Shown here: one piece after another, positions 1-64,000 of the stretch | How positions within the stretch are numbered: the stretch's first letter is position 1 | Layout of the letters: the number at the start of each line of letters is the position of its first letter | From: a virus | DNA: 64,000 nt | Virus record (IMG/VR): IMGVR_UViG_3300020170_000001 | Span: 60,653-124,652 of that record | Strand: one strand, 5' to 3' | Notes under the pieces: generated by a model | What the model was told of the DNA's origin: nothing | Databases searched by the model: none | Seen by the model: the letters and a program-made list of their open reading frames with translations, nothing else | Program-made: the position numbers and the translations under genes

Positions 1-320
1 TTCAGCGACGTTTCCTCCCACAGCGGCAGGGAGTAGTAGTCGTTGACGCCCGATCCGGAACTGGTGATCGACGAGCCGGCGAGCAGCGCGATCGTGTCGA
101 ACGGGATATAGCCCGACTGAATGGTCACGGTCGCGTAGTTGAACCAGAACCAGGACGACAGAACGGCGTCGTCGCCGGTGTTGTCGTAGTTACCCGTGTC
201 CACCGCGATCGTGCCGGTGCGCACGCCGTAGATGTCTCCGGCGGCCTCTTCCGCGCCGGTGGTGCCGTTGAGGATCGCGGCGTGGGTAAGAGAAAAGCCT
301 TCAACAGTCGTGCTAGTCAC
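1..320 (-). CDS. Major tail (tube) protein, N-terminal part; runs off the window
   Basis: Hand translation from GTG at 320 (RBS AAAGGG): VTSTTVEGFSLTHAAILNGTTGAEEAAGDIYGVRTGTIAVDTGNYDNTGDD..., open to base 1. Lies downstream of the connector genes. Confidence 0.6.
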   Translation of the reverse strand, partial: MTSTTVEGFSLTHAAILNGTTGAEEAAGDIYGVRTGTIAVDTGNYDNTGDDAVLSSWFWFNYATVTIQSGYIPFDTIALLAGSSITSSGSGVNDYYSLPLWEETSL

Positions 321-374
321 GCTGACACACCCTTTTCACGGCGCGGACGGGTCAACGTGTCTAATCGGACGGAC

Positions 375-623
375 TTACGCGAAGGCGGTGCCACACTCCC
401 ACTCGTCTTCAACGATCGTCTGGACCAAATCGCCGACGAAGTTGAAACGGTGATACACGCGAACGCGCTGCTGGCGGCCCCTGCTCATGCGCTTCGCACA
501 ATCACTACAGGTGAACTCGATGCTGTTCGACGTCGGAATGTACTTTCCGAATTCTTCGCCGAGCTTGAGCTTGGTGAACAATTTTTGCGGTCCGACCGGG
601 CATCGAACTTCGACGGTGTTCAC
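375..623 (-). CDS. Small Cys-containing (putative Zn-binding) protein
   Basis: 82 aa with RCP and CSDC; 4-nt overlap with the upstream gene. Confidence 0.7.
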   Translation of the reverse strand: MNTVEVRCPVGPQKLFTKLKLGEEFGKYIPTSNSIEFTCSDCAKRMSRGRQQRVRVYHRFNFVGDLVQTIVEDEWECGTAFA

Positions 624-1744
624 AACAGCATCAACTGCCGGGATTCCTGGACGCGGGCCTGAGCCACGCGGAACTTGTGCAGCACCCGTTCCCCGCTCTC
701 GTTGAGCTCACCGACTCGTTCCATGAACCGCTCGATGGCCTTGGGCCAGGAACACATCTCGGGGATGAGCCGTGCCGCCGTGTCGGCTTTGCGGGCCGCC
801 TCGTCGCGGCGCTGGTAGGCGTGCAGCATCAGTTGTTTGAGATGGTCCTTGCTGGCCTTGGCCCAGAAGCAGTTCGACAATGCCGGGCTCATCGGCACGA
901 GCGTGTAATCCAGGGGGTAGCCGAGCGCGGGGCTGAGCCATTGGGCGTGCCCGCCCCAGTTGGTCGCGATGACCGTGCCGCCGGTGGACAGCATCTCTAG
1001 GGCGGGCAGGTTCTTGCCTTCTCCTTTGCTCGGTGCGATCAGCACGTGATGGCCGTAGTAGAACTCCCGTAGAACGTCCTCGGACCACACCTCGTAGAAG
1101 ATCCGTAGGCCGGGGGTGACGCCTTGCAGCTTGCTGTGCAGGCCGGGCGTGACGGTCTTGAGGTTCAGTTCGACGTCGAGCTCAGGGTGTTCCTCACGCA
1201 GCTCGCGGAAGGCGTCGATCGCGAGGAGCGGATCCTTGCGGGGGCCGAGCGCGCCAACCATGCAGAATTTGAAGGTCTTGGCGTTCCAGTCCCGCGATCG
1301 GGCAGGCCACTTCCGCGGCCAGTATCCGCCTTGGACGGTGGCGGCGTTGGTACGCACGTAGGGTGCGATCGCTCCGGTGGTCACCGCGTCGTAGCCGACG
1401 ACCAGATCGAAGTCTGTGAGGCGCTTCCGCAGGCTGGATCGGCCGGGGCAGTTGTCGAGGCTCGACATTTCCCACATGCTCCAGGCGGCGGTGACGGTGC
1501 TGCTGCGGCGGGCTCCGTCGGAGATCCCGAGGTGCGGCGGGTCCCAGTGGTGGATGAGCAGGTCGAACGGCGGTTCGAGGCGTTTGGTGAACAGCTCGGC
1601 GATCTCGGCGGGCAGCGGCGTTTCGACGGCCTCGGGGTCGAGGTAGACATCGGCCCCGGCCTGCCGGAACGCGAGCGCGATGCCGATACCGTCCTGTCCG
1701 TAACCCGAATGCGGGCTCAGCGGCGTCTTAATCAGGACCTTCAA
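620..1744 (-). CDS. Glycosyltransferase, GT-B fold (GT4-like)
   Basis: N-terminal SGYG, VGALGPRKD and PSKGEGKNLPALEMLSTG (E-x7-E motif). Confidence 0.9.
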   Translation of the reverse strand: MKVLIKTPLSPHSGYGQDGIGIALAFRQAGADVYLDPEAVETPLPAEIAELFTKRLEPPFDLLIHHWDPPHLGISDGARRSSTVTAAWSMWEMSSLDNCPGRSSLRKRLTDFDLVVGYDAVTTGAIAPYVRTNAATVQGGYWPRKWPARSRDWNAKTFKFCMVGALGPRKDPLLAIDAFRELREEHPELDVELNLKTVTPGLHSKLQGVTPGLRIFYEVWSEDVLREFYYGHHVLIAPSKGEGKNLPALEMLSTGGTVIATNWGGHAQWLSPALGYPLDYTLVPMSPALSNCFWAKASKDHLKQLMLHAYQRRDEAARKADTAARLIPEMCSWPKAIERFMERVGELNESGERVLHKFRVAQARVQESRQLMLL

Positions 1745-1749
1745 CGAGA

Positions 1750-2247
1750 TCAGCCCTCAGTGATGGCGTAGATGACCTGGCAGCGGACGAGCCCGTCGCC
1801 ATCCGGGACGACGTAGATGATCGGCTCAGTCAGCCGGACGCTGGTGATCACCCTGAGCTGACCGAACATGACCTCGGGCCCGGTCGTGCGGTGCAGGAAG
1901 GTGTCGAAGACCTTGTAGACGGCGAAGGCGCGACGCAGAACTTCGCCGGGGGCGGTGACATTGTTGTTGCCGTCACGGATCGGGTCCGCCCAGATGTTGA
2001 GGGTGAGTCGGGGGAACCGCAGCGTGTTGTGCAGGTTCGGGCCGGCCCAGCCGCCGTCGTTGGTGAGCACGGCGCAGGTAGCGCTCGAACCTTCCATCTT
2101 GGCCCAGGTGCGGTATTGGAAGACGCCGGGAGTGTTCGTGCCGCCGATGACGAAGGAGGAGACGGCCGCTAGTACCTCGGGCTGGGCGAGGAGGTAGGTG
2201 GCCGCGCCGGAGACGATGTCGTCGGCGGTGACAGGGGGCAGGGTCAC
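1750..2247 (-). CDS. Putative tail terminator/completion protein
   Basis: 165 aa; position in the connector module; overlaps the upstream gene. Confidence 0.55.
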   Translation of the reverse strand: MTLPPVTADDIVSGAATYLLAQPEVLAAVSSFVIGGTNTPGVFQYRTWAKMEGSSATCAVLTNDGGWAGPNLHNTLRFPRLTLNIWADPIRDGNNNVTAPGEVLRRAFAVYKVFDTFLHRTTGPEVMFGQLRVITSVRLTEPIIYVVPDGDGLVRCQVIYAITEG

Positions 2248-2669
2248 AGCGCACCGGCTTCGGGGTGCGGGGTGCGCCGGCCGCGGCTGATGAAGGAGGT
2301 GGCCGGGCCGAGCAGGTCTTCGTCGATGTGGTCGAGGTGGCGAAGGTAGTCGTGCGAGGGCGGACCGCCGTGTTTCGGGCTGGTGCCGAACAGCTCGGAC
2401 GCCGCATAGCGGACCGGGTTGTTCACTCCCGCGGAGTCGCCGCCGACCTTGATCTCACCCTCCCAGCGACCAGGCGTGGAATCGAGCACTTCGACTCGGC
2501 TTGACGAGAGCAGGGATCCGGTCTCGATGTGAATGTCGGAGACGACTCGCTGGAATCCTTGCAGCAGGATGCGGGCGAAGTTGGTGAAGTCGTACCCGGT
2601 GAACCCTTCTTCGAGTCGACGCAATTCCATATCGGCGCATCGGATGTCCCACTCGTATTTCTCCGTCAT
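2244..2669 (-). CDS. HK97 gp10-like tail completion protein
   Basis: Start MTEKYEW at an ATGA overlap; HIETGSLLSS...YA pattern; synteny. Confidence 0.55.
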   Translation of the reverse strand: MTEKYEWDIRCADMELRRLEEGFTGYDFTNFARILLQGFQRVVSDIHIETGSLLSSSRVEVLDSTPGRWEGEIKVGGDSAGVNNPVRYAASELFGTSPKHGGPPSHDYLRHLDHIDEDLLGPATSFISRGRRTPHPEAGAL

Positions 2670-3088
2670 GGTAGATCCACGGGGTCGAGCAGATTCGGCT
2701 GGAAGTTCTGCGCTACTTCGATGATCTGTACTTCCATGTGGTGAGCGAGAGAGAACCCGGCGGCGGGGTCCGGCATGGCCCGGATCTCGAAGGTGCCTTG
2801 GATCGGGCCGGAGATACACCGGAACCGGTCTCCGGAGACGATCTCGTCAGTGGGGTCGAAGAACATCACGCCAACCCGGTCGGGAGCCCGGCCGGCAACC
2901 ACGGGCATCGGCTGGTCTTTGCCGGGTCGCTGATATTGCAAGTCAATGCGGCACAGCATCTCGCCCGGCACGCCAAGATACGGGTCGACAATGGTGTTGA
3001 GCTTCTGCCAGGTCTGCTGCGGAATGCCGTTGGTCATGTCGAGCTGGAGCCGCAGGACGTCAACGCGGGTGTGGTAGAGCCATCGCAC
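2666..3088 (-). CDS. Putative head-tail stopper
   Basis: GTG start after GAAAGGAG; GDRF...FEI...HHMEVQI pattern; synteny. Confidence 0.6.
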   Translation of the reverse strand: MRWLYHTRVDVLRLQLDMTNGIPQQTWQKLNTIVDPYLGVPGEMLCRIDLQYQRPGKDQPMPVVAGRAPDRVGVMFFDPTDEIVSGDRFRCISGPIQGTFEIRAMPDPAAGFSLAHHMEVQIIEVAQNFQPNLLDPVDLP

Positions 3089-3102
3089 GGCCGGTGCTCC
3101 TT

Positions 3103-3624
3103 TCAGGAGATTCGCACGTACGGAATTCCGCCGTTGACGTCGTCGACCTCGGCTGCGTTGCGAACGACCCAGTGACCGTCCGGCGCGCGGCGTAGCCCGT
3201 CGGGAAGGACTTGGACGGAGCCGCTGCCCACGATGGATGCGGCCGGCATGGCGAGTTGCTCGACGGCGATGTCCCACCAGAACAGCCCGGTGCCGAGGTC
3301 GCCGGCCAGCTTGAGCCCGGCGATGGAGGTCCTGGCGGCGTTGAGCCCGCGGGAGTAGCTGTAGGAGCCGACCGTCTCGGCTTGGAACGGCCCGGCCTTG
3401 ACGACGGCGAAGGGCTGTTCCAAATACAGCTTGTCGGCCATCTCCAGGATGGCGTTGTTGGCGAGCAACACCTTGTCCGGATCGTCGGGCATGGCGGTGA
3501 GTTGGGTGACGATGGAAAACATCAACGTGGCCTGCGCCAGCGCCTCATCGGAGAAGGGCGTGAAGCTTTGCGCGGGCCGCCCGGTGAATACCGCGAGGTC
3601 CGCTGTTGTCGGCACAGGCAGCAC
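3103..3624 (-). CDS. Putative head-tail adaptor
   Basis: Contains the ETVGSYSYSR motif typical of actinophage adaptors; GTG start after GAAGAAGG. Confidence 0.7.
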   Translation of the reverse strand: MLPVPTTADLAVFTGRPAQSFTPFSDEALAQATLMFSIVTQLTAMPDDPDKVLLANNAILEMADKLYLEQPFAVVKAGPFQAETVGSYSYSRGLNAARTSIAGLKLAGDLGTGLFWWDIAVEQLAMPAASIVGSGSVQVLPDGLRRAPDGHWVVRNAAEVDDVNGGIPYVRIS

Positions 3625-3641
3625 GATGATCGCCTTCTTCC

Positions 3642-4322
3642 TTAGGCTTGGCTCAGCGACGGCAGGCGCGGTGCCGAGCGCTGCTTTCGGCGTTTCTCCG
3701 CGGCTGCCAACTCCTGCTCCGACGGCGGCGCGATGCGGCCCTCGCCGCGCTCGACGCGCAGGATCTCGAAGTTCCCGTCCGAGTAGGACTTCCCGGGCCA
3801 CGGCCCGCTGCGAAACATGACCGTGCCGAATCGCTCCACCTGGGCGAAGTCGTTGTCGCGCAGGTCCAGCCAGGTTTTGCCGCGCCGGTCGAAGGTGTCG
3901 CGGTAGGCTTGCGAGCCGACTTCGAATTCGAGTTCGTCGCCGCGATACCAGATCCGTCCGAGCGCGGTCAGGCCATCTCCCAGGAAATGAATCAGAATGT
4001 TCCTCTGATCTCCGGGCTCCTGCACTTCCTCGACGACGGGCTCGACGTCTTTGCTGCCGGAGAGCCGGGCGATCTGATCGCGCAGGGCCTTGATCTCTTG
4101 CTGCTCCGGAGTCATCTCGTCGTCGACCAGGGCCTTCTCATCCGGCGGGGCCGGGGTCAGGTCGACGGGAAGATCAGCCTCCGGAATTTCGTCCGCGGCG
4201 GACGTGTCGATCCGATCGAACTGGTCCAGGGCGCTACCGGCCACGGGCGTCTCGGCCGCCGACTTCGCGGGGCCGACGGCACGGGGCTGACGCTTGCCAC
4301 TGGCGGGTACTCCTCGGGGCAT
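3642..4322 (-). CDS. Hypothetical protein
   Basis: 226 aa, RBS GAAAGGTGG, GC3-biased codons. Confidence 0.75.
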   Translation of the reverse strand: MPRGVPASGKRQPRAVGPAKSAAETPVAGSALDQFDRIDTSAADEIPEADLPVDLTPAPPDEKALVDDEMTPEQQEIKALRDQIARLSGSKDVEPVVEEVQEPGDQRNILIHFLGDGLTALGRIWYRGDELEFEVGSQAYRDTFDRRGKTWLDLRDNDFAQVERFGTVMFRSGPWPGKSYSDGNFEILRVERGEGRIAPPSEQELAAAEKRRKQRSAPRLPSLSQA

Positions 4323-4384
4323 GGTTGGCCACCACCTTTCCCCGGTCCTTATCGGGTGTCAGGCGAGGAAGTACCAGTGCAGGC

Positions 4385-5041
4385 CTAAGCGACCTTGAAG
4401 CGGATTGTTGGCGGCGTAGAGTTCGTCCCGCCGTTGACCGTGGGATACGACAACGGTGTGTTGCTACCGCTGCCGCTCTGGGTCCAATAGGTTTGCGGAG
4501 CTCCACCCTGTGGGCCGTTGGCATTCATTGCCCACGGAACGCGATAGCAGTAGGGTCCAGCCGACGCGGGCGCTACGCCAGTTGAACTTCCCGCAAACGC
4601 GAGGAAATTCCAGCCGGCGGGCACGGTCGTTGTGGTGATCGTGATCGACGTCTGGGTGGCGGATGTACCGGATGCCGACACCAGCAGTTGCGCGGGGCGA
4701 AGTGTGATGGGGTCCATGGTGTTGATGCCGACCTTCATCGCCAGCCCAGTGCCGGCTACGACATAACACCCGATGGCCGTCACCGACACCGCCGACGTGA
4801 AGTAACACGGAACATAGATGCAGTTGATGAAGGCAGAACTAGTGGACGTGTCGAAGTCAACAACGACGCGATTGTCGTACCAGTTGCCTGACACGTACGT
4901 CTGCGGATAAGGCGTTGCCGGGTTGGACCAACCGAAGGCGTAGTCGGCGGCGGAGGTCTTCGTCAAAGCGTGACTGGTGTTGCCGCCGGCGAATGCGTGG
5001 ACGGCTATAAGAGCGGGACTGACGTCACCGATGGTTGGCAC
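4385..5041 (-). CDS. Virion fibre/receptor-binding-like protein, WYDNR paralog 4
   Basis: YVSGNWYDNR...YVP...VPAGWNFLA shared with three neighbours; Ser/Thr-rich. Confidence 0.65.
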   Translation of the reverse strand: MPTIGDVSPALIAVHAFAGGNTSHALTKTSAADYAFGWSNPATPYPQTYVSGNWYDNRVVVDFDTSTSSAFINCIYVPCYFTSAVSVTAIGCYVVAGTGLAMKVGINTMDPITLRPAQLLVSASGTSATQTSITITTTTVPAGWNFLAFAGSSTGVAPASAGPYCYRVPWAMNANGPQGGAPQTYWTQSGSGSNTPLSYPTVNGGTNSTPPTIRFKVA

Positions 5042-5056
5042 GGCAGGTCTCCTCGC

Positions 5057-5710
5057 TCACGCGACTCTAAAGCTAACGAGTGGACAGTCGGGAAGCGCGA
5101 TCGCGGACGTCAGGCTCACGGTTGGATTCGCTTTCGGCTGGGCAGACGTGTTGTCCTGGAGAACCCACGTCTGCGGATTCGTCGAGATTGACGTCCCTGC
5201 TCCAAGGAATGAGCGGGCTCCTCTGGACTGAAACGTGCCAACCTGCCCGGATCCAGAGGTCCCCCACGCCAGGTAGCACCAGCCCGCGGGGAGTGCCGTA
5301 GACGTGATTGAAGCAGTCGCCGCCGCACCGCTTGTGGCGGTGATCGGCGTTGCAGCAACCAGTTGTGCGCCGGGAAGGCCGGTGGAGAGCACCGAGTTGA
5401 TACCGACGTAACACGTCGACCCGCCCAGTGACACCGAGTAGAAGCCGACCGAATTAATCGTAATTGACGACGACAGTAACACCGGCATATAAAAGCAATT
5501 GTTGGCAGTGAATCCATTCTGTTGCGTCGGCGAGGGGGCCCCCGACACGCGATTGTCATACCAACTCCCGGAGACAAAGGTGGTCTCTGGGCCGAACGGC
5601 GGATTTGACCAGTCGACATCGAAATCAGCGTCCGTGTTCTTGACCAAGACCGCCCCAGAAGCTCCGCCTGCCGGGTAGTCTTCCGCCGCCGGTACGCCAA
5701 TCGAGACCAC
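5057..5710 (-). CDS. Virion fibre/receptor-binding-like protein, WYDNR paralog 3
   Basis: PAGGASGAVLVKNTDADFDVDW, then FVSGSWYDNR...YMP...LPAGWCYLA. Confidence 0.65.
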   Translation of the reverse strand: MVSIGVPAAEDYPAGGASGAVLVKNTDADFDVDWSNPPFGPETTFVSGSWYDNRVSGAPSPTQQNGFTANNCFYMPVLLSSSITINSVGFYSVSLGGSTCYVGINSVLSTGLPGAQLVAATPITATSGAAATASITSTALPAGWCYLAWGTSGSGQVGTFQSRGARSFLGAGTSISTNPQTWVLQDNTSAQPKANPTVSLTSAIALPDCPLVSFRVA

Positions 5711-5732
5711 GCCGAACCCCCTCCTCCAGCCG

Positions 5733-6413
5733 CTATGTGACCTGAAACCAGATTACCGGCGTTACACTGTCCTTCGTTGCAGTCACCGTCGGATTTGACA
5801 CAATTGCGGAACTTGTCGAGTCGACATAGTAGGCGACGGGACTGGTATTCGCGGCTGCCGGCCCCGTCGAATTGAGCGAAAGCGGGGTCGCAAACTGTAT
5901 TGTCTGGGCTCCAGCCGGGACAATGCCGCCGTTCGCTACGATCGACAACCAATTCCACCCCGCGGGCACTGCGACGGGGGAAAAGGTGCCGGTGTAGGCA
6001 GCTAGCCCTGCCAACGTAAACGAGGTCGTCGCCAGCACCGTCCCCGGCAGCCCCGAAGAAGCCGACTGGCTGAGTCCGACCGAACCGACCGGGCCGCTGA
6101 CGCTAGTTGCCTGGTAAAAGCCCAAAGCCGTCACCTTGATCGGCGCGTGCATATAGACCGGCACATAGGTGACATAATTGGTGGTCGGGGAAAAGCTAGT
6201 TGAACTCGCCGCCGCCGGAGCGACCCGATTGTCATACCACTGACTCGCGAGGTAGGCAGCGGGAGACAGGTGGATAGCGACAGGGTCTCCCGGCACCGTC
6301 GTCCAGGACGCATGGTAGTCGTTTGTCGAGGTCTTGGTCAGAATCCGATCTGCCGTTCCACCGGGCGGCAACCCGATGGTCGGCCTGAACGATGCGCGGC
6401 CTACCGTCACCAT
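5733..6413 (-). CDS. Virion fibre/receptor-binding-like protein, WYDNR paralog 2
   Basis: PPGGTADRILTKTSTNDYHASW, then YLASQWYDNR...YVP...VPAGWNWLS. Confidence 0.65.
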   Translation of the reverse strand: MVTVGRASFRPTIGLPPGGTADRILTKTSTNDYHASWTTVPGDPVAIHLSPAAYLASQWYDNRVAPAAASSTSFSPTTNYVTYVPVYMHAPIKVTALGFYQATSVSGPVGSVGLSQSASSGLPGTVLATTSFTLAGLAAYTGTFSPVAVPAGWNWLSIVANGGIVPAGAQTIQFATPLSLNSTGPAAANTSPVAYYVDSTSSAIVSNPTVTATKDSVTPVIWFQVT

Positions 6414-6415
6414 CG

Positions 6416-7510
6416 TTAGCCCACCACCCGGTACCACACGTTCGCCGAGGCCACCAGACCCGTGGTGAAGGTCATGGACAACGGCGTTGCCGTTGCGACA
6501 AGTGCTGCGCCGGTACCCGCCTCATAGAACATGTAACTGGTCTGCGTGGCGACTGCCGACGCTTGGGTCAACGACGACAGTCCCGACTGCGGGGCAATAG
6601 TCGCGGTATTCGCGACGGTGTAAATGGAACTGGAGTTTGTGGAGTTGCACGAGAGCGCCCACCACGACCATCCCTTGGGAATCGTGCCGGAGGCCGCGAG
6701 GGTGTAGACGGTGCTGTTTGCGGTGGGCGACACGGTGCCGAAGTCGTAGATGCGCGTTCCGGGCGCGTTCGTCGCCGAGTTGGTGTAGAGGCCTATGCGA
6801 ATCGTCGCGCCTCCGGTCGGCGTCGACGACCCGGTGATGATCGCTACCGTGTCGATGACCAACGCCCGGTGGGCGAACATCGGCACGTACGAGACGCTGC
6901 TGATCGCGATTGGTGCGGAACCCGCGGTGCCGGACGACACCGATGTGAGGGTGATGTTGGACCCGGTCGGGGTCCGCCGGTCGTGCCAGTTTCCGTTGGT
7001 GTACGCCGGTGTCCATAGTGTCTGGAGGCTGTCGGTCCCGGCGCTGACGATCGCGGTGTTCTGGATCTGCCAGTTGGTGCCGTCGAACACAAAGGTCGCC
7101 GCGGCCTCGGGCGAGGTGATCACGCAGGTGGCGTCGCCGTCGATCGTGGTTCCGCCGGACCCCACAACGGTGATCGCGTTGCCGCTGACGTCGGTCTTCT
7201 TGGCCCCGACGGTGACCCCGGCGCTCGGCGACGCTGGCAATGTGACAGTAAACGCGCCACCATTGGCGTTGCAGAGGACCAGCTGACCCGAAGCGGCGGT
7301 GTAGTTGGCGGTCTTCGATGCGGTTGGCGTGAGCCCGCCGCCGCCCGAGGACGCCGTGATCCACCCGGTGTCGTAGTCGGTCCCGGAGCTCTTGGCCAGC
7401 ACCTGCCCGGTCGTGCCGCCCGTAGGCATGGCGACAAGACGCGGGTCGGTCTCCAGCGCGAGCAGAGCTCCGCCGTACGACTGCCGTTGCTGTACTTTCC
7501 GGGTGGCCAT
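6416..7510 (-). CDS. Virion fibre-like protein, WYDNR paralog 1
   Basis: PTGGTTGQVLAKSSGTDYDTGW; FTVTLPASP..KKTD domain; YTNGNWHDRR...YVP...IPKGWSWWA. Confidence 0.7.
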   Translation of the reverse strand: MATRKVQQRQSYGGALLALETDPRLVAMPTGGTTGQVLAKSSGTDYDTGWITASSGGGGLTPTASKTANYTAASGQLVLCNANGGAFTVTLPASPSAGVTVGAKKTDVSGNAITVVGSGGTTIDGDATCVITSPEAAATFVFDGTNWQIQNTAIVSAGTDSLQTLWTPAYTNGNWHDRRTPTGSNITLTSVSSGTAGSAPIAISSVSYVPMFAHRALVIDTVAIITGSSTPTGGATIRIGLYTNSATNAPGTRIYDFGTVSPTANSTVYTLAASGTIPKGWSWWALSCNSTNSSSIYTVANTATIAPQSGLSSLTQASAVATQTSYMFYEAGTGAALVATATPLSMTFTTGLVASANVWYRVVG

Positions 7511-7514
7511 CAGA

Positions 7515-8423
7515 TCACATCTTCGAAACGACGGCGTGGAACTCGTTAGTGGCCCACACCGCGTCGGGCTTGAGGGTCACCGTGTTCAGGTCAGTGTGTT
7601 CCACATACACGTCAACCTCGTCGAACGGGGAAGCGACCCGGTACACCATGACGTTCACGGCACGGGTGCCGAAGCTGTGGGTGATCGCAAAGCTAGTCGC
7701 CGCGCCGTTGCCGCAGTCCTGCTCGACCGGAGCCGTAGCGGCGGTGGTAACTCCGACGTAGATGAACGCGGCGGTAGTGGTGTTGAGAGTGAACGTATCG
7801 TTGGTCATCAGCGCGAACTTGTCGGCCTGAGTGCCCTGCAACACGATCCAGTACGAACCGACGATGGCGGTGGCGGTGGTGCTCCAGTTCTGCGCCCGAG
7901 CCATCGTCGCGCCGGTGGCGGTCCACACGTAGGGACCGTTTTGGGAGCCGGTGGTCTGTCCGGCGAGCAGGAACACGTCCCCGTTGGTGGGGGTGACTCC
8001 GTCGATCGTGGCCGGGGCGGAAGCGAGGTTGACGTTGGTGGCGGCGACCGCCCGCACTGTGCCCTTGAGGGTCTGCCCGGACGAGAGGAAGGCAATTTGA
8101 GTCTCAAGATCGATCTGGCGGACGGCGTCGTTGGACCCCTGAATCGCGGCTGCCAGGTTCGTAAGCCGCTGGCTGTTCATGCTGACCAGGGTGGTGGGGG
8201 CTTGCAGCTGGTCGATACGGCTAGTGTGAACCTGCGTGTCGAAGTCGCTGATGGTCGCTGCAAGCTGGGTGCCGGTGTGGTTGGCGCGGGAGATGGAGAA
8301 CGTCTGCACGCTCTCGATGTCGACCTTACGAGCTGCATCATTGCTCGCCGCTGTGGGTGCCCCCAGGTTGATTACCTTGAGGCCGTTCATGTCCTTATTG
8401 GAAGCGTCTTTACGGGCGGTCAT
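7515..8423 (-). CDS. Virion structural/fibre protein (paralog of 12066 and 28550)
   Basis: NLGAP..DA, RANHTGTQ, GQT..QNGPY and C-terminal ITHSFGTRAV. Confidence 0.7.
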   Translation of the reverse strand: MTARKDASNKDMNGLKVINLGAPTAASNDAARKVDIESVQTFSISRANHTGTQLAATISDFDTQVHTSRIDQLQAPTTLVSMNSQRLTNLAAAIQGSNDAVRQIDLETQIAFLSSGQTLKGTVRAVAATNVNLASAPATIDGVTPTNGDVFLLAGQTTGSQNGPYVWTATGATMARAQNWSTTATAIVGSYWIVLQGTQADKFALMTNDTFTLNTTTAAFIYVGVTTAATAPVEQDCGNGAATSFAITHSFGTRAVNVMVYRVASPFDEVDVYVEHTDLNTVTLKPDAVWATNEFHAVVSKM

Positions 8424-8445
8424 GGTGCAGTTCCTCCGACAATTG

Positions 8446-9276
8446 TCAGGACAAGTAGGCGGTTCCGGCGATGCTGATATCGAAGGACAACCGCAACGAC
8501 TGCCCCGGGGTTAGGTATTGAACTCCGCCACCGTCGATGGTGTAACCGTCGTCGGAGATGACTGTCAGTCCGGCGGGATCAAAACCCAACCCGTGGGTGA
8601 TTTGCCAGACCGTTGCCGGAGTGCTCTGATCATGGCGATACCCGGCGGCAGCATTCGCACCCGGCGGGCCGGTGGCTCCCTGCTGGACGAGCAGCCCCCA
8701 CGTCGCAGTGGTGGTATTGACGACGGGAGCGGTGTTGGTGCTCGCCAAGATCGCGACATAAGCGCCGCCGCTGAAGAAGACGACGTCGTTGATGGCGTAG
8801 GTGACGCCGCTGTTCCAGGTGCTGCGGTAGGTGAAGTTCTTCGCACCGGGGTCGAAGATCACCGTCGACTCGACGCGCCAGTTGGTGCCGTCGAAGACGA
8901 GGACGGCTCCGGACTGGGCTTGCAGCAGAGTCAGGGTGGCGTCGCCGTCGACGGTTGCGCCGCTGGAGCCGACGACGGTGACCAGGTTGAGGCTGGCGTC
9001 GACCTTCTTGATCGCCACGGAGGTGTTCGTGGCCGGCGTGGCCGGCAGCGTGATGGTCAGCGCGGCGCTGCTGGCGTCGGCAAGGATGAAGTCGCCAACG
9101 GCCGCGGTCGCGGCGACGTTGACGGAGCGCACAGCGAGGGTCTGACCGCCGCCGCCTTCCAGCACGGCGACTCGGGCGGAGAGTGCGGCGTCGGCGGAGT
9201 CTACATAGCCCTTCCGGACTGCCTGCGAGGCGGTCGTCGCCGCCGGGATATCCAGGGCCGTCCCGAGGAACTTCAT
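8446..9276 (-). CDS. Modular virion fibre protein
   Basis: ITLPATP..IKKVD domain (as in 6416), W...TY..NDVV module and C-terminal HDQ..WQITHGLG..GTAYLS. Confidence 0.7.
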   Translation of the reverse strand: MKFLGTALDIPAATTASQAVRKGYVDSADAALSARVAVLEGGGGQTLAVRSVNVAATAAVGDFILADASSAALTITLPATPATNTSVAIKKVDASLNLVTVVGSSGATVDGDATLTLLQAQSGAVLVFDGTNWRVESTVIFDPGAKNFTYRSTWNSGVTYAINDVVFFSGGAYVAILASTNTAPVVNTTTATWGLLVQQGATGPPGANAAAGYRHDQSTPATVWQITHGLGFDPAGLTVISDDGYTIDGGGVQYLTPGQSLRLSFDISIAGTAYLS

Positions 9277-9325
9277 CAGCCAGTCACCGCCCTTTCGCGT
9301 TGACCTATCGGTCCGAGCAGGACCG

Positions 9326-9526
9326 TCAAGGGGTCGCCGGGAACCGGGTGAACCGCGACACCGCCGGCCAGCTCGTCGAGCCGGTCGACATCACTCGCGC
9401 CGCGACCTCCTTAGTGGGGCCCGCCTTGATCATCGCCGCGCTCAGCGGCATCGTCTGTGCAAGGAAACGCACCAGGTACGGGAACGTCGGCTGGGCCCAC
9501 AGCCCTGTCGAGGTCAGCGCCGCCAT
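9326..9526 (-). CDS. Small hypothetical protein (66 aa)
   Basis: ATG after GGAG; fills the gap in the operon. Confidence 0.55.
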   Translation of the reverse strand: MAALTSTGLWAQPTFPYLVRFLAQTMPLSAAMIKAGPTKEVAARVMSTGSTSWPAVSRFTRFPATP

Positions 9527-9530
9527 CGCG

Positions 9531-11588
9531 TCACACTCCTGAGTCGACGAAGAAGCCGTAGGTGGAGGCCGGGCCGGCGAACCGTACGTAGGTTTTGCCT
9601 CCGGCGGTGACCGTGTCGCCGGCCACCGAGGCCACCAGGCTGCACACCGTCCCGTACAACAGCCCCCGGATGGCGTCCGGCCAGTTGATGACCGTGCGGG
9701 CGGAGCCAATCGGCACCCGCGACAGGCTGCACGGGTTGCCGTACAACGGCGCGGTGGTCGAGGTCGGCGTGTACGCCCCCGGGCTAATGGCGTTGGTGCC
9801 GCCCAAGTTGTTGTAGCAGTAACCGTTATGGATGCGGGCCTCGAAGTTCAAGAGCACCGACAACGTCTGCAGCGGCTCCCGGGTGAACCCGCCGACCTGC
9901 AGCAGGCTGTTGCTACCGATGGCCCAGGCATTGGTCTGGGCGGTCGGGAACTGCGCGGCCACCAGCGGCTGGCCCGTCGTGCCCGCCGGGAGCAAGTCCT
10001 CGTACAGGCCTGCGTAGAACCCCATCTCGGAAGCCGCCTTCACCCCGAGGATCACCCGGTCCGGGGTCGCGCTGAACCAGTAGGTGAACGGCGACCCGGC
10101 CGCGAGCGTAACTGAGGCTGGGCCCGCATGAGCCTGATCCGCGAGGGTAGCGACGTCCGGGTTGAGGTAGGTGCCGGTGACCGGAATCCCGCCCAGACCG
10201 CGCCCGCCGAAGTTGCTGGCCTTGTGTGTGCTCGTGTCGTAGGCTTCGGCGACCTGATAGAAGATCGTGTTGGCTGCTTCCGAGGCGCGGCGCAGGATCA
10301 GGTACCAGTCCGTGCCAGACGTATTCGACGCGCCGGGACTCTTGTAGACATCCGCGCAGGGGCTGGCCGACGTGCCGGGCATGTTCCGCGAGGTCCAGGT
10401 GATTCCATCCGACGAGGTCGCGGTGACGGTGGAGGTGCTGGTCGCGACGAGCTGGCCGCCCGCGTAGACCGGCTGATTCCAGCTGATGCTCACCGGCAGG
10501 GTCCGGGCGGTCCAGGTGATCCCGTCCGGCGAGGACAGAGCGACCGTGCCCGTGGTGTTGCACACCACCCAGACGCTGCCGGTGTAGACCGGCGGGTACC
10601 AGTTGCCGCTGACGGGCAGGGTTCGCTGGGTCCAGGTGATCCCGTCAGTAGAAGTCACCGCGACCGTGCCCGAAGCGGTGACCACCACCCAGATGCCGCC
10701 GGCATAGACCGGCGGTTGCCAGCCTGAGGCGGTGGGCAGGGTCCGCGAGGTCCAGGTAATGCCGTCCGGCGAGGTGTTAATCGTGGCAGAAGCGGAGTTG
10801 TTCATCAGAACCCACAGGTTGCTGCCGTTATGGACCGGCAAGTACCAGGCCATGCCAGACGTGGCCAGGGTCCGCTGTGTCCAGGTCACCCCGTCGGGCG
10901 AGGTCGCGGCGACGGTGGAGGCTGCGGTGTTGATCGCGATATACACGCTGCCGTTGTAGGCCAACTGCAGCCAGCTGGTACTGACTGGCAGGGTCCGCGC
11001 GGTCCAGGTGATCCCGTCGGACGAGGTCAGCACGTTGGTGCCCGCGTTGTTGATCGACAGGAACTGCCCGCCCGCGTAAATCGGCTGAATCCAGGTTGTG
11101 CTGACCGGCAGGGTCCGCTGGGTCCAGGTCACCCCGTCCGGCGAGCTCAAGGCGACGTTGCCCACGGTGTTGAATACGACCCAGATGCCGCCGCCGTACA
11201 CCGGCAGCCGCCAGGTGCCCGTGGTGGGTAGAGTCCGCTGGGTCCAGGTGATCCCGTCAGTCGAGGTCGCGGCGACTGTTCCTGAGGTGTTGAGCACCAG
11301 CCAGGTGCCGCCGCCATAGACCGCCTGCATCCAGAAGGATGCGGGGGTGGGAAGGCTCCGCTGGGTCCAGGTGAACCCGTCGGGCGAGGTCGCCACCGAG
11401 GTCGATGAGTTGATGGTCGAGACCACATACAGGTTGTTGGCGTACGTGGGCATCTGCCAGTTCGGGCCGGCGGGGCTGCTGAAGGTCTCCACGAAGGTGA
11501 GCCCGGCCGGGACCAGGGCCGTGTTCAGCGCCGCCATCAGATCCTTGGCAGGCAGGGCGCTGTTGATCGACGCCGTCGAATAACTCAT
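9531..11588 (-). CDS. Asp-box/BNR repeat beta-propeller virion protein
   Basis: Start MSYSTAS at an ATGA overlap; nine S(P/T/S)DG(I/V/F)TWTxR repeats. Confidence 0.8.
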   Translation of the reverse strand: MSYSTASINSALPAKDLMAALNTALVPAGLTFVETFSSPAGPNWQMPTYANNLYVVSTINSSTSVATSPDGFTWTQRSLPTPASFWMQAVYGGGTWLVLNTSGTVAATSTDGITWTQRTLPTTGTWRLPVYGGGIWVVFNTVGNVALSSPDGVTWTQRTLPVSTTWIQPIYAGGQFLSINNAGTNVLTSSDGITWTARTLPVSTSWLQLAYNGSVYIAINTAASTVAATSPDGVTWTQRTLATSGMAWYLPVHNGSNLWVLMNNSASATINTSPDGITWTSRTLPTASGWQPPVYAGGIWVVVTASGTVAVTSTDGITWTQRTLPVSGNWYPPVYTGSVWVVCNTTGTVALSSPDGITWTARTLPVSISWNQPVYAGGQLVATSTSTVTATSSDGITWTSRNMPGTSASPCADVYKSPGASNTSGTDWYLILRRASEAANTIFYQVAEAYDTSTHKASNFGGRGLGGIPVTGTYLNPDVATLADQAHAGPASVTLAAGSPFTYWFSATPDRVILGVKAASEMGFYAGLYEDLLPAGTTGQPLVAAQFPTAQTNAWAIGSNSLLQVGGFTREPLQTLSVLLNFEARIHNGYCYNNLGGTNAISPGAYTPTSTTAPLYGNPCSLSRVPIGSARTVINWPDAIRGLLYGTVCSLVASVAGDTVTAGGKTYVRFAGPASTYGFFVDSGV
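10381..11390 (-). repeat. Nine ~41-aa intragenic tandem repeats (Asp-box)
   Basis: Recurrent DNA motif GTCCAGGT...CCCGTC on the + strand at ~120-130-bp spacing. Confidence 0.9.
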
Positions 11589-12046
11589 CCGAACTTCTCC
11601 ACTCGCAGATTCGACAGCGTGAATACCCGGACGCTTGGTCCGGTGTTGCGGATCCCGACGAACAGGTCCTGCCCGGCGGCGTCGTTTTCGAGATACCAGG
11701 GCACGGGGTTGGAGTAGCTGGCGGTGGTGATCCCGATCGCCTGCAGCCACAAGGTGCCCGAGGTGTTGCCGGCTCCGCGGACTTCCAGGTCGAAGGAGCC
11801 GGCCGCGTCTACCGTGACCGTGATGAGGCTGACCAGGCCTCGCGCGGCGATGGACGGCACGGTGTAGTAGGTGAAGGCCGTCTGGCTGCCGGACTGGGTG
11901 CCCAGCGTCACGGCTGTCGCGGTGACCTTGCTCGGCCCGACGCCAACAGCCCACTGGTAGTCGAAGTCGACGGTGGACTTCTTCTGCAGAAACCACCCGG
12001 TCGTGCCGCCAGGCGGCACGCGAGAACCCGATCCCACTGACGGCAT
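11585..12046 (-). CDS. Virion fibre-associated protein
   Basis: PPGGTTGWFLQKKSTVDFDYQW motif shared with the fibre paralogs. Confidence 0.7.
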   Translation of the reverse strand: MPSVGSGSRVPPGGTTGWFLQKKSTVDFDYQWAVGVGPSKVTATAVTLGTQSGSQTAFTYYTVPSIAARGLVSLITVTVDAAGSFDLEVRGAGNTSGTLWLQAIGITTASYSNPVPWYLENDAAGQDLFVGIRNTGPSVRVFTLSNLRVEKFG

Positions 12047-12065
12047 GTGCGTCTCCTTGCCGAGA

Positions 12066-13610
12066 TCAGCCGACGATGACGCAGCGGTATTGGCCGGAGG
12101 TCGGCGCGGCCCCGAAGACCAGGGCGACGTTGTTGGCGTCGGTGCGCTGGACTTCGGCGTAGACGGTGTCGTAGGGGGCGGCGGCGGAGTACACCTCGAC
12201 GTGCACGTCGCGGGTGTTCAGGTTGTGGTTGATCGTGATGGTGGTGGCGACGCCGTCGCCGAGCGACGCGGCGAACCGGCGGGCGACGACCGCGGTGTCG
12301 ATGGCGATGTTGGCACCGACCACGATGCCCAGACCGGCAACGGCCTTGACACCGGGCACGCCGACCGCGAGGCCGCCGGACGGGTCGAGAACCGTGCTGA
12401 CCCCGGCTGCGGCGACCGCGATGCCGGAGTTCGGCTTGGGCACGACGGCCAGGCCGGTTGCGCTGGTCGCGAGACCGCCGGCCGGGTCGGTGGTGATGCC
12501 GACGCCGGTGACGTCGACGTCGAGGCCGTCGTTGGGCCGCAGCACCACGCTGACGCCGGTGGCGTCGACGCCGATGCCGGTGTTCGGCTTGGGCACCACA
12601 CCGACCCCGGCGGCGTCGACCGATAGGCCGCCGGTCGGGCGGGGCACCACGTACAGGCCGGTCGCGTCGGTGATCAGGCCGCTGATCGCGGGCAGTTTCG
12701 CCGCGATGCCGCTTACGCCGACCTGCAGACCTCCGGTGCCGGTGGCGACCGCCACAACGCCGGTCGCGCCGACGGTGACACCGTTGCCGGGCAGGACCTG
12801 CAAGCCGGTGGCATCAACGGTGAGGCCCTTGTTCGGGGCCAGCACCGTCTGCACGCCGGTGGCGTCGACGGCGAGGCCGGCGCTCGGCTTGATGGTGACG
12901 CCGGCACCGTTGGCGTCGGTGTCGAGGCCGTAGTTGGGGCGCGGGACGAACTTGAGGCCGTTGGTGTCCTCGAAGAGTCCGGCGTTCGCGACGAGCTTGA
13001 CCGCGACGCCGTTGGTCCCGACGTTCAGGCCTCCGGTGGGATCGGCGATCACGCCGATGCCGGAGCCGGTCACGGCGACGCCGCTGTTCGGGGCCGGGAC
13101 CGCGGTGACGACGTGGTTGGTGATGTCGACGCCGTTGCCGGCGGTGTAGATCGGCGAGGTGCCAGCGTTTAGCAGCGCCCACTGAATCGCCGTGGTGCCG
13201 ATGCTGATCGGCCCATCGGTGATCAGCACGTAGGTGTGGTTGCCGCTGGCGGTGCCCTCGGAGACGGTGACGGCCGTGCCGGGCCGCAGCTCGGCGTTGG
13301 TGTCGGCGTCAGCGGAGCGGGTCAGCGCGGTGCCGGTGAAGTCGTAGATGCCGTTCTCGATGGGGTTGGTCTGCCCCATGAGCAGGACGCGGTCGTTGGC
13401 GGCGAGGGTGACCCCGTCGATGGCCACGCCGGGCGCGCCGACGGTGACGTTGGCGGACGCTGCGACCCGGACGGCGTCCTTCCAGATCAGACCAGTCGCG
13501 ATGTTGTCGACATACTGCTTGGTAACCGCGTCGGTGCTGACGGCCGGAGCGCCCAGGTTGGTGATGCGGTTGAGCTTGAGGTCGAGAAGCTGGGTATAGG
13601 TAATTGCCAT
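12066..13610 (-). CDS. Head/tail fibre protein with GLxVDATGV shaft repeats
   Basis: NLGAP...DAVTKQYVD N-terminus, many ~18-aa Gly repeats and C-terminal INHNLNTRDV. Confidence 0.75.
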   Translation of the reverse strand: MAITYTQLLDLKLNRITNLGAPAVSTDAVTKQYVDNIATGLIWKDAVRVAASANVTVGAPGVAIDGVTLAANDRVLLMGQTNPIENGIYDFTGTALTRSADADTNAELRPGTAVTVSEGTASGNHTYVLITDGPISIGTTAIQWALLNAGTSPIYTAGNGVDITNHVVTAVPAPNSGVAVTGSGIGVIADPTGGLNVGTNGVAVKLVANAGLFEDTNGLKFVPRPNYGLDTDANGAGVTIKPSAGLAVDATGVQTVLAPNKGLTVDATGLQVLPGNGVTVGATGVVAVATGTGGLQVGVSGIAAKLPAISGLITDATGLYVVPRPTGGLSVDAAGVGVVPKPNTGIGVDATGVSVVLRPNDGLDVDVTGVGITTDPAGGLATSATGLAVVPKPNSGIAVAAAGVSTVLDPSGGLAVGVPGVKAVAGLGIVVGANIAIDTAVVARRFAASLGDGVATTITINHNLNTRDVHVEVYSAAAPYDTVYAEVQRTDANNVALVFGAAPTSGQYRCVIVG

Positions 13611-13622
13611 TTCGGGCGTCTC

Positions 13623-14090
13623 CTAGGGCCGCAGGTATGCCGTGCCGGTATATGGCGCGCTATGCACAACCACAGTCGTCTGGTCACTCGGGTGATGGAT
13701 TTCTGCGATCATTTCCTGACCGCCGCTGTCCAAAAGGATCACGTTCGGGATCAGGCTCATGTGGTGGTCGATGACCCACTGCGCAGCCGGAACCGTCTGA
13801 TGGTGGGTGAAGGAGATGCCCCCGCCGACAGCAACGCTCTGAATCTCGTCTTCGAGTTGCCGGGCGGTGTTTTCCCACTCGTATTGGAATCCGCGTCCGC
13901 CGCCTGCGGTCGGATCGGTGACATCGAGATCGGTCGTGCGGATCAGCGCGGCCCCGCGGATCTCCTTCTCCTCCGCTGCTGTCGAGAGCAGTGGGAAGGG
14001 AGCGCGCTGGGTCTTACGCAGCAATGGCCGGCGGGCACGATTCGACTGCCGCTCGTCGGACGGCTGGGAGGTGCTGTCGGCCCCTGACAC
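13623..14090 (-). CDS. Virion protein with C-terminal HHQ..WVIDH..GTAYL domain
   Basis: C-terminal domain paralogous to those of 8446 and 29707. Confidence 0.65.
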   Translation of the reverse strand: MSGADSTSQPSDERQSNRARRPLLRKTQRAPFPLLSTAAEEKEIRGAALIRTTDLDVTDPTAGGGRGFQYEWENTARQLEDEIQSVAVGGGISFTHHQTVPAAQWVIDHHMSLIPNVILLDSGGQEMIAEIHHPSDQTTVVVHSAPYTGTAYLRP

Positions 14091-14125
14091 GACCTACTAC
14101 ATCGGAAGGAGTCCGTGAGGACGGG

Positions 14126-14344
14126 CTATTCCTTGTTGCCGCTCAGCAGCGCAATGACCTCACGCAGCGACGCGATCTGTGCGTCGTGCAGCCGTAGTTG
14201 GGTTTGCATCTGATCCTGCACCGACCGCAGAACGTCGATCTGATCGACCAACGATTTTCTGGTCTGGGTGATGTCCCTTTCGGCGCTCAGGTCTTGCAGG
14301 TTGCTCAGCACCTCTGACAGCCTTTCCGCCGGTTCAGCGGCCAC
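14126..14344 (-). CDS. Small coiled-coil protein
   Basis: 72 aa with a heptad pattern; overlaps the upstream stop. Confidence 0.65.
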   Translation of the reverse strand: MAAEPAERLSEVLSNLQDLSAERDITQTRKSLVDQIDVLRSVQDQMQTQLRLHDAQIASLREVIALLSGNKE

Positions 14345-14648
14345 GACGTTTCGCCTCCGCCCGGTGCATCGCTGTGCGCAGCAGGAACCAGAATCCGAGA
14401 ACGAACCACACTACCGCGATGGCTTGAATGGTGTGATTGAGAACCATCCACTCCGAGTGTTGGAACCCGAAGGCCATCGACAGGTGAGTGATGGCGCAGG
14501 TGACGAAGAAGAACGAGCCGGCGAGCCGGACGGATCGCGAGAGCGGCAGGTAGCGCAGCACCGTGAATGGGACCACGCAGTAGCCGGCGACGATGACCAG
14601 ATTGGAGACGACGTTAAGTACCACCCAGTGCGGATCTCCCGGGATCAT
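14334..14648 (-). CDS. 3-TM protein resembling the ethylene-receptor (ETR1) N-terminal domain
   Basis: SNLVIVAGYCVVP and FFFVTCAITHL align in register with ETR1 SDFFIAIAYFSIP and AFIVLCGATHL. Confidence 0.65.
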   Translation of the reverse strand: MIPGDPHWVVLNVVSNLVIVAGYCVVPFTVLRYLPLSRSVRLAGSFFFVTCAITHLSMAFGFQHSEWMVLNHTIQAIAVVWFVLGFWFLLRTAMHRAEAKRRGR

Positions 14649-14650
14649 CG

Positions 14651-15169
14651 TCAGCGGCCCTGCAGAGCGGGGCCGCCCGGGTAGAGGCGCTGCATGCATT
14701 CCAGGAATTTCTCGCCCTTGGGATCGGTCGACAACGGGTTGGTACGCGCGCAGTAGAACCCGACCAGGTTGTACTGCTTGACCTGATCCAGGAGTTGGTT
14801 CTGCAGGATGGCGTTCCGCTTGCCGCACTCACCGGTCGAATTCACACAGTCCAACAGCAGGGAGTTGAGCCTGCTGACTTGTTCCTCCTGCTTCTGCGTC
14901 GCCGAAATGTTAACCGCGTTAACAATCGCGAGCGTCAGCAGAATGACCATCGCGCCGCCCACGAGGTAGGTGAGCCACCGGGTCTGGCGGTTGTTTTTCT
15001 CCAGCACGTCGATCTTCCGATCGCGGGCCTCGGTCTCTCGGCGCACGTGCTCCACTAGCGCCACCATGGTCTTGTTGGATTCGTGGTTCGCCGCAACAAG
15101 TTCCTCGACCGCGAGCGCACTGTGCAGGCGGCTGGCCTTCTCGTCGGCTGTCTCGCCCAGACCGGTCAT
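14651..15169 (-). CDS. Single-TM membrane protein with Cys-containing ectodomain (lysis-cassette-like)
   Basis: Coiled coil, then TM WLTYLVGGAMVILLTLAIV, then DCVNSTGEC. Confidence 0.7.
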   Translation of the reverse strand: MTGLGETADEKASRLHSALAVEELVAANHESNKTMVALVEHVRRETEARDRKIDVLEKNNRQTRWLTYLVGGAMVILLTLAIVNAVNISATQKQEEQVSRLNSLLLDCVNSTGECGKRNAILQNQLLDQVKQYNLVGFYCARTNPLSTDPKGEKFLECMQRLYPGGPALQGR

Positions 15170-15315
15170 CGCTCCACGCCCTTCAACTCATCCCGGAGTC
15201 GCCTGATGAGCTCCTCCTGCCGTTGCAGAATCCGGTCGTGTTCCTGAACGGCGCGCTGCAACTCCGCGAGAACGTCCTCAGTGTCTGTCTCAACACGACG
15301 CTCAGTGGCCGCCAT
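15166..15315 (-). CDS. Small coiled-coil protein
   Basis: MAATERR start after GAGGGGG. Confidence 0.55.
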   Translation of the reverse strand: MAATERRVETDTEDVLAELQRAVQEHDRILQRQEELIRRLRDELKGVER

Positions 15316-15706
15316 CGCGATCGCCCCCTCCAGGCGGGCCGACTTCCGCTGCACGTCCACGGCGAGGACCGCTGGGTGGATTGCCCTTATCCTGACGGAG
15401 GATGCTGTCACGTATTTTCATTTCGGTAATGAGTTGGATCGCCTCTTCCAGAACGTCGGCTACCTGCTTGTGCAGCAGGGCCGCTTCGACCTGCTTCGGC
15501 AGCAACTCGTTGCGAATGAATTCGTTCAGCTCCTTGGCTTGTTGCGCGGCCTGGTCGCTTTTCTCGCGTTCCCGAGCGATGGACCCACGGGTATACATGA
15601 TCATCAGGGCGGCGAAGATGCCCAGGACCCCGTACTGCAGGAGCGCGCCGACCGGATCTGTGGCGCTCGGGGAACTGGCCAGAACCAGGTCCTCGATGCG
15701 CAGCAT
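15302..15706 (-). CDS. Putative holin-like membrane protein
   Basis: N-terminal TM LLQYGVLGIFAALMIMY followed by a coiled coil. Confidence 0.5.
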   Translation of the reverse strand: MLRIEDLVLASSPSATDPVGALLQYGVLGIFAALMIMYTRGSIAREREKSDQAAQQAKELNEFIRNELLPKQVEAALLHKQVADVLEEAIQLITEMKIRDSILRQDKGNPPSGPRRGRAAEVGPPGGGDRDGGH

Positions 15707-15735
15707 GACAATCCCTATCGGATCGCAGAATAGGC

Positions 15736-15769
15736 GCAGCCTCCGCCCACTCGGGAGGGCGGAGGCTGC
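15736..15769 (-). terminator. Hairpin terminator after the capsid gene
   Basis: Perfect 13-bp stem GCAGCCTCCGCCC/GGGCGGAGGCTGC. Confidence 0.7.
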
Positions 15770-15784
15770 ACGGCATGGCCCGAT

Positions 15785-16786
15785 TTACGGCACGGTCACG
15801 TCAGCGACGAAGATCATCTGCTCGGGCCGGGTGATGACCGGCATGATGTTCCACTCCAGCAGGTACTGCCGGGCGGACGGGTCCTTGTCGATCCAGCTCT
15901 TGGAGAACTTTCCGGTGAAGTTGTCCGGGGCCTCTTCGTCGGCGGTCGGACCGACGTACATTTCGATCGGCCGCTGGTCGGTGTAGTTGCCCATGTAGAG
16001 CGCGTTGTCCGGAACGAACAGGGTGTTGTTGCCGGCGTCGTCGTCGTAGATCGTTTCGATGGTGTTCCAGTTCATGCCCATGAAGCCCGGCAGCGTCCCG
16101 CTGGCGAAGTACTGGTCCTTCATCCGGTCGGACATCAGGATCGAGGCGTTCGCGCCGTGGGAGGCGAACGAGTCGAAGATGTACGCCATGGTCAGTTCGG
16201 TGACGTAGCTGTCCTTGGCCTCGACCCGGCCGTCGCGGCGGATGAGGCGCTTGAAGGCGCGGATGTCGCCGACGATCTGCTGCGGCGTCGCGGTGTTCCA
16301 GCCGACCGTGACGGTGGGCTTGTGCGAGGCCGGGAATTGATAGTCGACGTTGGCCTGCACGTCGGGGAAGTCGTAGGTGATGCTGCCCTTCAGGGCCGCC
16401 CACAGCAGGAACTCGCCGAAGTTGTCGAACCGCTGGTTGAGGTCGTTGACCTCGCGGAGCACCGCCTGCTCGGCGTTGGTCTGGGCGAGCTGGCCGGGCT
16501 GGCGCAGCCAGTGCAGGGTGGTCGGCGAGAAGACCTTCTTCTCGCGCAGGTAGACGAACGCGGCGCTGGCCTGCGAACGGCCGAGCCGGGGCACGATGTG
16601 TGCCTCGCTGTTGGGCACGTTCGGCTTCGCGACCATGCGGGAGCCCTTGATGACATCCCAGGTGACCGAGGGGAACGGCCACGGGGTCTGCGGAACCTGG
16701 CTGAGCATCGTCAGGGTTTCCGGAGTGGTGAATTTCTCGACCACGCCCCGAAGGACCGTGGGTTCGAGAAGCGAAATCTGAGGCAC
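15785..16786 (-). CDS. Major capsid protein (lambda gpE-like)
   Basis: 333 aa with strong codon bias; KFSKSWIDKDPS..PVITRPE C-terminus; follows the protease and decoration genes. Confidence 0.85.
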   Translation of the reverse strand: MPQISLLEPTVLRGVVEKFTTPETLTMLSQVPQTPWPFPSVTWDVIKGSRMVAKPNVPNSEAHIVPRLGRSQASAAFVYLREKKVFSPTTLHWLRQPGQLAQTNAEQAVLREVNDLNQRFDNFGEFLLWAALKGSITYDFPDVQANVDYQFPASHKPTVTVGWNTATPQQIVGDIRAFKRLIRRDGRVEAKDSYVTELTMAYIFDSFASHGANASILMSDRMKDQYFASGTLPGFMGMNWNTIETIYDDDAGNNTLFVPDNALYMGNYTDQRPIEMYVGPTADEEAPDNFTGKFSKSWIDKDPSARQYLLEWNIMPVITRPEQMIFVADVTVP

Positions 16787-16947
16787 GGCGCGCTCCGAAT
16801 CGTGGGCAATCTCTGTTGTTCACCACAGCGACTCCGGAAGGAGCCCGGCCTGCGCCTCCCCTTGCGGGGAACACTTGGCTGGCCTAGTGCTTATCTCCAT
16901 CGGAAGGAGTTGTTACCTACCCGCTCTTTCGCTATTTGCGCGGAATA

Positions 16948-16989
16948 GCCGAAAGCCCCCAACCGGGTGACCGGGCAGGGGCTTTCGGC
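16948..16989 (-). terminator. Hairpin after the head decoration gene
   Basis: GCCGAAAGCCCC...GGGGCTTTCGGC inverted repeat. Confidence 0.65.
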
Positions 16990-17003
16990 GCTGGCGGCGG
17001 CGA

Positions 17004-17408
17004 TTAGAGCTTCATCGTCCCTCGGACGGTGTCGACGGTCGCGCCGAGGTCCGTGAGAGCTGCAGCGTCCGCGCCCACGATCAGGGGGTAGTTGAGGATG
17101 CCCTGGATGACAATGTTGCCGAGCTGGTCGTTTGCGGCGGAGACGACCGTGCTGGTGTCGACGCCGAAGCGCAGAACGCCGCGGGCGACCTGGGTTCCGT
17201 CAGCATTGGCGTTGCTGTAGGCGTAGTACTTCTTGTCGGCGGTCTTCTGGCCGAGCACCGTGCCGGCGGCAAGGACGCCCTGACCGGAGCCGAGGGTCAC
17301 GCCCTTCTGGGTGAATGCCGCGGTCGAGTACAGGATCTCGGGATCGGTGTAGGCGGCGGTCGGGTAGGTAAACCCCGGCACCGGGAGTTTCTGGAACTGA
17401 GTGGCCAT
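17004..17408 (-). CDS. Head decoration protein (lambda gpD-like)
   Basis: VTLGSGQGVLAAGTVLG...DGTQVARGVL; lies directly before the capsid gene. Confidence 0.8.
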   Translation of the reverse strand: MATQFQKLPVPGFTYPTAAYTDPEILYSTAAFTQKGVTLGSGQGVLAAGTVLGQKTADKKYYAYSNANADGTQVARGVLRFGVDTSTVVSAANDQLGNIVIQGILNYPLIVGADAAALTDLGATVDTVRGTMKL

Positions 17409-17444
17409 GTAGGCGACCTCTTCTTTCTGGTGCGCGGGGCGGTA

Positions 17445-18548
17445 TTACTTGGCGAGGATCTGCGATAGCCGCGCGATCTCGGCGTCGACGTCGACCTGGT
17501 GGTTTTTGGCCTTGGGCTCGTTGACGCCGAGCTCATTCGAGAGCTTGATGAACGGCTGCTCGGGAACGACCTTGACGAACATGTCGGAGTGCGACAGCTT
17601 CATCTCGACCATGACCTCGCGCTGGGCCGGGAAAATGCGGCCTTCGCTGATGAGCCCGTCCACGACGTGCTCGGCGTCCCGCTTTTCCAGCGAGGCGAGG
17701 CGGTTGGTCAGGGTGACGTTGTTGGTAGCCAACTCCTGAACCGCGCCGATCACCGTCTCGGTGCCGATGTCCTTGGCGTCGTCGGCCTTGGACAACTGCA
17801 CGACGCCGGCCGTGGCGAGCGCGTCGACAATGGTCTGGCTCAGCTCAGCCTGGCGCGTGTTTTCCGCGGTCTGGGCCTGCAGCGCCGACACGTCGATGTT
17901 GTGCTTGTCCTTGAGAGTGGCAAGCAGATCCTCCAGGGACGGCTCTGCCACAGTCTCGGTCTCCTTCTCGGGCATTCGCGTCTCCTTGGCGGGCTTTTCG
18001 ATGACGACCGTGTCGGAAAGCAGCACGGCTGCTTCTCCTGATCTATCGGTCGTAGCTGCCACAATCTCCTCGTAGTCGTCCAGATCGATGACGTACGGCC
18101 GATTGGTGACACAAGAATGCAGGAGGGTCGGGCCGACCTTTTTCTGGTCCTTGGTGTTGGTGTAATCGAGGGAAAGCATCGCGGAGGCACCGAGATAGGT
18201 CTTGCCCATGCGATCGGCGTGCATCGGATCACGAATATCCATGACAGCGAAAAGCTTGTCGCCGTCGATCTGCAGATCGACGACCTCACCGATGTTGCGG
18301 TCGGGTTCCTCGCTGTGCTCGTTTTTCGCATTGGCAAGGGGGACCTGCACGATGGGGCAGACGCCGTCTTCGAAGTTCTTCTTCAGCTTGGCGATGAAGT
18401 CGTCATCGATGTTGACCTCGCCGACGGCGGGGTGGACGAGCGTTCCCTTGGTGAGAAGGTGCTTCCGGAAGAGTCGACCCTGGCGGGTGCGCGCCAGTTC
18501 GACGTAGCCGTCGCCGTTGGACGGAACGATGACTAGTTCGTCACCCAT
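17445..18548 (-). CDS. Capsid maturation protease/scaffold (Mu gpI-like)
   Basis: YLGASAML, GPTLLHSCVTNRPY and a helical C-terminal scaffold; RBS GGAGG. Confidence 0.8.
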   Translation of the reverse strand: MGDELVIVPSNGDGYVELARTRQGRLFRKHLLTKGTLVHPAVGEVNIDDDFIAKLKKNFEDGVCPIVQVPLANAKNEHSEEPDRNIGEVVDLQIDGDKLFAVMDIRDPMHADRMGKTYLGASAMLSLDYTNTKDQKKVGPTLLHSCVTNRPYVIDLDDYEEIVAATTDRSGEAAVLLSDTVVIEKPAKETRMPEKETETVAEPSLEDLLATLKDKHNIDVSALQAQTAENTRQAELSQTIVDALATAGVVQLSKADDAKDIGTETVIGAVQELATNNVTLTNRLASLEKRDAEHVVDGLISEGRIFPAQREVMVEMKLSHSDMFVKVVPEQPFIKLSNELGVNEPKAKNHQVDVDAEIARLSQILAK

Positions 18549-18599
18549 GTTCGAACCTCCCTGAATCACCGTCCTTAATCGGACGGGCCCGGGAGGTGT

Positions 18600-18896
18600 C
18601 TAGCTCTGGGCCCAGGCGCGCCGGAACTGAGCGAGGACAATGCTCAACGCGATGCCGTCGTTGACCTCGACCGTCTGGAATTGGTCGAGCATCGTGGGCT
18701 CGGTCGCGGCGATGAGATCCATCCATTCGGCGACCGGCATGTCGATGTCGCGTGACGCCATGAGTTCGCGTGCGCGGGCGCTGATGGCGACGTCGAGGCT
18801 CTCGGGGTAGAAATGGGAGAGCACGCCAGCGTCGCTGTAGCTCCATGCACCAATTGGGCCAAGGCTTTGGTCGATGTGGACCAGCACATACTGCAT
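18600..18896 (-). CDS. Hypothetical protein
   Basis: MQYVLVH start after GAGG; 98 aa. Confidence 0.6.
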   Translation of the reverse strand: MQYVLVHIDQSLGPIGAWSYSDAGVLSHFYPESLDVAISARARELMASRDIDMPVAEWMDLIAATEPTMLDQFQTVEVNDGIALSIVLAQFRRAWAQS

Positions 18897-18937
18897 AGCT
18901 GCACCGTTCCTCGGATAAGCATGGCTTGCCCCCGTCA

Positions 18938-19786
18938 TCAGGTCTTCACCAACTCGACCTGACATCGGCAGTTCGGGTGCCGGGGCGGTGCGAGGAGGTT
19001 CCGCCAGACCGGCCGGTAGTCCTTTTCGGAGACGGTGGCGTTGTGGTCGAACTGCGCGTTGATGCCGACCATCGTGCCGTCCAGCGCCGCGCACATGCCG
19101 CAGGGCGTGATCGAGGTGACGACCCAACGCTTCATTAGCCCGGGGATGCCGATGCGGGACTGGAATTCGCTGTAGATCGCCTGCTGCGCGTCGGTGGCTC
19201 CCTGCTGGACCGCAGTGCCTGCGGCAGCTGCGGCACGGTTGGCCAGCCGAGCCCCAGCCATTGTCACGGCTTGCTTGATGGCCAACAGGCGGGCCGACTG
19301 GGCATCCGGTCCTTGGATGCCGTCGAAGGCGGCGGCGATCGCGTTCTGCAGGTCGGTCTGGGCGTGACCGAACATGGTGTCTACGTCGCGCAGGATCACA
19401 TCGATCGTGTCGCCCAGCTCCGGCAGCACGCTGGGTACGTCGTAGCCCTCGTGCTGCAGGTCGGCGGTGAGCTTGATGAGGGCGACTTGCGCGGCTGCCG
19501 CGTAGCCCGCCTGGATGCTGGCGGCGACACTCTCCCGGGCCGCAGCGAGGTTGTGCGTGATGGCTTGGCTAAGGCTGGCCAGGCTCAGCAGCCCGACACC
19601 GGTGATGACCGAGGCGGGCGCAGTGCTGGCGGTGACCACGGCCACGTCGGCGATGCCCTGCAGCGCGGCCTGGATGTCGTCGTCGACCTCCTGCCGGACG
19701 CGCGTTTCGACGGCGATCAGAGCGAGGCCGAGAGTTGCTCCCGCGATGATCTTGCCGGTGTCACCCTGGTCGGCGGGCTGAGTCAC
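18938..19786 (-). CDS. MuF-like head morphogenesis protein
   Basis: KRW...CGMC..LDG...PPRHPNCRC. Confidence 0.85.
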   Translation of the reverse strand: MTQPADQGDTGKIIAGATLGLALIAVETRVRQEVDDDIQAALQGIADVAVVTASTAPASVITGVGLLSLASLSQAITHNLAAARESVAASIQAGYAAAAQVALIKLTADLQHEGYDVPSVLPELGDTIDVILRDVDTMFGHAQTDLQNAIAAAFDGIQGPDAQSARLLAIKQAVTMAGARLANRAAAAAGTAVQQGATDAQQAIYSEFQSRIGIPGLMKRWVVTSITPCGMCAALDGTMVGINAQFDHNATVSEKDYRPVWRNLLAPPRHPNCRCQVELVKT

Positions 19787-21102
19787 TGCCGACCGAGCCG
19801 GGCGTTGATCAGCGGCAGGTACGTCGGTTCACGCTCGATCGTGACGCAGTTGAACCCTTCCAGCTGGCAGGCGTGGGCGGTGGTACCCGACCCGGCGAAC
19901 GGGTCCAGCACGGTACCGCCAGGCGGTGACACGAGCTTCACCAGCCAGCGCATGAGTTCCAACGGCTTGACGGTGGGGTGCGAGACACCATCGACCGTGA
20001 GGCGTTCCTTGCTACTGGCCTTGGCCTGGTAGCGGAAGGTCGGAAAGAAGCGTGACGCACCGCCCTCGACATCGAACCGCTCAATGAGCCCGTCCTGACC
20101 GCCGTGCCCGGTAATGGAGACACCGCCCGCGCCGCGCTGAGCGCGGCGGTGCCCGGCGCGGCGGATTCCGGAGTCCTCATCCAGGCTGGTGACGGCGCAG
20201 CCGGGGGCGCAGCTGCCGTTGCAGTCCGGAGTGTGGCTGAGGACGACGTTGGCGGGCCAGCGGCCTTGCGTGTGTTCTTGCGTCCTCGTGACGCCGTTGG
20301 TGTACGGACGGTCCCAGCCGCCGGTCTCGTCAACTTGGTGTGCAGCCCGGCCCCCTCTGCCGCCGACGGCGCTACCGGGGTTCGCGCGGCAGGCATCGAT
20401 GTTGAGCGCGCCGGTGCCGTGGGTCAGCACGTTGCTGGCGACGGTCCCGGTCAGCGGCTTGCGGGCGACCACGATGGGCTCCGAGGCGGGTTTGAGGGCC
20501 GTCCCCCACCCGGCCCACAGGGCGGCATCCTCGGTGGCAGGTGCGGTCAAAGGCAGCGCACTTGCGGTGCCGAGCGGACCAGACATTGATCCGGAGACAG
20601 ATGATCCGCCGCCGTGTCGATGGTGCACCCCAATAACCGGGCGTACGACCCCGGCGGCTTTGTCGATGGCCTTGGACACGTCCATGGATTTGGGGAAGCC
20701 GGATCCGTAGAGCCAGGTGATGGAGTCGCGGATCTCGAAGCCGGCGTCCTCGATGCCACAGGCCAGTCGGTGGTGGGTGCGGGTGCCGCCGAACGCGAGC
20801 AGGTGCCCGCCGGGTTTGAGCACGCGCAGGCAGGCGGCAGCCCATTGCTGGGTCCATTGCTGGTACAGGCTTCCGGCCGGGTATTCCGGCGAGGACCGGG
20901 AGGTCCGGCCGTACACCGAGTCACGGCCCACCTCAGCGGGGTTCAGCGAGCGCCGGAACCCGTCGGCCCCGTCCCAGTCCTTGCCCATGAATTCCAGGCC
21001 GTAGGGCGGGTCGGTAACGATGGCGTCGATCGAGCAGGCGTCGAGTGCGGTGAGTTCCTCGATCGCGTCGCCGGAGATGACCTGGATGTCGGGCATCGTC
21101 AC
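19783..21102 (-). CDS. N6-adenine/N4-cytosine DNA methyltransferase (beta class)
   Basis: VTDPPY motif IV precedes HPTVKP and LDPFAGSGTT motif I. Confidence 0.92.
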   Translation of the reverse strand: MTMPDIQVISGDAIEELTALDACSIDAIVTDPPYGLEFMGKDWDGADGFRRSLNPAEVGRDSVYGRTSRSSPEYPAGSLYQQWTQQWAAACLRVLKPGGHLLAFGGTRTHHRLACGIEDAGFEIRDSITWLYGSGFPKSMDVSKAIDKAAGVVRPVIGVHHRHGGGSSVSGSMSGPLGTASALPLTAPATEDAALWAGWGTALKPASEPIVVARKPLTGTVASNVLTHGTGALNIDACRANPGSAVGGRGGRAAHQVDETGGWDRPYTNGVTRTQEHTQGRWPANVVLSHTPDCNGSCAPGCAVTSLDEDSGIRRAGHRRAQRGAGGVSITGHGGQDGLIERFDVEGGASRFFPTFRYQAKASSKERLTVDGVSHPTVKPLELMRWLVKLVSPPGGTVLDPFAGSGTTAHACQLEGFNCVTIEREPTYLPLINARLGRQ

Positions 21103-23216
21103 GAGGCCGATTTCGGCTTCGGTGCCTTTTCGGCGGGGTCGGTCTTGGGGGTGAGGGTCTTGTCGACCTTCCAGCCGTACTTAGCGAAGACACCGATGTC
21201 GAAGACCTGGCGGGGTGTCATCTTGCCGGTCGCGTCGCGGATGGCGACGGTGCCGTCGCCGTAGTCGATCAGCTGCGCGCCGGGCTCCTTGGGGTTGGTG
21301 AGAATCTGCTGCGGCCGGGCCGGCTCCCCGGGTCCCGGGCCGGGGTTCACGCCACCGGTGTCCGCCGTGGCCCCCTTCCCGCCGCCAAGGGTCTGGCTCT
21401 TGACGTTGCTGGTGTCGCCCTTCCCGCCGCCCTGGACGTCGCCGTTGCCGTCTTTGCCGGGCGCGTGCCGTACCGTCGGGTCGGGATTGTGCGAATGGTC
21501 GCGGCCGTACTTCTCGCCCTTCTGGCCGTGCTTAGCCAGCTTCTTGTCCATGTCCCGGGTGATCGGGGAACCGACGGGCACGCCGTAGGTGCGAGCCCCC
21601 TCGACGCTGCGGACGAATTTCGGGCCGCCGGAGTTGGGCCGGCCCCGGGTCAGCGACGCGACCGCGTCGTCGAGCAGCGCGGCGGCCAATTCGGTCACGG
21701 TGAGACCGACCTCGGCGTTGCTGAGGGTGAACCCGCTGGGGACGCTCGCCGGGCTGATCTGCGCGCCGTGTGGCGGGAGCGTGGCGGGGGGCCCGCCGAC
21801 CGCGGGAGCGGCGACATCGGGCGCGTTCGGCGCGCCAGCGTCGGCGTTCATCTGTTGCTGCTGGGCCAGCAACTCGGCCTGGGCCTGCTCCTCCTGCTCG
21901 CGCTGGGCGACGGCTTCCCAGTCCACTTCGAGACCGAATTCGTCGGCGACCTGCTTTTCGATCTGCCGGAACATCTCCGGGGCCATCCCGGTGGCGTCGG
22001 GCGAGACGACCGCGACGGCCTTATACAGGTCCAGCAGCGCCGACTTCTGCTCGTCGGTCATCGTGCCGAACCGGAATAGCGGATACTTGCCGCTGCCGAA
22101 GTTCCAGTCGATGAACCTCGGGATGATCTTGGTGTTGACGACCTCTTCGATCTCACCCATGATCGTCTGCAGCATGAGCAGGAACAGCGCGTCGGACTGC
22201 CGTCCGAAGTCGACGAGACTCGCGTCGCCGCCGGTGCCCTGGCTGTCGTCGAAGAACGCAGCCAAAACGCTCTTGGACATCTGGGAATTGTGGTGGTTGA
22301 TGTAGGCCAGGAAGTCGAAGCCGGTCGACTCGCGCAGCGACTCCACCTTGTACGTCTCAGGGATCGTCATCCACTGCGCGATACCAAGATCCGACAGGGA
22401 GCGCTGGAACTCCAGCTTTTCCTCGCGCGACGGGTTCTGCGGCATGGTGCCGACCCGGGTGCCGACCGCGGCACGCTGCGCGGCGATATGCGCCACGACA
22501 TACAGCTTGAACTTGGCTTCCCAGTGCTTGTAGGCGGCGTTGAAGTAGCTGATTCCGTAGAACGGCCGCTCTTCCTCGTTCGCCGCGTAGTAGACAACGT
22601 CGGCCGCCGGGATGATCACATCGACTTGCCGGTCGTGATACATGGTCCGCTGCCGGAGGCCGAACAACTCGCTCCTGTCGTCCAGCAGGAACGTGATCTG
22701 CTCGCTCGGCCGCTGCGCAAGCTTCTTGAGCGTCCATTTGCCCTTGAGCGGACCCTGGGTGGGCTGCCAGTAGACCATCTCGAAGGCTTCGAACCCGTCG
22801 AAGATGGCCATGAGCATCTGCGCCATGACCCGCCCGAACGGCACGACCATCCCGCCGCCGGTCACGGGCATCTGAAACATCTGCTGGATGAACAGCGCCT
22901 CGTCCTCGCCGCCGTCGACGCCTTCCTCCGGGACGAAGGTGGCGGTCTTCAGCGCGGCCCGGATCGGCAGGGTGATCAGCCGGTACAGCGCTCGGGCCTG
23001 CCCGTCGGTGCGCCGCATCGCGATGAGCTCGCGAACGGTGACGTCCTCGGTGCGCAGCGCCTCCCAGACGCTCTTGTACGCGGTCTGCCAGGGCAGGAAC
23101 GCCGAGACGCCGACTTCGATGTCGGCCTGCGGCTTCGGCTGGACTCCGGAGATCGACGACTTACGCCTGTTGCCCCCATCGTCACCGGCGACAGCGGTCC
23201 TGGTTGACGTCGTCAT
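21099..23216 (-). CDS. Portal protein (Mu gp29/DUF935-like) with long C-terminal extension
   Basis: Follows the terminase; AIFDGFEAFEMVY, INHHNSQMSKSVLA and IIPRFIDWNFG. Confidence 0.82.
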   Translation of the reverse strand: MTTSTRTAVAGDDGGNRRKSSISGVQPKPQADIEVGVSAFLPWQTAYKSVWEALRTEDVTVRELIAMRRTDGQARALYRLITLPIRAALKTATFVPEEGVDGGEDEALFIQQMFQMPVTGGGMVVPFGRVMAQMLMAIFDGFEAFEMVYWQPTQGPLKGKWTLKKLAQRPSEQITFLLDDRSELFGLRQRTMYHDRQVDVIIPAADVVYYAANEEERPFYGISYFNAAYKHWEAKFKLYVVAHIAAQRAAVGTRVGTMPQNPSREEKLEFQRSLSDLGIAQWMTIPETYKVESLRESTGFDFLAYINHHNSQMSKSVLAAFFDDSQGTGGDASLVDFGRQSDALFLLMLQTIMGEIEEVVNTKIIPRFIDWNFGSGKYPLFRFGTMTDEQKSALLDLYKAVAVVSPDATGMAPEMFRQIEKQVADEFGLEVDWEAVAQREQEEQAQAELLAQQQQMNADAGAPNAPDVAAPAVGGPPATLPPHGAQISPASVPSGFTLSNAEVGLTVTELAAALLDDAVASLTRGRPNSGGPKFVRSVEGARTYGVPVGSPITRDMDKKLAKHGQKGEKYGRDHSHNPDPTVRHAPGKDGNGDVQGGGKGDTSNVKSQTLGGGKGATADTGGVNPGPGPGEPARPQQILTNPKEPGAQLIDYGDGTVAIRDATGKMTPRQVFDIGVFAKYGWKVDKTLTPKTDPAEKAPKPKSAS

Positions 23217-23223
23217 AGCTGTT

Positions 23224-26200
23224 CTATCGGAATTCGCCTACGGGGACGTAAAGACTATTCGTCCAAACCCGACGAACGTTCGCAACTCCGAATGGCAATT
23301 CGGCGGCCGGCCCGGTGCTGAAGGTGTCGGGCTCGTAATAGCGGCGCTCGCCGGAGCCTTCCTCCCGACCGCCGAGCCGAACCGAGGTCATGGCGACGCA
23401 GGCGAGAGCGTCTGCCAGGTCCTTGCTGCCATCCGCCGGGTGGTCAACCCGTCCGTTCGGCAGCCGCGAGAGCGCCAGCAGTTCCTCGCGGAGCAGGAAC
23501 GGGGCAGCTTTTGCTTCCAGTTCCGGCACCGAGAGCCGAGGGATCTCGATACGACCTTCGTAAATCAAATCGCGAAGGTTGCGCCAGGGCTCTTCCGACA
23601 TGTCCGTGGAGATCTTCTCGCAGCCGATCCCCCGGGATTCAAGGATCTGCATGCTGTCTTGGCTCTGAAAACTGTCGAACGTGAACAGCCGGATGTTGAA
23701 CCCACGGCGGATCAGCTCGAAGCACAGCTGCCGCGCCCAGCGGATCTGAATCTCACGAGGAGGTTCGGCCGAGGAATCCGCAGAGTAGGAGATGACGAAG
23801 TCGACCTTGACCTTGGGTCGGACTTCCCGCACGACATACGGTGCGCCGTCCTCGTCTTCCGTGACGGTCTCGTGCTCGGCGTAGTCGATGACGTGCGCCA
23901 TGGCCAGCCCGGCCCGGTCCCCGCTGACCGCGAGGTCGGCGTGCATGGTGTAGATGGCACCGCGGACGGGGAACAGGGTGTCGGCGAAGGTGTAGTACGG
24001 CGTCCACACTCGCCGCTGCGTGCGCTCGCTTTTCTCCATGGTGTAGCCGACGCTCAACGGCTCACTTTTGAGCATCACGAATGCGGAGTCGACGGCTTGG
24101 ACGTTGCGGAAGTAGGGGTTGATGGCGCGGGCGGGCCGACACTCGTACTTGGCCCGGGCCATGATGGGATCTTCGCGGTAATCCTCGGCGAAGGCCTCCC
24201 GGCCGGGAACGCGCGGGTTGACCTCCCAGGTCGCCATCGGACCGGAGACGTAGTGTCGCGACAGTTGACCGCGCTCGTTGAAGTCTTCCCGGGCCGCGTC
24301 GGTCAGTTGCTGGATCGTCGAGCCCAGGTAGCGGGGGTACGAGATGCGGACGTTCTTGAAGACTTCCGGGAACCTCGTGCTTGACGACGTCCGCATCATG
24401 TTGAGGATGCCCTCGGCGGACTTCGTGGGCTCGCGCGCCGACGAGCCCTTGCGGAATTGCATCTCCTTCTTGGACTTGAAGGCGTCGATCTCGTCGGCGA
24501 TGGCAAGTAGGAGGTTGAGGCCTTCCTGGGTCTCGGCGTCAGAGTGCCCGGAGACCGACTCGATGTTCTTCTTGTAACTGACCGTGTTGAGCCGCGGCGT
24601 GCACTTGTCGGCGAACCAGCCCTTTTTCGCGGCCCGGACGATGGGCATGAAGAATGCCTGCTGCGCCTGCGCAGAACTGGAAGCGACGTTGAGCAGATGG
24701 ATGGTGTCCTGTTCGGGCATGCCGTAATAGATCTGCGGCGATTGCAGGCACAGCAGCAGGTAGGCGATACGCATCGACGCTACTCGACAGATGTGATCTT
24801 TTCCGGAGTTGGAATTGATAAACGCCGATGTCCCGGCCGCATACGTGCCGGCTCCTGGAACATGAACGTCCCAGTAGTCCTGGTCGCCCAGTGGTTCAAT
24901 GCTGACCACCTGGTCCCAATAGACATCGCCGGCCATAACTTGCTGACGGCGCAGCGGAACGTGCTCCAGCATCTCAACACGGCGGCGCTCTTTCTCACCG
25001 TGCAACGTGAGCACCGCAAGCAGCCGCTTCAGATGTTGATCGGCCTGAACCTCCACGCGCCAGGCCCTACGCCCCTCTCGACGCTCACCCTTGTAGACAT
25101 AGGAGGACACCTTGCTCGTCAGTCGGGCAACGACCCCAAATCGCAAAAGGAGGCGCTGAATATCGCGAGCGAGATCCTCTGAAACAGTGCAGTATTCTGC
25201 CCGCGGCTGGCCCTTCGACGAGGAGTACAACGATCCGTCGGTGTCCCAGAGCCCAGAGATAAAGGTCGCTAGTTGATCATTCGGCAAGGAGAAGAACTCG
25301 GGCGGCACCCGCTTATCCCAGGCGCGACTGCCGTAGAGGCCGTACTTGCGGATAATGTCGAGCAGCGGCGTCTTCGACTTCCTGCCGCGGCCGGGTTGCG
25401 TCGCGCGGATACGCATGGTCCCGGACTGCATCGTCTCGCACTTGGCAATGATGTCTTCGTAGGACTCGACCAGCTCGATGTACCGGTTGCGCAGGTCATC
25501 GGCGACTGGCTTTGAGTCGATGTAGAACGCCCACTGCGGCGAGCCCTCGACCGGCATGGAACCGTCGCCGATCCAGTAGCCCACGAGTTCGACTTCACGC
25601 GGATCCTGCGGGACTGGTTCAAGGCAGTCGAGCTTCGACATCACCGCGAGACGGTCACCGACTTGGAGCTCGCCGGCTTGCTTCCAGACTGGCTTTGCCA
25701 GATCGTAGCGGTCTTTGTAGGGCAGGTTGTGGGTCTCCCAGGAAACGAACAGGTGCCCGACATAAACGTCGATGTGCGCGCCGGTTGCGGTTGTGACTCG
25801 AACACACTGCCCCCGGCCACGCTTGAATGGGGCACCGTCGGTTTGCGCCGAGACTCGGTTTTCACCTCGCACCAAAGCAGGCTCGCCGGGCAGGTGTTCC
25901 GTGGTCCCGCTCGCGTTGACCGCGTCGATGCCCTGAACCGTCAGGGACTCACCGACCCCGCCCACTTGACGCCACTGACCGGACCGGACATCATAGATCG
26001 GTACATCGACACATATGCATCCCTTACCCCACTGGAGGGTCGCGAAGTTGACCATCCGTAGGGGCTGTGACCAGTACTTTTCCTCGCGCCAGACCGCGGA
26101 GGCGGAGGCGATGTGGAGCCTTCCTTCGCGTTTCCCGGTCTCGAATTCGGTGGCGAGCAGGGGGTAGGTGGGCTGGTAGTAGATCCGCTCGATGTGGCGC

Positions 26201-26385
26201 ACGGCGTCGTATTGGACTTGTGACAGCGGCGGGTTGCCGAGGAATTTCTTGTCTTGCACGAAGACGGTTAGCGGGACGGGTTCTTCGTCGAAGATGGTGT
26301 CGATGCCGTGCGGGTCGTCGGCTTTGATTTCGCTGGCGGCTTTGCGCAGTTCGGCGGAGAAGTCCCAGGGCTCGTTCTTCGCCAC
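23224..26385 (-). CDS. terL: Terminase large subunit, intein-containing
   Basis: GTG start overlaps the upstream TAG; spliced Walker A WGKG/SGKD, Walker B IADEID, nuclease motifs HADLAVSGD and SKDLADA. Confidence 0.88.
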   Translation of the reverse strand: MAKNEPWDFSAELRKAASEIKADDPHGIDTIFDEEPVPLTVFVQDKKFLGNPPLSQVQYDAVRHIERIYYQPTYPLLATEFETGKREGRLHIASASAVWREEKYWSQPLRMVNFATLQWGKGCICVDVPIYDVRSGQWRQVGGVGESLTVQGIDAVNASGTTEHLPGEPALVRGENRVSAQTDGAPFKRGRGQCVRVTTATGAHIDVYVGHLFVSWETHNLPYKDRYDLAKPVWKQAGELQVGDRLAVMSKLDCLEPVPQDPREVELVGYWIGDGSMPVEGSPQWAFYIDSKPVADDLRNRYIELVESYEDIIAKCETMQSGTMRIRATQPGRGRKSKTPLLDIIRKYGLYGSRAWDKRVPPEFFSLPNDQLATFISGLWDTDGSLYSSSKGQPRAEYCTVSEDLARDIQRLLLRFGVVARLTSKVSSYVYKGERREGRRAWRVEVQADQHLKRLLAVLTLHGEKERRRVEMLEHVPLRRQQVMAGDVYWDQVVSIEPLGDQDYWDVHVPGAGTYAAGTSAFINSNSGKDHICRVASMRIAYLLLCLQSPQIYYGMPEQDTIHLLNVASSSAQAQQAFFMPIVRAAKKGWFADKCTPRLNTVSYKKNIESVSGHSDAETQEGLNLLLAIADEIDAFKSKKEMQFRKGSSAREPTKSAEGILNMMRTSSSTRFPEVFKNVRISYPRYLGSTIQQLTDAAREDFNERGQLSRHYVSGPMATWEVNPRVPGREAFAEDYREDPIMARAKYECRPARAINPYFRNVQAVDSAFVMLKSEPLSVGYTMEKSERTQRRVWTPYYTFADTLFPVRGAIYTMHADLAVSGDRAGLAMAHVIDYAEHETVTEDEDGAPYVVREVRPKVKVDFVISYSADSSAEPPREIQIRWARQLCFELIRRGFNIRLFTFDSFQSQDSMQILESRGIGCEKISTDMSEEPWRNLRDLIYEGRIEIPRLSVPELEAKAAPFLLREELLALSRLPNGRVDHPADGSKDLADALACVAMTSVRLGGREEGSGERRYYEPDTFSTGPAAELPFGVANVRRVWTNSLYVPVGEFR
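24808..26019 (-). mobile_element. Intein with LAGLIDADG homing endonuclease (404 aa)
   Basis: Starts CICVD, ends FINSN followed by +1 Ser; LVGYWIGDGS and FISGLWDTDGS motifs; inserted in the Walker A motif. Confidence 0.9.
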
Positions 26386-26885
26386 TAGATGCCTACGATG
26401 ACGGCTTGCTGCGCGGTGAAGGTGCCGGTCGAGCAGGTGGCCGAGAGGGTGATAAACCAGCCGTTGGTGGTGTTGACGGTGGGCGTGGTGACGGCGGCCA
26501 CGAGGGTGGGCAGCAGCGCCGCCTGGGCGAAGCCAAAGGCTTCGCATTGGACGGTGCCGGAGCTGCCGCTGGCGCGGACGGTCAACAGGCCGTCGAAGCC
26601 GGCGCGTTGGTTGGCGACTTGGGCGGCGCTGGTGATCGATTGCCAGATCTGGGTGTCGGCGGTGGTGCCGTTCGCTCCGGCGTGCGCGTGGAAGATCAGG
26701 GTGCCGGTGCTGCTGCTGGTTCCGATGAGGCTGACTCGAAACGCTTGGCCGGTGATGGCGAAGTTCGCGGGCACGGCCACCGAGAGCAGGGCCGTGTTGC
26801 CGGTGCCGACGGTGGCGGCGGTGGCGGCGAGGTTGCTGTTGACCACTTCGCTGGCGGGTGGGCCGGATCCATCGAACAGGGGCAT
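26385..26885 (-). CDS. Virion structural-like protein (166 aa)
   Basis: MPLFDGSG start at a TGATG overlap; Ala/Thr-rich beta-type composition. Confidence 0.7.
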   Translation of the reverse strand: MPLFDGSGPPASEVVNSNLAATAATVGTGNTALLSVAVPANFAITGQAFRVSLIGTSSSTGTLIFHAHAGANGTTADTQIWQSITSAAQVANQRAGFDGLLTVRASGSSGTVQCEAFGFAQAALLPTLVAAVTTPTVNTTNGWFITLSATCSTGTFTAQQAVIVGI

Positions 26886-28186
26886 CAGGGGGCCACCACT
26901 TCGGTGATGCGGGCCGCTCCGTTGGCTGACGCCCAGATGCCGCGGAGGGCACCGGTGTAGCCGAACGGCACCTCGTAGTAGCCGGCTGCGTTGAGCTTGA
27001 CGGTGTAGGCGGTATTGGATGCCGCGTTGGTGCCCAGAGACAGGTAGAGCACGGAAGTGGAGTCGTTGGCGACGGTGGCCCCACGCCGGTTGGCGTTGGC
27101 GGCCAGCAGCAGCGTGTCGGCGGCGGCGGATGCGACGGTGGCTGGCCCGTTCCCGGTGACGCTGCCGGACTGACTCGTGACGCTGAGGGCCCCGGCGGCG
27201 TCGATGCGGGACTTGCGCCAGGGGTAGGTGCCGTCGGACAGTTGCGTGGAGAGCCGGGAGATATCGAGCACGCTCATGCCGGAGACGGTGAAGACGCCGG
27301 TTCCGGTGACCGTGGCGCTGTTGAGTCGGTGCATCCGGAACGGCAGCATCTGGGTCACCTCGGCGGTGAAACAGGTGGCGACCGCGTTTTCGATGTCGTC
27401 GATGTAGAAGAAGACGACGTTTCCGCGGGCCTGCATGAAGTACAGGTGTGGCAGACCGTCGGCTGGCATGGTCAGCACGGTGGTGAAGACGCGCGTTCCG
27501 GTGTTGTAGACGCTGGCCCGTAGCGTCCCGCCGCCGTCGACCTCGAAGCCGACAGCGTCGGTGAGCGGGGCCGCGTAGGTGCCGACGTTGGCGGGCGCGG
27601 TGCCGAGACCCCAGAACCGGTGGGTGCCGGTTGCGACCGGCGTGGCCTCGAAGGTGATCATCCCGCCGAGGGCGATGGAGGTGTTGATCGGGATGATCGG
27701 CTGGCTGGCGACGGCGACGGTCGCGTTGGCGGTCGACGCCGGGTTGAGGCTGACGCTGCCCTGAGCCTGGGCGGCGGCGACGCTGCCGTAGGTGTTCCAC
27801 CGGTTGACGGTGTCGAAGGTGCCGCCGTCGAAGATGTCGGTGAAGGCGATGGTCGGGTCGAGAACGACCTGTGCTGCGCCGAAGGCGTCGGTGGCGCTGA
27901 GTGCGACTTTGAGTTCGCCGAGGGCGGTGACGTCGGCGGTGTTGCCGGATACGCCCTTGAGGGCGTTGACAACGACCGGATTAATCGTCAGCGGGGAACT
28001 GCTGAGCGCGACCTTGAGTTCGCCGATCGCCGTAACGTCGACGGTGTTGCCTGATGGTCCTTTGAGCGCATTGACGGTGATCGGGTTGACGGTCAATGCG
28101 GAGTTGTTGACGGAGACTTTCAGTTCACCGGCTGACGTGACCGCCGCTGTGTCGACCGAGTTCCCGCTCTTGATCACAATGGACAT
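26885..28186 (-). CDS. Virion structural/fibre-like protein with three N-terminal repeats
   Basis: SGN(S/T)xD...VTxxGELKV occurs three times. Confidence 0.7.
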   Translation of the reverse strand: MSIVIKSGNSVDTAAVTSAGELKVSVNNSALTVNPITVNALKGPSGNTVDVTAIGELKVALSSSPLTINPVVVNALKGVSGNTADVTALGELKVALSATDAFGAAQVVLDPTIAFTDIFDGGTFDTVNRWNTYGSVAAAQAQGSVSLNPASTANATVAVASQPIIPINTSIALGGMITFEATPVATGTHRFWGLGTAPANVGTYAAPLTDAVGFEVDGGGTLRASVYNTGTRVFTTVLTMPADGLPHLYFMQARGNVVFFYIDDIENAVATCFTAEVTQMLPFRMHRLNSATVTGTGVFTVSGMSVLDISRLSTQLSDGTYPWRKSRIDAAGALSVTSQSGSVTGNGPATVASAAADTLLLAANANRRGATVANDSTSVLYLSLGTNAASNTAYTVKLNAAGYYEVPFGYTGALRGIWASANGAARITEVVAP

Positions 28187-28199
28187 GCAGGTGTTGCTC

Positions 28200-28550
28200 C
28201 TATCCCATCGCGTTGATCAGGTAGCGGCCCCACGTGTCGTGGGGTGCGTAGGCGACGATGTCGAAGCCGACGCCGGGCACCAGATTCGTCGAATACGCGG
28301 TGATCCCCTCGATAGCGGCATCGAGTGGATCGTGGTCGGCTGTCGGTGTGCCGGCAATCGAGCAGACAATCGTCGAGTTCGCGCTGACCCAGGACGCGGC
28401 GACGGTGACAGTGGCGATGTCACTCTCCCCGCCGTTCGCATGCCCGAAGTCGACGGTGGCCTGCGCCTTTCGGACGAGACCACCGTCGTCTTCTAATACG
28501 ACCTTCTTGCCGTTGAATTGCGGCCAGGACGCGAATCGACGGAACGACAT
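28200..28550 (-). CDS. Hypothetical virion-cluster protein
   Basis: 116 aa, overlapping operon gene. Confidence 0.65.
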   Translation of the reverse strand: MSFRRFASWPQFNGKKVVLEDDGGLVRKAQATVDFGHANGGESDIATVTVAASWVSANSTIVCSIAGTPTADHDPLDAAIEGITAYSTNLVPGVGFDIVAYAPHDTWGRYLINAMG

Positions 28551-29695
28551 CAGCCCAGGACGACGACCCGCAGGCTGCCGGCCTGCATGGAGACGTCGGG
28601 GTAGACGGCGATGGTGTTCGCGGCGGTGGTCGCCCAGTCGAGGTCGATGACCCGGCTGTCGTCGGTCGTCTTGAAGGACACGGTGACATCGGTGGTGTCG
28701 AGGCCGTGGGTGATCGTGTAGGTGACTCCGGCGGAGATCGCGCCGAGGTCTCCGGCGTACTTGGTGACCGCGCCGAGGTTGGCGCGGGCGTCTAGGGCGG
28801 TGGTGGCACCGGTTCCACCGTTGGCGACCGAGACGGGCGCGTCGAGGGAGAAGGTGGTGCCGTTGATCAGCAGCCCGTTGCCGGCGGTGTAGGTCTGGCC
28901 GCCGATGGCGAAGATCCGCCAGTCCTGCGTCCAGCTGCCGGGCACGCCGCCGCTGGTCGTCTCCTGCATGTACTGGTAGTTCGCGCTGGTGCCCTCGGCG
29001 ACGGCGACCACGGCACCGTCGACAATGTCGCCTGCGCTGTCGGCGTCATCGGCGAGCGTGGCGGCCGTCGAGGGGCCGTTCCAGACGTAGATGCCGTTCT
29101 GGGTGCCGTTGTTCTGGGCGCGGGCGAGGAACCGGTCGCCGGTGTTCATGGCGATGCCGTCGAGGTTCGCGCCGGGCGTGCTGATGTTGACGTTGCCCTG
29201 GGTGACGACCCGGACCGGGTCCTTGACGCTGATGCCGGCGCGCAGGTTGTCGGCGTAGGCCTTGTTGACGCCGTCGCCGGGGGCGACCGGGGCGGCGAGG
29301 TTGGTGAGCCGCACGCCGTTGACGTCGACGTTGTTGGTCGGGGCCGACAGCTGGTCCAGGCGCGAGGTGCGGACCTGGGTGTCGAAGTTCGAGATGGTGC
29401 TGGCCGGCTGGGTGCCGGTGTGGTTCGAGCGGGCCAGCGGGTCGACGGCCAGTTTGGACAGCTGAATTCCGGCTGTGCTGGAGATCAGGTTGTCGTTGAT
29501 GAACCCGGCCGGGATGCTCGTTCCGTCAGAGTTGACCCACTTGGTGCCGTCCCACCACTTCACCTTCGCCGGGTTGGTGGACGTGTCGGTCCAGAACTGG
29601 CCGTATGCCGGGTCGGCCGGTGCAACCGCAGAGGCCTCGACCCGGAACTGCCGGACCGGGATCTGCATGAAATCCTGGGCACTGCCGTAACGCAT
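28550..29695 (-). CDS. Virion fibre protein (paralog of 7515 and 12066)
   Basis: RSNHTGTQ, DTQVRTSRLDQL, QNGIY and ITHGLDTTDV. Confidence 0.72.
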   Translation of the reverse strand: MRYGSAQDFMQIPVRQFRVEASAVAPADPAYGQFWTDTSTNPAKVKWWDGTKWVNSDGTSIPAGFINDNLISSTAGIQLSKLAVDPLARSNHTGTQPASTISNFDTQVRTSRLDQLSAPTNNVDVNGVRLTNLAAPVAPGDGVNKAYADNLRAGISVKDPVRVVTQGNVNISTPGANLDGIAMNTGDRFLARAQNNGTQNGIYVWNGPSTAATLADDADSAGDIVDGAVVAVAEGTSANYQYMQETTSGGVPGSWTQDWRIFAIGGQTYTAGNGLLINGTTFSLDAPVSVANGGTGATTALDARANLGAVTKYAGDLGAISAGVTYTITHGLDTTDVTVSFKTTDDSRVIDLDWATTAANTIAVYPDVSMQAGSLRVVVLG

Positions 29696-29706
29696 TTACG
29701 GGCTCC

Positions 29707-30105
29707 TCACGCCTTAAGACGGGCAGTGCCCGCGATGGGCACACCAAACGTCACCACTACGGTGTTTCTATCGGGCATCGCAATGTCGCCACTGATTGCG
29801 AAGCCGTAAAGGTCGTAGAGGGAGACAACCGGGAAGACGTTGAGGTTGTGCACGATGTACCAGGTGGTCAGAGGCGACGAAAACTGCTGGTCGAAGATGG
29901 GCGCGAAGGGGCCTTGCGGGCCTTGTGCGCCTTGTGTGCCTTGGGGCCCGGAGGCTCCTTGCGGGCCGGCCGGGCCGGTAAGACCGGAGGTGACGATCTG
30001 TACGACATCAGTGGTGGGCTCTAGGACCATCACCAGTGCGCCTTCGTCGTCGCGGACCTCGACGACGCCGACAGATTCGGTGTAGGTGACTACCTCGGCG
30101 GTCAC
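29707..30105 (-). CDS. Collagen-like (G-X-Y) virion protein
   Basis: GPAGPQGASGPQGTQGAQGPQGP plus C-terminal WYIVHNLN..GTARL. Confidence 0.75.
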   Translation of the reverse strand: MTAEVVTYTESVGVVEVRDDEGALVMVLEPTTDVVQIVTSGLTGPAGPQGASGPQGTQGAQGPQGPFAPIFDQQFSSPLTTWYIVHNLNVFPVVSLYDLYGFAISGDIAMPDRNTVVVTFGVPIAGTARLKA

Positions 30106-30470
30106 GGGACGACGATCTTTTGCTTCACGTCTACTACTACGGAGACGCGACCCCGCAGAAACCGCCTGACGAAGCCATCCGGTTCGATCAGGTCGAGGTT
30201 GTAGTAGGCGATCGGTGGGCTCAGCGCCGCCGTCTGGAACGGGGTCATCTCGATGATGATCTGCCCGATCGACGTGAGCGTGATGCCGGCGTTAGTGTCG
30301 GTGAGCTCGACATCGGCGGGGGCGAGTTGCTGTCCAACGAGCATCGTCGCGGCCCAGCCGGTGAAGTCGATGGCATTTGCGCCATCGGGTAGCCAGCGGA
30401 ACTCACGTCGGTAGCTGGTGCCGCTGTAGACGACGATCTCGTAGTTGAGCGGCAGCGAGTTGTTCGCCAT
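30102..30470 (-). CDS. Hypothetical virion-cluster protein
   Basis: IDFTGW...YYNLDL...RFLRGRV pattern seen in phage fibre-associated proteins. Confidence 0.65.
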   Translation of the reverse strand: MANNSLPLNYEIVVYSGTSYRREFRWLPDGANAIDFTGWAATMLVGQQLAPADVELTDTNAGITLTSIGQIIIEMTPFQTAALSPPIAYYNLDLIEPDGFVRRFLRGRVSVVVDVKQKIVVP

Positions 30471-30476
30471 GGCGGC

Positions 30477-30959
30477 TCAGCTGTCACTGGCTAGAAAGAG
30501 GTCGATCGGGTTCGTTGTGGGTGTGATGGATAGCAGCACCTTGTCGGTGGCGGTGCGGTGGCACGGCGGGGTGAGGGCGACCAGGCGCAGAAGTTCGGCG
30601 TCGTTCAGGTCGAATCGCGTCGCGGCGAGCGTGTGTTCCGCCTTCTTGCCGGCGGACTTGGCGTGCGATGTGGCGCGGAGCTTTTCCCAGGCCGCGACCG
30701 CTTCGGCGGCTTTGGCTTGGGTGTCCTTGTCGACGCCCTTTCCGGTGGCCCATACCTTGACCCGAGAGACCGCGATGCTGATGGCCTCGGAGGTGGTTTT
30801 CCCGGTCTTCTTGATCGCCTTGGCTATACGGCAGATGTAGTCGGGCAGACCGCCCGAATCTTGGACCCAGTTAGAGCCGGGCGACTCGTCGAGCGAACAG
30901 CCGGCGAAGGCCAGGATGAGGTCCTGGTCTTCGCGGCCGAGTTCCACCGTGAGGGCCAC
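30477..30959 (-). CDS. Hypothetical protein
   Basis: 160 aa; RBS GAGGGG; NWVQDSGGLPDYICRIA. Confidence 0.7.
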   Translation of the reverse strand: MALTVELGREDQDLILAFAGCSLDESPGSNWVQDSGGLPDYICRIAKAIKKTGKTTSEAISIAVSRVKVWATGKGVDKDTQAKAAEAVAAWEKLRATSHAKSAGKKAEHTLAATRFDLNDAELLRLVALTPPCHRTATDKVLLSITPTTNPIDLFLASDS

Positions 30960-30971
30960 CGACGACCCCTC

Positions 30972-31421
30972 TCAGATCTTGACGTTCTCGAAGGCGGCGG
31001 CCATGTTGACGAGGACGCTGCTGCGGGTCTTGGGGTCGTTGACCGAGGCGTTGACGGTGGAGATGATGAGCTGCTGGATCTCGCGGAGCAGAGCCTTGCG
31101 CTCCGTTCCGTTCATGACTTCGGTCTTGGTGAGCATCCGGTTGAATTCCTGCGTCATGGACAGCCAGAAGGTGTTGAAGTCCTTCTGCATCGCGGCGGTG
31201 TTGAATCCGCCGGATCCTTCTTTGCTGCGCAGGACGATGTAGTTGTAGGCGATGCGCTCGATGAGTAGTTGCTGCACCGTGTTCATGGGCAGGTCGGCAG
31301 CTTCTTGACGCATGCGGGCGACGAGAACCTCGTAGAGGGCGCGCAGGTTCTCGTCGGTGATCAGGTCCGGCAGGTAAAAGGCCCGATCGAGTGCGGCGAG
31401 GTCATCGGTGCGGCGTGCCAT
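30972..31421 (-). CDS. Helical protein, candidate terminase small subunit
   Basis: First gene of the late block; helical; function inferred from position only. Confidence 0.4.
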   Translation of the reverse strand: MARRTDDLAALDRAFYLPDLITDENLRALYEVLVARMRQEAADLPMNTVQQLLIERIAYNYIVLRSKEGSGGFNTAAMQKDFNTFWLSMTQEFNRMLTKTEVMNGTERKALLREIQQLIISTVNASVNDPKTRSSVLVNMAAAFENVKI

Positions 31422-31441
31422 GTTGATTTGTATCGGTTGGA

Positions 31442-32074
31442 TTATTGCCGAGCGCGAAGCCATCCGTGGGAGTACCAGAGGGGGGTGCCGGCCCGGTAGT
31501 GGGGGTGTCGGATGGTGGTGTAGGTGTATCCGAATTGCTCCAGCAGGGCGATGCAGCTGGAGTGCAGTTCGGAGGAGTGGAATTCGATGAGCAGGTCGGG
31601 TCGGTTGATGGCGAGGGTTCGGCGCGCGCCGAACAGGACACGCAGCTCATGCCCTTCGACGTCGATCTTGAGGAAGTCGGGGACTGGCAGGGAGCGCTCG
31701 GCGACGAGGGTGTCAACAGTGCGGCAGATGACGCGCCGGGTCAGCGCGCCGGGTCGATCGGGGTCCCATTCCATACCGCGGGTTCCGGCGGTGACCAGCT
31801 GCCCGGTGTCGATCTTGTCGGGGAGGGCGACGAGGTCGATGTGTTTGTCGTTGTCGGACAGGGCGATGGGCAGCCAGCTGACGTTTCCCTGGAAGGTGTC
31901 GAGGTAGGGCCAGCATTCTTCGGCCGGTTCGAAGGCGTAGACCTGTTCGAAGCGTTCGAGCATCAGCGGGAGGGTCTGGCCGCAGTTGGCCCCGACGTCC
32001 CAGCCGATGGTTCCGTGGAAGTCTTCCCAGAGGCCGGCCCAGATCTCCGGCGGGTCGATGGCGGCGGGTTTCAT
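31442..32074 (-). CDS. FkbM-family methyltransferase
   Basis: WDVGANCG, AFEP and LKIDVEGHE. Confidence 0.9.
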   Translation of the reverse strand: MKPAAIDPPEIWAGLWEDFHGTIGWDVGANCGQTLPLMLERFEQVYAFEPAEECWPYLDTFQGNVSWLPIALSDNDKHIDLVALPDKIDTGQLVTAGTRGMEWDPDRPGALTRRVICRTVDTLVAERSLPVPDFLKIDVEGHELRVLFGARRTLAINRPDLLIEFHSSELHSSCIALLEQFGYTYTTIRHPHYRAGTPLWYSHGWLRARQ

Positions 32075-32247
32075 GAGTCGTTTGTCGTAGCGCGCAGTCG
32101 CTCGATCTCCTCGACCAAGGCCTGCATCACGGGTCGAAAGTCGCCACGGGGACAGGTGCAGGAGCTTGGCAAGGCAAGATCGCAGGGGGCGCAGAGTTGC
32201 AGCCACGGAAGTGCTCGCTCCAGAGGGTCGGCGTTGGGCGGCGTCAC
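32071..32247 (-). CDS. Small Cys-rich protein
   Basis: CAPC..CTC; 4-nt overlaps on both sides. Confidence 0.55.
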   Translation of the reverse strand: MTPPNADPLERALPWLQLCAPCDLALPSSCTCPRGDFRPVMQALVEEIERLRATTNDS

Positions 32248-32474
32248 AGGGTTTCCCACGAGCCGACTTCACGCTTTTGGACGTCGAGATGAGCCAGCAC
32301 GGCAGGAAGCTTGATTTCGATGGCGGCATAGAAGGCAAGCACAGACTCAAGCGCTCCCTCGTAGACCACCCAGTCACAGTCGATGAGGTGGATACAGACG
32401 GTGCCGTCGTCAGAGACGTGGCTCTCGTCGGGTCCGTCGAGGGCGCGGGCGAGGATGCGGTACTCGCGGGTCAT
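32244..32474 (-). CDS. Hypothetical protein
   Basis: MTREYRIL at an ATGA overlap. Confidence 0.55.
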   Translation of the reverse strand: MTREYRILARALDGPDESHVSDDGTVCIHLIDCDWVVYEGALESVLAFYAAIEIKLPAVLAHLDVQKREVGSWETL

Positions 32475-33601
32475 GAGAATTTGCTCATGTCGGCGAGGCT
32501 GATCTGGTTGTTCGCGGTGGTGGTGGGGCGGGCGGTGGCCGGCGCGAAGATCTCGCTGAGCATGACGATGACCAGTTCGAGGCTGGAGCGGGCGTCGCCG
32601 AGGCGGATCTGGGTCTTCAGTGGCCATAGGACCTTGGTGAGGGCGGCGACGACGAGCGGGGTTTCGAGGGCGAGCGCAAGGTTTTGTCGGGCGGCCAGGG
32701 CAATGCCGCTTTTGTTGATTTCGCCGCCGCTGCGAAGAACGAGAACGTCGCGGAGGCAGCCGATGGCGTTGGCGGCGATGGTGTCGGCGTCGGCGACGCG
32801 GGTCAGGGCCTCGTCGAGTTTCGTGAATGCGCCTGGCAGGTCGCCGCTGGTGATGGCGTTGAGGATGGCCGGCGCGTGATCGGTGTGGCCGAGCAGGCGC
32901 TGGTATTGCTCGGCCGTGGTCATGCCGGTGTGGGCGACTTGGTCGAGCAGCATGATGGCATCGCGCATGGCTCCGTCGGCACGTTCGGCGAGCAGCTGCA
33001 GTAGACCGTGTTCGACGGGGTAGCCCTCGGCGTGGGCGATGTGGGCGAGCCGGCAGGTGATGTCGGCGACGGTCAGGCGCTGGAACGTGAACGGGATGCA
33101 GCGGCTGGCCACGGTGGACAGGATTTTTGCTGGCTCGGTCGTGAGCAGGATGAAGTGGGTGTGCGGCGGCGGCTCTTCCAGGGTCTTGAGCAGGGCGTTG
33201 AACGCGGCGGTGCTCATCGAGTGCGCTTCGTCGAGGATGACGATGCGGTGATCGCCGGCGTGCCGGTACATGACCTGCTGGCGCAGGGCGCGGATGTCGT
33301 CGACCAGGCCGTTGCTGGCCGCGTCGATCTCGACGACGTCCATGCTGGAGCCGTCGAAGACGGCTGTGCAGCTGGGGCAGGTGCCGCAGGGTTTGGTGTC
33401 GGCGTGGCAGTTGAGTGCGGCGGCCAGGATCCGGGCGGTTGTGGTTTTGCCGGTGCCGCGGCAGCCGTCGAACAACAGAGCGCTCGGGACTTTCCCGACT
33501 TTGATCATCTGTCGGAGGATGATTTGGACAGCGGGCTGGCCGACCAGGTCGTCGAAGGTCTTGGGACGCCAGGTCAGGGCGAGGGTTTGCACGGCGCTCA
33601 C
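32471..33601 (-). CDS. dnaX: DNA polymerase III gamma/tau-like clamp loader
   Basis: WRPKTFDDLVGQ, GCRGTGKTT, CGTCPSC, EIDAAS, ILDEAH, FNALLKTLEEPP and SRC. Confidence 0.95.
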   Translation of the reverse strand: MSAVQTLALTWRPKTFDDLVGQPAVQIILRQMIKVGKVPSALLFDGCRGTGKTTTARILAAALNCHADTKPCGTCPSCTAVFDGSSMDVVEIDAASNGLVDDIRALRQQVMYRHAGDHRIVILDEAHSMSTAAFNALLKTLEEPPPHTHFILLTTEPAKILSTVASRCIPFTFQRLTVADITCRLAHIAHAEGYPVEHGLLQLLAERADGAMRDAIMLLDQVAHTGMTTAEQYQRLLGHTDHAPAILNAITSGDLPGAFTKLDEALTRVADADTIAANAIGCLRDVLVLRSGGEINKSGIALAARQNLALALETPLVVAALTKVLWPLKTQIRLGDARSSLELVIVMLSEIFAPATARPTTTANNQISLADMSKFS

Positions 33602-34386
33602 TCGGCGTTTTCGGCGTCGTTCGGGGCCTCGGCGCTGGCGTCCTGCTGCTCCTGGGCGGGGTGCGGGATGCTGCGGCCGGTGATGATGCAGCATTCGCCG
33701 TCCGCGGCGAGCAGCTCGGCCATGTCATCGCGGCGGATTTTGGCATCGCCGTTGACGCCCCAGGTGGGGCCCCAGCTGTTGTGCACGGTGTAGTAGCCGG
33801 CGTTGACATTGATCCCGGTGACCAGGATGCAGTGGCCGCCGGCCTTGCCGCCGGTCAGGCGCAGGAAGCCACCGGAGTTCGGGGTGAACATGCCCCGGTA
33901 CCAGTCGATGCCGATGACCGCCGGGCCGAGGTGGCTGAGGCCGAGGGCCATCTCCGCCTCGGAGGTTCCCCACCGGTATTCGGTGTAGTAGCCGAGGCTG
34001 ACGGCGGCCTTGATAGCGAACAGGACCGCTGTGCCGTCGTAGTGGGGGTTGGCCCCGGGATATGCGCCGCCGGGCCAGGGGTCGCCTTCTTGGGCCGGCC
34101 AGTAGATCTTCTCGCGGGCGAAGGCGGCGTCGAGGGCCGGTACGGGGACGGGGTTCCAGAGCAACTCGTTGGTGACACCGAAGCCGGTGCACGCTCCTTC
34201 TTGTCCTTGGTCGAGGACGGGCGTGCCGGCCGGGGCGTTCCAGTTCCTGGTCCACAGGGTCTGCTGCTGTGACTCGTCGAGGGCGGCGCGGATGCGGAAG
34301 TTCAGGGACTGCGGGTCGAAGGCGGGAATGCGGTCCAGGCGGACATCGGTGGTGCTAGTGCCGTCCTTGAGGGGGTACTGGGGCAT
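33598..34386 (-). CDS. Papain-like (C1A) cysteine peptidase
   Basis: DQGQEGACTGFG, GGHCIL and HNSWGPTWG. Confidence 0.9.
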   Translation of the reverse strand: MPQYPLKDGTSTTDVRLDRIPAFDPQSLNFRIRAALDESQQQTLWTRNWNAPAGTPVLDQGQEGACTGFGVTNELLWNPVPVPALDAAFAREKIYWPAQEGDPWPGGAYPGANPHYDGTAVLFAIKAAVSLGYYTEYRWGTSEAEMALGLSHLGPAVIGIDWYRGMFTPNSGGFLRLTGGKAGGHCILVTGINVNAGYYTVHNSWGPTWGVNGDAKIRRDDMAELLAADGECCIITGRSIPHPAQEQQDASAEAPNDAENAE

Positions 34387-34657
34387 CTGGGCGTCTCCCG
34401 ATCGACAGCAGCGGCAGCGGCTGAGACGCCGCCAACGCATTCGTCATCGGTTGGGATGCGGCGCGGCGGACGTCCTCGGGAATCCCTACTGCGCAGTGCC
34501 CGTCGCGATTCATGGCGACGGTTTCCAAACGGGTGAATCCGAAGACGTAGCCGCACACATCGCACTCGAAGTAGGTGTGGTCACCGTCCTGTTCGGGTTC
34601 AGCGCGTCCCCTGCACCGGGGATCAGTGCAGGGGACGGTGTCGGCGCTAGTCGCCAT
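34355..34657 (-). CDS. Zn-ribbon protein
   Basis: CTDPRC...CDVC; RBS GGA. Confidence 0.65.
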   Translation of the reverse strand: MATSADTVPCTDPRCRGRAEPEQDGDHTYFECDVCGYVFGFTRLETVAMNRDGHCAVGIPEDVRRAASQPMTNALAASQPLPLLSIGRRPDAPVPPQGRH

Positions 34658-34799
34658 CCGGGGAGGTTCCTGGATCAGTGGTGAGCAGGCCGAACACGTC
34701 GTCATCGGGGTCGAGCGGCTCGACGAGGTCGTCGACGTCGGTGTTGGACGGGTCCTGGCTGTCGCCGGGGGCGGTCTGTGTGGGCTGGTCGTCAGGCAT
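34647..34799 (-). CDS. Very acidic 50-aa protein
   Basis: Hand translation MPDDQPTQTAPGDSQDPSNTDVDDLVEPLDPDDDVFGLLTTDPGTSPDGD; RBS GAAGGA. Confidence 0.6.
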   Translation of the reverse strand: MPDDQPTQTAPGDSQDPSNTDVDDLVEPLDPDDDVFGLLTTDPGTSPDGD

Positions 34800-34816
34800 G
34801 TGATTGTCCTTCGCTT

Positions 34817-35038
34817 TTAGGGCTGGCGGGCGAGTGCGGCGTTGGCCCAGAACATGACCTGTTCGAGGTTGGTGATCGCGAGGCTCATCTCACGGCCGTC
34901 GGGAACGACGTCGTTGCTGTCGGTCAACGGAATGTCGATGCCCTCGCCTCGGAAATCGGCGTCCGCCAGGAATTTGATACGTTCGGCGACTTCACCGTCT
35001 TGGCGGATTTCGATGACAATGGATTCGATGTCGGTCAA
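34817..35038 (-). CDS. Acb2/Tad1-like hairpin protein
   Basis: PDGREMSLAITNLEQVMFWANAALAR resembles the Tad1 C-terminal helix. Confidence 0.55.
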   Translation of the reverse strand: MTDIESIVIEIRQDGEVAERIKFLADADFRGEGIDIPLTDSNDVVPDGREMSLAITNLEQVMFWANAALARQP

Positions 35039-35340
35039 GGAGTCCTCAGCGTTCGAGTATGGAAGAAGTCGTTGAGATCTTCTTCGGTGGCCATGATCAG
35101 CCGGGCGTAGCGGCTGGTGAAGTGGTCGTTGAGTTTGAAGCTGTACTCGTCCGGAGTGGTCCTAAGCATCCGGTTCCATCGGTACGCGGCCCACAGGAGC
35201 TCGATGCCGATCTTCCGGTAGCCGCGATCGCGGAGTTGTCGGGCCATGGCGACCAGTTCGGTGTAGACACCGGGGTTGGCTTCGTGGAAGTCGCGGAAGC
35301 GTTGGTCAATGCTGCGTTGAGTGACCAGCGGGGCGGTCAC
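35035..35340 (-). CDS. Hypothetical phage protein
   Basis: FHEANPGVY...KLNDHFTSRYARL. Confidence 0.7.
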   Translation of the reverse strand: MTAPLVTQRSIDQRFRDFHEANPGVYTELVAMARQLRDRGYRKIGIELLWAAYRWNRMLRTTPDEYSFKLNDHFTSRYARLIMATEEDLNDFFHTRTLRTP

Positions 35341-35558
35341 GGCGTCGCCGCATTCAAGGCTCGGACAACGTCCACATACATCTCTTCGAACTGGAACCCG
35401 ACATAGCCGCGATAGCGAATATCTGAGAAATATTCGATAGGAACCAGTTGTCGATTTTGATAAAGCTGGCCATCCTCGCCGTGACCGGGCTGGAAGACGC
35501 GGATGGTGATATCAGCGTATGGTTGACCACCCCTGCCTCTCGCAGCAGCGCTCATCAA
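35337..35558 (-). CDS. Hypothetical protein
   Basis: RBS GGAGAG; overlaps the next gene. Confidence 0.55.
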   Translation of the reverse strand: MMSAAARGRGGQPYADITIRVFQPGHGEDGQLYQNRQLVPIEYFSDIRYRGYVGFQFEEMYVDVVRALNAATP

Positions 35559-35567
35559 AACTCTCCC

Positions 35568-36092
35568 CTACTTCTTGTTCAGCTGCGGTACGTCCACCGG
35601 AAGGGGTTGGTCGGCCCACACATAATTCAAATCGGTAGTGACCATGGCACCCTCTGTCGTGAAGAAGAAGATGCCGGATTCGTTTTGGCCGTATGAGCCG
35701 TCATCGCCCGGCGCGTTGACAACAGCCTGGCCGTAGGAGCCGTGATCTAGCTCCAGTTGGTCCGTGGTCATCTGCGATTGAGTCGAGCTGACTTTGCCCT
35801 TGACCGTGTAATACCCGATGATCCGGCCAAACGACATCAGATAGATGTAGCCGATCGCGTCCGGCTTGTTGGTGCGCAGGAGCCGCTCCCGCAGGTTGCG
35901 CCGTTCCAGGGAGTCGCGGAGTTGATCGGCCGGATACGGGACCGCGGCGGCCTGCTGTGCGTATGCCTGCTCAGTTTGCTTTTGACCCGTGGCCTGGGCT
36001 CCCTTCTGGTCGTCACACGCCCCTGCTGTCGTGGTCAGGCCGACGGTCACGGCTGCGAGGAGCACGAGGACGACGCGACGACGAGTTCTCAT
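35568..36092 (-). CDS. Lipoprotein
   Basis: Basic N-terminus, hydrophobic stretch and lipobox AGAC. Confidence 0.8.
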   Translation of the reverse strand: MRTRRRVVLVLLAAVTVGLTTTAGACDDQKGAQATGQKQTEQAYAQQAAAVPYPADQLRDSLERRNLRERLLRTNKPDAIGYIYLMSFGRIIGYYTVKGKVSSTQSQMTTDQLELDHGSYGQAVVNAPGDDGSYGQNESGIFFFTTEGAMVTTDLNYVWADQPLPVDVPQLNKK

Positions 36093-36565
36093 TTAGTGCT
36101 CTCCTTGCAATCGAAGGAGGGATCGCTCACGTCGATCTGGTAGGGCAGGCTCTGATCACGCCACTTCGACTGCGTCACCTTGTTCGCGTCCGCGTTGTAT
36201 TGGTTCCGGGCGTCAAGGCACTGCTTCACCAGACCGGAGTAGTTGGTCGAAAAGACCCTGTCGCCTGGGTTCTCCCGTTTGTCCGCAGCAGCCTGATCGA
36301 GCTGCTGGTCATATGCCTTGATCTCGTTGTAAAGGGCCTCGAAGTGCTCCTGGGCGTTGGTTCGGTTGGTTCCGGAGTTCACCTGTCGGGTCTGGTCTCC
36401 CCTGCCCCGGGCATCCGAGGTGATGACTTTGATGGCCCAGACGGCGGCCACAATCAGGCCAATCGCGAGGATCACAACAACGATCCAGGCGACGAGGGAG
36501 GGGCCAACACGTCGGCCCGCATAGTTGGCGTCGCGAATGTCCTTGCCGAGCCGCTCACGATCCAT
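36089..36565 (-). CDS. Membrane-anchored protein
   Basis: N-terminal TM; YNADA..KWRD..LP; coupled to the lipoprotein gene. Confidence 0.75.
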   Translation of the reverse strand: MDRERLGKDIRDANYAGRRVGPSLVAWIVVVILAIGLIVAAVWAIKVITSDARGRGDQTRQVNSGTNRTNAQEHFEALYNEIKAYDQQLDQAAADKRENPGDRVFSTNYSGLVKQCLDARNQYNADANKVTQSKWRDQSLPYQIDVSDPSFDCKESTK

Positions 36566-39410
36566 TGGTCAAGTCCTCACATTCGTCCGCGCAGCGCGGG
36601 CAGAGTTCCGGGCTGTACGGCTTGTCGAGCAGGGTGATCGGAATCCCGAGCCCGCAGCTGCGGCAGTTGGGGCGCAGGAAGTCGTTCTGCTGGCGATCGG
36701 TGGCGACGAAGACGTCGACGCGGTTGGCGACGTGTTTGGCGTAGGGCAGCCAGGATTGCTTGCCCATGAGGGCGGCGGCGATGTTGTACGGATTGGGGCG
36801 GCCGTGCACGAGCATCCGGAGAATGAGCCGGTGGCCGTCGGGTTTTAGCCAGAGGTCGGTGACGTAGTCCTTGGCGTTGACGATCTCGCTAGCCGGCGCG
36901 AAGTAGCCGCCCTCGACCTTGAGTCGCATGTCGATGGAGTCTTGGCTGGCCCACCACTGAAGGCGTTGCTGCGCTGTGTCGAGGTCGGTGTCGATCTCGA
37001 CGTCGAAGAAGGTGAGGTCGACGTCGGAGCGGATGGTGACCGCGTCGACGGGATGCCGTTGCCACTCGGCAATGTGCATGCGACCTTCGAGGAACTGGTC
37101 TATGTTGCGGACGTAGGCGACGATCTGGGTGTCGGTCATGGCCCGGGTGAAGGCGAACTCGACGTAGTCGATGCCGGCCGTCCAGTCCCGGTATTTGACT
37201 TCGTCGCTGGCGAAGCGGATCGACCGTTTCGCGATGCCGTGGTCGAGACCGAGGCGGGTCTGTGCGCGGAAGCAGGCACGGCGGAACAGGAATCGCCAGT
37301 GGTCGTTTCCGACGAAACGGTAGGTCGCTGGTTTGCTGATCTTGGCCCGGACCCGGACGACCTGTGACCGCTGGTCTACGCTGTTGATGGCGGCGAGGTC
37401 GATGTCCGCGTCGGTGGCTCGGATGTAACCGGCGCGGTGTTTGAGGTCGGTGTAGTCGCAGGCTCCGCAGGTCTTTCCTTGGCACCTCTCATCGCAGCGG
37501 GCGATCCACTCTGATCCGTGGTAGGTGCTGTCGAAGTTCAAATCGTAGGAGTGGCTGTCGGTGACTTCGGCGAATTCGCGCATCTGCACGTAGGTGGACC
37601 AGAGCAGCTCCGTGCTGACGCCAGTGTCGATGAATTCCCAACCGAAGATGTCGTGTTTGAGGCGTTCGTCGAAACAGTCGGCGTATCCGTTATCGAAACC
37701 CCAGATACGCAGCTTCTTCTCGATGGTTTCTTTGAATGTGCGAGGCACGCCGCCCCAGCATGCCTGATCGACGTCCAGCATGGCATCCAAGAGGGCTTCT
37801 CCGACGTCCCGGCTCGCGCGTTGGCAGAGCTGGAAAAAGGCCAGCTTGTCCTCTGCGGCCTTGGCTCCAAGCTTGAAGTCGATTTTCAGGTCACGAAATT
37901 CCTCCCAGACGTCGCCGAGGATCCGGTTGGCTGGCTGAGGCGCGAACCACTGAAGTGGAGTGTTTGCCTCAATGAGCAGTGGTGTCCAGGAGAACTGGAT
38001 TCGAACATTCGACTGCCCCATGGAATCGCGGATGTCAGCGAGATCTTTAGCGAGCTTGAGGATTCTGTAGACGTCGCCTTCGTCTTCGCCAGGGAGGTTC
38101 GTGATCATGTAAAGCTTGAACTTTCGAATCCCCGCTCGGATGCCACGGGTGACAGCCTCTTTGACCTCTGAATCGCTGGTGCCTTTGCCGAGCAAGTCTC
38201 GCATTCGTTGACTTGATCCTTCGACACCAAGACTCACCGAATCCATTCCACCGTGAACCTGGAGAAGAATGAAGGTGTTGTCCGCGGTAAAGTCGTCGAC
38301 CCGCATGCTAGGAGCATCGACTTCATCCGAGACCTTTTCGAGTAACTCGGTGACTAGTCGTCGCCGTTCGGTATACATGGGAAGGTCGGGGCTGAATGGT
38401 GCTATCCGGGTGGAGCCCATGTTGTCCTGCATATTCTTGGCGTAGTCGACGAGGTAGTCGACGGTTCGCTGTCGATACGGTTTCTGCCGGTAGGATAGAG
38501 CGCACATCGAACACCAGGCTGGGCAGCCACGGGCGACCTCGATATCCCCCGTGCCCATCGACGAGTCCGCGAACAGCAGGGGTGGATTGTCCAGAGGAGC
38601 GATGGCGTTGAGGTCTTTGACGTGGCGCTTGCGAAACGGCATGCGCATGCCGTCGATGTCGCTGGTGTAGCCGGTGACCTGTTTGGACGCATGCGGTCCA
38701 ACGCCGACATGGGCCCGATCCTCGTAACCGTAAGATACCTTTACGAATCTTGGGAAATAGAGGAAGTTGAACTCTCGGGCGAGATCGGCGTAGCAACCGA
38801 TTCGATCTGTTGTCCAGCGGCCAAGAGCTTTGAAAGCGCCGATGCGAGCCGTGACGCAGCCGATCCCAGGGTTGCCCGGCTCATCTTCGCACTCGCCAAG
38901 GAACCAGCAATCGACAACCGGCGCGAGGACCTCAGGGGCTCCATAGGAAAGCCCTCCGACCATGACCATCGGGCTGCTGTTGGCATCGCGTTCTTTCCAG
39001 CGGGCGGGGATGCCGGACATGGTGAGCATCTTGATGAACGACATGCTCAGGACCGGGTACGAGATCGAGGTGGCGATGACGTCGAAGTCGGTTGTCGGGT
39101 GTTTGCTCTCGATACCGAAGACGGGGATGTCGTTCTTCTCCAGCATCCGCAGATCCGCGGGGGTTGCTGGCAGGTAGAAGCGGTCGCAGAGGAAGGCGGG
39201 GTTCACGTCGTGGATCGCTTTGTAGACGGCGGGGATGGATTGGTTCCCGGCGGCGGCCTCGTAGGGCCAGGAGGCCATGAGGCACCAGCGCACGGTAGCG
39301 GTGTCCCAGTCCCGGCGGACCGCGTTCGGCTCGGTTCCAAAGTACTGGACGGCCAGATCTAGCCGGTGCGCATTGGCGTCGAGCCAGGCCTGGATGCGGG
39401 CCGGCGTCAT
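36555..39410 (-). CDS. Large radical SAM protein (TIGR03960-like with DUF2344-like C-terminus)
   Basis: EVARGCPAWCSMC (CxxxCxxC), GVEGSSQRMR, FKLYMITNLPGE, CDERC..C..C and YRFVGNDHWRFLFRRA. Confidence 0.85.
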   Translation of the reverse strand: MTPARIQAWLDANAHRLDLAVQYFGTEPNAVRRDWDTATVRWCLMASWPYEAAAGNQSIPAVYKAIHDVNPAFLCDRFYLPATPADLRMLEKNDIPVFGIESKHPTTDFDVIATSISYPVLSMSFIKMLTMSGIPARWKERDANSSPMVMVGGLSYGAPEVLAPVVDCWFLGECEDEPGNPGIGCVTARIGAFKALGRWTTDRIGCYADLAREFNFLYFPRFVKVSYGYEDRAHVGVGPHASKQVTGYTSDIDGMRMPFRKRHVKDLNAIAPLDNPPLLFADSSMGTGDIEVARGCPAWCSMCALSYRQKPYRQRTVDYLVDYAKNMQDNMGSTRIAPFSPDLPMYTERRRLVTELLEKVSDEVDAPSMRVDDFTADNTFILLQVHGGMDSVSLGVEGSSQRMRDLLGKGTSDSEVKEAVTRGIRAGIRKFKLYMITNLPGEDEGDVYRILKLAKDLADIRDSMGQSNVRIQFSWTPLLIEANTPLQWFAPQPANRILGDVWEEFRDLKIDFKLGAKAAEDKLAFFQLCQRASRDVGEALLDAMLDVDQACWGGVPRTFKETIEKKLRIWGFDNGYADCFDERLKHDIFGWEFIDTGVSTELLWSTYVQMREFAEVTDSHSYDLNFDSTYHGSEWIARCDERCQGKTCGACDYTDLKHRAGYIRATDADIDLAAINSVDQRSQVVRVRAKISKPATYRFVGNDHWRFLFRRACFRAQTRLGLDHGIAKRSIRFASDEVKYRDWTAGIDYVEFAFTRAMTDTQIVAYVRNIDQFLEGRMHIAEWQRHPVDAVTIRSDVDLTFFDVEIDTDLDTAQQRLQWWASQDSIDMRLKVEGGYFAPASEIVNAKDYVTDLWLKPDGHRLILRMLVHGRPNPYNIAAALMGKQSWLPYAKHVANRVDVFVATDRQQNDFLRPNCRSCGLGIPITLLDKPYSPELCPRCADECEDLTNGS

Positions 39411-39424
39411 GTGTCCACAGCCCG

Positions 39425-39700
39425 TTACTGCCAGGTCCAGCGCATGAGGCTGTCGGAGGGGTTGCCGGACTTCGCGGCGACGAATTTGTTGAGCCGGCGG
39501 ACATCCCAGATGCCGTCGAGCGGCCACTGGCGTAACTCGTCGAGGGCGCTGTTGGCGATGACGGCGTTGGTGTACGGGCCCCAGATGCCCTTGATGTCGG
39601 TCTCGGTGTCGTCGGTGAACAGGACCAGAACGTGAAAGTCAGGGGCGGGCGGGGGTGTGTCGAAGATGGCCGCGATGCCGGGGTGTCCGAAGGTCGTCAC
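39425..39700 (-). CDS. Hypothetical protein
   Basis: 91 aa, GC3-biased. Confidence 0.6.
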   Translation of the reverse strand: MTTFGHPGIAAIFDTPPPAPDFHVLVLFTDDTETDIKGIWGPYTNAVIANSALDELRQWPLDGIWDVRRLNKFVAAKSGNPSDSLMRWTWQ

Positions 39701-39933
39701 GGCTTCTCTACCGGCAAGCCGCCGCGGCATTCCTCTTTGTCACTCGAACGGGATATACCCCGGGCCGTCAAGTGAATGACGGTAGCCGGGGCACCCCTGA
39801 GTGACGCGGCACTGCCGCGTTTTAACAACGCCGACCCCTTGGTGCAGGGCCCGACAGGGTGCGTCGCGCGCCTTGTCTGGGTCGAGGTTAGAACGAGACG
39901 GTGATCGTTTCCAGGAGGTCCCCCGAAAGATTC

Positions 39934-40572
39934 TCATCCCCGGCTTACCTTGGTAACGCCGTCGATGAGCCGGAGCCGGTAGACGATGTCGGCTGCCTCC
40001 AGGAAGGACTCGTCGTGGGTGACCAGGACGATCTGCACGCCGGTCTTGGTCACCAGGTCCTTGAGGAATTCGATGAGCCGCGGGAGGTAGTCGGCGCTGA
40101 CGTGGGCGAAAGTCTCGTCGAGGAACAACACGGTGTCCTGACGTTGCCGCGACAGCAGGAGGATGACCAGGCGCAGCAGGAAGCCGACGGTGGCGGCCAG
40201 GCCTCCCCCGCGGGCGGTCATCACGTCGGTCTCGACGACGGAGCCGTCACCGAGGACGGAGCGCACGACGAAGTCGACGACGGGAGTCTTGGCGCGCACG
40301 CCGGGAACGAGATGGAAGGTCAGGCCGTCGTCGAAGATGGTCTGCAGGCCCTGGGTGACGAGCGTTTCGATCTGCCGCTGGGCCTTTTCCTGGCGCTCCT
40401 CGCCGATGGCGGTCAGCACGTAGGCGGCCTTCTCGTGCAGGTCGACGACCTGGTTGAGGCCGGCGATCTCGGTGAGGATGGCCTTGCCGCGGGCGGCTAG
40501 GGCGAACGCTTCGCCGCGTTGCCGGTCGAGAGTGCGGCGGGTGCGGGCGAGCCGGGTGTCAAGGTCGATCAT
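39934..40572 (-). CDS. Rad50/SbcC-like ATPase, C-terminal half
   Basis: Coiled coil, signature-like RGGG, Walker B FLDE and H-loop VTHD; no Walker A. Confidence 0.85.
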   Translation of the reverse strand: MIDLDTRLARTRRTLDRQRGEAFALAARGKAILTEIAGLNQVVDLHEKAAYVLTAIGEERQEKAQRQIETLVTQGLQTIFDDGLTFHLVPGVRAKTPVVDFVVRSVLGDGSVVETDVMTARGGGLAATVGFLLRLVILLLSRQRQDTVLFLDETFAHVSADYLPRLIEFLKDLVTKTGVQIVLVTHDESFLEAADIVYRLRLIDGVTKVSRG

Positions 40573-40994
40573 TCGAATTCGTCCCCCCATCGCTTCTCGA
40601 TGAGCTTGGGCAACTCGGAAGGGGGGGCGAAGATCCGGATTACATCCTCGGGAGCGCGATACTGCGGATCGACGTCGTCAACGCGAAAGATCTGCCCGGC
40701 GGCACGGTTGCAGTCGGACCAGGCACTGACAGCGTCCGATAGGCCGTAATGATCAGCGCCAAAGACTTCGACCGCCACGAGGGTAAGGGGCACGAGGGCC
40801 TCTTCTCGGCCCCCTGCGGCTTCGCCAAGCTTGTCGCTAAGCTGCTTCATTGCCTCGACCTTGTTCAGGATTTCTGAGCGATGCTCACCGCATGCTGCAA
40901 CAGTTCCTGACGGCAGGTGGGTAATCCGAACTAGGCATTGGTCACCTCGCAGCCCTGCACGAAACACGTCGACTCGGAGGTCATCGGCGTTCAC
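40569..40994 (-). CDS. Protein with degenerate class I release-factor (RF-1) domain
   Basis: DDLRVDVFRA-GLRGDQ-CLVRITHLPSGTVAACGEHRSEILNKVEAMKQL. Confidence 0.7.
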   Translation of the reverse strand: MNADDLRVDVFRAGLRGDQCLVRITHLPSGTVAACGEHRSEILNKVEAMKQLSDKLGEAAGGREEALVPLTLVAVEVFGADHYGLSDAVSAWSDCNRAAGQIFRVDDVDPQYRAPEDVIRIFAPPSELPKLIEKRWGDEFE

Positions 40995-42181
40995 TGGCCG
41001 AGCCAATCTGCGTTCATCTGGTTCACGACGCCGACACTCCCGGTGGTGGGGTGCCTAAGGAGGAGCGGGGTGCGGCGGGTTTTGGTGTCATCCCCAAGTT
41101 TGAATCTGCAGGTCGTATCGCCGTAGGTGTTGATCATGTCGGTCAGGTACCGGTGGTTGACCATGACGGTGCGGGAGTTGCCGGAGAAGACAGCGTCAAT
41201 GGTTTCGCTAGCCGTATTCTTGAACTTGTCTCTCGCGGCGACGATCAGCGTGTTGTTTTCCAGGGTCAGGGCGATTGCAGAGGATTCGACGTCGGCGTTG
41301 ATGCGGATGCGGCGGATGGCGTCGAGCAGTTCGGCGCGGTCGCATTCGAGGGTGTGCCTGTTTTCCAGCGCGGGCCGCAGCATGGTTGATTCCATGTCCG
41401 GGAATTGAGCGTAGAACTTGCTGACGATGTAGACATCGGAGCCGAATCGGAAGATGCACTTGTCTTGTGACTGGCCGACGTCGATTGTGTCGAGATCCGT
41501 GATTTTGATGAGGCGCAGGAGGTCGTCGACGGCGCTGATCGGGATGCGAAGGTTGATCGGGAAATCGCTGATTCGGGTCTGCTGGAAGCGTGGGCCGTCG
41601 CAGGCGGTCAGTTTTCCGTCGCGGATGTCGATGATGTTGAGGTTCGCGCGGGAGGGGTCGCGGCTGGCTGCGTAGCGGACGGCGATGATCGCGGCGGCGA
41701 AGACTTTCCGGTCGACGGAGGTGAACTCGGCTTCTGTGATGGCCGGCATGGGCGGGTAGTCGTCGCCGCCCTGCAACTGCAGCGTCCACGATGCTCGGCC
41801 GATCTGGATTCGCGCGGTGGTGCCCTTGACATTGATGCTGACCAGGGCATCTTCGGCGGTCTTGACGATGTCGAGGAGCTTCTTGGCGGGGAACACCGCA
41901 ACGCCGGGCTGGCTGACCGACACCATGGGGGTGGAGGCGATCAGGCTCATTTCCACATCGCTGGCGATGACCCGGAGCCGTTGCGGATCGAGCTGAAACT
42001 GGAAGCATTTGAGCACCGGCATAACGTCGCGGGTCGGTACGACGGTGATTGCCTTTTCCAGCAGGACCTGGAGGACGAATTTCTTGATCTCGAACGCCAT
42101 CACCCAGCGGACTTCGGGCTCGGCAACGTCCTGGATGTCGTCGGCCATGATGGCGGCGAGCAAGTCAGTCGCATTCGTCAT
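40991..42181 (-). CDS. dnaN: DNA polymerase III beta sliding clamp
   Basis: PVLKCF, ASDVEMS, DDYPPMP, ACDGPR, QFPD and NHRYLTD. Confidence 0.92.
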   Translation of the reverse strand: MTNATDLLAAIMADDIQDVAEPEVRWVMAFEIKKFVLQVLLEKAITVVPTRDVMPVLKCFQFQLDPQRLRVIASDVEMSLIASTPMVSVSQPGVAVFPAKKLLDIVKTAEDALVSINVKGTTARIQIGRASWTLQLQGGDDYPPMPAITEAEFTSVDRKVFAAAIIAVRYAASRDPSRANLNIIDIRDGKLTACDGPRFQQTRISDFPINLRIPISAVDDLLRLIKITDLDTIDVGQSQDKCIFRFGSDVYIVSKFYAQFPDMESTMLRPALENRHTLECDRAELLDAIRRIRINADVESSAIALTLENNTLIVAARDKFKNTASETIDAVFSGNSRTVMVNHRYLTDMINTYGDTTCRFKLGDDTKTRRTPLLLRHPTTGSVGVVNQMNADWLGQ

Positions 42182-42183
42182 GC

Positions 42184-42429
42184 CTAGATTCCGATCTGGT
42201 CGAGTTTTGCGGAGATGTCGGCGACTGTGGCCTCCAACTCGCGGCGCAGATCGGTGAGCCTGGCCGCTGCTTCCTCGATGGTGCTGACGTCATAGTCGCG
42301 GTGCAGTTCAGCGTGGGCGTTGTCGTAGGCAGCCTGGGCGGCGTCGCGTGCTCCTTCGGCGCGGCTGCGCTCCCGCTGGGCGGTGGCGAGGCGCTGCTGA
42401 AGGGCGACGACGTCTTCTGCGAGGGTCAC
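42184..42429 (-). CDS. Coiled-coil protein (possible middle segment of the split Rad50)
   Basis: 81 aa, heptad-rich. Confidence 0.6.
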   Translation of the reverse strand: MTLAEDVVALQQRLATAQRERSRAEGARDAAQAAYDNAHAELHRDYDVSTIEEAAARLTDLRRELEATVADISAKLDQIGI

Positions 42430-42611
42430 TAGGAGTCTCTCTCTGCAGGAAGCCCCCAGCCGGGACACGGGGGCTGGGGCCATTGGTATTCGACGGCGTG
42501 GACGGTGTCGTCCACGAAGACGTCGCGCTGGCGGTGGAATACGACGGTTCCGTTGCGGACACGGAAGTCGCGGCTGCAGAACCGGCAGGTTCCCCGCGGT
42601 TTCTCTGTCAT
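42429..42611 (-). CDS. Small Cys/His protein
   Basis: MTEKPRGTCRFC..H..CPG; RBS GAGGAGG. Confidence 0.6.
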   Translation of the reverse strand: MTEKPRGTCRFCSRDFRVRNGTVVFHRQRDVFVDDTVHAVEYQWPQPPCPGWGLPAERDS

Positions 42612-42919
42612 GCCCTCCTCCGACCAGGTTCGGCCCAGCCGTTCGGTGGACTGAGGAGCACCCACAACCAGCACTCGCCTGTGGTGGTGCTCATCGTCGG
42701 TATTTCCAGGCGCTCAGGGGAACCGTCGTCATCGGTCACTACTTCAGCGCTCAGGCCGAGCAGGTACACACGCTGCTGCTGGGTCCCATCTGGCCACCAG
42801 CGGGCAACGTCGTCATCTGTCAGAGGTCGACGCACACCGCGGCGCATGCTCCACGGCCACCGTTGCCACGGCCCCGGCGCTCCCAGACAGGCGGTGCAAC
42901 CGCAAGGCTTCTCGGTCAT
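42608..42919 (-). CDS. Hypothetical protein
   Basis: MTEKPCGCTAC at an ATGA overlap. Confidence 0.55.
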   Translation of the reverse strand: MTEKPCGCTACLGAPGPWQRWPWSMRRGVRRPLTDDDVARWWPDGTQQQRVYLLGLSAEVVTDDDGSPERLEIPTMSTTTGECWLWVLLSPPNGWAEPGRRRA

Positions 42920-43761
42920 ACCGTTTCTCCGGCGGCGGCGGAACGAAGGCCGGTGGCGAGCTCGCCGAAGGCGTCGATGCTGGGCTGCTGGAATCGGCTG
43001 CAGGCGTGCCGGACGTCGCAGAAGTGGCAGGTGGCGGTGTTGTCCGTGCACTGGCGGGTGCCGGCCCAGACGTCCTGGGCGTATCGCTCGATGCGCGCCA
43101 GCAGATCCCAGCGAGCGGTGTCGGTGACTTCGAACGCGAGGATCTGTTCGGCACACATCGGCTGGATGAGGCCGACGAAGCGGGTCTTTGTTCCGCTCGC
43201 GGCCCACACAGCGATGTCGTAGAACGTGAGCTGAGCTATCACCTTTCGCCAGTATTGGTCGTCGGCGGTGCCCTTGAGGTCCCAGACGACCGGACCGCCG
43301 TTGTCAACGAGCAGGTCCATCTCGCCAGTGAGCAGGATGTCTCGGGGCAGGCCGTTACGGTCGGCGACGGACAGCGGCACCTTGAACCACTTGCCGTGCT
43401 CGTAGGGGTACGGGAGAACGTGAGCTTCGAGAATGGGTTCGAGGCGGTCGACCAACTCGACACAGAAGTCGCGGACCCGGTCTCGGTCGACGGCGTCGCG
43501 CCAGCGAACCATGTTTCCCTTTCCGCGCTCGGCGTTCTCCATTTCGTCCATTGCCACGGTGACGAGCCTTCGACTTCCCGCGCCGCGCATGATCGGGTTG
43601 TCCAACCAGTCGCGCATGACCCGGTCGACAACCATCCCGGCGAAGAAATTGCGAATATTGGTCACTTTGGACCGCTTACCGTCGCGCTGGAGGAAGCTCT
43701 TCTCCTTACATTCCTCCCAGGTCCTAATCGCAGACCAGCTGACCCGAATCGGCTTAGTCAT
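42916..43761 (-). CDS. RecB/Cas4-like PD-(D/E)xK exonuclease
   Basis: SWSAI..C, GEMDL, DLKG, QLTFY and CHFCDVRHAC. Confidence 0.88.
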   Translation of the reverse strand: MTKPIRVSWSAIRTWEECKEKSFLQRDGKRSKVTNIRNFFAGMVVDRVMRDWLDNPIMRGAGSRRLVTVAMDEMENAERGKGNMVRWRDAVDRDRVRDFCVELVDRLEPILEAHVLPYPYEHGKWFKVPLSVADRNGLPRDILLTGEMDLLVDNGGPVVWDLKGTADDQYWRKVIAQLTFYDIAVWAASGTKTRFVGLIQPMCAEQILAFEVTDTARWDLLARIERYAQDVWAGTRQCTDNTATCHFCDVRHACSRFQQPSIDAFGELATGLRSAAAGETV

Positions 43762-44014
43762 CGCGAGCCGCCCGATTGCCGGGCCACTGCCCGGCGACGT
43801 TTCCGGGACGGCGGATGTCGGAGGGGCAGGCGATCAACTCGTAGGCGGTGAAGGTGCCGTCGCTCACGATCACCGGCTGGTGGCCGGTAAAGCAGATGCC
43901 CCACAACTGGCGCAGGGCTTGCCATTCCGGCTGGGCGTCACAGAACTTGCACTCGCCGGGAGCATGCAAGATCGCCGGATCGCAATGCGGCGCGGTCATC
44001 TCGTCGAGAGTCAT
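43754..44014 (-). CDS. Small Cys-rich protein
   Basis: PHCDPAILHAPGECKFCD; ATGA overlap. Confidence 0.6.
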   Translation of the reverse strand: MTLDEMTAPHCDPAILHAPGECKFCDAQPEWQALRQLWGICFTGHQPVIVSDGTFTAYELIACPSDIRRPGNVAGQWPGNRAARDD

Positions 44015-44964
44015 ACCGATTCCAGGAGCTTCTCGATCACGGCGACCAGGGCCAGATCCTGTTGGGTCTCGCGCACATGGGCCAGCACAGTGTCCGTACT
44101 GGACATGTCCAGCCGCGTGGCCTGGACGGAATCGAGGAAGTGGCTCAGGTTGAGCCTGGCGGCTTTGGCCGCAGTGGCCTCCTGGAGGCGGAAGACTTCG
44201 CTGGCGGATTTGGCGTTGAGCTCCTGATGGGTAATCTCGCCGGTCTGGGAGTTCCAGATCGCCACGGCCGGCACGCGAGTGAGGTTGTGCTCGTGCAAGC
44301 TGCCGCGAGACAGAGCGCCGCAGTTGGAGAAGGTGACCCCGTCGACCTGGTAGATGCCGTGCGGCTCGTGGACGTGGCCGTAGTGGACCGTGCCGCGGCT
44401 CCCCATCGCCTTCGCCCACAGCCTGGCTGGGAAGTTCTCGAACTTCAACTCCTGGCCCGGCGGGTAGAGCGGAGCATGGGTGACCACCAGTCGGTGGGGG
44501 TCGGGGGTTTGATCGTCGCGGTAGCCGGCAAGGGCATCGGTGACGTTGGCGTCGTCGAAGGTCATCAGCCAGGGCACCCCGTAGACGGGGCTGCCGTCGG
44601 CGTCCTCCATCCACCCATCGAGTAGTTCGATCGCGCCCGAGGCGCAGGCGACGCCGAGGGGTTGGGTCTCGCGGAGCGAGGCGAGGCGGTCGTGGGAAAG
44701 ATCATGGTTTCCGGCAACTGCATAGATGGGTACCAACGCCTGCCGAGCCCAGTCGATCAACCTCAGAACCGTGCCGTGACTCGTTCGCGACGGTGTCTTG
44801 TGATGGAAGATGTCACCCGCAAGGATGACGCTCCCGTCACGCGATCGGGCGAGTTCCGCAGCCTGCTCCAGGAGGTCGAACAGGTCGTCGAGGTACGTGT
44901 CTGTGCAGCTAGCGGGGGCGCGATCGCTCAGATGAGCGTCATTGATCAGTACGTACTCACTCAC
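44011..44964 (-). CDS. Mre11/SbcD-like metallophosphoesterase
   Basis: DAH, GDIFH, GNHD, TH and GHVH. Confidence 0.9.
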   Translation of the reverse strand: MSEYVLINDAHLSDRAPASCTDTYLDDLFDLLEQAAELARSRDGSVILAGDIFHHKTPSRTSHGTVLRLIDWARQALVPIYAVAGNHDLSHDRLASLRETQPLGVACASGAIELLDGWMEDADGSPVYGVPWLMTFDDANVTDALAGYRDDQTPDPHRLVVTHAPLYPPGQELKFENFPARLWAKAMGSRGTVHYGHVHEPHGIYQVDGVTFSNCGALSRGSLHEHNLTRVPAVAIWNSQTGEITHQELNAKSASEVFRLQEATAAKAARLNLSHFLDSVQATRLDMSSTDTVLAHVRETQQDLALVAVIEKLLESV

Positions 44965-45029
44965 GCTGCCTATACCGGCGGCGGAGGGGCTGGTTACGCT
45001 TGCCGCTCGCAAATACCCCGGTAGGAGCC

Positions 45030-45698
45030 ATGCCCGATAACTACGTGTTCCCCGCCCACAAGATCCCCAACTCCACCCGTGACATCAGCGCCGACGTGCT
45101 CGACGCGAACGGGCGGATGCGAGTGCTTCCAGCGAGCTTCTGGGCGGCAACGACCCGCTATGAGCGGGCCAAGTTCGGCCACCTGAACGGGATCTACAGC
45201 TTCCCGACGATCGAGTTGGTGGAGCTCCTCAGGGATCGGATCGCTGGTCGGAAGGCTATCGAGATCGGCGCAGGTCACGGCGTGCTCGCCGAGGCGCTCG
45301 GCATCCCGGCGACCGACAGCAAGCAGCAGGAACAGCCGAAGTACGCGGCAATATACAAGGCCGTCAACCAGCCAACAATTCGCTATGGCGACAACGTGAT
45401 CGAGATGCCGGCCAGCCGAGCCGTCCGCATACACCGGCCGGAGGTGGTCATCGGCTGCTGGGTCACCTACAAGTGGCGTAGGGACCGGCACCTGGCTGGC
45501 GGGAACGAGAAGGGGATCGACGAGGAAGAGGTGCTAAGGGGCTGTCAGGAATACATCTTCATTGGCAACGAGAAGGCGCACCAGGCCAAACCGATCCTGC
45601 AGCTTGAACACACCACCGAGTACCCCACGTTCGTGTACTCCCGCAGCCATCACGAAGCCCGGGAGTTCATCGCGACCTGGAGGGGCTCCGGACGTTGA
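45030..45698 (+). CDS. SAM-dependent methyltransferase-like protein
   Basis: AIEIGAGHG motif I; RBS AGGAG. Confidence 0.65.
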   Translation: MPDNYVFPAHKIPNSTRDISADVLDANGRMRVLPASFWAATTRYERAKFGHLNGIYSFPTIELVELLRDRIAGRKAIEIGAGHGVLAEALGIPATDSKQQEQPKYAAIYKAVNQPTIRYGDNVIEMPASRAVRIHRPEVVIGCWVTYKWRRDRHLAGGNEKGIDEEEVLRGCQEYIFIGNEKAHQAKPILQLEHTTEYPTFVYSRSHHEAREFIATWRGSGR

Positions 45699-45705
45699 GC
45701 AGGCC

Positions 45706-45930
45706 ATGAAGCCCAAAAAGGGACACCCCTGCTCAGCCTGGTGCGAGGAGCAGCTGAAAAGCATTGTCGAAAATCTGCGGCTCCGGGGTGAAGTCGACGA
45801 CGATTTCCAGGTCGAGTTCATCGCCCTCCGCGGGTGGTTGGTGTTCATCCCGAAGGGGACCTACACGCTCAAGTGTCGCCACGGTCGCGAGTGGATGCTC
45901 CGCGAAGTCGAAGGTCCTGTTCCGGGGTGA
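45706..45930 (+). CDS. Hypothetical protein
   Basis: CSAWC...CRHG; 74 aa. Confidence 0.55.
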   Translation: MKPKKGHPCSAWCEEQLKSIVENLRLRGEVDDDFQVEFIALRGWLVFIPKGTYTLKCRHGREWMLREVEGPVPG

Positions 45931-46168
45931 GTTCCTGGTCGAGGGGGTAGGGCAGCTTCGACGGGTCGTTCTGGGCAATCGTCAACAGGCTGGCCATGTA
46001 GGCTCGGGCCTCCGTGAAGTCGGTGTGTACCGTGCCGTCCTGGAAGACGATCCGGGCCGTTCCCGGTGTCGGCTTGGAGATATAGCCGAACGCCTCACGG
46101 CCGGTGACCTGCTGAAACTCCAGCTCCATGGCCTTGATCTCGGCGATGAGCCGATCTTCGCTGTTCAT
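45869..46168 (-). CDS. Hypothetical protein
   Basis: Good codon bias; convergent overlap with the previous gene. Confidence 0.5.
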   Translation of the reverse strand: MNSEDRLIAEIKAMELEFQQVTGREAFGYISKPTPGTARIVFQDGTVHTDFTEARAYMASLLTIAQNDPSKLPYPLDQELTPEQDLRLRGASTRDRGDT

Positions 46169-46307
46169 GCCGACATGATGGCCCACGGCTCTCGACGGGT
46201 CGAGTCAAACACCTGATAGGCGGGGTTATCAGTTGCGGGGCTGTCGCGCAGGCCCGGACGCTGCATAGACTCGCCCTCCGGCACGCGACGGGAAGGGTGG
46301 CCCTGGC

Positions 46308-53670: not shown

Positions 53671-55305
53671 ATGCCGCGCCAGCGTAAGCCCAAGGTCATG
53701 ATCGATCTTCCGTCGCCCGCGCCGCACCCCCACCCAGACGGTTGCAGCTGTGTCCTGACTCAGCCCTACATCCGAGTCTCCAGGGTCGGCGATCGAAAAT
53801 TCTTGATCTCGCCCGAGATTCAGATGCGCGCGATGGACGAGTGGGCAGTCAGGAACAACAGACGGCTTTTGCCCCCAGTGTGCGACATTAACAAGAGCGG
53901 AAGAACGTTCCGCAAGCGCTCTGTCGATAAGATCATCGCCGCCATCAAAGATGGCCACTATCGTCACGTCGTCCTGTGGAAGTGGTCGCGCTGGGCGCGG
54001 AACCAGGCTGAGTCGGCCGTCTATTCGTCGTACGTACACAGCGCGGGTGGGCGGGTCGACTCTGCCACAGAAGACTTTGACTTGGACACAGCTATTGGAC
54101 GTCTCGGTCAGGGCATGACAGGTGTTATTGATCAATATCAGAGCGAGCTGATCTCGGAAAGTTGGAGCAGCGTTCACGCTTTAAGGCGAGAGGATGGACT
54201 TCCGCACGGCGGACGGGAAAGATTTGGTTACGCCTATGGCGAGACTGTAGTCAACGAAGAGCGCCGGAAGCGCTATACCAAAAATGACGAGGCTCCCATC
54301 CTCATCAAGGCGTACTGTGATTGGCTCGACGGAAAGTCGTTCATCAAGATTGCTCAAGAGCTAAATGCAGCGACATTCGTGACAATGCTCGGAGGACGCT
54401 GGACTCCGCAAGGTGTCGCTCGAATGATGGACACTGGTTTCGCCGCCGGCCTGATCCGTGAGCGGTCGGAGGGAATGAAAGAGAAAATAAGGGGCAAGCA
54501 AGTCGGCGCTAACTCGATCCTGTCGTACGACATCTGGCGTACAGGCAGCCATGAGGCAGTCATCGAAGCAAGCATCTGGGACACATACAAAGCAAGGCGA
54601 GTCGCTGCAAGTGGCCTACCGCCCAGGTCAAAAGCCCCGGTCCACGCTCTCTCAGCAATCATGTTCTGTACTGAGTGTCGTCGACGCTTGACTACGAAGT
54701 ACGCAGGCGCGGGACGAACGCACCAATGGCAATGCCCTTGGCAGAAGAGCTTCCATCCAGGGGTTGCCGTAACGGTCAACAACCGCCTCGCACTTGTTGC
54801 GGTTCGTGAGTGGGTACGGGCCGAGATCGGCGACGAGTTGCCCGTTGCGAAAGCGACCAATACTGCGCGTGAAGAACAAGCAAAGCGCCTCGCTGACGCC
54901 CAGACTCATCGTCGGGCGCTCAGTAACCGGATTGGCGAGCTAGAAGGGATGATCAATAATCTGACGATTCAGATTGCGACTAGCTCGCCAAGTGTCGCGG
55001 CGCGGTTCATCAGTTCAATCGAGGTGTGGGATTCGGAAATCGATCAGCTGCGCGCGGAACTCGCGCGCAGTGCTCCGAGGCCAAGGGCGCAAAAGGATCA
55101 AGAAGCCCTTCGAGCGCTCGATGCGGTATGGGGCGAACTGCCGCCTAGCGTTCTACACGAAGCACTTGCCAAAGTGATCTCGCGGGTTGAGGTATCGCCT
55201 CGGTCGGAAATTTCGACCCGCGCATCTGCAGCCGATCGAGTTTCCGCGATCGGCGTCTGGGAGGACCCGAGCACCGATGAGTGGCTGGCTTCAAGACCAG
55301 CGTAA
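53671..55305 (+). CDS. Large serine recombinase (integrase)
   Basis: YIRVS catalytic motif, SRWARN, recombinase domain, Zn ribbon CTEC and coiled coil. Confidence 0.92.
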   Translation: MPRQRKPKVMIDLPSPAPHPHPDGCSCVLTQPYIRVSRVGDRKFLISPEIQMRAMDEWAVRNNRRLLPPVCDINKSGRTFRKRSVDKIIAAIKDGHYRHVVLWKWSRWARNQAESAVYSSYVHSAGGRVDSATEDFDLDTAIGRLGQGMTGVIDQYQSELISESWSSVHALRREDGLPHGGRERFGYAYGETVVNEERRKRYTKNDEAPILIKAYCDWLDGKSFIKIAQELNAATFVTMLGGRWTPQGVARMMDTGFAAGLIRERSEGMKEKIRGKQVGANSILSYDIWRTGSHEAVIEASIWDTYKARRVAASGLPPRSKAPVHALSAIMFCTECRRRLTTKYAGAGRTHQWQCPWQKSFHPGVAVTVNNRLALVAVREWVRAEIGDELPVAKATNTAREEQAKRLADAQTHRRALSNRIGELEGMINNLTIQIATSSPSVAARFISSIEVWDSEIDQLRAELARSAPRPRAQKDQEALRALDAVWGELPPSVLHEALAKVISRVEVSPRSEISTRASAADRVSAIGVWEDPSTDEWLASRPA

Positions 55306-55436
55306 TAGTGACCAATCACTGACATGAACGCTGCGATTGCCTGGTCTTTAGAGACAACTGTCACGTCCTCCTTGCGTGTTCGAGGGGCCGTGGATGCGGT
55401 CTGCTTCAACCCCGAAAGAGTGAAGATCCCCTGACC

Positions 55437-55643
55437 GTGAAGCTTGATCGCTACACTGCGGCCATGACTCGTACTCAGGGGTACCCTCACAGCAGGCTGC
55501 TCACGTTCATGTACCTCCTCAGCGTGCTGCTTGTCCTCGCCGATTGCGCGTCGTTCGTGCGGACCGGAACGGTCACGCAGGCGGAGACCGCCTTGACGAT
55601 CCTGGCCTCGCTGGGCCTGATTTTCTACGGCTCGAAGCTCTAG
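55437..55643 (+). CDS. Small membrane protein
   Basis: Two hydrophobic segments. Confidence 0.5.
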   Translation: MKLDRYTAAMTRTQGYPHSRLLTFMYLLSVLLVLADCASFVRTGTVTQAETALTILASLGLIFYGSKL

Positions 55644-55684
55644 ATCTGGGCATCCTGGCCAGCCGATCGATCGTTACGCCAGGC

Positions 55685-55879
55685 ATGGCGCTGGAAAACA
55701 TCACGGACGAAACGCGAGAGCTTGTCGCGAAGGAGCTTCACGAATGGATCAAGGAAGCTGAGGTCGATCTCGCTAAAGCTAGCGAGTGGCTTCAGCGGGT
55801 CGCCCCGAACGGCGATTCGAGCAAGATCTCCGCTTGGGTCTCGATGGTCACCTTCTTGAAATGCGGCGGGAGACGTTGA
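55685..55879 (+). CDS. Hypothetical protein
   Basis: MALENITDE, 64 aa. Confidence 0.55.
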   Translation: MALENITDETRELVAKELHEWIKEAEVDLAKASEWLQRVAPNGDSSKISAWVSMVTFLKCGGRR

Positions 55880-55936
55880 TCGAGGTCTGGGAGATGGCCG
55901 CCGACAAAGCCTGGCCTGCTTCCGAGTGACATTCAC

Positions 55937-56167
55937 ATGTCGAGGGGTCACCGGAGAAAGCAGCAGAAGTCAGATCCTGGTCTGACGTTTCATCCCGAGT
56001 CGATGCTTTGCCGCAAGGTCAGATATCCGACTGAGATCGAAGCGAAGATCCGGTTGGCGTTGGTCGCCGGCCGCGACGGCGACAAGGTCGAACAGCGGTG
56101 CTACCCGTGCAACAAGTGCCGGGGCTGGCACCTGACTGGCAGCGCGAGGCGGCCCACGATTGAGTGA
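55937..56167 (+). CDS. Small Zn-binding protein
   Basis: CRKVRY...YPCNKCRGWHLT. Confidence 0.7.
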   Translation: MSRGHRRKQQKSDPGLTFHPESMLCRKVRYPTEIEAKIRLALVAGRDGDKVEQRCYPCNKCRGWHLTGSARRPTIE

Positions 56168-56199
56168 TAGTCGCCTGTCACGCCACTATTACCGTCAGG

Positions 56200-56469
56200 A
56201 TGGGTGGCGTGACTTCTTTACCTCAACGCAGCAAGCCGTCCGCCGAGACCATCGCGGCGGTGAAGGGCGAGATCCGGGTCGCGAACGAGTTGCTTGCTAG
56301 CTTGATCGTCAGCATGAACGCGATACGCCCCGAGGGGCCGCGCCCAAGCGAGGAAGTGCTGATCTCATCGCTGTCTGCCGCGTTACTTGTGTCCGCGGAC
56401 CAGGTGCATGTTCCTTTGCTGGCGGCGGTCGCGATCTACCGCCTGAGTGGCCTTGAGCAGCCCCGATGA
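56200..56469 (+). CDS. Hypothetical protein
   Basis: Helical; ends LAAVAIYRL. Confidence 0.55.
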   Translation: MGGVTSLPQRSKPSAETIAAVKGEIRVANELLASLIVSMNAIRPEGPRPSEEVLISSLSAALLVSADQVHVPLLAAVAIYRLSGLEQPR

Positions 56470-56717
56470 TTCCCGAGCCGGCCGCGCGGACACGAGCACG
56501 GGCGGTGATTGATCAAGACGTCGCGCGAGCGAACGGGATGATCGACAACGCCATCAAGATCCTGCAGCAGATAATGATCGAAACACCAAACCTGCCGATC
56601 GAGACCCAGATCGCGGGTCTTGTCCTTTCGCTGCGGCGAAGCTTGAAGGCTGACGACATGAGCATCCTCGCCGCTGTCATGGTGCGTCGGCTGGCCCACT
56701 TGAAGGATTCGCAGTGA
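56466..56717 (+). CDS. Hypothetical protein
   Basis: ATGA overlap; ends LAAVMVRRL. Confidence 0.6.
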   Translation: MIPEPAARTRARAVIDQDVARANGMIDNAIKILQQIMIETPNLPIETQIAGLVLSLRRSLKADDMSILAAVMVRRLAHLKDSQ

Positions 56718-57088
56718 CGTGTGAACGTGTCGTCGAGGGCTGCGCTGACTGCCTGGCCGAGGCGGAGTACCGAGGTCCTCACGAGTGCAACCTGCTATGT
56801 TCGCTGTTCGGCGAGGGGAAACATCGGTCCGAGGAAGTCCACCTCGCGACACATGAGCCGCAGCGGTGCTTGGCCTGCCGTGCCATGCTCGACGACTACC
56901 GCAGCATCAAGACCTACCGTGTGCGGTTGTGCCGGTCGAGGGTCTGCCAGCAGTGGTACTGCCCGGAGTGCGAAACGACGGCCGCTACAGCCGGCCCGAT
57001 TGATTGCCCAACCTGCGGATGGTTCGTCAGGCCGGGCCGCCTCCGGTTGATGCACTCGCGCTACCGGCGAAAGAAGGCTACGTGGTGA
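56714..57088 (+). CDS. Cys-rich multi-Zn-finger protein
   Basis: Several CxxC pairs. Confidence 0.6.
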   Translation: MTCERVVEGCADCLAEAEYRGPHECNLLCSLFGEGKHRSEEVHLATHEPQRCLACRAMLDDYRSIKTYRVRLCRSRVCQQWYCPECETTAATAGPIDCPTCGWFVRPGRLRLMHSRYRRKKATW

Positions 57089-57318
57089 ACGCGCTGGAAC
57101 TTCCCTCTCGCGATGATCTGGTCGAGATCGTGGCAACCTGGATTCGCGCCGAGGAGGCGCGCCTGCGTCAACTGGACTCGGAACTGGAGACGCTGCTCGA
57201 AGCGGACCAGAGCCACATGCCGACCATGATCACCGTCGCGAAATGTCGGTCTCGGCTGCGGGCCATGATCCGGGTTTGGGAATTCGCGACCCGGGAGATC
57301 TGGAGGTCGTCGAGGTGA
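57085..57318 (+). CDS. Hypothetical coiled-coil protein
   Basis: GTGA overlaps on both sides. Confidence 0.55.
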   Translation: MNALELPSRDDLVEIVATWIRAEEARLRQLDSELETLLEADQSHMPTMITVAKCRSRLRAMIRVWEFATREIWRSSR

Positions 57319-57590
57319 GCCACCGTAACCTGATGTCGGGGGTCTACCGGCATTACAAGAACCACCTGTACCTGGTCCTGGGCTACGCGGGCGACGCCAG
57401 CATCGACGGCAGGGTCGTGGTGGTCTACGTCGGGCTGGACCTGGACGGGGCGAAGTCGTCATTCCGGATGCGGGTGCGCGAGGAGGAAGACTTCTTCGCC
57501 GTTGTCGATCCGGCGACCGGTTTGGGCGTCGAACCGGGCCAGGAAGGTGTTCCCCGGTTCGTGTACCTCGGGCCGGCGGTCAATCTTTGA
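57315..57590 (+). CDS. DUF1653-like protein
   Basis: GVYRHYKNHLYLVLGYA...VVVY...VR..F. Confidence 0.75.
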   Translation: MSHRNLMSGVYRHYKNHLYLVLGYAGDASIDGRVVVVYVGLDLDGAKSSFRMRVREEEDFFAVVDPATGLGVEPGQEGVPRFVYLGPAVNL

Positions 57591-57651
57591 TCCCGCGTCT
57601 CGCAAAGCGGGATGGCGTGCAAGTTGCATTGCGATACGTCCGAACCGAGTG

Positions 57652-57837
57652 ATGTGCAACTTGCAGAAACCGCTGAGGATAAGGATCTGCTGGCCCAACC
57701 CGGGCGAAGTGTGCCTGGAGGGTGGGTGTTGTCATTGCCAGGACCACCCAACTCGGTCTGTGGCGCTGATCTGGGCGTATGCGCGCAAGGTCGGCATGCT
57801 TAAGGCCTTGGCCCGCCGGGAGAACTGGCAGGGATGA
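57652..57837 (+). CDS. Small Cys-rich protein
   Basis: CLEGGCCHC; start uncertain. Confidence 0.4.
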   Translation: MCNLQKPLRIRICWPNPGEVCLEGGCCHCQDHPTRSVALIWAYARKVGMLKALARRENWQG

Positions 57838-57929
57838 TCTAGTGGTTCGGCCTTGTCCAGCGCGAAGGAGAAATCTCCTTGGCTTTCACTCATGTTGGGC
57901 AGTAGACAGAGCGTCGATGATCTAGCTAA

Positions 57930-58511
57930 TGTCGTAGGCAAGCAGTAAGAAGCGAGACCGTTCGAAGCATCTCCACCCGAGGTCCACGGAACGCCTTTTG
58001 CCTCGCTCGGCATTCCTCCGTGGCTTTCGCTCGCGTTGAGCAGCATTCGATCGAATCGTTCGCTGGGGACACGAATTGCCGGTCGAGGTTCCCCGGTTAC
58101 TGTCAGGTCGGTGAGAGCAGGTTCGCCCGTCCTCCGCCAGGGACGGCTGCTCTCATCGGCTGGCCAAAGGCGTTGTTCGGTGGGCTGTGCCTGGTCCGCC
58201 ACTCGCCTTGTCCCCGGAGGCTGGGTGGCCGCCGAAGGACGAGGCAACAGCCGGGCAGGGGATGCAGACCTCACCCGGCTGGCAACACCGCACTGGCGAC
58301 GGGCGGCACTGGCATCGGCCGCTGAAGGTCGCCTCCGCGAGTGGGGTAATCCGGTCAGGTCAAACCGCTACCTCCCGACCGCGATAGGCCCACACCGCCG
58401 AACGATGACGCACGGAAGGGACGGGTGGTCAGATGGGTGGGGACTAGGTGACGACCCTGCGCATGACGAGATCGGTTGGAAGCCGGGCTGGTGAGGTTCA
58501 GCCCGGCTTTC
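57930..58511 (+). ncRNA. Candidate large structured ncRNA
   Basis: Gene-free interval with many nested helices; G-U pairs favour the + strand; ends in a terminator-like hairpin. Confidence 0.55.
58479..58511 (+). terminator. Rho-independent terminator
   Basis: AAGCCGGGCTG-GTGAGGTT-CAGCCCGGCTT followed by T. Confidence 0.65.
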
Positions 58512-58600
58512 GTCTGTAGTGGATCCAGGCGGGTAGCCTCGGAATCCTCCTGCTGGGTGAAGGCCAGGGGCGATCCTCCTGGCCTTCCGCAGTCCCGGGG

Positions 58601-58786
58601 TCAGGGTCGCGGGATCTGCTCGAAGTCGACGCGCACGTTCGCGCTGGCGACGGCGAGGGCTTGATTGAGCGATGTGCAGGTGCGGGCGGTCGGGACGAGC
58701 CCGCGGAACCGCAGGCGAGGCACCACGGCCAGCGTCTTGCCCTTCTCGTCGACGAGCTTGACCTGGAAGCGATACCAACGAGGCAT
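58601..58786 (-). CDS. Hypothetical protein
   Basis: TAATG overlap with the upstream gene. Confidence 0.5.
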   Translation of the reverse strand: MPRWYRFQVKLVDEKGKTLAVVPRLRFRGLVPTARTCTSLNQALAVASANVRVDFEQIPRP

Positions 58787-59217
58787 TACTTACCCTTCTT
58801 CCTTTTCCGCCGTTTGGCCGGGCGAGGCGGGGTTGATTCGAGAGCCGCGCGTATCGCGGCGACATCCCCGCGGCGGCCGTGGACGTGGACCGACTCAACG
58901 TCGCAGCCGGGCTCCCAGCGAGGACCGACCAGGTGCCAGCGACAACCCGGCCGGGCGTCGGAGAGGGTGACCGGTTGCCGGCAACGGCACACAGCGCCGG
59001 CAAGAAGGCGCTGAGCGAGCGCGAACGCCGCATTGGCGGGCGAGGTGTGCCCGTCCACCATGATCCTGGCTCCGACGAACGTGGCGTGGGCGTACCAGTT
59101 CGCCTCGGCGACGGGCACGTCTTCGTTGAGGTGGCCGATTTTGAATTCGGACGATCCGCTGCGGCCAACAAGATCGGCACAGGCCTTGACGATATCGTCG
59201 TTCTCGTACTGAATCAC
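58786..59217 (-). CDS. Hypothetical protein
   Basis: 143 aa, basic C-terminal tail. Confidence 0.65.
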   Translation of the reverse strand: MIQYENDDIVKACADLVGRSGSSEFKIGHLNEDVPVAEANWYAHATFVGARIMVDGHTSPANAAFALAQRLLAGAVCRCRQPVTLSDARPGCRWHLVGPRWEPGCDVESVHVHGRRGDVAAIRAALESTPPRPAKRRKRKKGK

Positions 59218-59313
59218 ACTTCGCTCAACGATCCGACGAGCGTTTAGGGGCGCGGAATCGCATTCGAGTGAACCACCTGGTCAAGAACCTGATGCCTGGC
59301 CTACGGTGGATTC

Positions 59314-59544
59314 GTGGTGAGCGAGCAGAGCCGGGCGCAGCGCTGGCACGACACGGATCACGGCAGCGAGCGCGGGGTGCCTCTGCGCCGCAGCAAATTC
59401 ATTTGGCCCCGGCCGGATCGGGATGTTGTTGCGTCCTCGGCCTGCTGGTGTTGCTGCGCGCCTTGCAACCCTGACTCCGAGGGTCGTTGGAATCCGTTCT
59501 GGTCCCTGGCGCAAGCCGAGATGACCGCGCGCGTCCCTAGCTAG
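59314..59544 (+). CDS. Small Cys-containing protein
   Basis: CWCCCAPC; start uncertain. Confidence 0.4.
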   Translation: MVSEQSRAQRWHDTDHGSERGVPLRRSKFIWPRPDRDVVASSACWCCCAPCNPDSEGRWNPFWSLAQAEMTARVPS

Positions 59545-59879
59545 GCGTCCTTGCTGAGTCGGCGGGCGGCGCGTGCCATCATCATCTCCTCCTGGACCTC
59601 TGGAGGCAGTTGGCTTAGCTCGGCCTGTCCTTCGTCAACGCACTCCCAGAGATACCGGATAAAGAGCGTCCTGTCCGTACGCTGCCTCTCCCGGCGAGCG
59701 CGAAAGATGCGAATCGGCAGCAGCAGGCCGTTAAAGATGACCCCGTTCAGGACAACGACCAACGCGATTCGGGCGTTGACCTGCGCAACGAGAACCATCA
59801 AGAGGGAAACCGCGACACAGCACAGGGCGGCCTTGTCCAGCCAACTGCACTTCTTCCAGAACGTCCTCATTCGAGGCAA
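59541..59879 (-). CDS. Membrane protein
   Basis: RBS AGGAGG; two TM segments. Confidence 0.65.
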   Translation of the reverse strand: MPRMRTFWKKCSWLDKAALCCVAVSLLMVLVAQVNARIALVVVLNGVIFNGLLLPIRIFRARRERQRTDRTLFIRYLWECVDEGQAELSQLPPEVQEEMMMARAARRLSKDA

Positions 59880-59923
59880 TCGTCCTCCTTCACCTCAGGG
59901 CAGCGGGCAGTTACGGTAGGTCG

Positions 59924-60136
59924 ATGGCGGAGACGACGGACGACGTGCCGGACTGGGCGAAGATCTGGCTGGATCTCGACACTGCACAGTGGCTGCACGA
60001 GCTGGCTGATCGCGACTACGGCGGCGACATCAACGTGGCGCTGAACTCTGTGCTGCGCGCGGAGATGGCTCGTACGGCGAAGCCTCAGGACAAGTGGGCC
60101 GGGTTGGAGGTCCGCCGGAAGACCCTGCGCCGTTGA
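59924..60136 (+). CDS. Small protein, possibly ribbon-helix-helix
   Basis: Strand-helix-helix pattern KIWLDL..WLHELA..NVALNSVLR. Confidence 0.55.
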   Translation: MAETTDDVPDWAKIWLDLDTAQWLHELADRDYGGDINVALNSVLRAEMARTAKPQDKWAGLEVRRKTLRR

Positions 60137-60350
60137 AGATCGACCGGTCAATCTGCACATCCGTGCAGTACGGGATCACGCCGCTGCCCGGTCGCGCCCG
60201 GCGGTAGATCCCGGAACTGGTGGGTCGCCCGCAGAAGCAACAATAGAGATCGTCTCCGTTGACGAAGCGGGTCGGCTCACGCTCCAGCTTCCACTCTTTG
60301 AACCAGCACGGGTAGCACTGTTGGTGATTCCAGCCGTGCGTGCTCGTCAT
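60030..60350 (-). CDS. Cys-rich hypothetical protein
   Basis: CYPCW, CCFCG; 3' end overlaps a convergent gene. Confidence 0.45.
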   Translation of the reverse strand: MTSTHGWNHQQCYPCWFKEWKLEREPTRFVNGDDLYCCFCGRPTSSGIYRRARPGSGVIPYCTDVQIDRSIFNGAGSSGGPPTRPTCPEASPYEPSPRAAQSSAPR

Positions 60351-60440
60351 GTCCGCTCCCGGGCGGAACCCCGCGCGACGCGCGCGAGGGTTGAGCGAGC
60401 CGGATGACTCTCACATCGGGCGGGGTTCCGTGGATTGAGA

Positions 60441-60632
60441 TTAACGGAGGTCATCGCGATTCCGCCGCGCCGTCCCTCGATCGTGATTGCGCAGGACCTC
60501 CGTGAAGAAGATGCCGGCGAGAAGCATGTCGGCCAGCAGCAAACCGGTGCGGTCGTGCGCCCCGTCGTAATATCCCCGGGCGGCATAGCAGAAGGCGATG
60601 CTCGTGACCCACAGGTCCTGAAACCGGCTCAT
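60441..60632 (-). CDS. Small membrane protein
   Basis: MSRFQDLW, hydrophobic. Confidence 0.45.
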   Translation of the reverse strand: MSRFQDLWVTSIAFCYAARGYYDGAHDRTGLLLADMLLAGIFFTEVLRNHDRGTARRNRDDLR

Positions 60633-60699
60633 GCCGAGAACAACGAGATGGTCCGGCGTCGCGTTCCTCAGGTCACCTGGTCGAGTGACAGCGGCGATG

Positions 60700-60990
60700 T
60701 CAGCCCCGGTCGCGCTCGGGGTCGTACTGCGGCAGCGCCTCTTCGGTCGCGTACTCAGCGGAGGGGCCCATCCAGCGAAGCCAGGACGCCACGATCCAGA
60801 GGTAGAGACCTGTGCACCCCGTGGCTCCGCCGATGAACAGGTCGAACCAAACCCAGTCCTGGTTGAAGTAGGCCTCGCTAGCCCCGGCAAGCGCCATCCC
60901 GAAGGTGAAGATCAGCAGCATGCCCGCGGTGAAGAAGACGCTGCCGGGGCGATAGAGGTTGGGCGTCCGTCGTCGCTGCTGAACGCCCAT
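60700..60990 (-). CDS. Membrane protein
   Basis: Two TM segments; RBS GGGGGA. Confidence 0.65.
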   Translation of the reverse strand: MGVQQRRRTPNLYRPGSVFFTAGMLLIFTFGMALAGASEAYFNQDWVWFDLFIGGATGCTGLYLWIVASWLRWMGPSAEYATEEALPQYDPERDRG

Positions 60991-61074
60991 GTTGACTTAT
61001 CCCCCGGTCGTGCTGGCCTGGCGTGCACTAACTCTACGAGTGGCCGAACGACCGGTTACGCCCGCGGGCGCACG

Positions 61075-61428
61075 TCACACCAGACCTGGGTTCTCCCGGG
61101 CGAAGAAGGCTCCCCAGGCGTCCGAGCGGTGTAGTCGACCGCTGCCCGTAGGTAGCAGGTACTCGCCGTTCTTGGGGTACGTTCGCTCGTCCTCGACGAT
61201 CGCGCGTTCTTCGATGCTCCACACTTGCCGCCAGGTGGAACCGCAGCCGTTCTCGCAGTACCGGACGTACTCGGCCAGGCCAAGGTTCAGCAGCTCCACG
61301 GTGCGCTTGCGGCTGGCTGCACGCATCGCCCACTTGTGCTTCCACGTCCGGCACATGATCGCCTCGTCAGTCATCGCGTTCGTGCGATCATCGACGACCA
61401 CATTGAATCGACGTTTGGAGCGGGGCAC
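61075..61428 (-). CDS. Hypothetical Zn-binding protein
   Basis: CRTWKHKW...CENGC...YPKNGEY. Confidence 0.7.
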   Translation of the reverse strand: MPRSKRRFNVVVDDRTNAMTDEAIMCRTWKHKWAMRAASRKRTVELLNLGLAEYVRYCENGCGSTWRQVWSIEERAIVEDERTYPKNGEYLLPTGSGRLHRSDAWGAFFARENPGLV

Positions 61429-61432
61429 TTTC

Positions 61433-62188
61433 CTATTCCTCCTCAGTGAAGTTGAAGCCGAGCGCACCCAGCCTCGCGATCATTTTCTTCCTCCAGGCGC
61501 GGAGCTCCAGCACTTCGGCCTTGAGTTCGTCGTAACTGCCGGTGTTCCTGATTTTCAGTCGAAGGTCCACGACCTCATCCTGGAGCGACTCGTAGACATC
61601 GACCTTGTGTTTGTTGGCCCTCTCGTCCCTGACTCGCTGTTCGAGCTCGGCCCTGTAGTGGTCGCGCTGGCGCTCGGTGCGGTCGATGAGGTCGCCGAGC
61701 GCACCGATGCTCGGCACGAGGGACAGGAACTCCGCCAGCGTCATCTCCATCGGGTTGCTCGGGGCCGGCTCGTCGTCATCGCGCGGCGGCAGCACAAGCT
61801 CAGGCGGTTGCTTGTCCGCCTCAAAGGTCAGCTTTGGCGGCTTCTTGCCGTACCGCGAACCGTGCTCGGCGTTGCGGTGTTCGCACACCTCCGTACGGGT
61901 GTCGCTCGTGAACAGACAATCCCGGCAGGCCATCGCCGTGGTGCCATCGGCCAGGTGAAGCCGGCTGATCCGGAAGTACGCGCCGGGGATGTTGAACAGC
62001 AGCTCCTCCCGCGCGATGGGGATGCCGTTGTGCTGTGCCGGCCGGCTGGGGTCGTGTTGATCTGGGGCGGACTCACGCGGATCCGGCAAGGGGATCTGGC
62101 GAGGTGGGACGGCCATGGCTGCCGCTTGGGCCGGCCCGCGTCGGGGCGTCGGCTTCTGCTTTGGCGACTTCGTCGTTGCGACGGGCAT
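61433..62188 (-). CDS. Protein with C2H2-like finger and coiled coil
   Basis: CRDC...HRNAEH; C-terminal coiled coil. Confidence 0.7.
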   Translation of the reverse strand: MPVATTKSPKQKPTPRRGPAQAAAMAVPPRQIPLPDPRESAPDQHDPSRPAQHNGIPIAREELLFNIPGAYFRISRLHLADGTTAMACRDCLFTSDTRTEVCEHRNAEHGSRYGKKPPKLTFEADKQPPELVLPPRDDDEPAPSNPMEMTLAEFLSLVPSIGALGDLIDRTERQRDHYRAELEQRVRDERANKHKVDVYESLQDEVVDLRLKIRNTGSYDELKAEVLELRAWRKKMIARLGALGFNFTEEE

Positions 62189-62578
62189 CGCGCTCTCCGC
62201 TCGCGTCGGGAAATGTGGACAGTTCCATTGAGCAACGGACCACCACGCTGCTGGAAGTCGCCGCAAGCACTGTCACACGAAGGGGTGTACGTCAATCGGT
62301 GCAACGACGGACCGCCGCGACGGTTACTGCCAGATGGCGAGGGATGGACACACAGTCGACAAGGTTCACTTGCACGAGGGGGCTCTGGCGCGCTCGACCC
62401 CTATCACGCAGGTGTTCCGCCGCACAGAGGTATCAGAAGCGGTCACCGTCACAGCCGGCAGCCGCCCGTCGACGGGCGATCAGGCATCACCCGTTCGGTG
62501 AAATTGATCGGTGATACGCCGTACCCGGTTCGGAGCCGCCTACGTTAAGTCGACAATCAACAAAGGACGAGGTGTGCG

Positions 62579-62893
62579 ATGAAGAAGATCAATTTCCTCG
62601 GGATGGCTGTGCCGGTGATGACCGAAGATGACCTTGACAAGGCACGTGAATCCCAGGAACCGCACGTCTACATGGTGACCCGGATCATCGATTCCGACGT
62701 GACGGCTGGATCATCCGATCTTCGCGCCCGGCGACTGCGCACCCTCTGTGAAGGCTGCAACGAACTGTGCTGGCTTGACCCGAACGGCTACGACGAGCTG
62801 CGCGGCGTCAATCTGACCATCCTGTGCCTGCAATGCACCCTGGCGAAAGCCAGACGGGAACAGCCTCAGTTCAAACCCGACCCCGGAGCTTGA
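62579..62893 (+). CDS. Zn-binding hypothetical protein
   Basis: RBS GAGG; CEGC...CLQC. Confidence 0.7.
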   Translation: MKKINFLGMAVPVMTEDDLDKARESQEPHVYMVTRIIDSDVTAGSSDLRARRLRTLCEGCNELCWLDPNGYDELRGVNLTILCLQCTLAKARREQPQFKPDPGA

Positions 62894-62947
62894 CAACGTG
62901 CTGAGCGCCGCAGTCTCCCCCTCAGACTGCGACGCTCAAGATCATTT

Positions 62948-63352
62948 CTAGGCGGCCTTGCGCAGATCAGGCCAATTCTCGAACCTCTTCGTATCCGCCG
63001 GGCTCGGCGTGCGCCGGCCCGAGGCTCGATGCCGCGCGGGAAGCGGACTGCGGCTGGTCTCATCCACCGAGGCGTACCCGCGCAGCGGTGCGGCTGGCGG
63101 CTTCGGCAGCGGGCGCGCGGGCACCGCAAGCTCCTCCGCTGGCCGGTATTTCGTGGTACGGGTAGCCAAGCTGAACAACGACCTGGTAGCCGTGTTGTAC
63201 CCGTCGCGAAACGCCTGTTCCCGCTCCTGGGTCTGCTTGAAGAACTGGTGCACGCGCCCGGCGATGTAGCAGAGCAGGACGAGCAACACGGTCGCTGCGC
63301 CGGGAGCGAGAAGATCCGAACTGGGGCCAGGCATGCCGATACCGTACGTCAT
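62948..63352 (-). CDS. Membrane-anchored protein
   Basis: N-terminal TM; AFRDGYN. Confidence 0.65.
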   Translation of the reverse strand: MTYGIGMPGPSSDLLAPGAATVLLVLLCYIAGRVHQFFKQTQEREQAFRDGYNTATRSLFSLATRTTKYRPAEELAVPARPLPKPPAAPLRGYASVDETSRSPLPARHRASGRRTPSPADTKRFENWPDLRKAA

Positions 63353-63440
63353 GCCCCGTTAACGCCAAAGAGACCGTACAGGTATGGCTTCGCCGTGAAA
63401 TGTCCGGTCTGATCCGCGAGGCGGACCGAATACGTCTGAC

Positions 63441-63755
63441 CTAACGTTCGGGTAGTTCCAGCGGTGCGGCCTCGGGGCCGGGGACCGTGCGCCGGGCGGC
63501 TAGCTCGCTGTGCGCGGCCGAGATGAGCCAGCCGGCGAGGATCTGCGAGAGGATCGGATCGATCTCGATGCCCTCCAGGTAGTCCTTTTCGAAGGTGGTC
63601 GGCTGACGCCCGGCGATCAGAAGCGCTTCCAAGAGCAGCATCCTGGCAGCCTCGCGGTTGCTGAGTAGACCTTGCATGCCCCGGGACCAGCTCGCCCACT
63701 GCCGGATCACCTGGTCTGCGTCATCAAACGGGCCGTTGTCGCGAAACTCGCTCAC
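63441..63755 (-). CDS. Hypothetical protein
   Basis: GTGA overlap; RBS AGGAG. Confidence 0.6.
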   Translation of the reverse strand: MSEFRDNGPFDDADQVIRQWASWSRGMQGLLSNREAARMLLLEALLIAGRQPTTFEKDYLEGIEIDPILSQILAGWLISAAHSELAARRTVPGPEAAPLELPER

Positions 63756-63955
63756 GCCGGCTCCTGCTGGCCGACGGTCCCGCGGAGCTCGGCGGACACC
63801 TTCAGCTGGGCCGAGATCGCCCGAGACAGCAGAATGTCTCGCTCGACACGCTCTTCGTCGGGCGCTCCGACCATGTCCGCACGCTCTAGATCGGACTTGT
63901 AGATCACGAGCGCGGCGTTGGTCGCCATCAGCTCCTCGGTCGTCAGGTCCACCAT
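63752..63955 (-). CDS. Hypothetical protein
   Basis: MVDLTTEE after GGAG. Confidence 0.55.
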   Translation of the reverse strand: MVDLTTEELMATNAALVIYKSDLERADMVGAPDEERVERDILLSRAISAQLKVSAELRGTVGQQEPA

Positions 63956-64000
63956 GCTGTGCGCTCCAGTTCGATGAGGGCGTGCGCTTCCCGACCACAA

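Follow-up and report, generated by a model that had tools for sequence, protein, structure and literature searches.

What would the membrane domain of an ethylene receptor do in a phage, encoded as a free-standing protein among late genes? To our knowledge, studies of the ethylene-binding domain (EBD) have so far treated it only as the input module of receptors that carry a fused output, and the structure of its transmembrane part is unsolved. The question is raised by a gene of a large, uncultured, soil-type phage, known from an IMG/VR record of 124,652 bp with an estimated completeness of 93%. The window analyzed here is the 64,000-nucleotide stretch covering bases 60653-124652 of that record, and positions below are those of the window unless stated otherwise.

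Relationship of the phage protein to ETR1_N

The gene lies on the minus strand at 14334-14648, running from an ATG at 14648-14646 to a stop codon at 14336-14334, and encodes a protein of 104 amino acids (P0001). The TGA of the upstream gene, which encodes a 172-amino-acid protein, occupies 14653-14651 and ends two bases before this ATG; a listed GTG-started ORF of 164 amino acids is a 5' extension of the same gene that overlaps the preceding one. The length of 104 residues fits that of close relatives (99-127 amino acids), the nearest of which is 97% identical and has the same length. The codons of the gene have a GC3 of 0.80 and a GC2 of 0.43, and dN/dS against the four closest homologues is 0.11-0.21, from which we conclude that the ORF is genuine and evolves under purifying selection. 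An AlphaFold2 model built on a 113-sequence alignment (pLDDT 93.6) has helices at residues 6-25, 38-59 and 66-103, the three transmembrane segments in roughly 100 residues that characterize ETR1_N (Pfam PF25487). The reading frame and the three-transmembrane architecture proposed in a first-pass annotation of this DNA thus hold. Because the first loop is basic and the C-terminal tail very basic, the predicted topology is N-out/C-in. The conserved polar residues are N16, Y23, P27, C51, T54, H55, H72 and Q75. A homodimer prediction for two copies of P0001 with the 113-sequence alignment scored 0.25, against a mark of 0.42, and weighs in neither direction on dimer formation.

As a single sequence, P0001 matches PF25487 with 21.8 bits (E 2.4e-4) over model positions 2-95 of 97, short of the gathering threshold of 27 bits and hence formally outside the family; a PF25487 scan of the phage's own genome gives it 21 bits. 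A match to Got1, a eukaryotic Golgi family, ties with this score at 22.1 bits (cut-off 24.6). We gathered 59 close relatives (56-97% identity) and 59 representatives of a library clustered at 50%. PF25487 was matched at E<=0.01 by 38 of the 60 sequences in the close set and by 14 of 60 in the diverse one; the best E was 5.4e-7. A Got1/Sft2 identity was rejected, given the sub-threshold score and a drop in matches from 26/60 in the close set to just 1/60 in the diverse set.

A profile of the 113 phage-family relatives (A4) was aligned by hhalign with one of 31 genuine bacterial ETR1_N domains (A5), which score 49-143 bits to PF25487. These domains come from scans of two phyla, with ETR1_N above the cut-off in 26/401 genomes of a sample labelled Proteobacteria and in 4/401 Actinomycetota genomes. 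The two match with a probability of 94.5% (E 7.7e-8, score 46.2), compared with scores of 14.4 and 13.0 and probabilities of 0.7% and 0.4% when either alignment was reversed. In helix 1, S15-N16 falls on the receptor S-D, Y23 on Y and P27 on P, whose ETR1 counterparts we take to be S24, Y32 and P36 beside the Asp; in helix 2, C51 falls on the invariant C and T54-H55 on T-H. The confident stretch consists of helices 1 and 2 alone, and helix 3 is aligned at low confidence. The gapless helix-1 alignment and the C-x3-H match that had been proposed against ETR1 are borne out by these columns, the test being against the 31-domain bacterial profile and not Arabidopsis ETR1 itself. In the other direction, an HMM of the phage family retrieves bacterial ETR1_N ORFs, such as one in L182 at E 1.5e-6.

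Structure-based searches gave further matches in one collection. The ESM Atlas clusters nearest to P0001 consist of proteins of 107-138 amino acids, carry the ETR1_N label on 37-64% of their members and have Uroviricota as their commonest taxon; the structural TM between P0001 and plant and bacterial ETR1_N receptors is 0.70-0.75. In the PDB, the best sequence match was 7qhm_J (E 0.031), and Foldseek with the P0001 model returned no match at E<=0.001; no solved structure of an ETR1 transmembrane domain is known to us, which would explain the blank. The BFVD structure search likewise gave no match at E<=0.001, its best being at E 0.07, and a ValentiniPuff 'holin' appeared at E 0.31.

Could the resemblance be due to chance, with P0001 a generic membrane or holin protein of phages that has three transmembrane segments and no kinship with ETR1_N? 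The Pfam score is below threshold and shared with Got1, hydrophobic helices inflate such scores, and one of 60 relatives weakly matches Phage_holin_2 (E 0.0062). These points are outweighed by the gap between the true and reversed profile alignments, by the exact coincidence of the motif columns, by the recurrence of ETR1_N matches in diverse relatives where the Got1 match disappears, and by the independent feature and structure matches in the ESM Atlas, so that we hold a chance resemblance to be very improbable. P0001 is, in our judgment, very probably homologous to the ETR1_N domain, and its profile matches mark it as a probable phage-specific, output-less and divergent member of the ETR1_N superfamily.

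The likeness to known receptors has clear bounds. Like the EBDs of Arabidopsis ETR1, Synechocystis SynEtr1 and Azospirillum AzoEtr1, P0001 has three transmembrane helices in about 100 amino acids, and in common with the bacterial domains it has the columns S-x...Y...P in helix 1 and C-x2-T-H in helix 2. It differs in having C-A in the helix-2 motif where the bacterial set has an invariant C-G, in a loop between helices 1 and 2 that is five residues shorter, and in two substitutions, Asn for the EBD Asp and, in a low-confidence part of the alignment, His for a conserved Lys. ETR1, SynEtr1 and AzoEtr1 carry GAF, PAS or kinase output, whereas the 104 residues of P0001 leave no cytoplasmic output fusion of any such kind.

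This stand-alone architecture, already asserted from the first inspection, extends to the relatives, which are 92-176 amino acids long with a single exception of 364 amino acids (P0111). Longer fused forms were sought at 638-2000 and 257-2000 amino acids and none was found, a result that carries little weight. In P0111 and in an ORF of 358 amino acids in L197 (5983-7059 of that locus), further transmembrane segments follow the domain, and the tail is long and either charged or coiled-coil; both proteins may be natural fusions of the ETR1_N-like domain with its partner genes. Cellular ETR1_N matches, by comparison, sit in open frames of 401-1253 amino acids (phylum sample G406) and of 357 and 736 amino acids (Actinomycetota).

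The sources of the relatives are IMG/VR and contigs of metagenomes. A search for relatives in 185,579 species genomes yielded 29 pattern matches, none of which was confirmed. Queries with six family members by tblastn against 50,697 GenBank phage records gave no match, with the proviso that the low-complexity filter may hide transmembrane proteins, and megablast of the region against GenBank phages also gave none. Among the sources searched, members of the family turned up in DNA of phages or metagenomes and nowhere else. ORFs of 171-249 amino acids in five Actinomycetota loci (L155-L158 and L161) weakly match both the bacterial ETR1_N and the phage-family profiles, and may represent another short ETR1_N-like group in that phylum. 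We found no paper tying the ethylene-binding domain or PF25487 to phages, and the set of 1,221 EBDs in PMC10266040 may contain stand-alone or viral entries. Automatic databases already tag some phage clusters as ETR1_N, so this is not the first sighting.

The putative metal site and the Asp to Asn change

In ethylene receptors, the Cys/His pair of helix 2 (Cys65 and His69 in ETR1) coordinates Cu(I). The corresponding pair in P0001, C51 and H55, falls on columns of the bacterial profile with C in 31/31 and H in 29/31 domains. Its conservation among phage homologs had been named beforehand as one of two points on which the receptor-like reading would turn, and the pair is present in 60/60 close and 40/55 diverse relatives, and in 98/113 relatives overall. 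Cys and/or His is missing from 15 of the 55 diverse relatives, and 12 of these 15 lack both, as expected if the two residues belong to a single site. P0001 may bind copper.

The helix-1 Asp of the receptors (ETR1 Asp25) is replaced by Asn16 in P0001, as the first-pass annotation had stated. The change is a family trait, with N at this column in 94/113 relatives and D in a single one, as opposed to D in 28/31 bacterial domains. The further claim that Asp25 is needed for ethylene binding was too strong. According to PMC10266040, the ETR1 D25N receptor is functional with lower affinity, holding metal in vivo and signaling; the same paper gives Asp in 93.55% and a natural Asn in 3.67% of 1,221 EBDs. 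The loss of ethylene affinity in ETR1 D25N is about 100-fold according to PMC11971883, and an isolated EBD, residues 1-130 of AzoEtr1, binds ethylene according to PMC11819568. ETR1 D25N and P0001 share Asn at the Asp25 position, but the D25N proteins are full-length receptors with Lys91 intact, and in P0001 the partner residue is changed too.

That partner is the helix-3 Lys91 with which Asp25 pairs in ETR1, as described in PMC10266040. Where the hhalign alignment extends into helix 3 at low confidence, H72 of P0001 falls on the conserved Lys column (K in 26/31 bacterial domains). N16 and H72 occur together in 93/113 relatives, a count of the kind that kinship among the sequences inflates. Where they vary, the two positions switch jointly, to A, S or G with D in nine sequences, to H with R in two and to C with E in two, and this joint change supports a contact between positions 16 and 72. 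The covariation echoes, by analogy, the Asp25-Lys91 coupling described for ETR1 in PMC10266040. It appears that the receptor pair of Asp in helix 1 and Lys in helix 3 has been replaced by a co-varying Asn16-His72 pair. In the AlphaFold2 model, N16, C51, H55, H72 and Q75 are each 4-10 residues away from the outer end of their helix, and because all five are near these ends they could form one buried polar site.

A late membrane gene set and the question of lysis

Read along the minus strand, the gene order is capsid, 134-amino-acid protein, small coiled-coil ORF, 172-amino-acid transmembrane protein, ETR1_N-like gene, 72-amino-acid coiled-coil ORF and fibre-like genes. The membrane gene set begins 79 bp downstream of the major capsid gene (15785-16786, minus strand). 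Its first member (15302-15706) encodes a 134-amino-acid protein with one N-terminal transmembrane segment (residues ~19-37) and a coiled-coil tail. It is followed by a small coiled-coil ORF (15166-15411), listed at 81 amino acids and probably 49 from an internal ATG at 15315, and by the gene for the 172-amino-acid protein (14651-15169), which has an N-terminal coiled-coil-like part, one transmembrane segment (~68-86) and a C-terminal part with four Cys. A soluble coiled-coil ORF of 72 amino acids (14126-14344) overlaps the 3' end of the ETR1_N-like gene, and ORFs of 155 and 514 amino acids, the latter fibre or head-decoration-like, follow at 12066-14090; all are on the minus strand. The first impression of a small membrane-gene setting was therefore correct.

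This arrangement is conserved in related phage DNA. The exact gene set of the window, with the small coiled-coil and 172-amino-acid genes, was found again in L007, L008, L011 and L012; the 72-amino-acid ORF is weakly kept in L012, and the 155- and 514-amino-acid ORFs follow the membrane genes in the same four loci and in L017. Six loci include a capsid homologue; in each of them the ETR1_N-like gene comes directly downstream of the capsid gene, inverted in L002. No terminator-like site was found on the minus strand between 13500 and 17100, and the ETR1_N-like gene is presumably transcribed with the late structural genes. The GC content of the membrane gene set (14001-16000) is 0.618, compared with 0.686 and 0.644 in its flanks.

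Several other features of the window are of note. A large minus-strand ORF (9531-11582) contains about a dozen tandem Asp-box-like 'S/T-x-D-G-x-T-W-T' repeats with weak Pfam matches to SpuA_C and DUF6242, which suggests a beta-propeller or BNR-like protein. Paralogous phrog_2647 'head decoration' or fibre-like genes (12066-13610 and 28550-29695, both minus) flank the head module. Between the portal and MuF-like genes, a minus-strand ORF of 439 amino acids with a DPPY motif (19783-21102) looks, judged by its translation, like an N6/N4 DNA methyltransferase within the structural operon. A sliding-clamp-like processivity factor (40991-42181, minus) and a clamp loader (32471-33694, minus) are also encoded, as is a single tRNA-Met (49485-49558, minus).

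A relative of the phage is Microbacterium phage Magritte, whose capsid, major tail and portal proteins are 64%, 62% and 47% identical to those of the phage studied here. From the capsid and major tail identities, the host is probably actinobacterial. Magritte has no ETR1_N-like gene, and the gene is therefore dispensable for this type of phage. In Magritte the head-tail genes come soon after the capsid gene, whereas in the window 11.4 kb lies between; relative to Magritte, the region 4385-15706 is an insert of about 11.4 kb holding the membrane gene set and some ten ORFs, mostly without Pfam matches and several fibre-like.

A position within a variable insertion is what one might expect of a superinfection exclusion gene or another membrane moron, which would keep out rival phages or modify the envelope and play no part in lysis. 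The lower GC content of the cassette would fit such an origin, as would a weak PHROG match to a 'moron ... membrane protein' family (E 0.0073). However, PADLOC and NCBIfam gave no match for the cassette or the partner proteins, the gene lies inside the late operon and runs in the same direction, and its rates of conservation across lineages are capsid-like, unlike those of typical fast-turnover exclusion genes. We regard this explanation as quite improbable.

In other lineages, the ETR1_N-like gene comes first in a tightly packed triad, before genes for a four-transmembrane protein of about 180 amino acids and, third, a coiled-coil protein with an N-terminal transmembrane segment. The four-transmembrane partner has no Pfam or PHROG match, and its ESM Atlas score of 0.89 came with no family. 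It is present in 11/30 related loci and the third gene in 10/30, many loci being too short to judge. Neither family is detectable in the window, where the 134-amino-acid protein has the architecture of the third gene with no detectable sequence similarity to it. The set of late genes for small membrane and coiled-coil proteins therefore varies, and the ETR1_N-like domain is what stays constant in it.

The first-pass annotation had called this set a membrane/lysis cassette and named synteny with holins in other phages as a check. Such synteny exists in some distant relatives and is not seen in the window. After the triad, a phrog_9752 holin follows in L003 (E 3.5e-30) and L196 (E 1.7e-29), and phrog_9752 homologues follow in L025 and, more weakly, in L019; this amounts to 4/30 loci, again with many too short to judge. 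The module comes after tail genes in L003 and L020, and lysis genes of actinophages are usually placed after tail genes. In the window, the neighbours of the ETR1_N-like gene have no holin or lysin profile. Within the phage genome, no phrog_9752-like holin, no homologue of the Magritte endolysin and no member of the four lysin Pfam families sought was found. The sole endolysin-like ORF found (259 amino acids, at 13608-14387 of the genome) lies about 60 kb away and outside the window; its C-terminal part alone matches endolysin PHROGs and peptidoglycan-binding-type NCBIfam models, and a crude scan showed no transmembrane ORF beside it.

P0001 itself resembles class I phage holins and actinophage holin-like proteins in being small, with three transmembrane segments and a basic C-terminal tail, and in being encoded in the orientation of the late structural genes. 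It differs from them in matching no holin family in Pfam or PHROG, in lying far from the one endolysin-like ORF found, and in carrying invariant polar residues of the type found in a ligand site. Moreover, where a phrog_9752-type holin is present (L003, L196, L025 and L019), it is a separate gene, one to three genes from the ETR1_N-like gene.

Given a conserved set of late membrane genes that sometimes stands beside a holin, a role in the late membrane or in lysis is likelier than hormone sensing, and P0001 is more likely not a hormone receptor with a signaling output. The most economical reading is that P0001 is a membrane protein with a metal site that serves a late module, active in the membrane or in lysis, as a subunit or modulator. 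It would work in the host membrane with the small transmembrane and coiled-coil proteins encoded around it, as an accessory of that module, and its likeliest role would be to modulate the formation of holes or channels, or to take part in it as a subunit, in dependence on a metal, redox state or a small molecule. The contact with these partners and the part in lysis are both inferred. We consider that P0001 is an output-less ETR1_N relative acting in such a module with a probability approaching, and somewhat short of, one half.

What a stand-alone ethylene-receptor domain may do

One rival reading is that P0001 is a kinase-less sensor, which would relay the presence of a ligand (ethylene, another alkene or gas, copper, or a redox state) by way of a separately encoded partner, coiled-coil or membrane protein, to some regulator of the phage or the host, with an effect on gene expression or on the lysis-lysogeny decision and not on the membrane itself. 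The ligand-site residues are kept and coiled-coil partners are always nearby. The genome also encodes a large serine recombinase or integrase (53671-55302, plus strand; phrog_95, E 7e-62), which suggests a temperate lifestyle, and two relatives (L195 and L196) are in records classed as proviruses by IMG/VR. Nevertheless, the neighbours showed no domain of the DNA-binding, kinase or receiver type, and the gene is located in late structural operons and not in a regulatory region. A sensor of this kind is unlikely, though still a serious rival.

A second proposal is suggested by the rice receptors OsERS1/2, presented in PMC13261662 as 'hormone-receptor-type ion channels'; they have the same transmembrane fold as P0001 and offer a route by which it could act without an output domain. 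Oligomers of three-helix subunits would then depolarize the membrane late in infection as a cation channel or viroporin, independently of Cys and His. In that paper, OsERS1 is reported to conduct mono- and divalent cations, a C65S form to keep its activity, and ethylene to raise the currents. P0001 is also small and holin-like, with its strongly basic tail, and among its BFVD neighbours are proteins annotated as phage holins and as membrane proteins, at weak E values of 0.07-1. On the other hand, the channel activity of OsERS1/2, a recent claim made for full-length plant receptors, needs a disulphide dimer through the N-terminal Cys4/Cys6 (PMC13261662), and P0001 has no N-terminal Cys. The strong conservation of Cys and His in the phage family argues that the site matters, and no holin family gave a significant structural or profile match. 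A channel independent of the Cys/His site is therefore, in our estimate, about as unlikely as the sensor.

The idea raised in the first-pass annotation that P0001 is a decoy fares worst. As a dominant-negative partner it would disable host ETR1_N receptors, or it might instead sequester copper for the phage. Ethylene receptors do form homo- and hetero-oligomers, and etr1-1-type receptors without copper are dominant, according to PMC10266040; the retained Cys/His site would suit either version. Yet ETR1_N was found above the cut-off in only 4/401 sampled Actinomycetota genomes, and in none of three Microbacterium, one Streptomyces and one Arthrobacter genome. Since the domain is rare in the phylum of the probable host, to which the Magritte-like capsid and major tail point, a decoy is unlikely; no copper-handling gene was found near the ETR1_N-like gene. 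Both versions are extremely improbable.

A bolder form of the late-module reading is that the phage captured the core of a copper-based gas receptor and uses it as a ligand-gated switch, responsive to ethylene, another small unsaturated or gaseous molecule, copper or redox state, on a multi-protein membrane module that times host lysis. We consider this decidedly unlikely.

Whatever its function, the gene marks a conserved, unannotated late membrane module, made up of the ETR1_N-like protein, the four-transmembrane protein, the coiled-coil protein with its N-terminal transmembrane segment and sometimes a holin, in large phages of actinobacterial type. A compact and highly conserved stand-alone version of about 100 amino acids could be tractable for structural work and for studies of copper and ligand binding, and would reveal the functions open to the domain when no kinase is attached. 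If the ligand-gated lysis switch were true, it would be the first case of a gasoreceptor-type sensor in control of a step of a phage life cycle, and a natural minimal system in which an ethylene-binding domain acts without any kinase.

Follow-up and report, generated by a model that had tools for sequence, protein, structure and literature searches.

GOLLD and ROOL are large structured RNAs of bacteria and phages. Non-coding transcripts of about 500 bp are known, if poorly understood, from actinophages: one account (PMC5712189) describes highly expressed non-coding regions of this size in the cluster A mycobacteriophages L5, D29, and StarStuff. These regions are found at the far right end of the genome, with the early promoter Pleft directly upstream of them, and their expression has been demonstrated. 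The RNA-based extrachromosomal prophage origins described in a second source (PMC7157519) are transcribed regions of about 400 to 500 bp without an open reading frame (ORF), found in temperate actinophages, in non-RepA parABS phages, where they adjoin parABS in genomes that carry parABS instead of an integrase.

The tract described here is a gene-free interval of 763 nt (57838 to 58600) in the window, by which we mean the whole stretch of DNA analysed, the final 64 kb of a virus record of 124,652 bp that is classed as linear, is estimated to be 93% complete, and has a GC content of about 64%. It lies 5.4 to 6.2 kb from the end of the record and 2.5 kb from the integrase gene. With the cluster A regions described in PMC5712189 it shares an actinophage context, a gene-free length of about 0.5 kb, and small indels among close relatives. 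Unlike those regions, it is set back from the end of the record, follows an operon, and is known here from sequence alone, and it has no sequence similarity to any of 50,697 phage records (blastn of 57700 to 58800). Unlike the phages with RNA-based origins (PMC7157519), the present record encodes a serine integrase and has neither a ParA nor a ParB match; the models PF02195 (ParB_N) and PF13614 (AAA_31) matched in 11 and 14 of 14 control genomes, respectively, and nowhere in the record, and the combination of a linked parABS with no integrase is not found in it.

The tract resembles GOLLD and ROOL in its size range and its phage or prophage association; unlike them, it has no match among the 4227 Rfam models, no family of homologs in the sets searched from which covariation could be read, and a modest excess of folding. 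It also resembles the regions between convergent operons that carry paired bidirectional intrinsic terminators, lying between the stop codons of converging gene blocks, with two GC-rich, perfect-stem hairpins (T1 and T2) adjoining the leftward stop. It differs from such regions in its length, far beyond what two terminators need, in the roughly 640 nt that separate the rightward stop from T1, and in that no canonical U-tract was called. We give an about even chance to the reading that the tract is the untranslated tail and termination zone of a rightward operon where it meets a short leftward operon. The tract fits a known kind of feature, and nothing as yet points to a new class of RNA.

A gene-free tract between converging gene blocks

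The rightward operon runs from the serine integrase gene through a small Cys-rich gene, and the short leftward operon from 59879 down to 58601 (Table 1). The large serine recombinase indicates that the phage is probably temperate, and an actinobacterial host is suggested by one neighbouring gene, which has homologs in Micromonosporaceae, Pseudonocardiaceae, Streptomyces, and Frankia. The sole Rfam match in the window is a tRNA at 49486 to 49558.

The ORF at 57502 to 57837 matches phrog_10140 over residues 60 to 102 (E 8.8e-14) and has tblastn matches in 44 Gordonia phage records, from which we conclude that the small Cys-rich gene closes the rightward block at 57837. Its start would be ATG 57652 or GTG 57649, the former being probably the right one. 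In the Gordonia phage Ekhein, the homolog of this gene lies in a dense gene array, without a gap. One strain-level relative (contig X1) alone is missing a base at 57673, within the Cys-rich gene. The strain may have a genuine frameshift here, or the gap may come from an error of assembly or from a shifted alignment that another indel offsets.

On the other side, the product of the 61-aa gene matches no Pfam or PHROG family, and neither does the 143-aa protein, for which a 25-sequence alignment shows invariant residues C77, C79, C92, C105, W41, W94, and W101. The homologs of the 143-aa protein come mostly from Micromonosporaceae prophage-like contexts and soil viral contigs, and one of them, 71% identical, is encoded on a 12.6-kb contig.

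The ends of these two blocks, at 57837 and 58601, set the limits of the gene-free tract, which is wider than first reported (57930 to 58511). The preliminary description had placed it between converging gene blocks and had found its ORFs to lack coding bias, and both observations are borne out. In a GC frame plot, the third-position bias is strong in the genes on either side and absent from 57840 to 58600, and by a sliding frame-bias index the longest unbiased stretch of the whole record is 57699 to 58628 (930 nt), the next being 690 nt long. ARAGORN found no genes and Tandem Repeats Finder no arrays, and GC skew was uninformative.

ORFs of 101 to 180 aa do open within the tract, and in one frame positions 58281 to 58322 read as GNTALATGGTGIGR followed by a stop, which resembles Gly-rich nucleotide-binding motifs and draws short DNA matches from bacterial SDR-like and YjeF-like genes. 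We nevertheless regard one or more unrecognised or decayed protein genes as very improbable. The three longest ORFs have no Pfam match at E ≤ 0.1 and no PHROG match at E ≤ 0.01; the 152-aa plus-strand ORF and the 93-aa minus-strand ORF matched nothing, not even themselves, in an index of 5.8 billion proteins, and the 180-aa minus-strand ORF matched none of 1.84 billion representatives searched with HMMER. The motif matches come from two unrelated protein families and cover only about 14 residues, and the related strains have a 1-nt insertion after 58307, inside the motif, along with other 1-nt indels. Neither codon-position bias, nor homologs, nor a frame kept in the relatives speaks for a protein-coding tract.

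Table 1. Features of the tract and of the genes around it, in window coordinates
Feature	Position	Strand	Details and basis
Large serine recombinase (serine integrase)	53671-55305		Rightward operon; Pfam Resolvase, Recombinase, Zn_ribbon_recom
DUF1653-family gene, rightward block	57243-57590	+	Pfam PF07866, E 1.3e-06; GC3 up to 0.94
Small Cys-rich gene, rightmost of rightward block	57652-57837	+	phrog_10140
5′ part of the tract, unstructured	57838-58099	+	Lower GC (0.56); fold z -0.07
Helix	57991-57998 with 58167-58174	+	ACGCCTTT with AAAGGCGT; read from sequence
Hairpin H1	58107-58160	+	14-bp outer stem (2 G-U), 6-nt bulge, 7-bp inner stem, 6-nt loop
Helix, outer stem of H1	58107-58120 with 58147-58160	+	GTCGGTGAGAGCAG with CTGCTCTCATCGGC; read from sequence
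Helix, inner stem of H1	58127-58133 with 58140-58146	+	CCGTCCT with GGGACGG; read from sequence
Multi-branch domain	58171-58407	+	MFE and centroid
Helix	58175-58183 with 58395-58403	+	GTTCGGTGG with CCGCCGAAC; read from sequence
Helix	58205-58213 with 58237-58245	+	GCCTTGTCC with GGACGAGGC; read from sequence
Helix	58248-58255 with 58274-58281	+	CAGCCGGG with CCCGGCTG; read from sequence
Helix	58295-58300 with 58328-58333	+	GGCGAC with GTCGCC; read from sequence
T1, terminator-like	58480-58509	+	11-bp perfect arms, 8-nt spacer, then TTTCGTCTGT; inverted-repeat search, fold
T2, terminator-like	58559-58587	-	10-bp perfect arms; inverted-repeat search, fold
61-aa gene, final gene of leftward block	58601-58786	-	GC3 up to 0.92 in frame
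143-aa gene	58786-59217	-	Conserved Cys and Trp residues; 70 homologs at E ≤ 0.001

Base pairing and terminator-like hairpins

The nested helices listed in the preliminary description are all present within 1 to 2 nt of the positions given there, and RNAfold recovers most of them. Hairpin H1 appears in both the MFE and the centroid structure, with an RNALfold z of -4.61 for 58106 to 58162. The multi-branch domain downstream is closed by a 13-bp long-range helix with 3 G-U pairs (58171 to 58183 with 58395 to 58407) and contains the hairpins 58205 to 58245 and 58248 to 58281 as well as further stems.

Compared with shuffled sequences, the excess of structure in the tract is moderate and partial. 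Folded as a whole, the reported region gives a z of -2.24 on the plus strand (4 of 100 shuffles as good) and -1.26 on the minus strand. For 58100 to 58410, a segment whose boundaries were picked after viewing the fold, z is -3.66 on the plus strand (0 of 100 shuffles as good) versus -1.25 on the minus strand, a difference explained by G-U pairing within H1 and within the 13-bp helix that closes the multi-branch domain. Positions 58411 to 58620 give a z of -3.18, with 0 of 200 shuffles as good, and the source of this signal is T1 and T2. Perfect stems of at least 8 bp number 10 in 57930 to 58511, against 3.8 ± 2.1 in shuffles, 2 of 200 of which reach that count. The earlier claim of some 550 highly base-paired nucleotides is not confirmed: the 5′ part folds like its shuffles, and in a fixed 150-nt tiling the plus-strand tiles of the tract reach a z of only -1.7 to -2.3. 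In 58100 to 58410, the structure does favour the plus strand. In place of a multi-domain RNA of about 550 nt, only about 310 nt and the terminal hairpins fold better than shuffles. The first observation is in this sense partly confirmed, and its interpretation partly supported.

The tract core is no outlier against the genome background. In the 150-nt tiling of the window, whose z-scores are rough, with 20 shuffles per window, 19 of 848 strand-windows lie at z ≤ -3.5. RNALfold with SVM z-scores yields 93 non-overlapping loci at z ≤ -4, among which the T1/T2 stretch at 58417 to 58596 ranks second (z -6.01 on the minus strand, -5.1 on the plus strand); 58056 to 58406 has a z of -4.24, and several loci of about 290 nt or more elsewhere outscore the core. 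Without T1 and T2, the folding of the tract is at least equalled by that of many coding stretches elsewhere in the genome.

The loci with a stronger RNALfold z than the core include 49172 to 49255 (plus strand, -7.0) and 50155 to 50492 (minus strand, -5.2), both of which lie in tRNA-side non-coding tracts, and 43043 to 43258 (minus strand, -5.9). A further one, 53364 to 53435 (plus strand, -5.4), lies a short way ahead of the integrase gene and may be a terminator or an attP site.

The strongest structure signal of the tract is the T1/T2 pair, spanning 58480 to 58587. T1 corresponds to the terminator-like hairpin that had been noted at 58479 and closes the tract, and T2 starts 14 nt past the stop codon of the 61-aa gene in the leftward block. 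Both are GC-rich stem-loops directly downstream of an operon, as intrinsic terminators are, and neither was called by a terminator scan that requires 5 or more T within 8 bases, a U-rich tract being absent. Actinobacterial terminators often have no U-tracts. In L067, an unrelated viral contig, the T1 arms are found again as a hairpin preceded by an A-run. This would be expected of a generic terminator and is a further likeness to paired-terminator regions. As facing terminators, T1 and T2 would be the ordinary part of the tract.

If the tract is an operon tail, rightward transcripts would run past the last stop codon as an untranslated tail of about 640 to 680 nt, which would fold into stable plus-strand stem-loops, namely H1 and the multi-branch domain, and would end at T1, with leftward transcripts ending at T2. 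The stem-loops may act as barriers to 3′ exonucleases and read-through, insulating the converging operons. What the sequence shows is a gene-free tract with the hairpins in it, between converging blocks, that strain-level relatives have kept. Against this reading, a length of 763 nt is more than a simple terminator zone would suggest, the tract belongs to the longest unbiased stretch of the record, 58100 to 58410 has a plus-specific fold excess, 8-bp stems are enriched, T1 and T2 have no canonical U-tract, and the divergence of the tract in related strains is not above that of its flanks. If the tract is no more than an operon tail with terminators, it would be ordinary, marking where the operon of the integrase gives way to a small leftward cassette in the genome (about 125 kb) of an uncultured actinophage.

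Two further elements are seen around T1. Just upstream of it, the plus strand has four G-runs (GGG, GGG, GGG, and GGGG) within 25 nt at 58418 to 58442, a possible G-quadruplex motif. Positions 58268 to 58283, on the 3′ side of the hairpin 58248 to 58281, are 81% complementary over 16 nt to 58482 to 58497, which comprise the 5′ arm and loop of T1, and this pairing would compete with the terminator.

Homolog searches and strain-level relatives

The preliminary description could not assign the putative RNA to a class, and the Rfam search agrees in that no known class fits. With Rfam 15, the tract has no match at the gathering score, and at E ≤ 10 the best scores in 57500 to 58900 are at most 22 bits, against gathering scores of 50 to 112.

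Homolog searches of phage, virus, Micromonosporaceae, and metagenome sets found none beyond strains of about 94% identity. Scans of viral contigs with the protein of one flanking gene at a time, for three such genes, gave 0 relatives each. The 25 loci with the 143-aa gene, taken from the alignment of its product (16 viral and 9 genome loci), share no other neighbouring gene with the record and lack the tract, to which their blastn alignments extend over 46 nt at most (best E 0.005), and the 16 whole virus records with this gene contain 0 tract matches. Across 401 Micromonosporaceae genomes, only chance-level matches of 32 to 54 nt were found, in 9 of them, with a per-genome E of 2.6e-4 to 9e-4. 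A scan of the JGI metagenomes with the 143-aa protein yielded 0 relatives.

Several candidates were rejected. The pattern of the H1 arms has 22 matches in the JGI metagenomes, which show no further similarity at E ≤ 0.01 and have GC contents of 0.30 to 0.70. Pattern scans of IMG/VR returned 0, 0, and 1 matches, the single one being the L067 contig, which carries a generic terminator and is not a relative of the tract. We judge the matches that recur at 58273 to 58345 to be compositional; they come from DNA encoding Gly-rich motifs in SDR-like and YjeF-like genes, which are unrelated. Judging by the same coordinates, unrelated abundant soil contigs also match this segment.

Strains of about 94% identity occur in contigs of four soil-metagenome runs from 3 studies, and no RNA run is among the listed runs that contain the phage. 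The 6.4-kb contig of strain X1 spans 57200 to 59300 with 117 substitutions and 11 gaps, and strain X2 has a contig of 2.6 kb. The 12 indels listed for the strains, with 11 further rows left out, include 8 in 58053 to 58544, all but one of these 8 being single-nucleotide. Of the 13 substitutions in the DUF1653 gene of strain X1, 9 affect the third codon position, so the strain comparison is able to detect coding constraint. The tract pieces of strain X3 differ at 23 of 352 nt versus 34 of 354 in coding pieces, and those of strain X4 at 8 of 279 nt versus 20 of 482, where the omission of short contigs below 80% likeness biases the pieces toward conserved stretches; strain X1 diverges by about 5.5% over 57838 to 59300 versus 5.8% over 57200 to 57837. 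As judged from these alignments, the tract diverges no more than the flanking genes, which suggests that constraint may extend beyond the two hairpins.

The length of the tract, its retention in the relatives, and the plus-strand-specific fold keep alive a second explanation, in which the tract encodes a lineage-specific, structured plus-strand non-coding RNA (ncRNA) of about 0.4 to 0.6 kb that ends at T1 and has a function of its own. We hold this to be possible, if rather unlikely. Such an RNA would either start at a promoter of its own, near 57.9 kb where GC is lower, or be processed out of the 3′ end of the operon. The longest gene-free stretch of the record, the fold excess of 58100 to 58410 on one strand, the 10 long stems, the terminator-like 3′ end, and the retention of the tract in relatives from 4 runs and 3 studies, with about as much divergence as in the coding flanks, are all consistent with it, and the highly transcribed, non-coding regions of about 500 bp in cluster A phages offer a precedent (PMC5712189). 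It is weakened by the lack of an Rfam match even at E ≤ 10 and by the lack of a homolog in the 50,697 phage records, the 25 loci, the 16 virus records, and the 401 Micromonosporaceae genomes, which leaves it with no evidence from covariation. Furthermore, the 5′ 262 nt are unstructured, and the core has to be seen against the 93 loci at z ≤ -4, several of about 290 nt or more being better.

The lower-GC 5′ part could, from its sequence, carry its own promoter. Read by eye, TAGACA (57903 to 57908) and TAATGT (57927 to 57932), with an 18-nt spacer, look promoter-like, but a promoter scan called none, this pair included. It is somewhat more doubtful still that the tract encodes a lineage-restricted RNA of about 0.4 to 0.6 kb, with its core at 58100 to 58410 and its end at T1, that functions in lysogeny or early infection of a large temperate soil actinophage. 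That RNA would be similar in kind to the abundant ncRNAs of the L5/D29 type and unrelated to them in sequence. A functional RNA, if real, would add an orphan large ncRNA to the actinophages. As there are at present no relatives for comparative work, the value of the locus rests on soil transcript data or a cultured relative.

Repeats, palindromes, and other motifs

The tract has a 28-nt motif in two copies, at 57875 to 57902 and 58016 to 58043, which are 141 nt apart and identical at 23 of 28 positions; the repeat scores 31, compared with 14.8 ± 2.0 in shuffles (0 of 300 as good), and these are its only two copies in the genome. The first 7 to 8 nt of each copy form the 3′ arm of a small hairpin, which is followed by GGCTTTC, and the copies may serve as binding sites or as weak terminators. 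At 58045 to 58056 they are followed by a perfect palindrome of 12 nt, ATTCGATCGAAT.

The significant direct repeats in a lower-GC stretch, the palindrome, and a conservation about equal to that of the coding flanks would suit an element acting at the DNA level, such as a replication origin, a group of protein-binding sites (the 28-nt repeats and palindromes), or an attachment or packaging site. The gene-free, transcribed, RNA-based prophage origins of actinophages are a precedent (PMC7157519). We consider such an element improbable, since those origins go with parABS replacing the integrase and this record has a serine integrase and neither ParB_N nor an AAA_31 ParA. The repeat also has two copies only and forms no tandem array, and an A inserted after 58053 disrupts the palindrome in the related strains of three runs. 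An attachment site is further disfavoured by the 2.5 kb between the tract and the integrase gene and by the lack of an exact attP-core-like host match in the 401 genomes.

Upstream of the tract, a perfect 11-nt inverted repeat at 57618 to 57665 has the arms TGCAAGTTGCA and TGCAACTTGCA with 26 nt between them; each arm is itself palindromic, and the 3′ arm spans codons 2 to 5 of the Cys-rich gene as read from ATG 57652. The pattern TGCAASTTGCA has no sites in the window besides these two arms. The repeat could form a hairpin that masks the start codon or represent a pair of operator sites.
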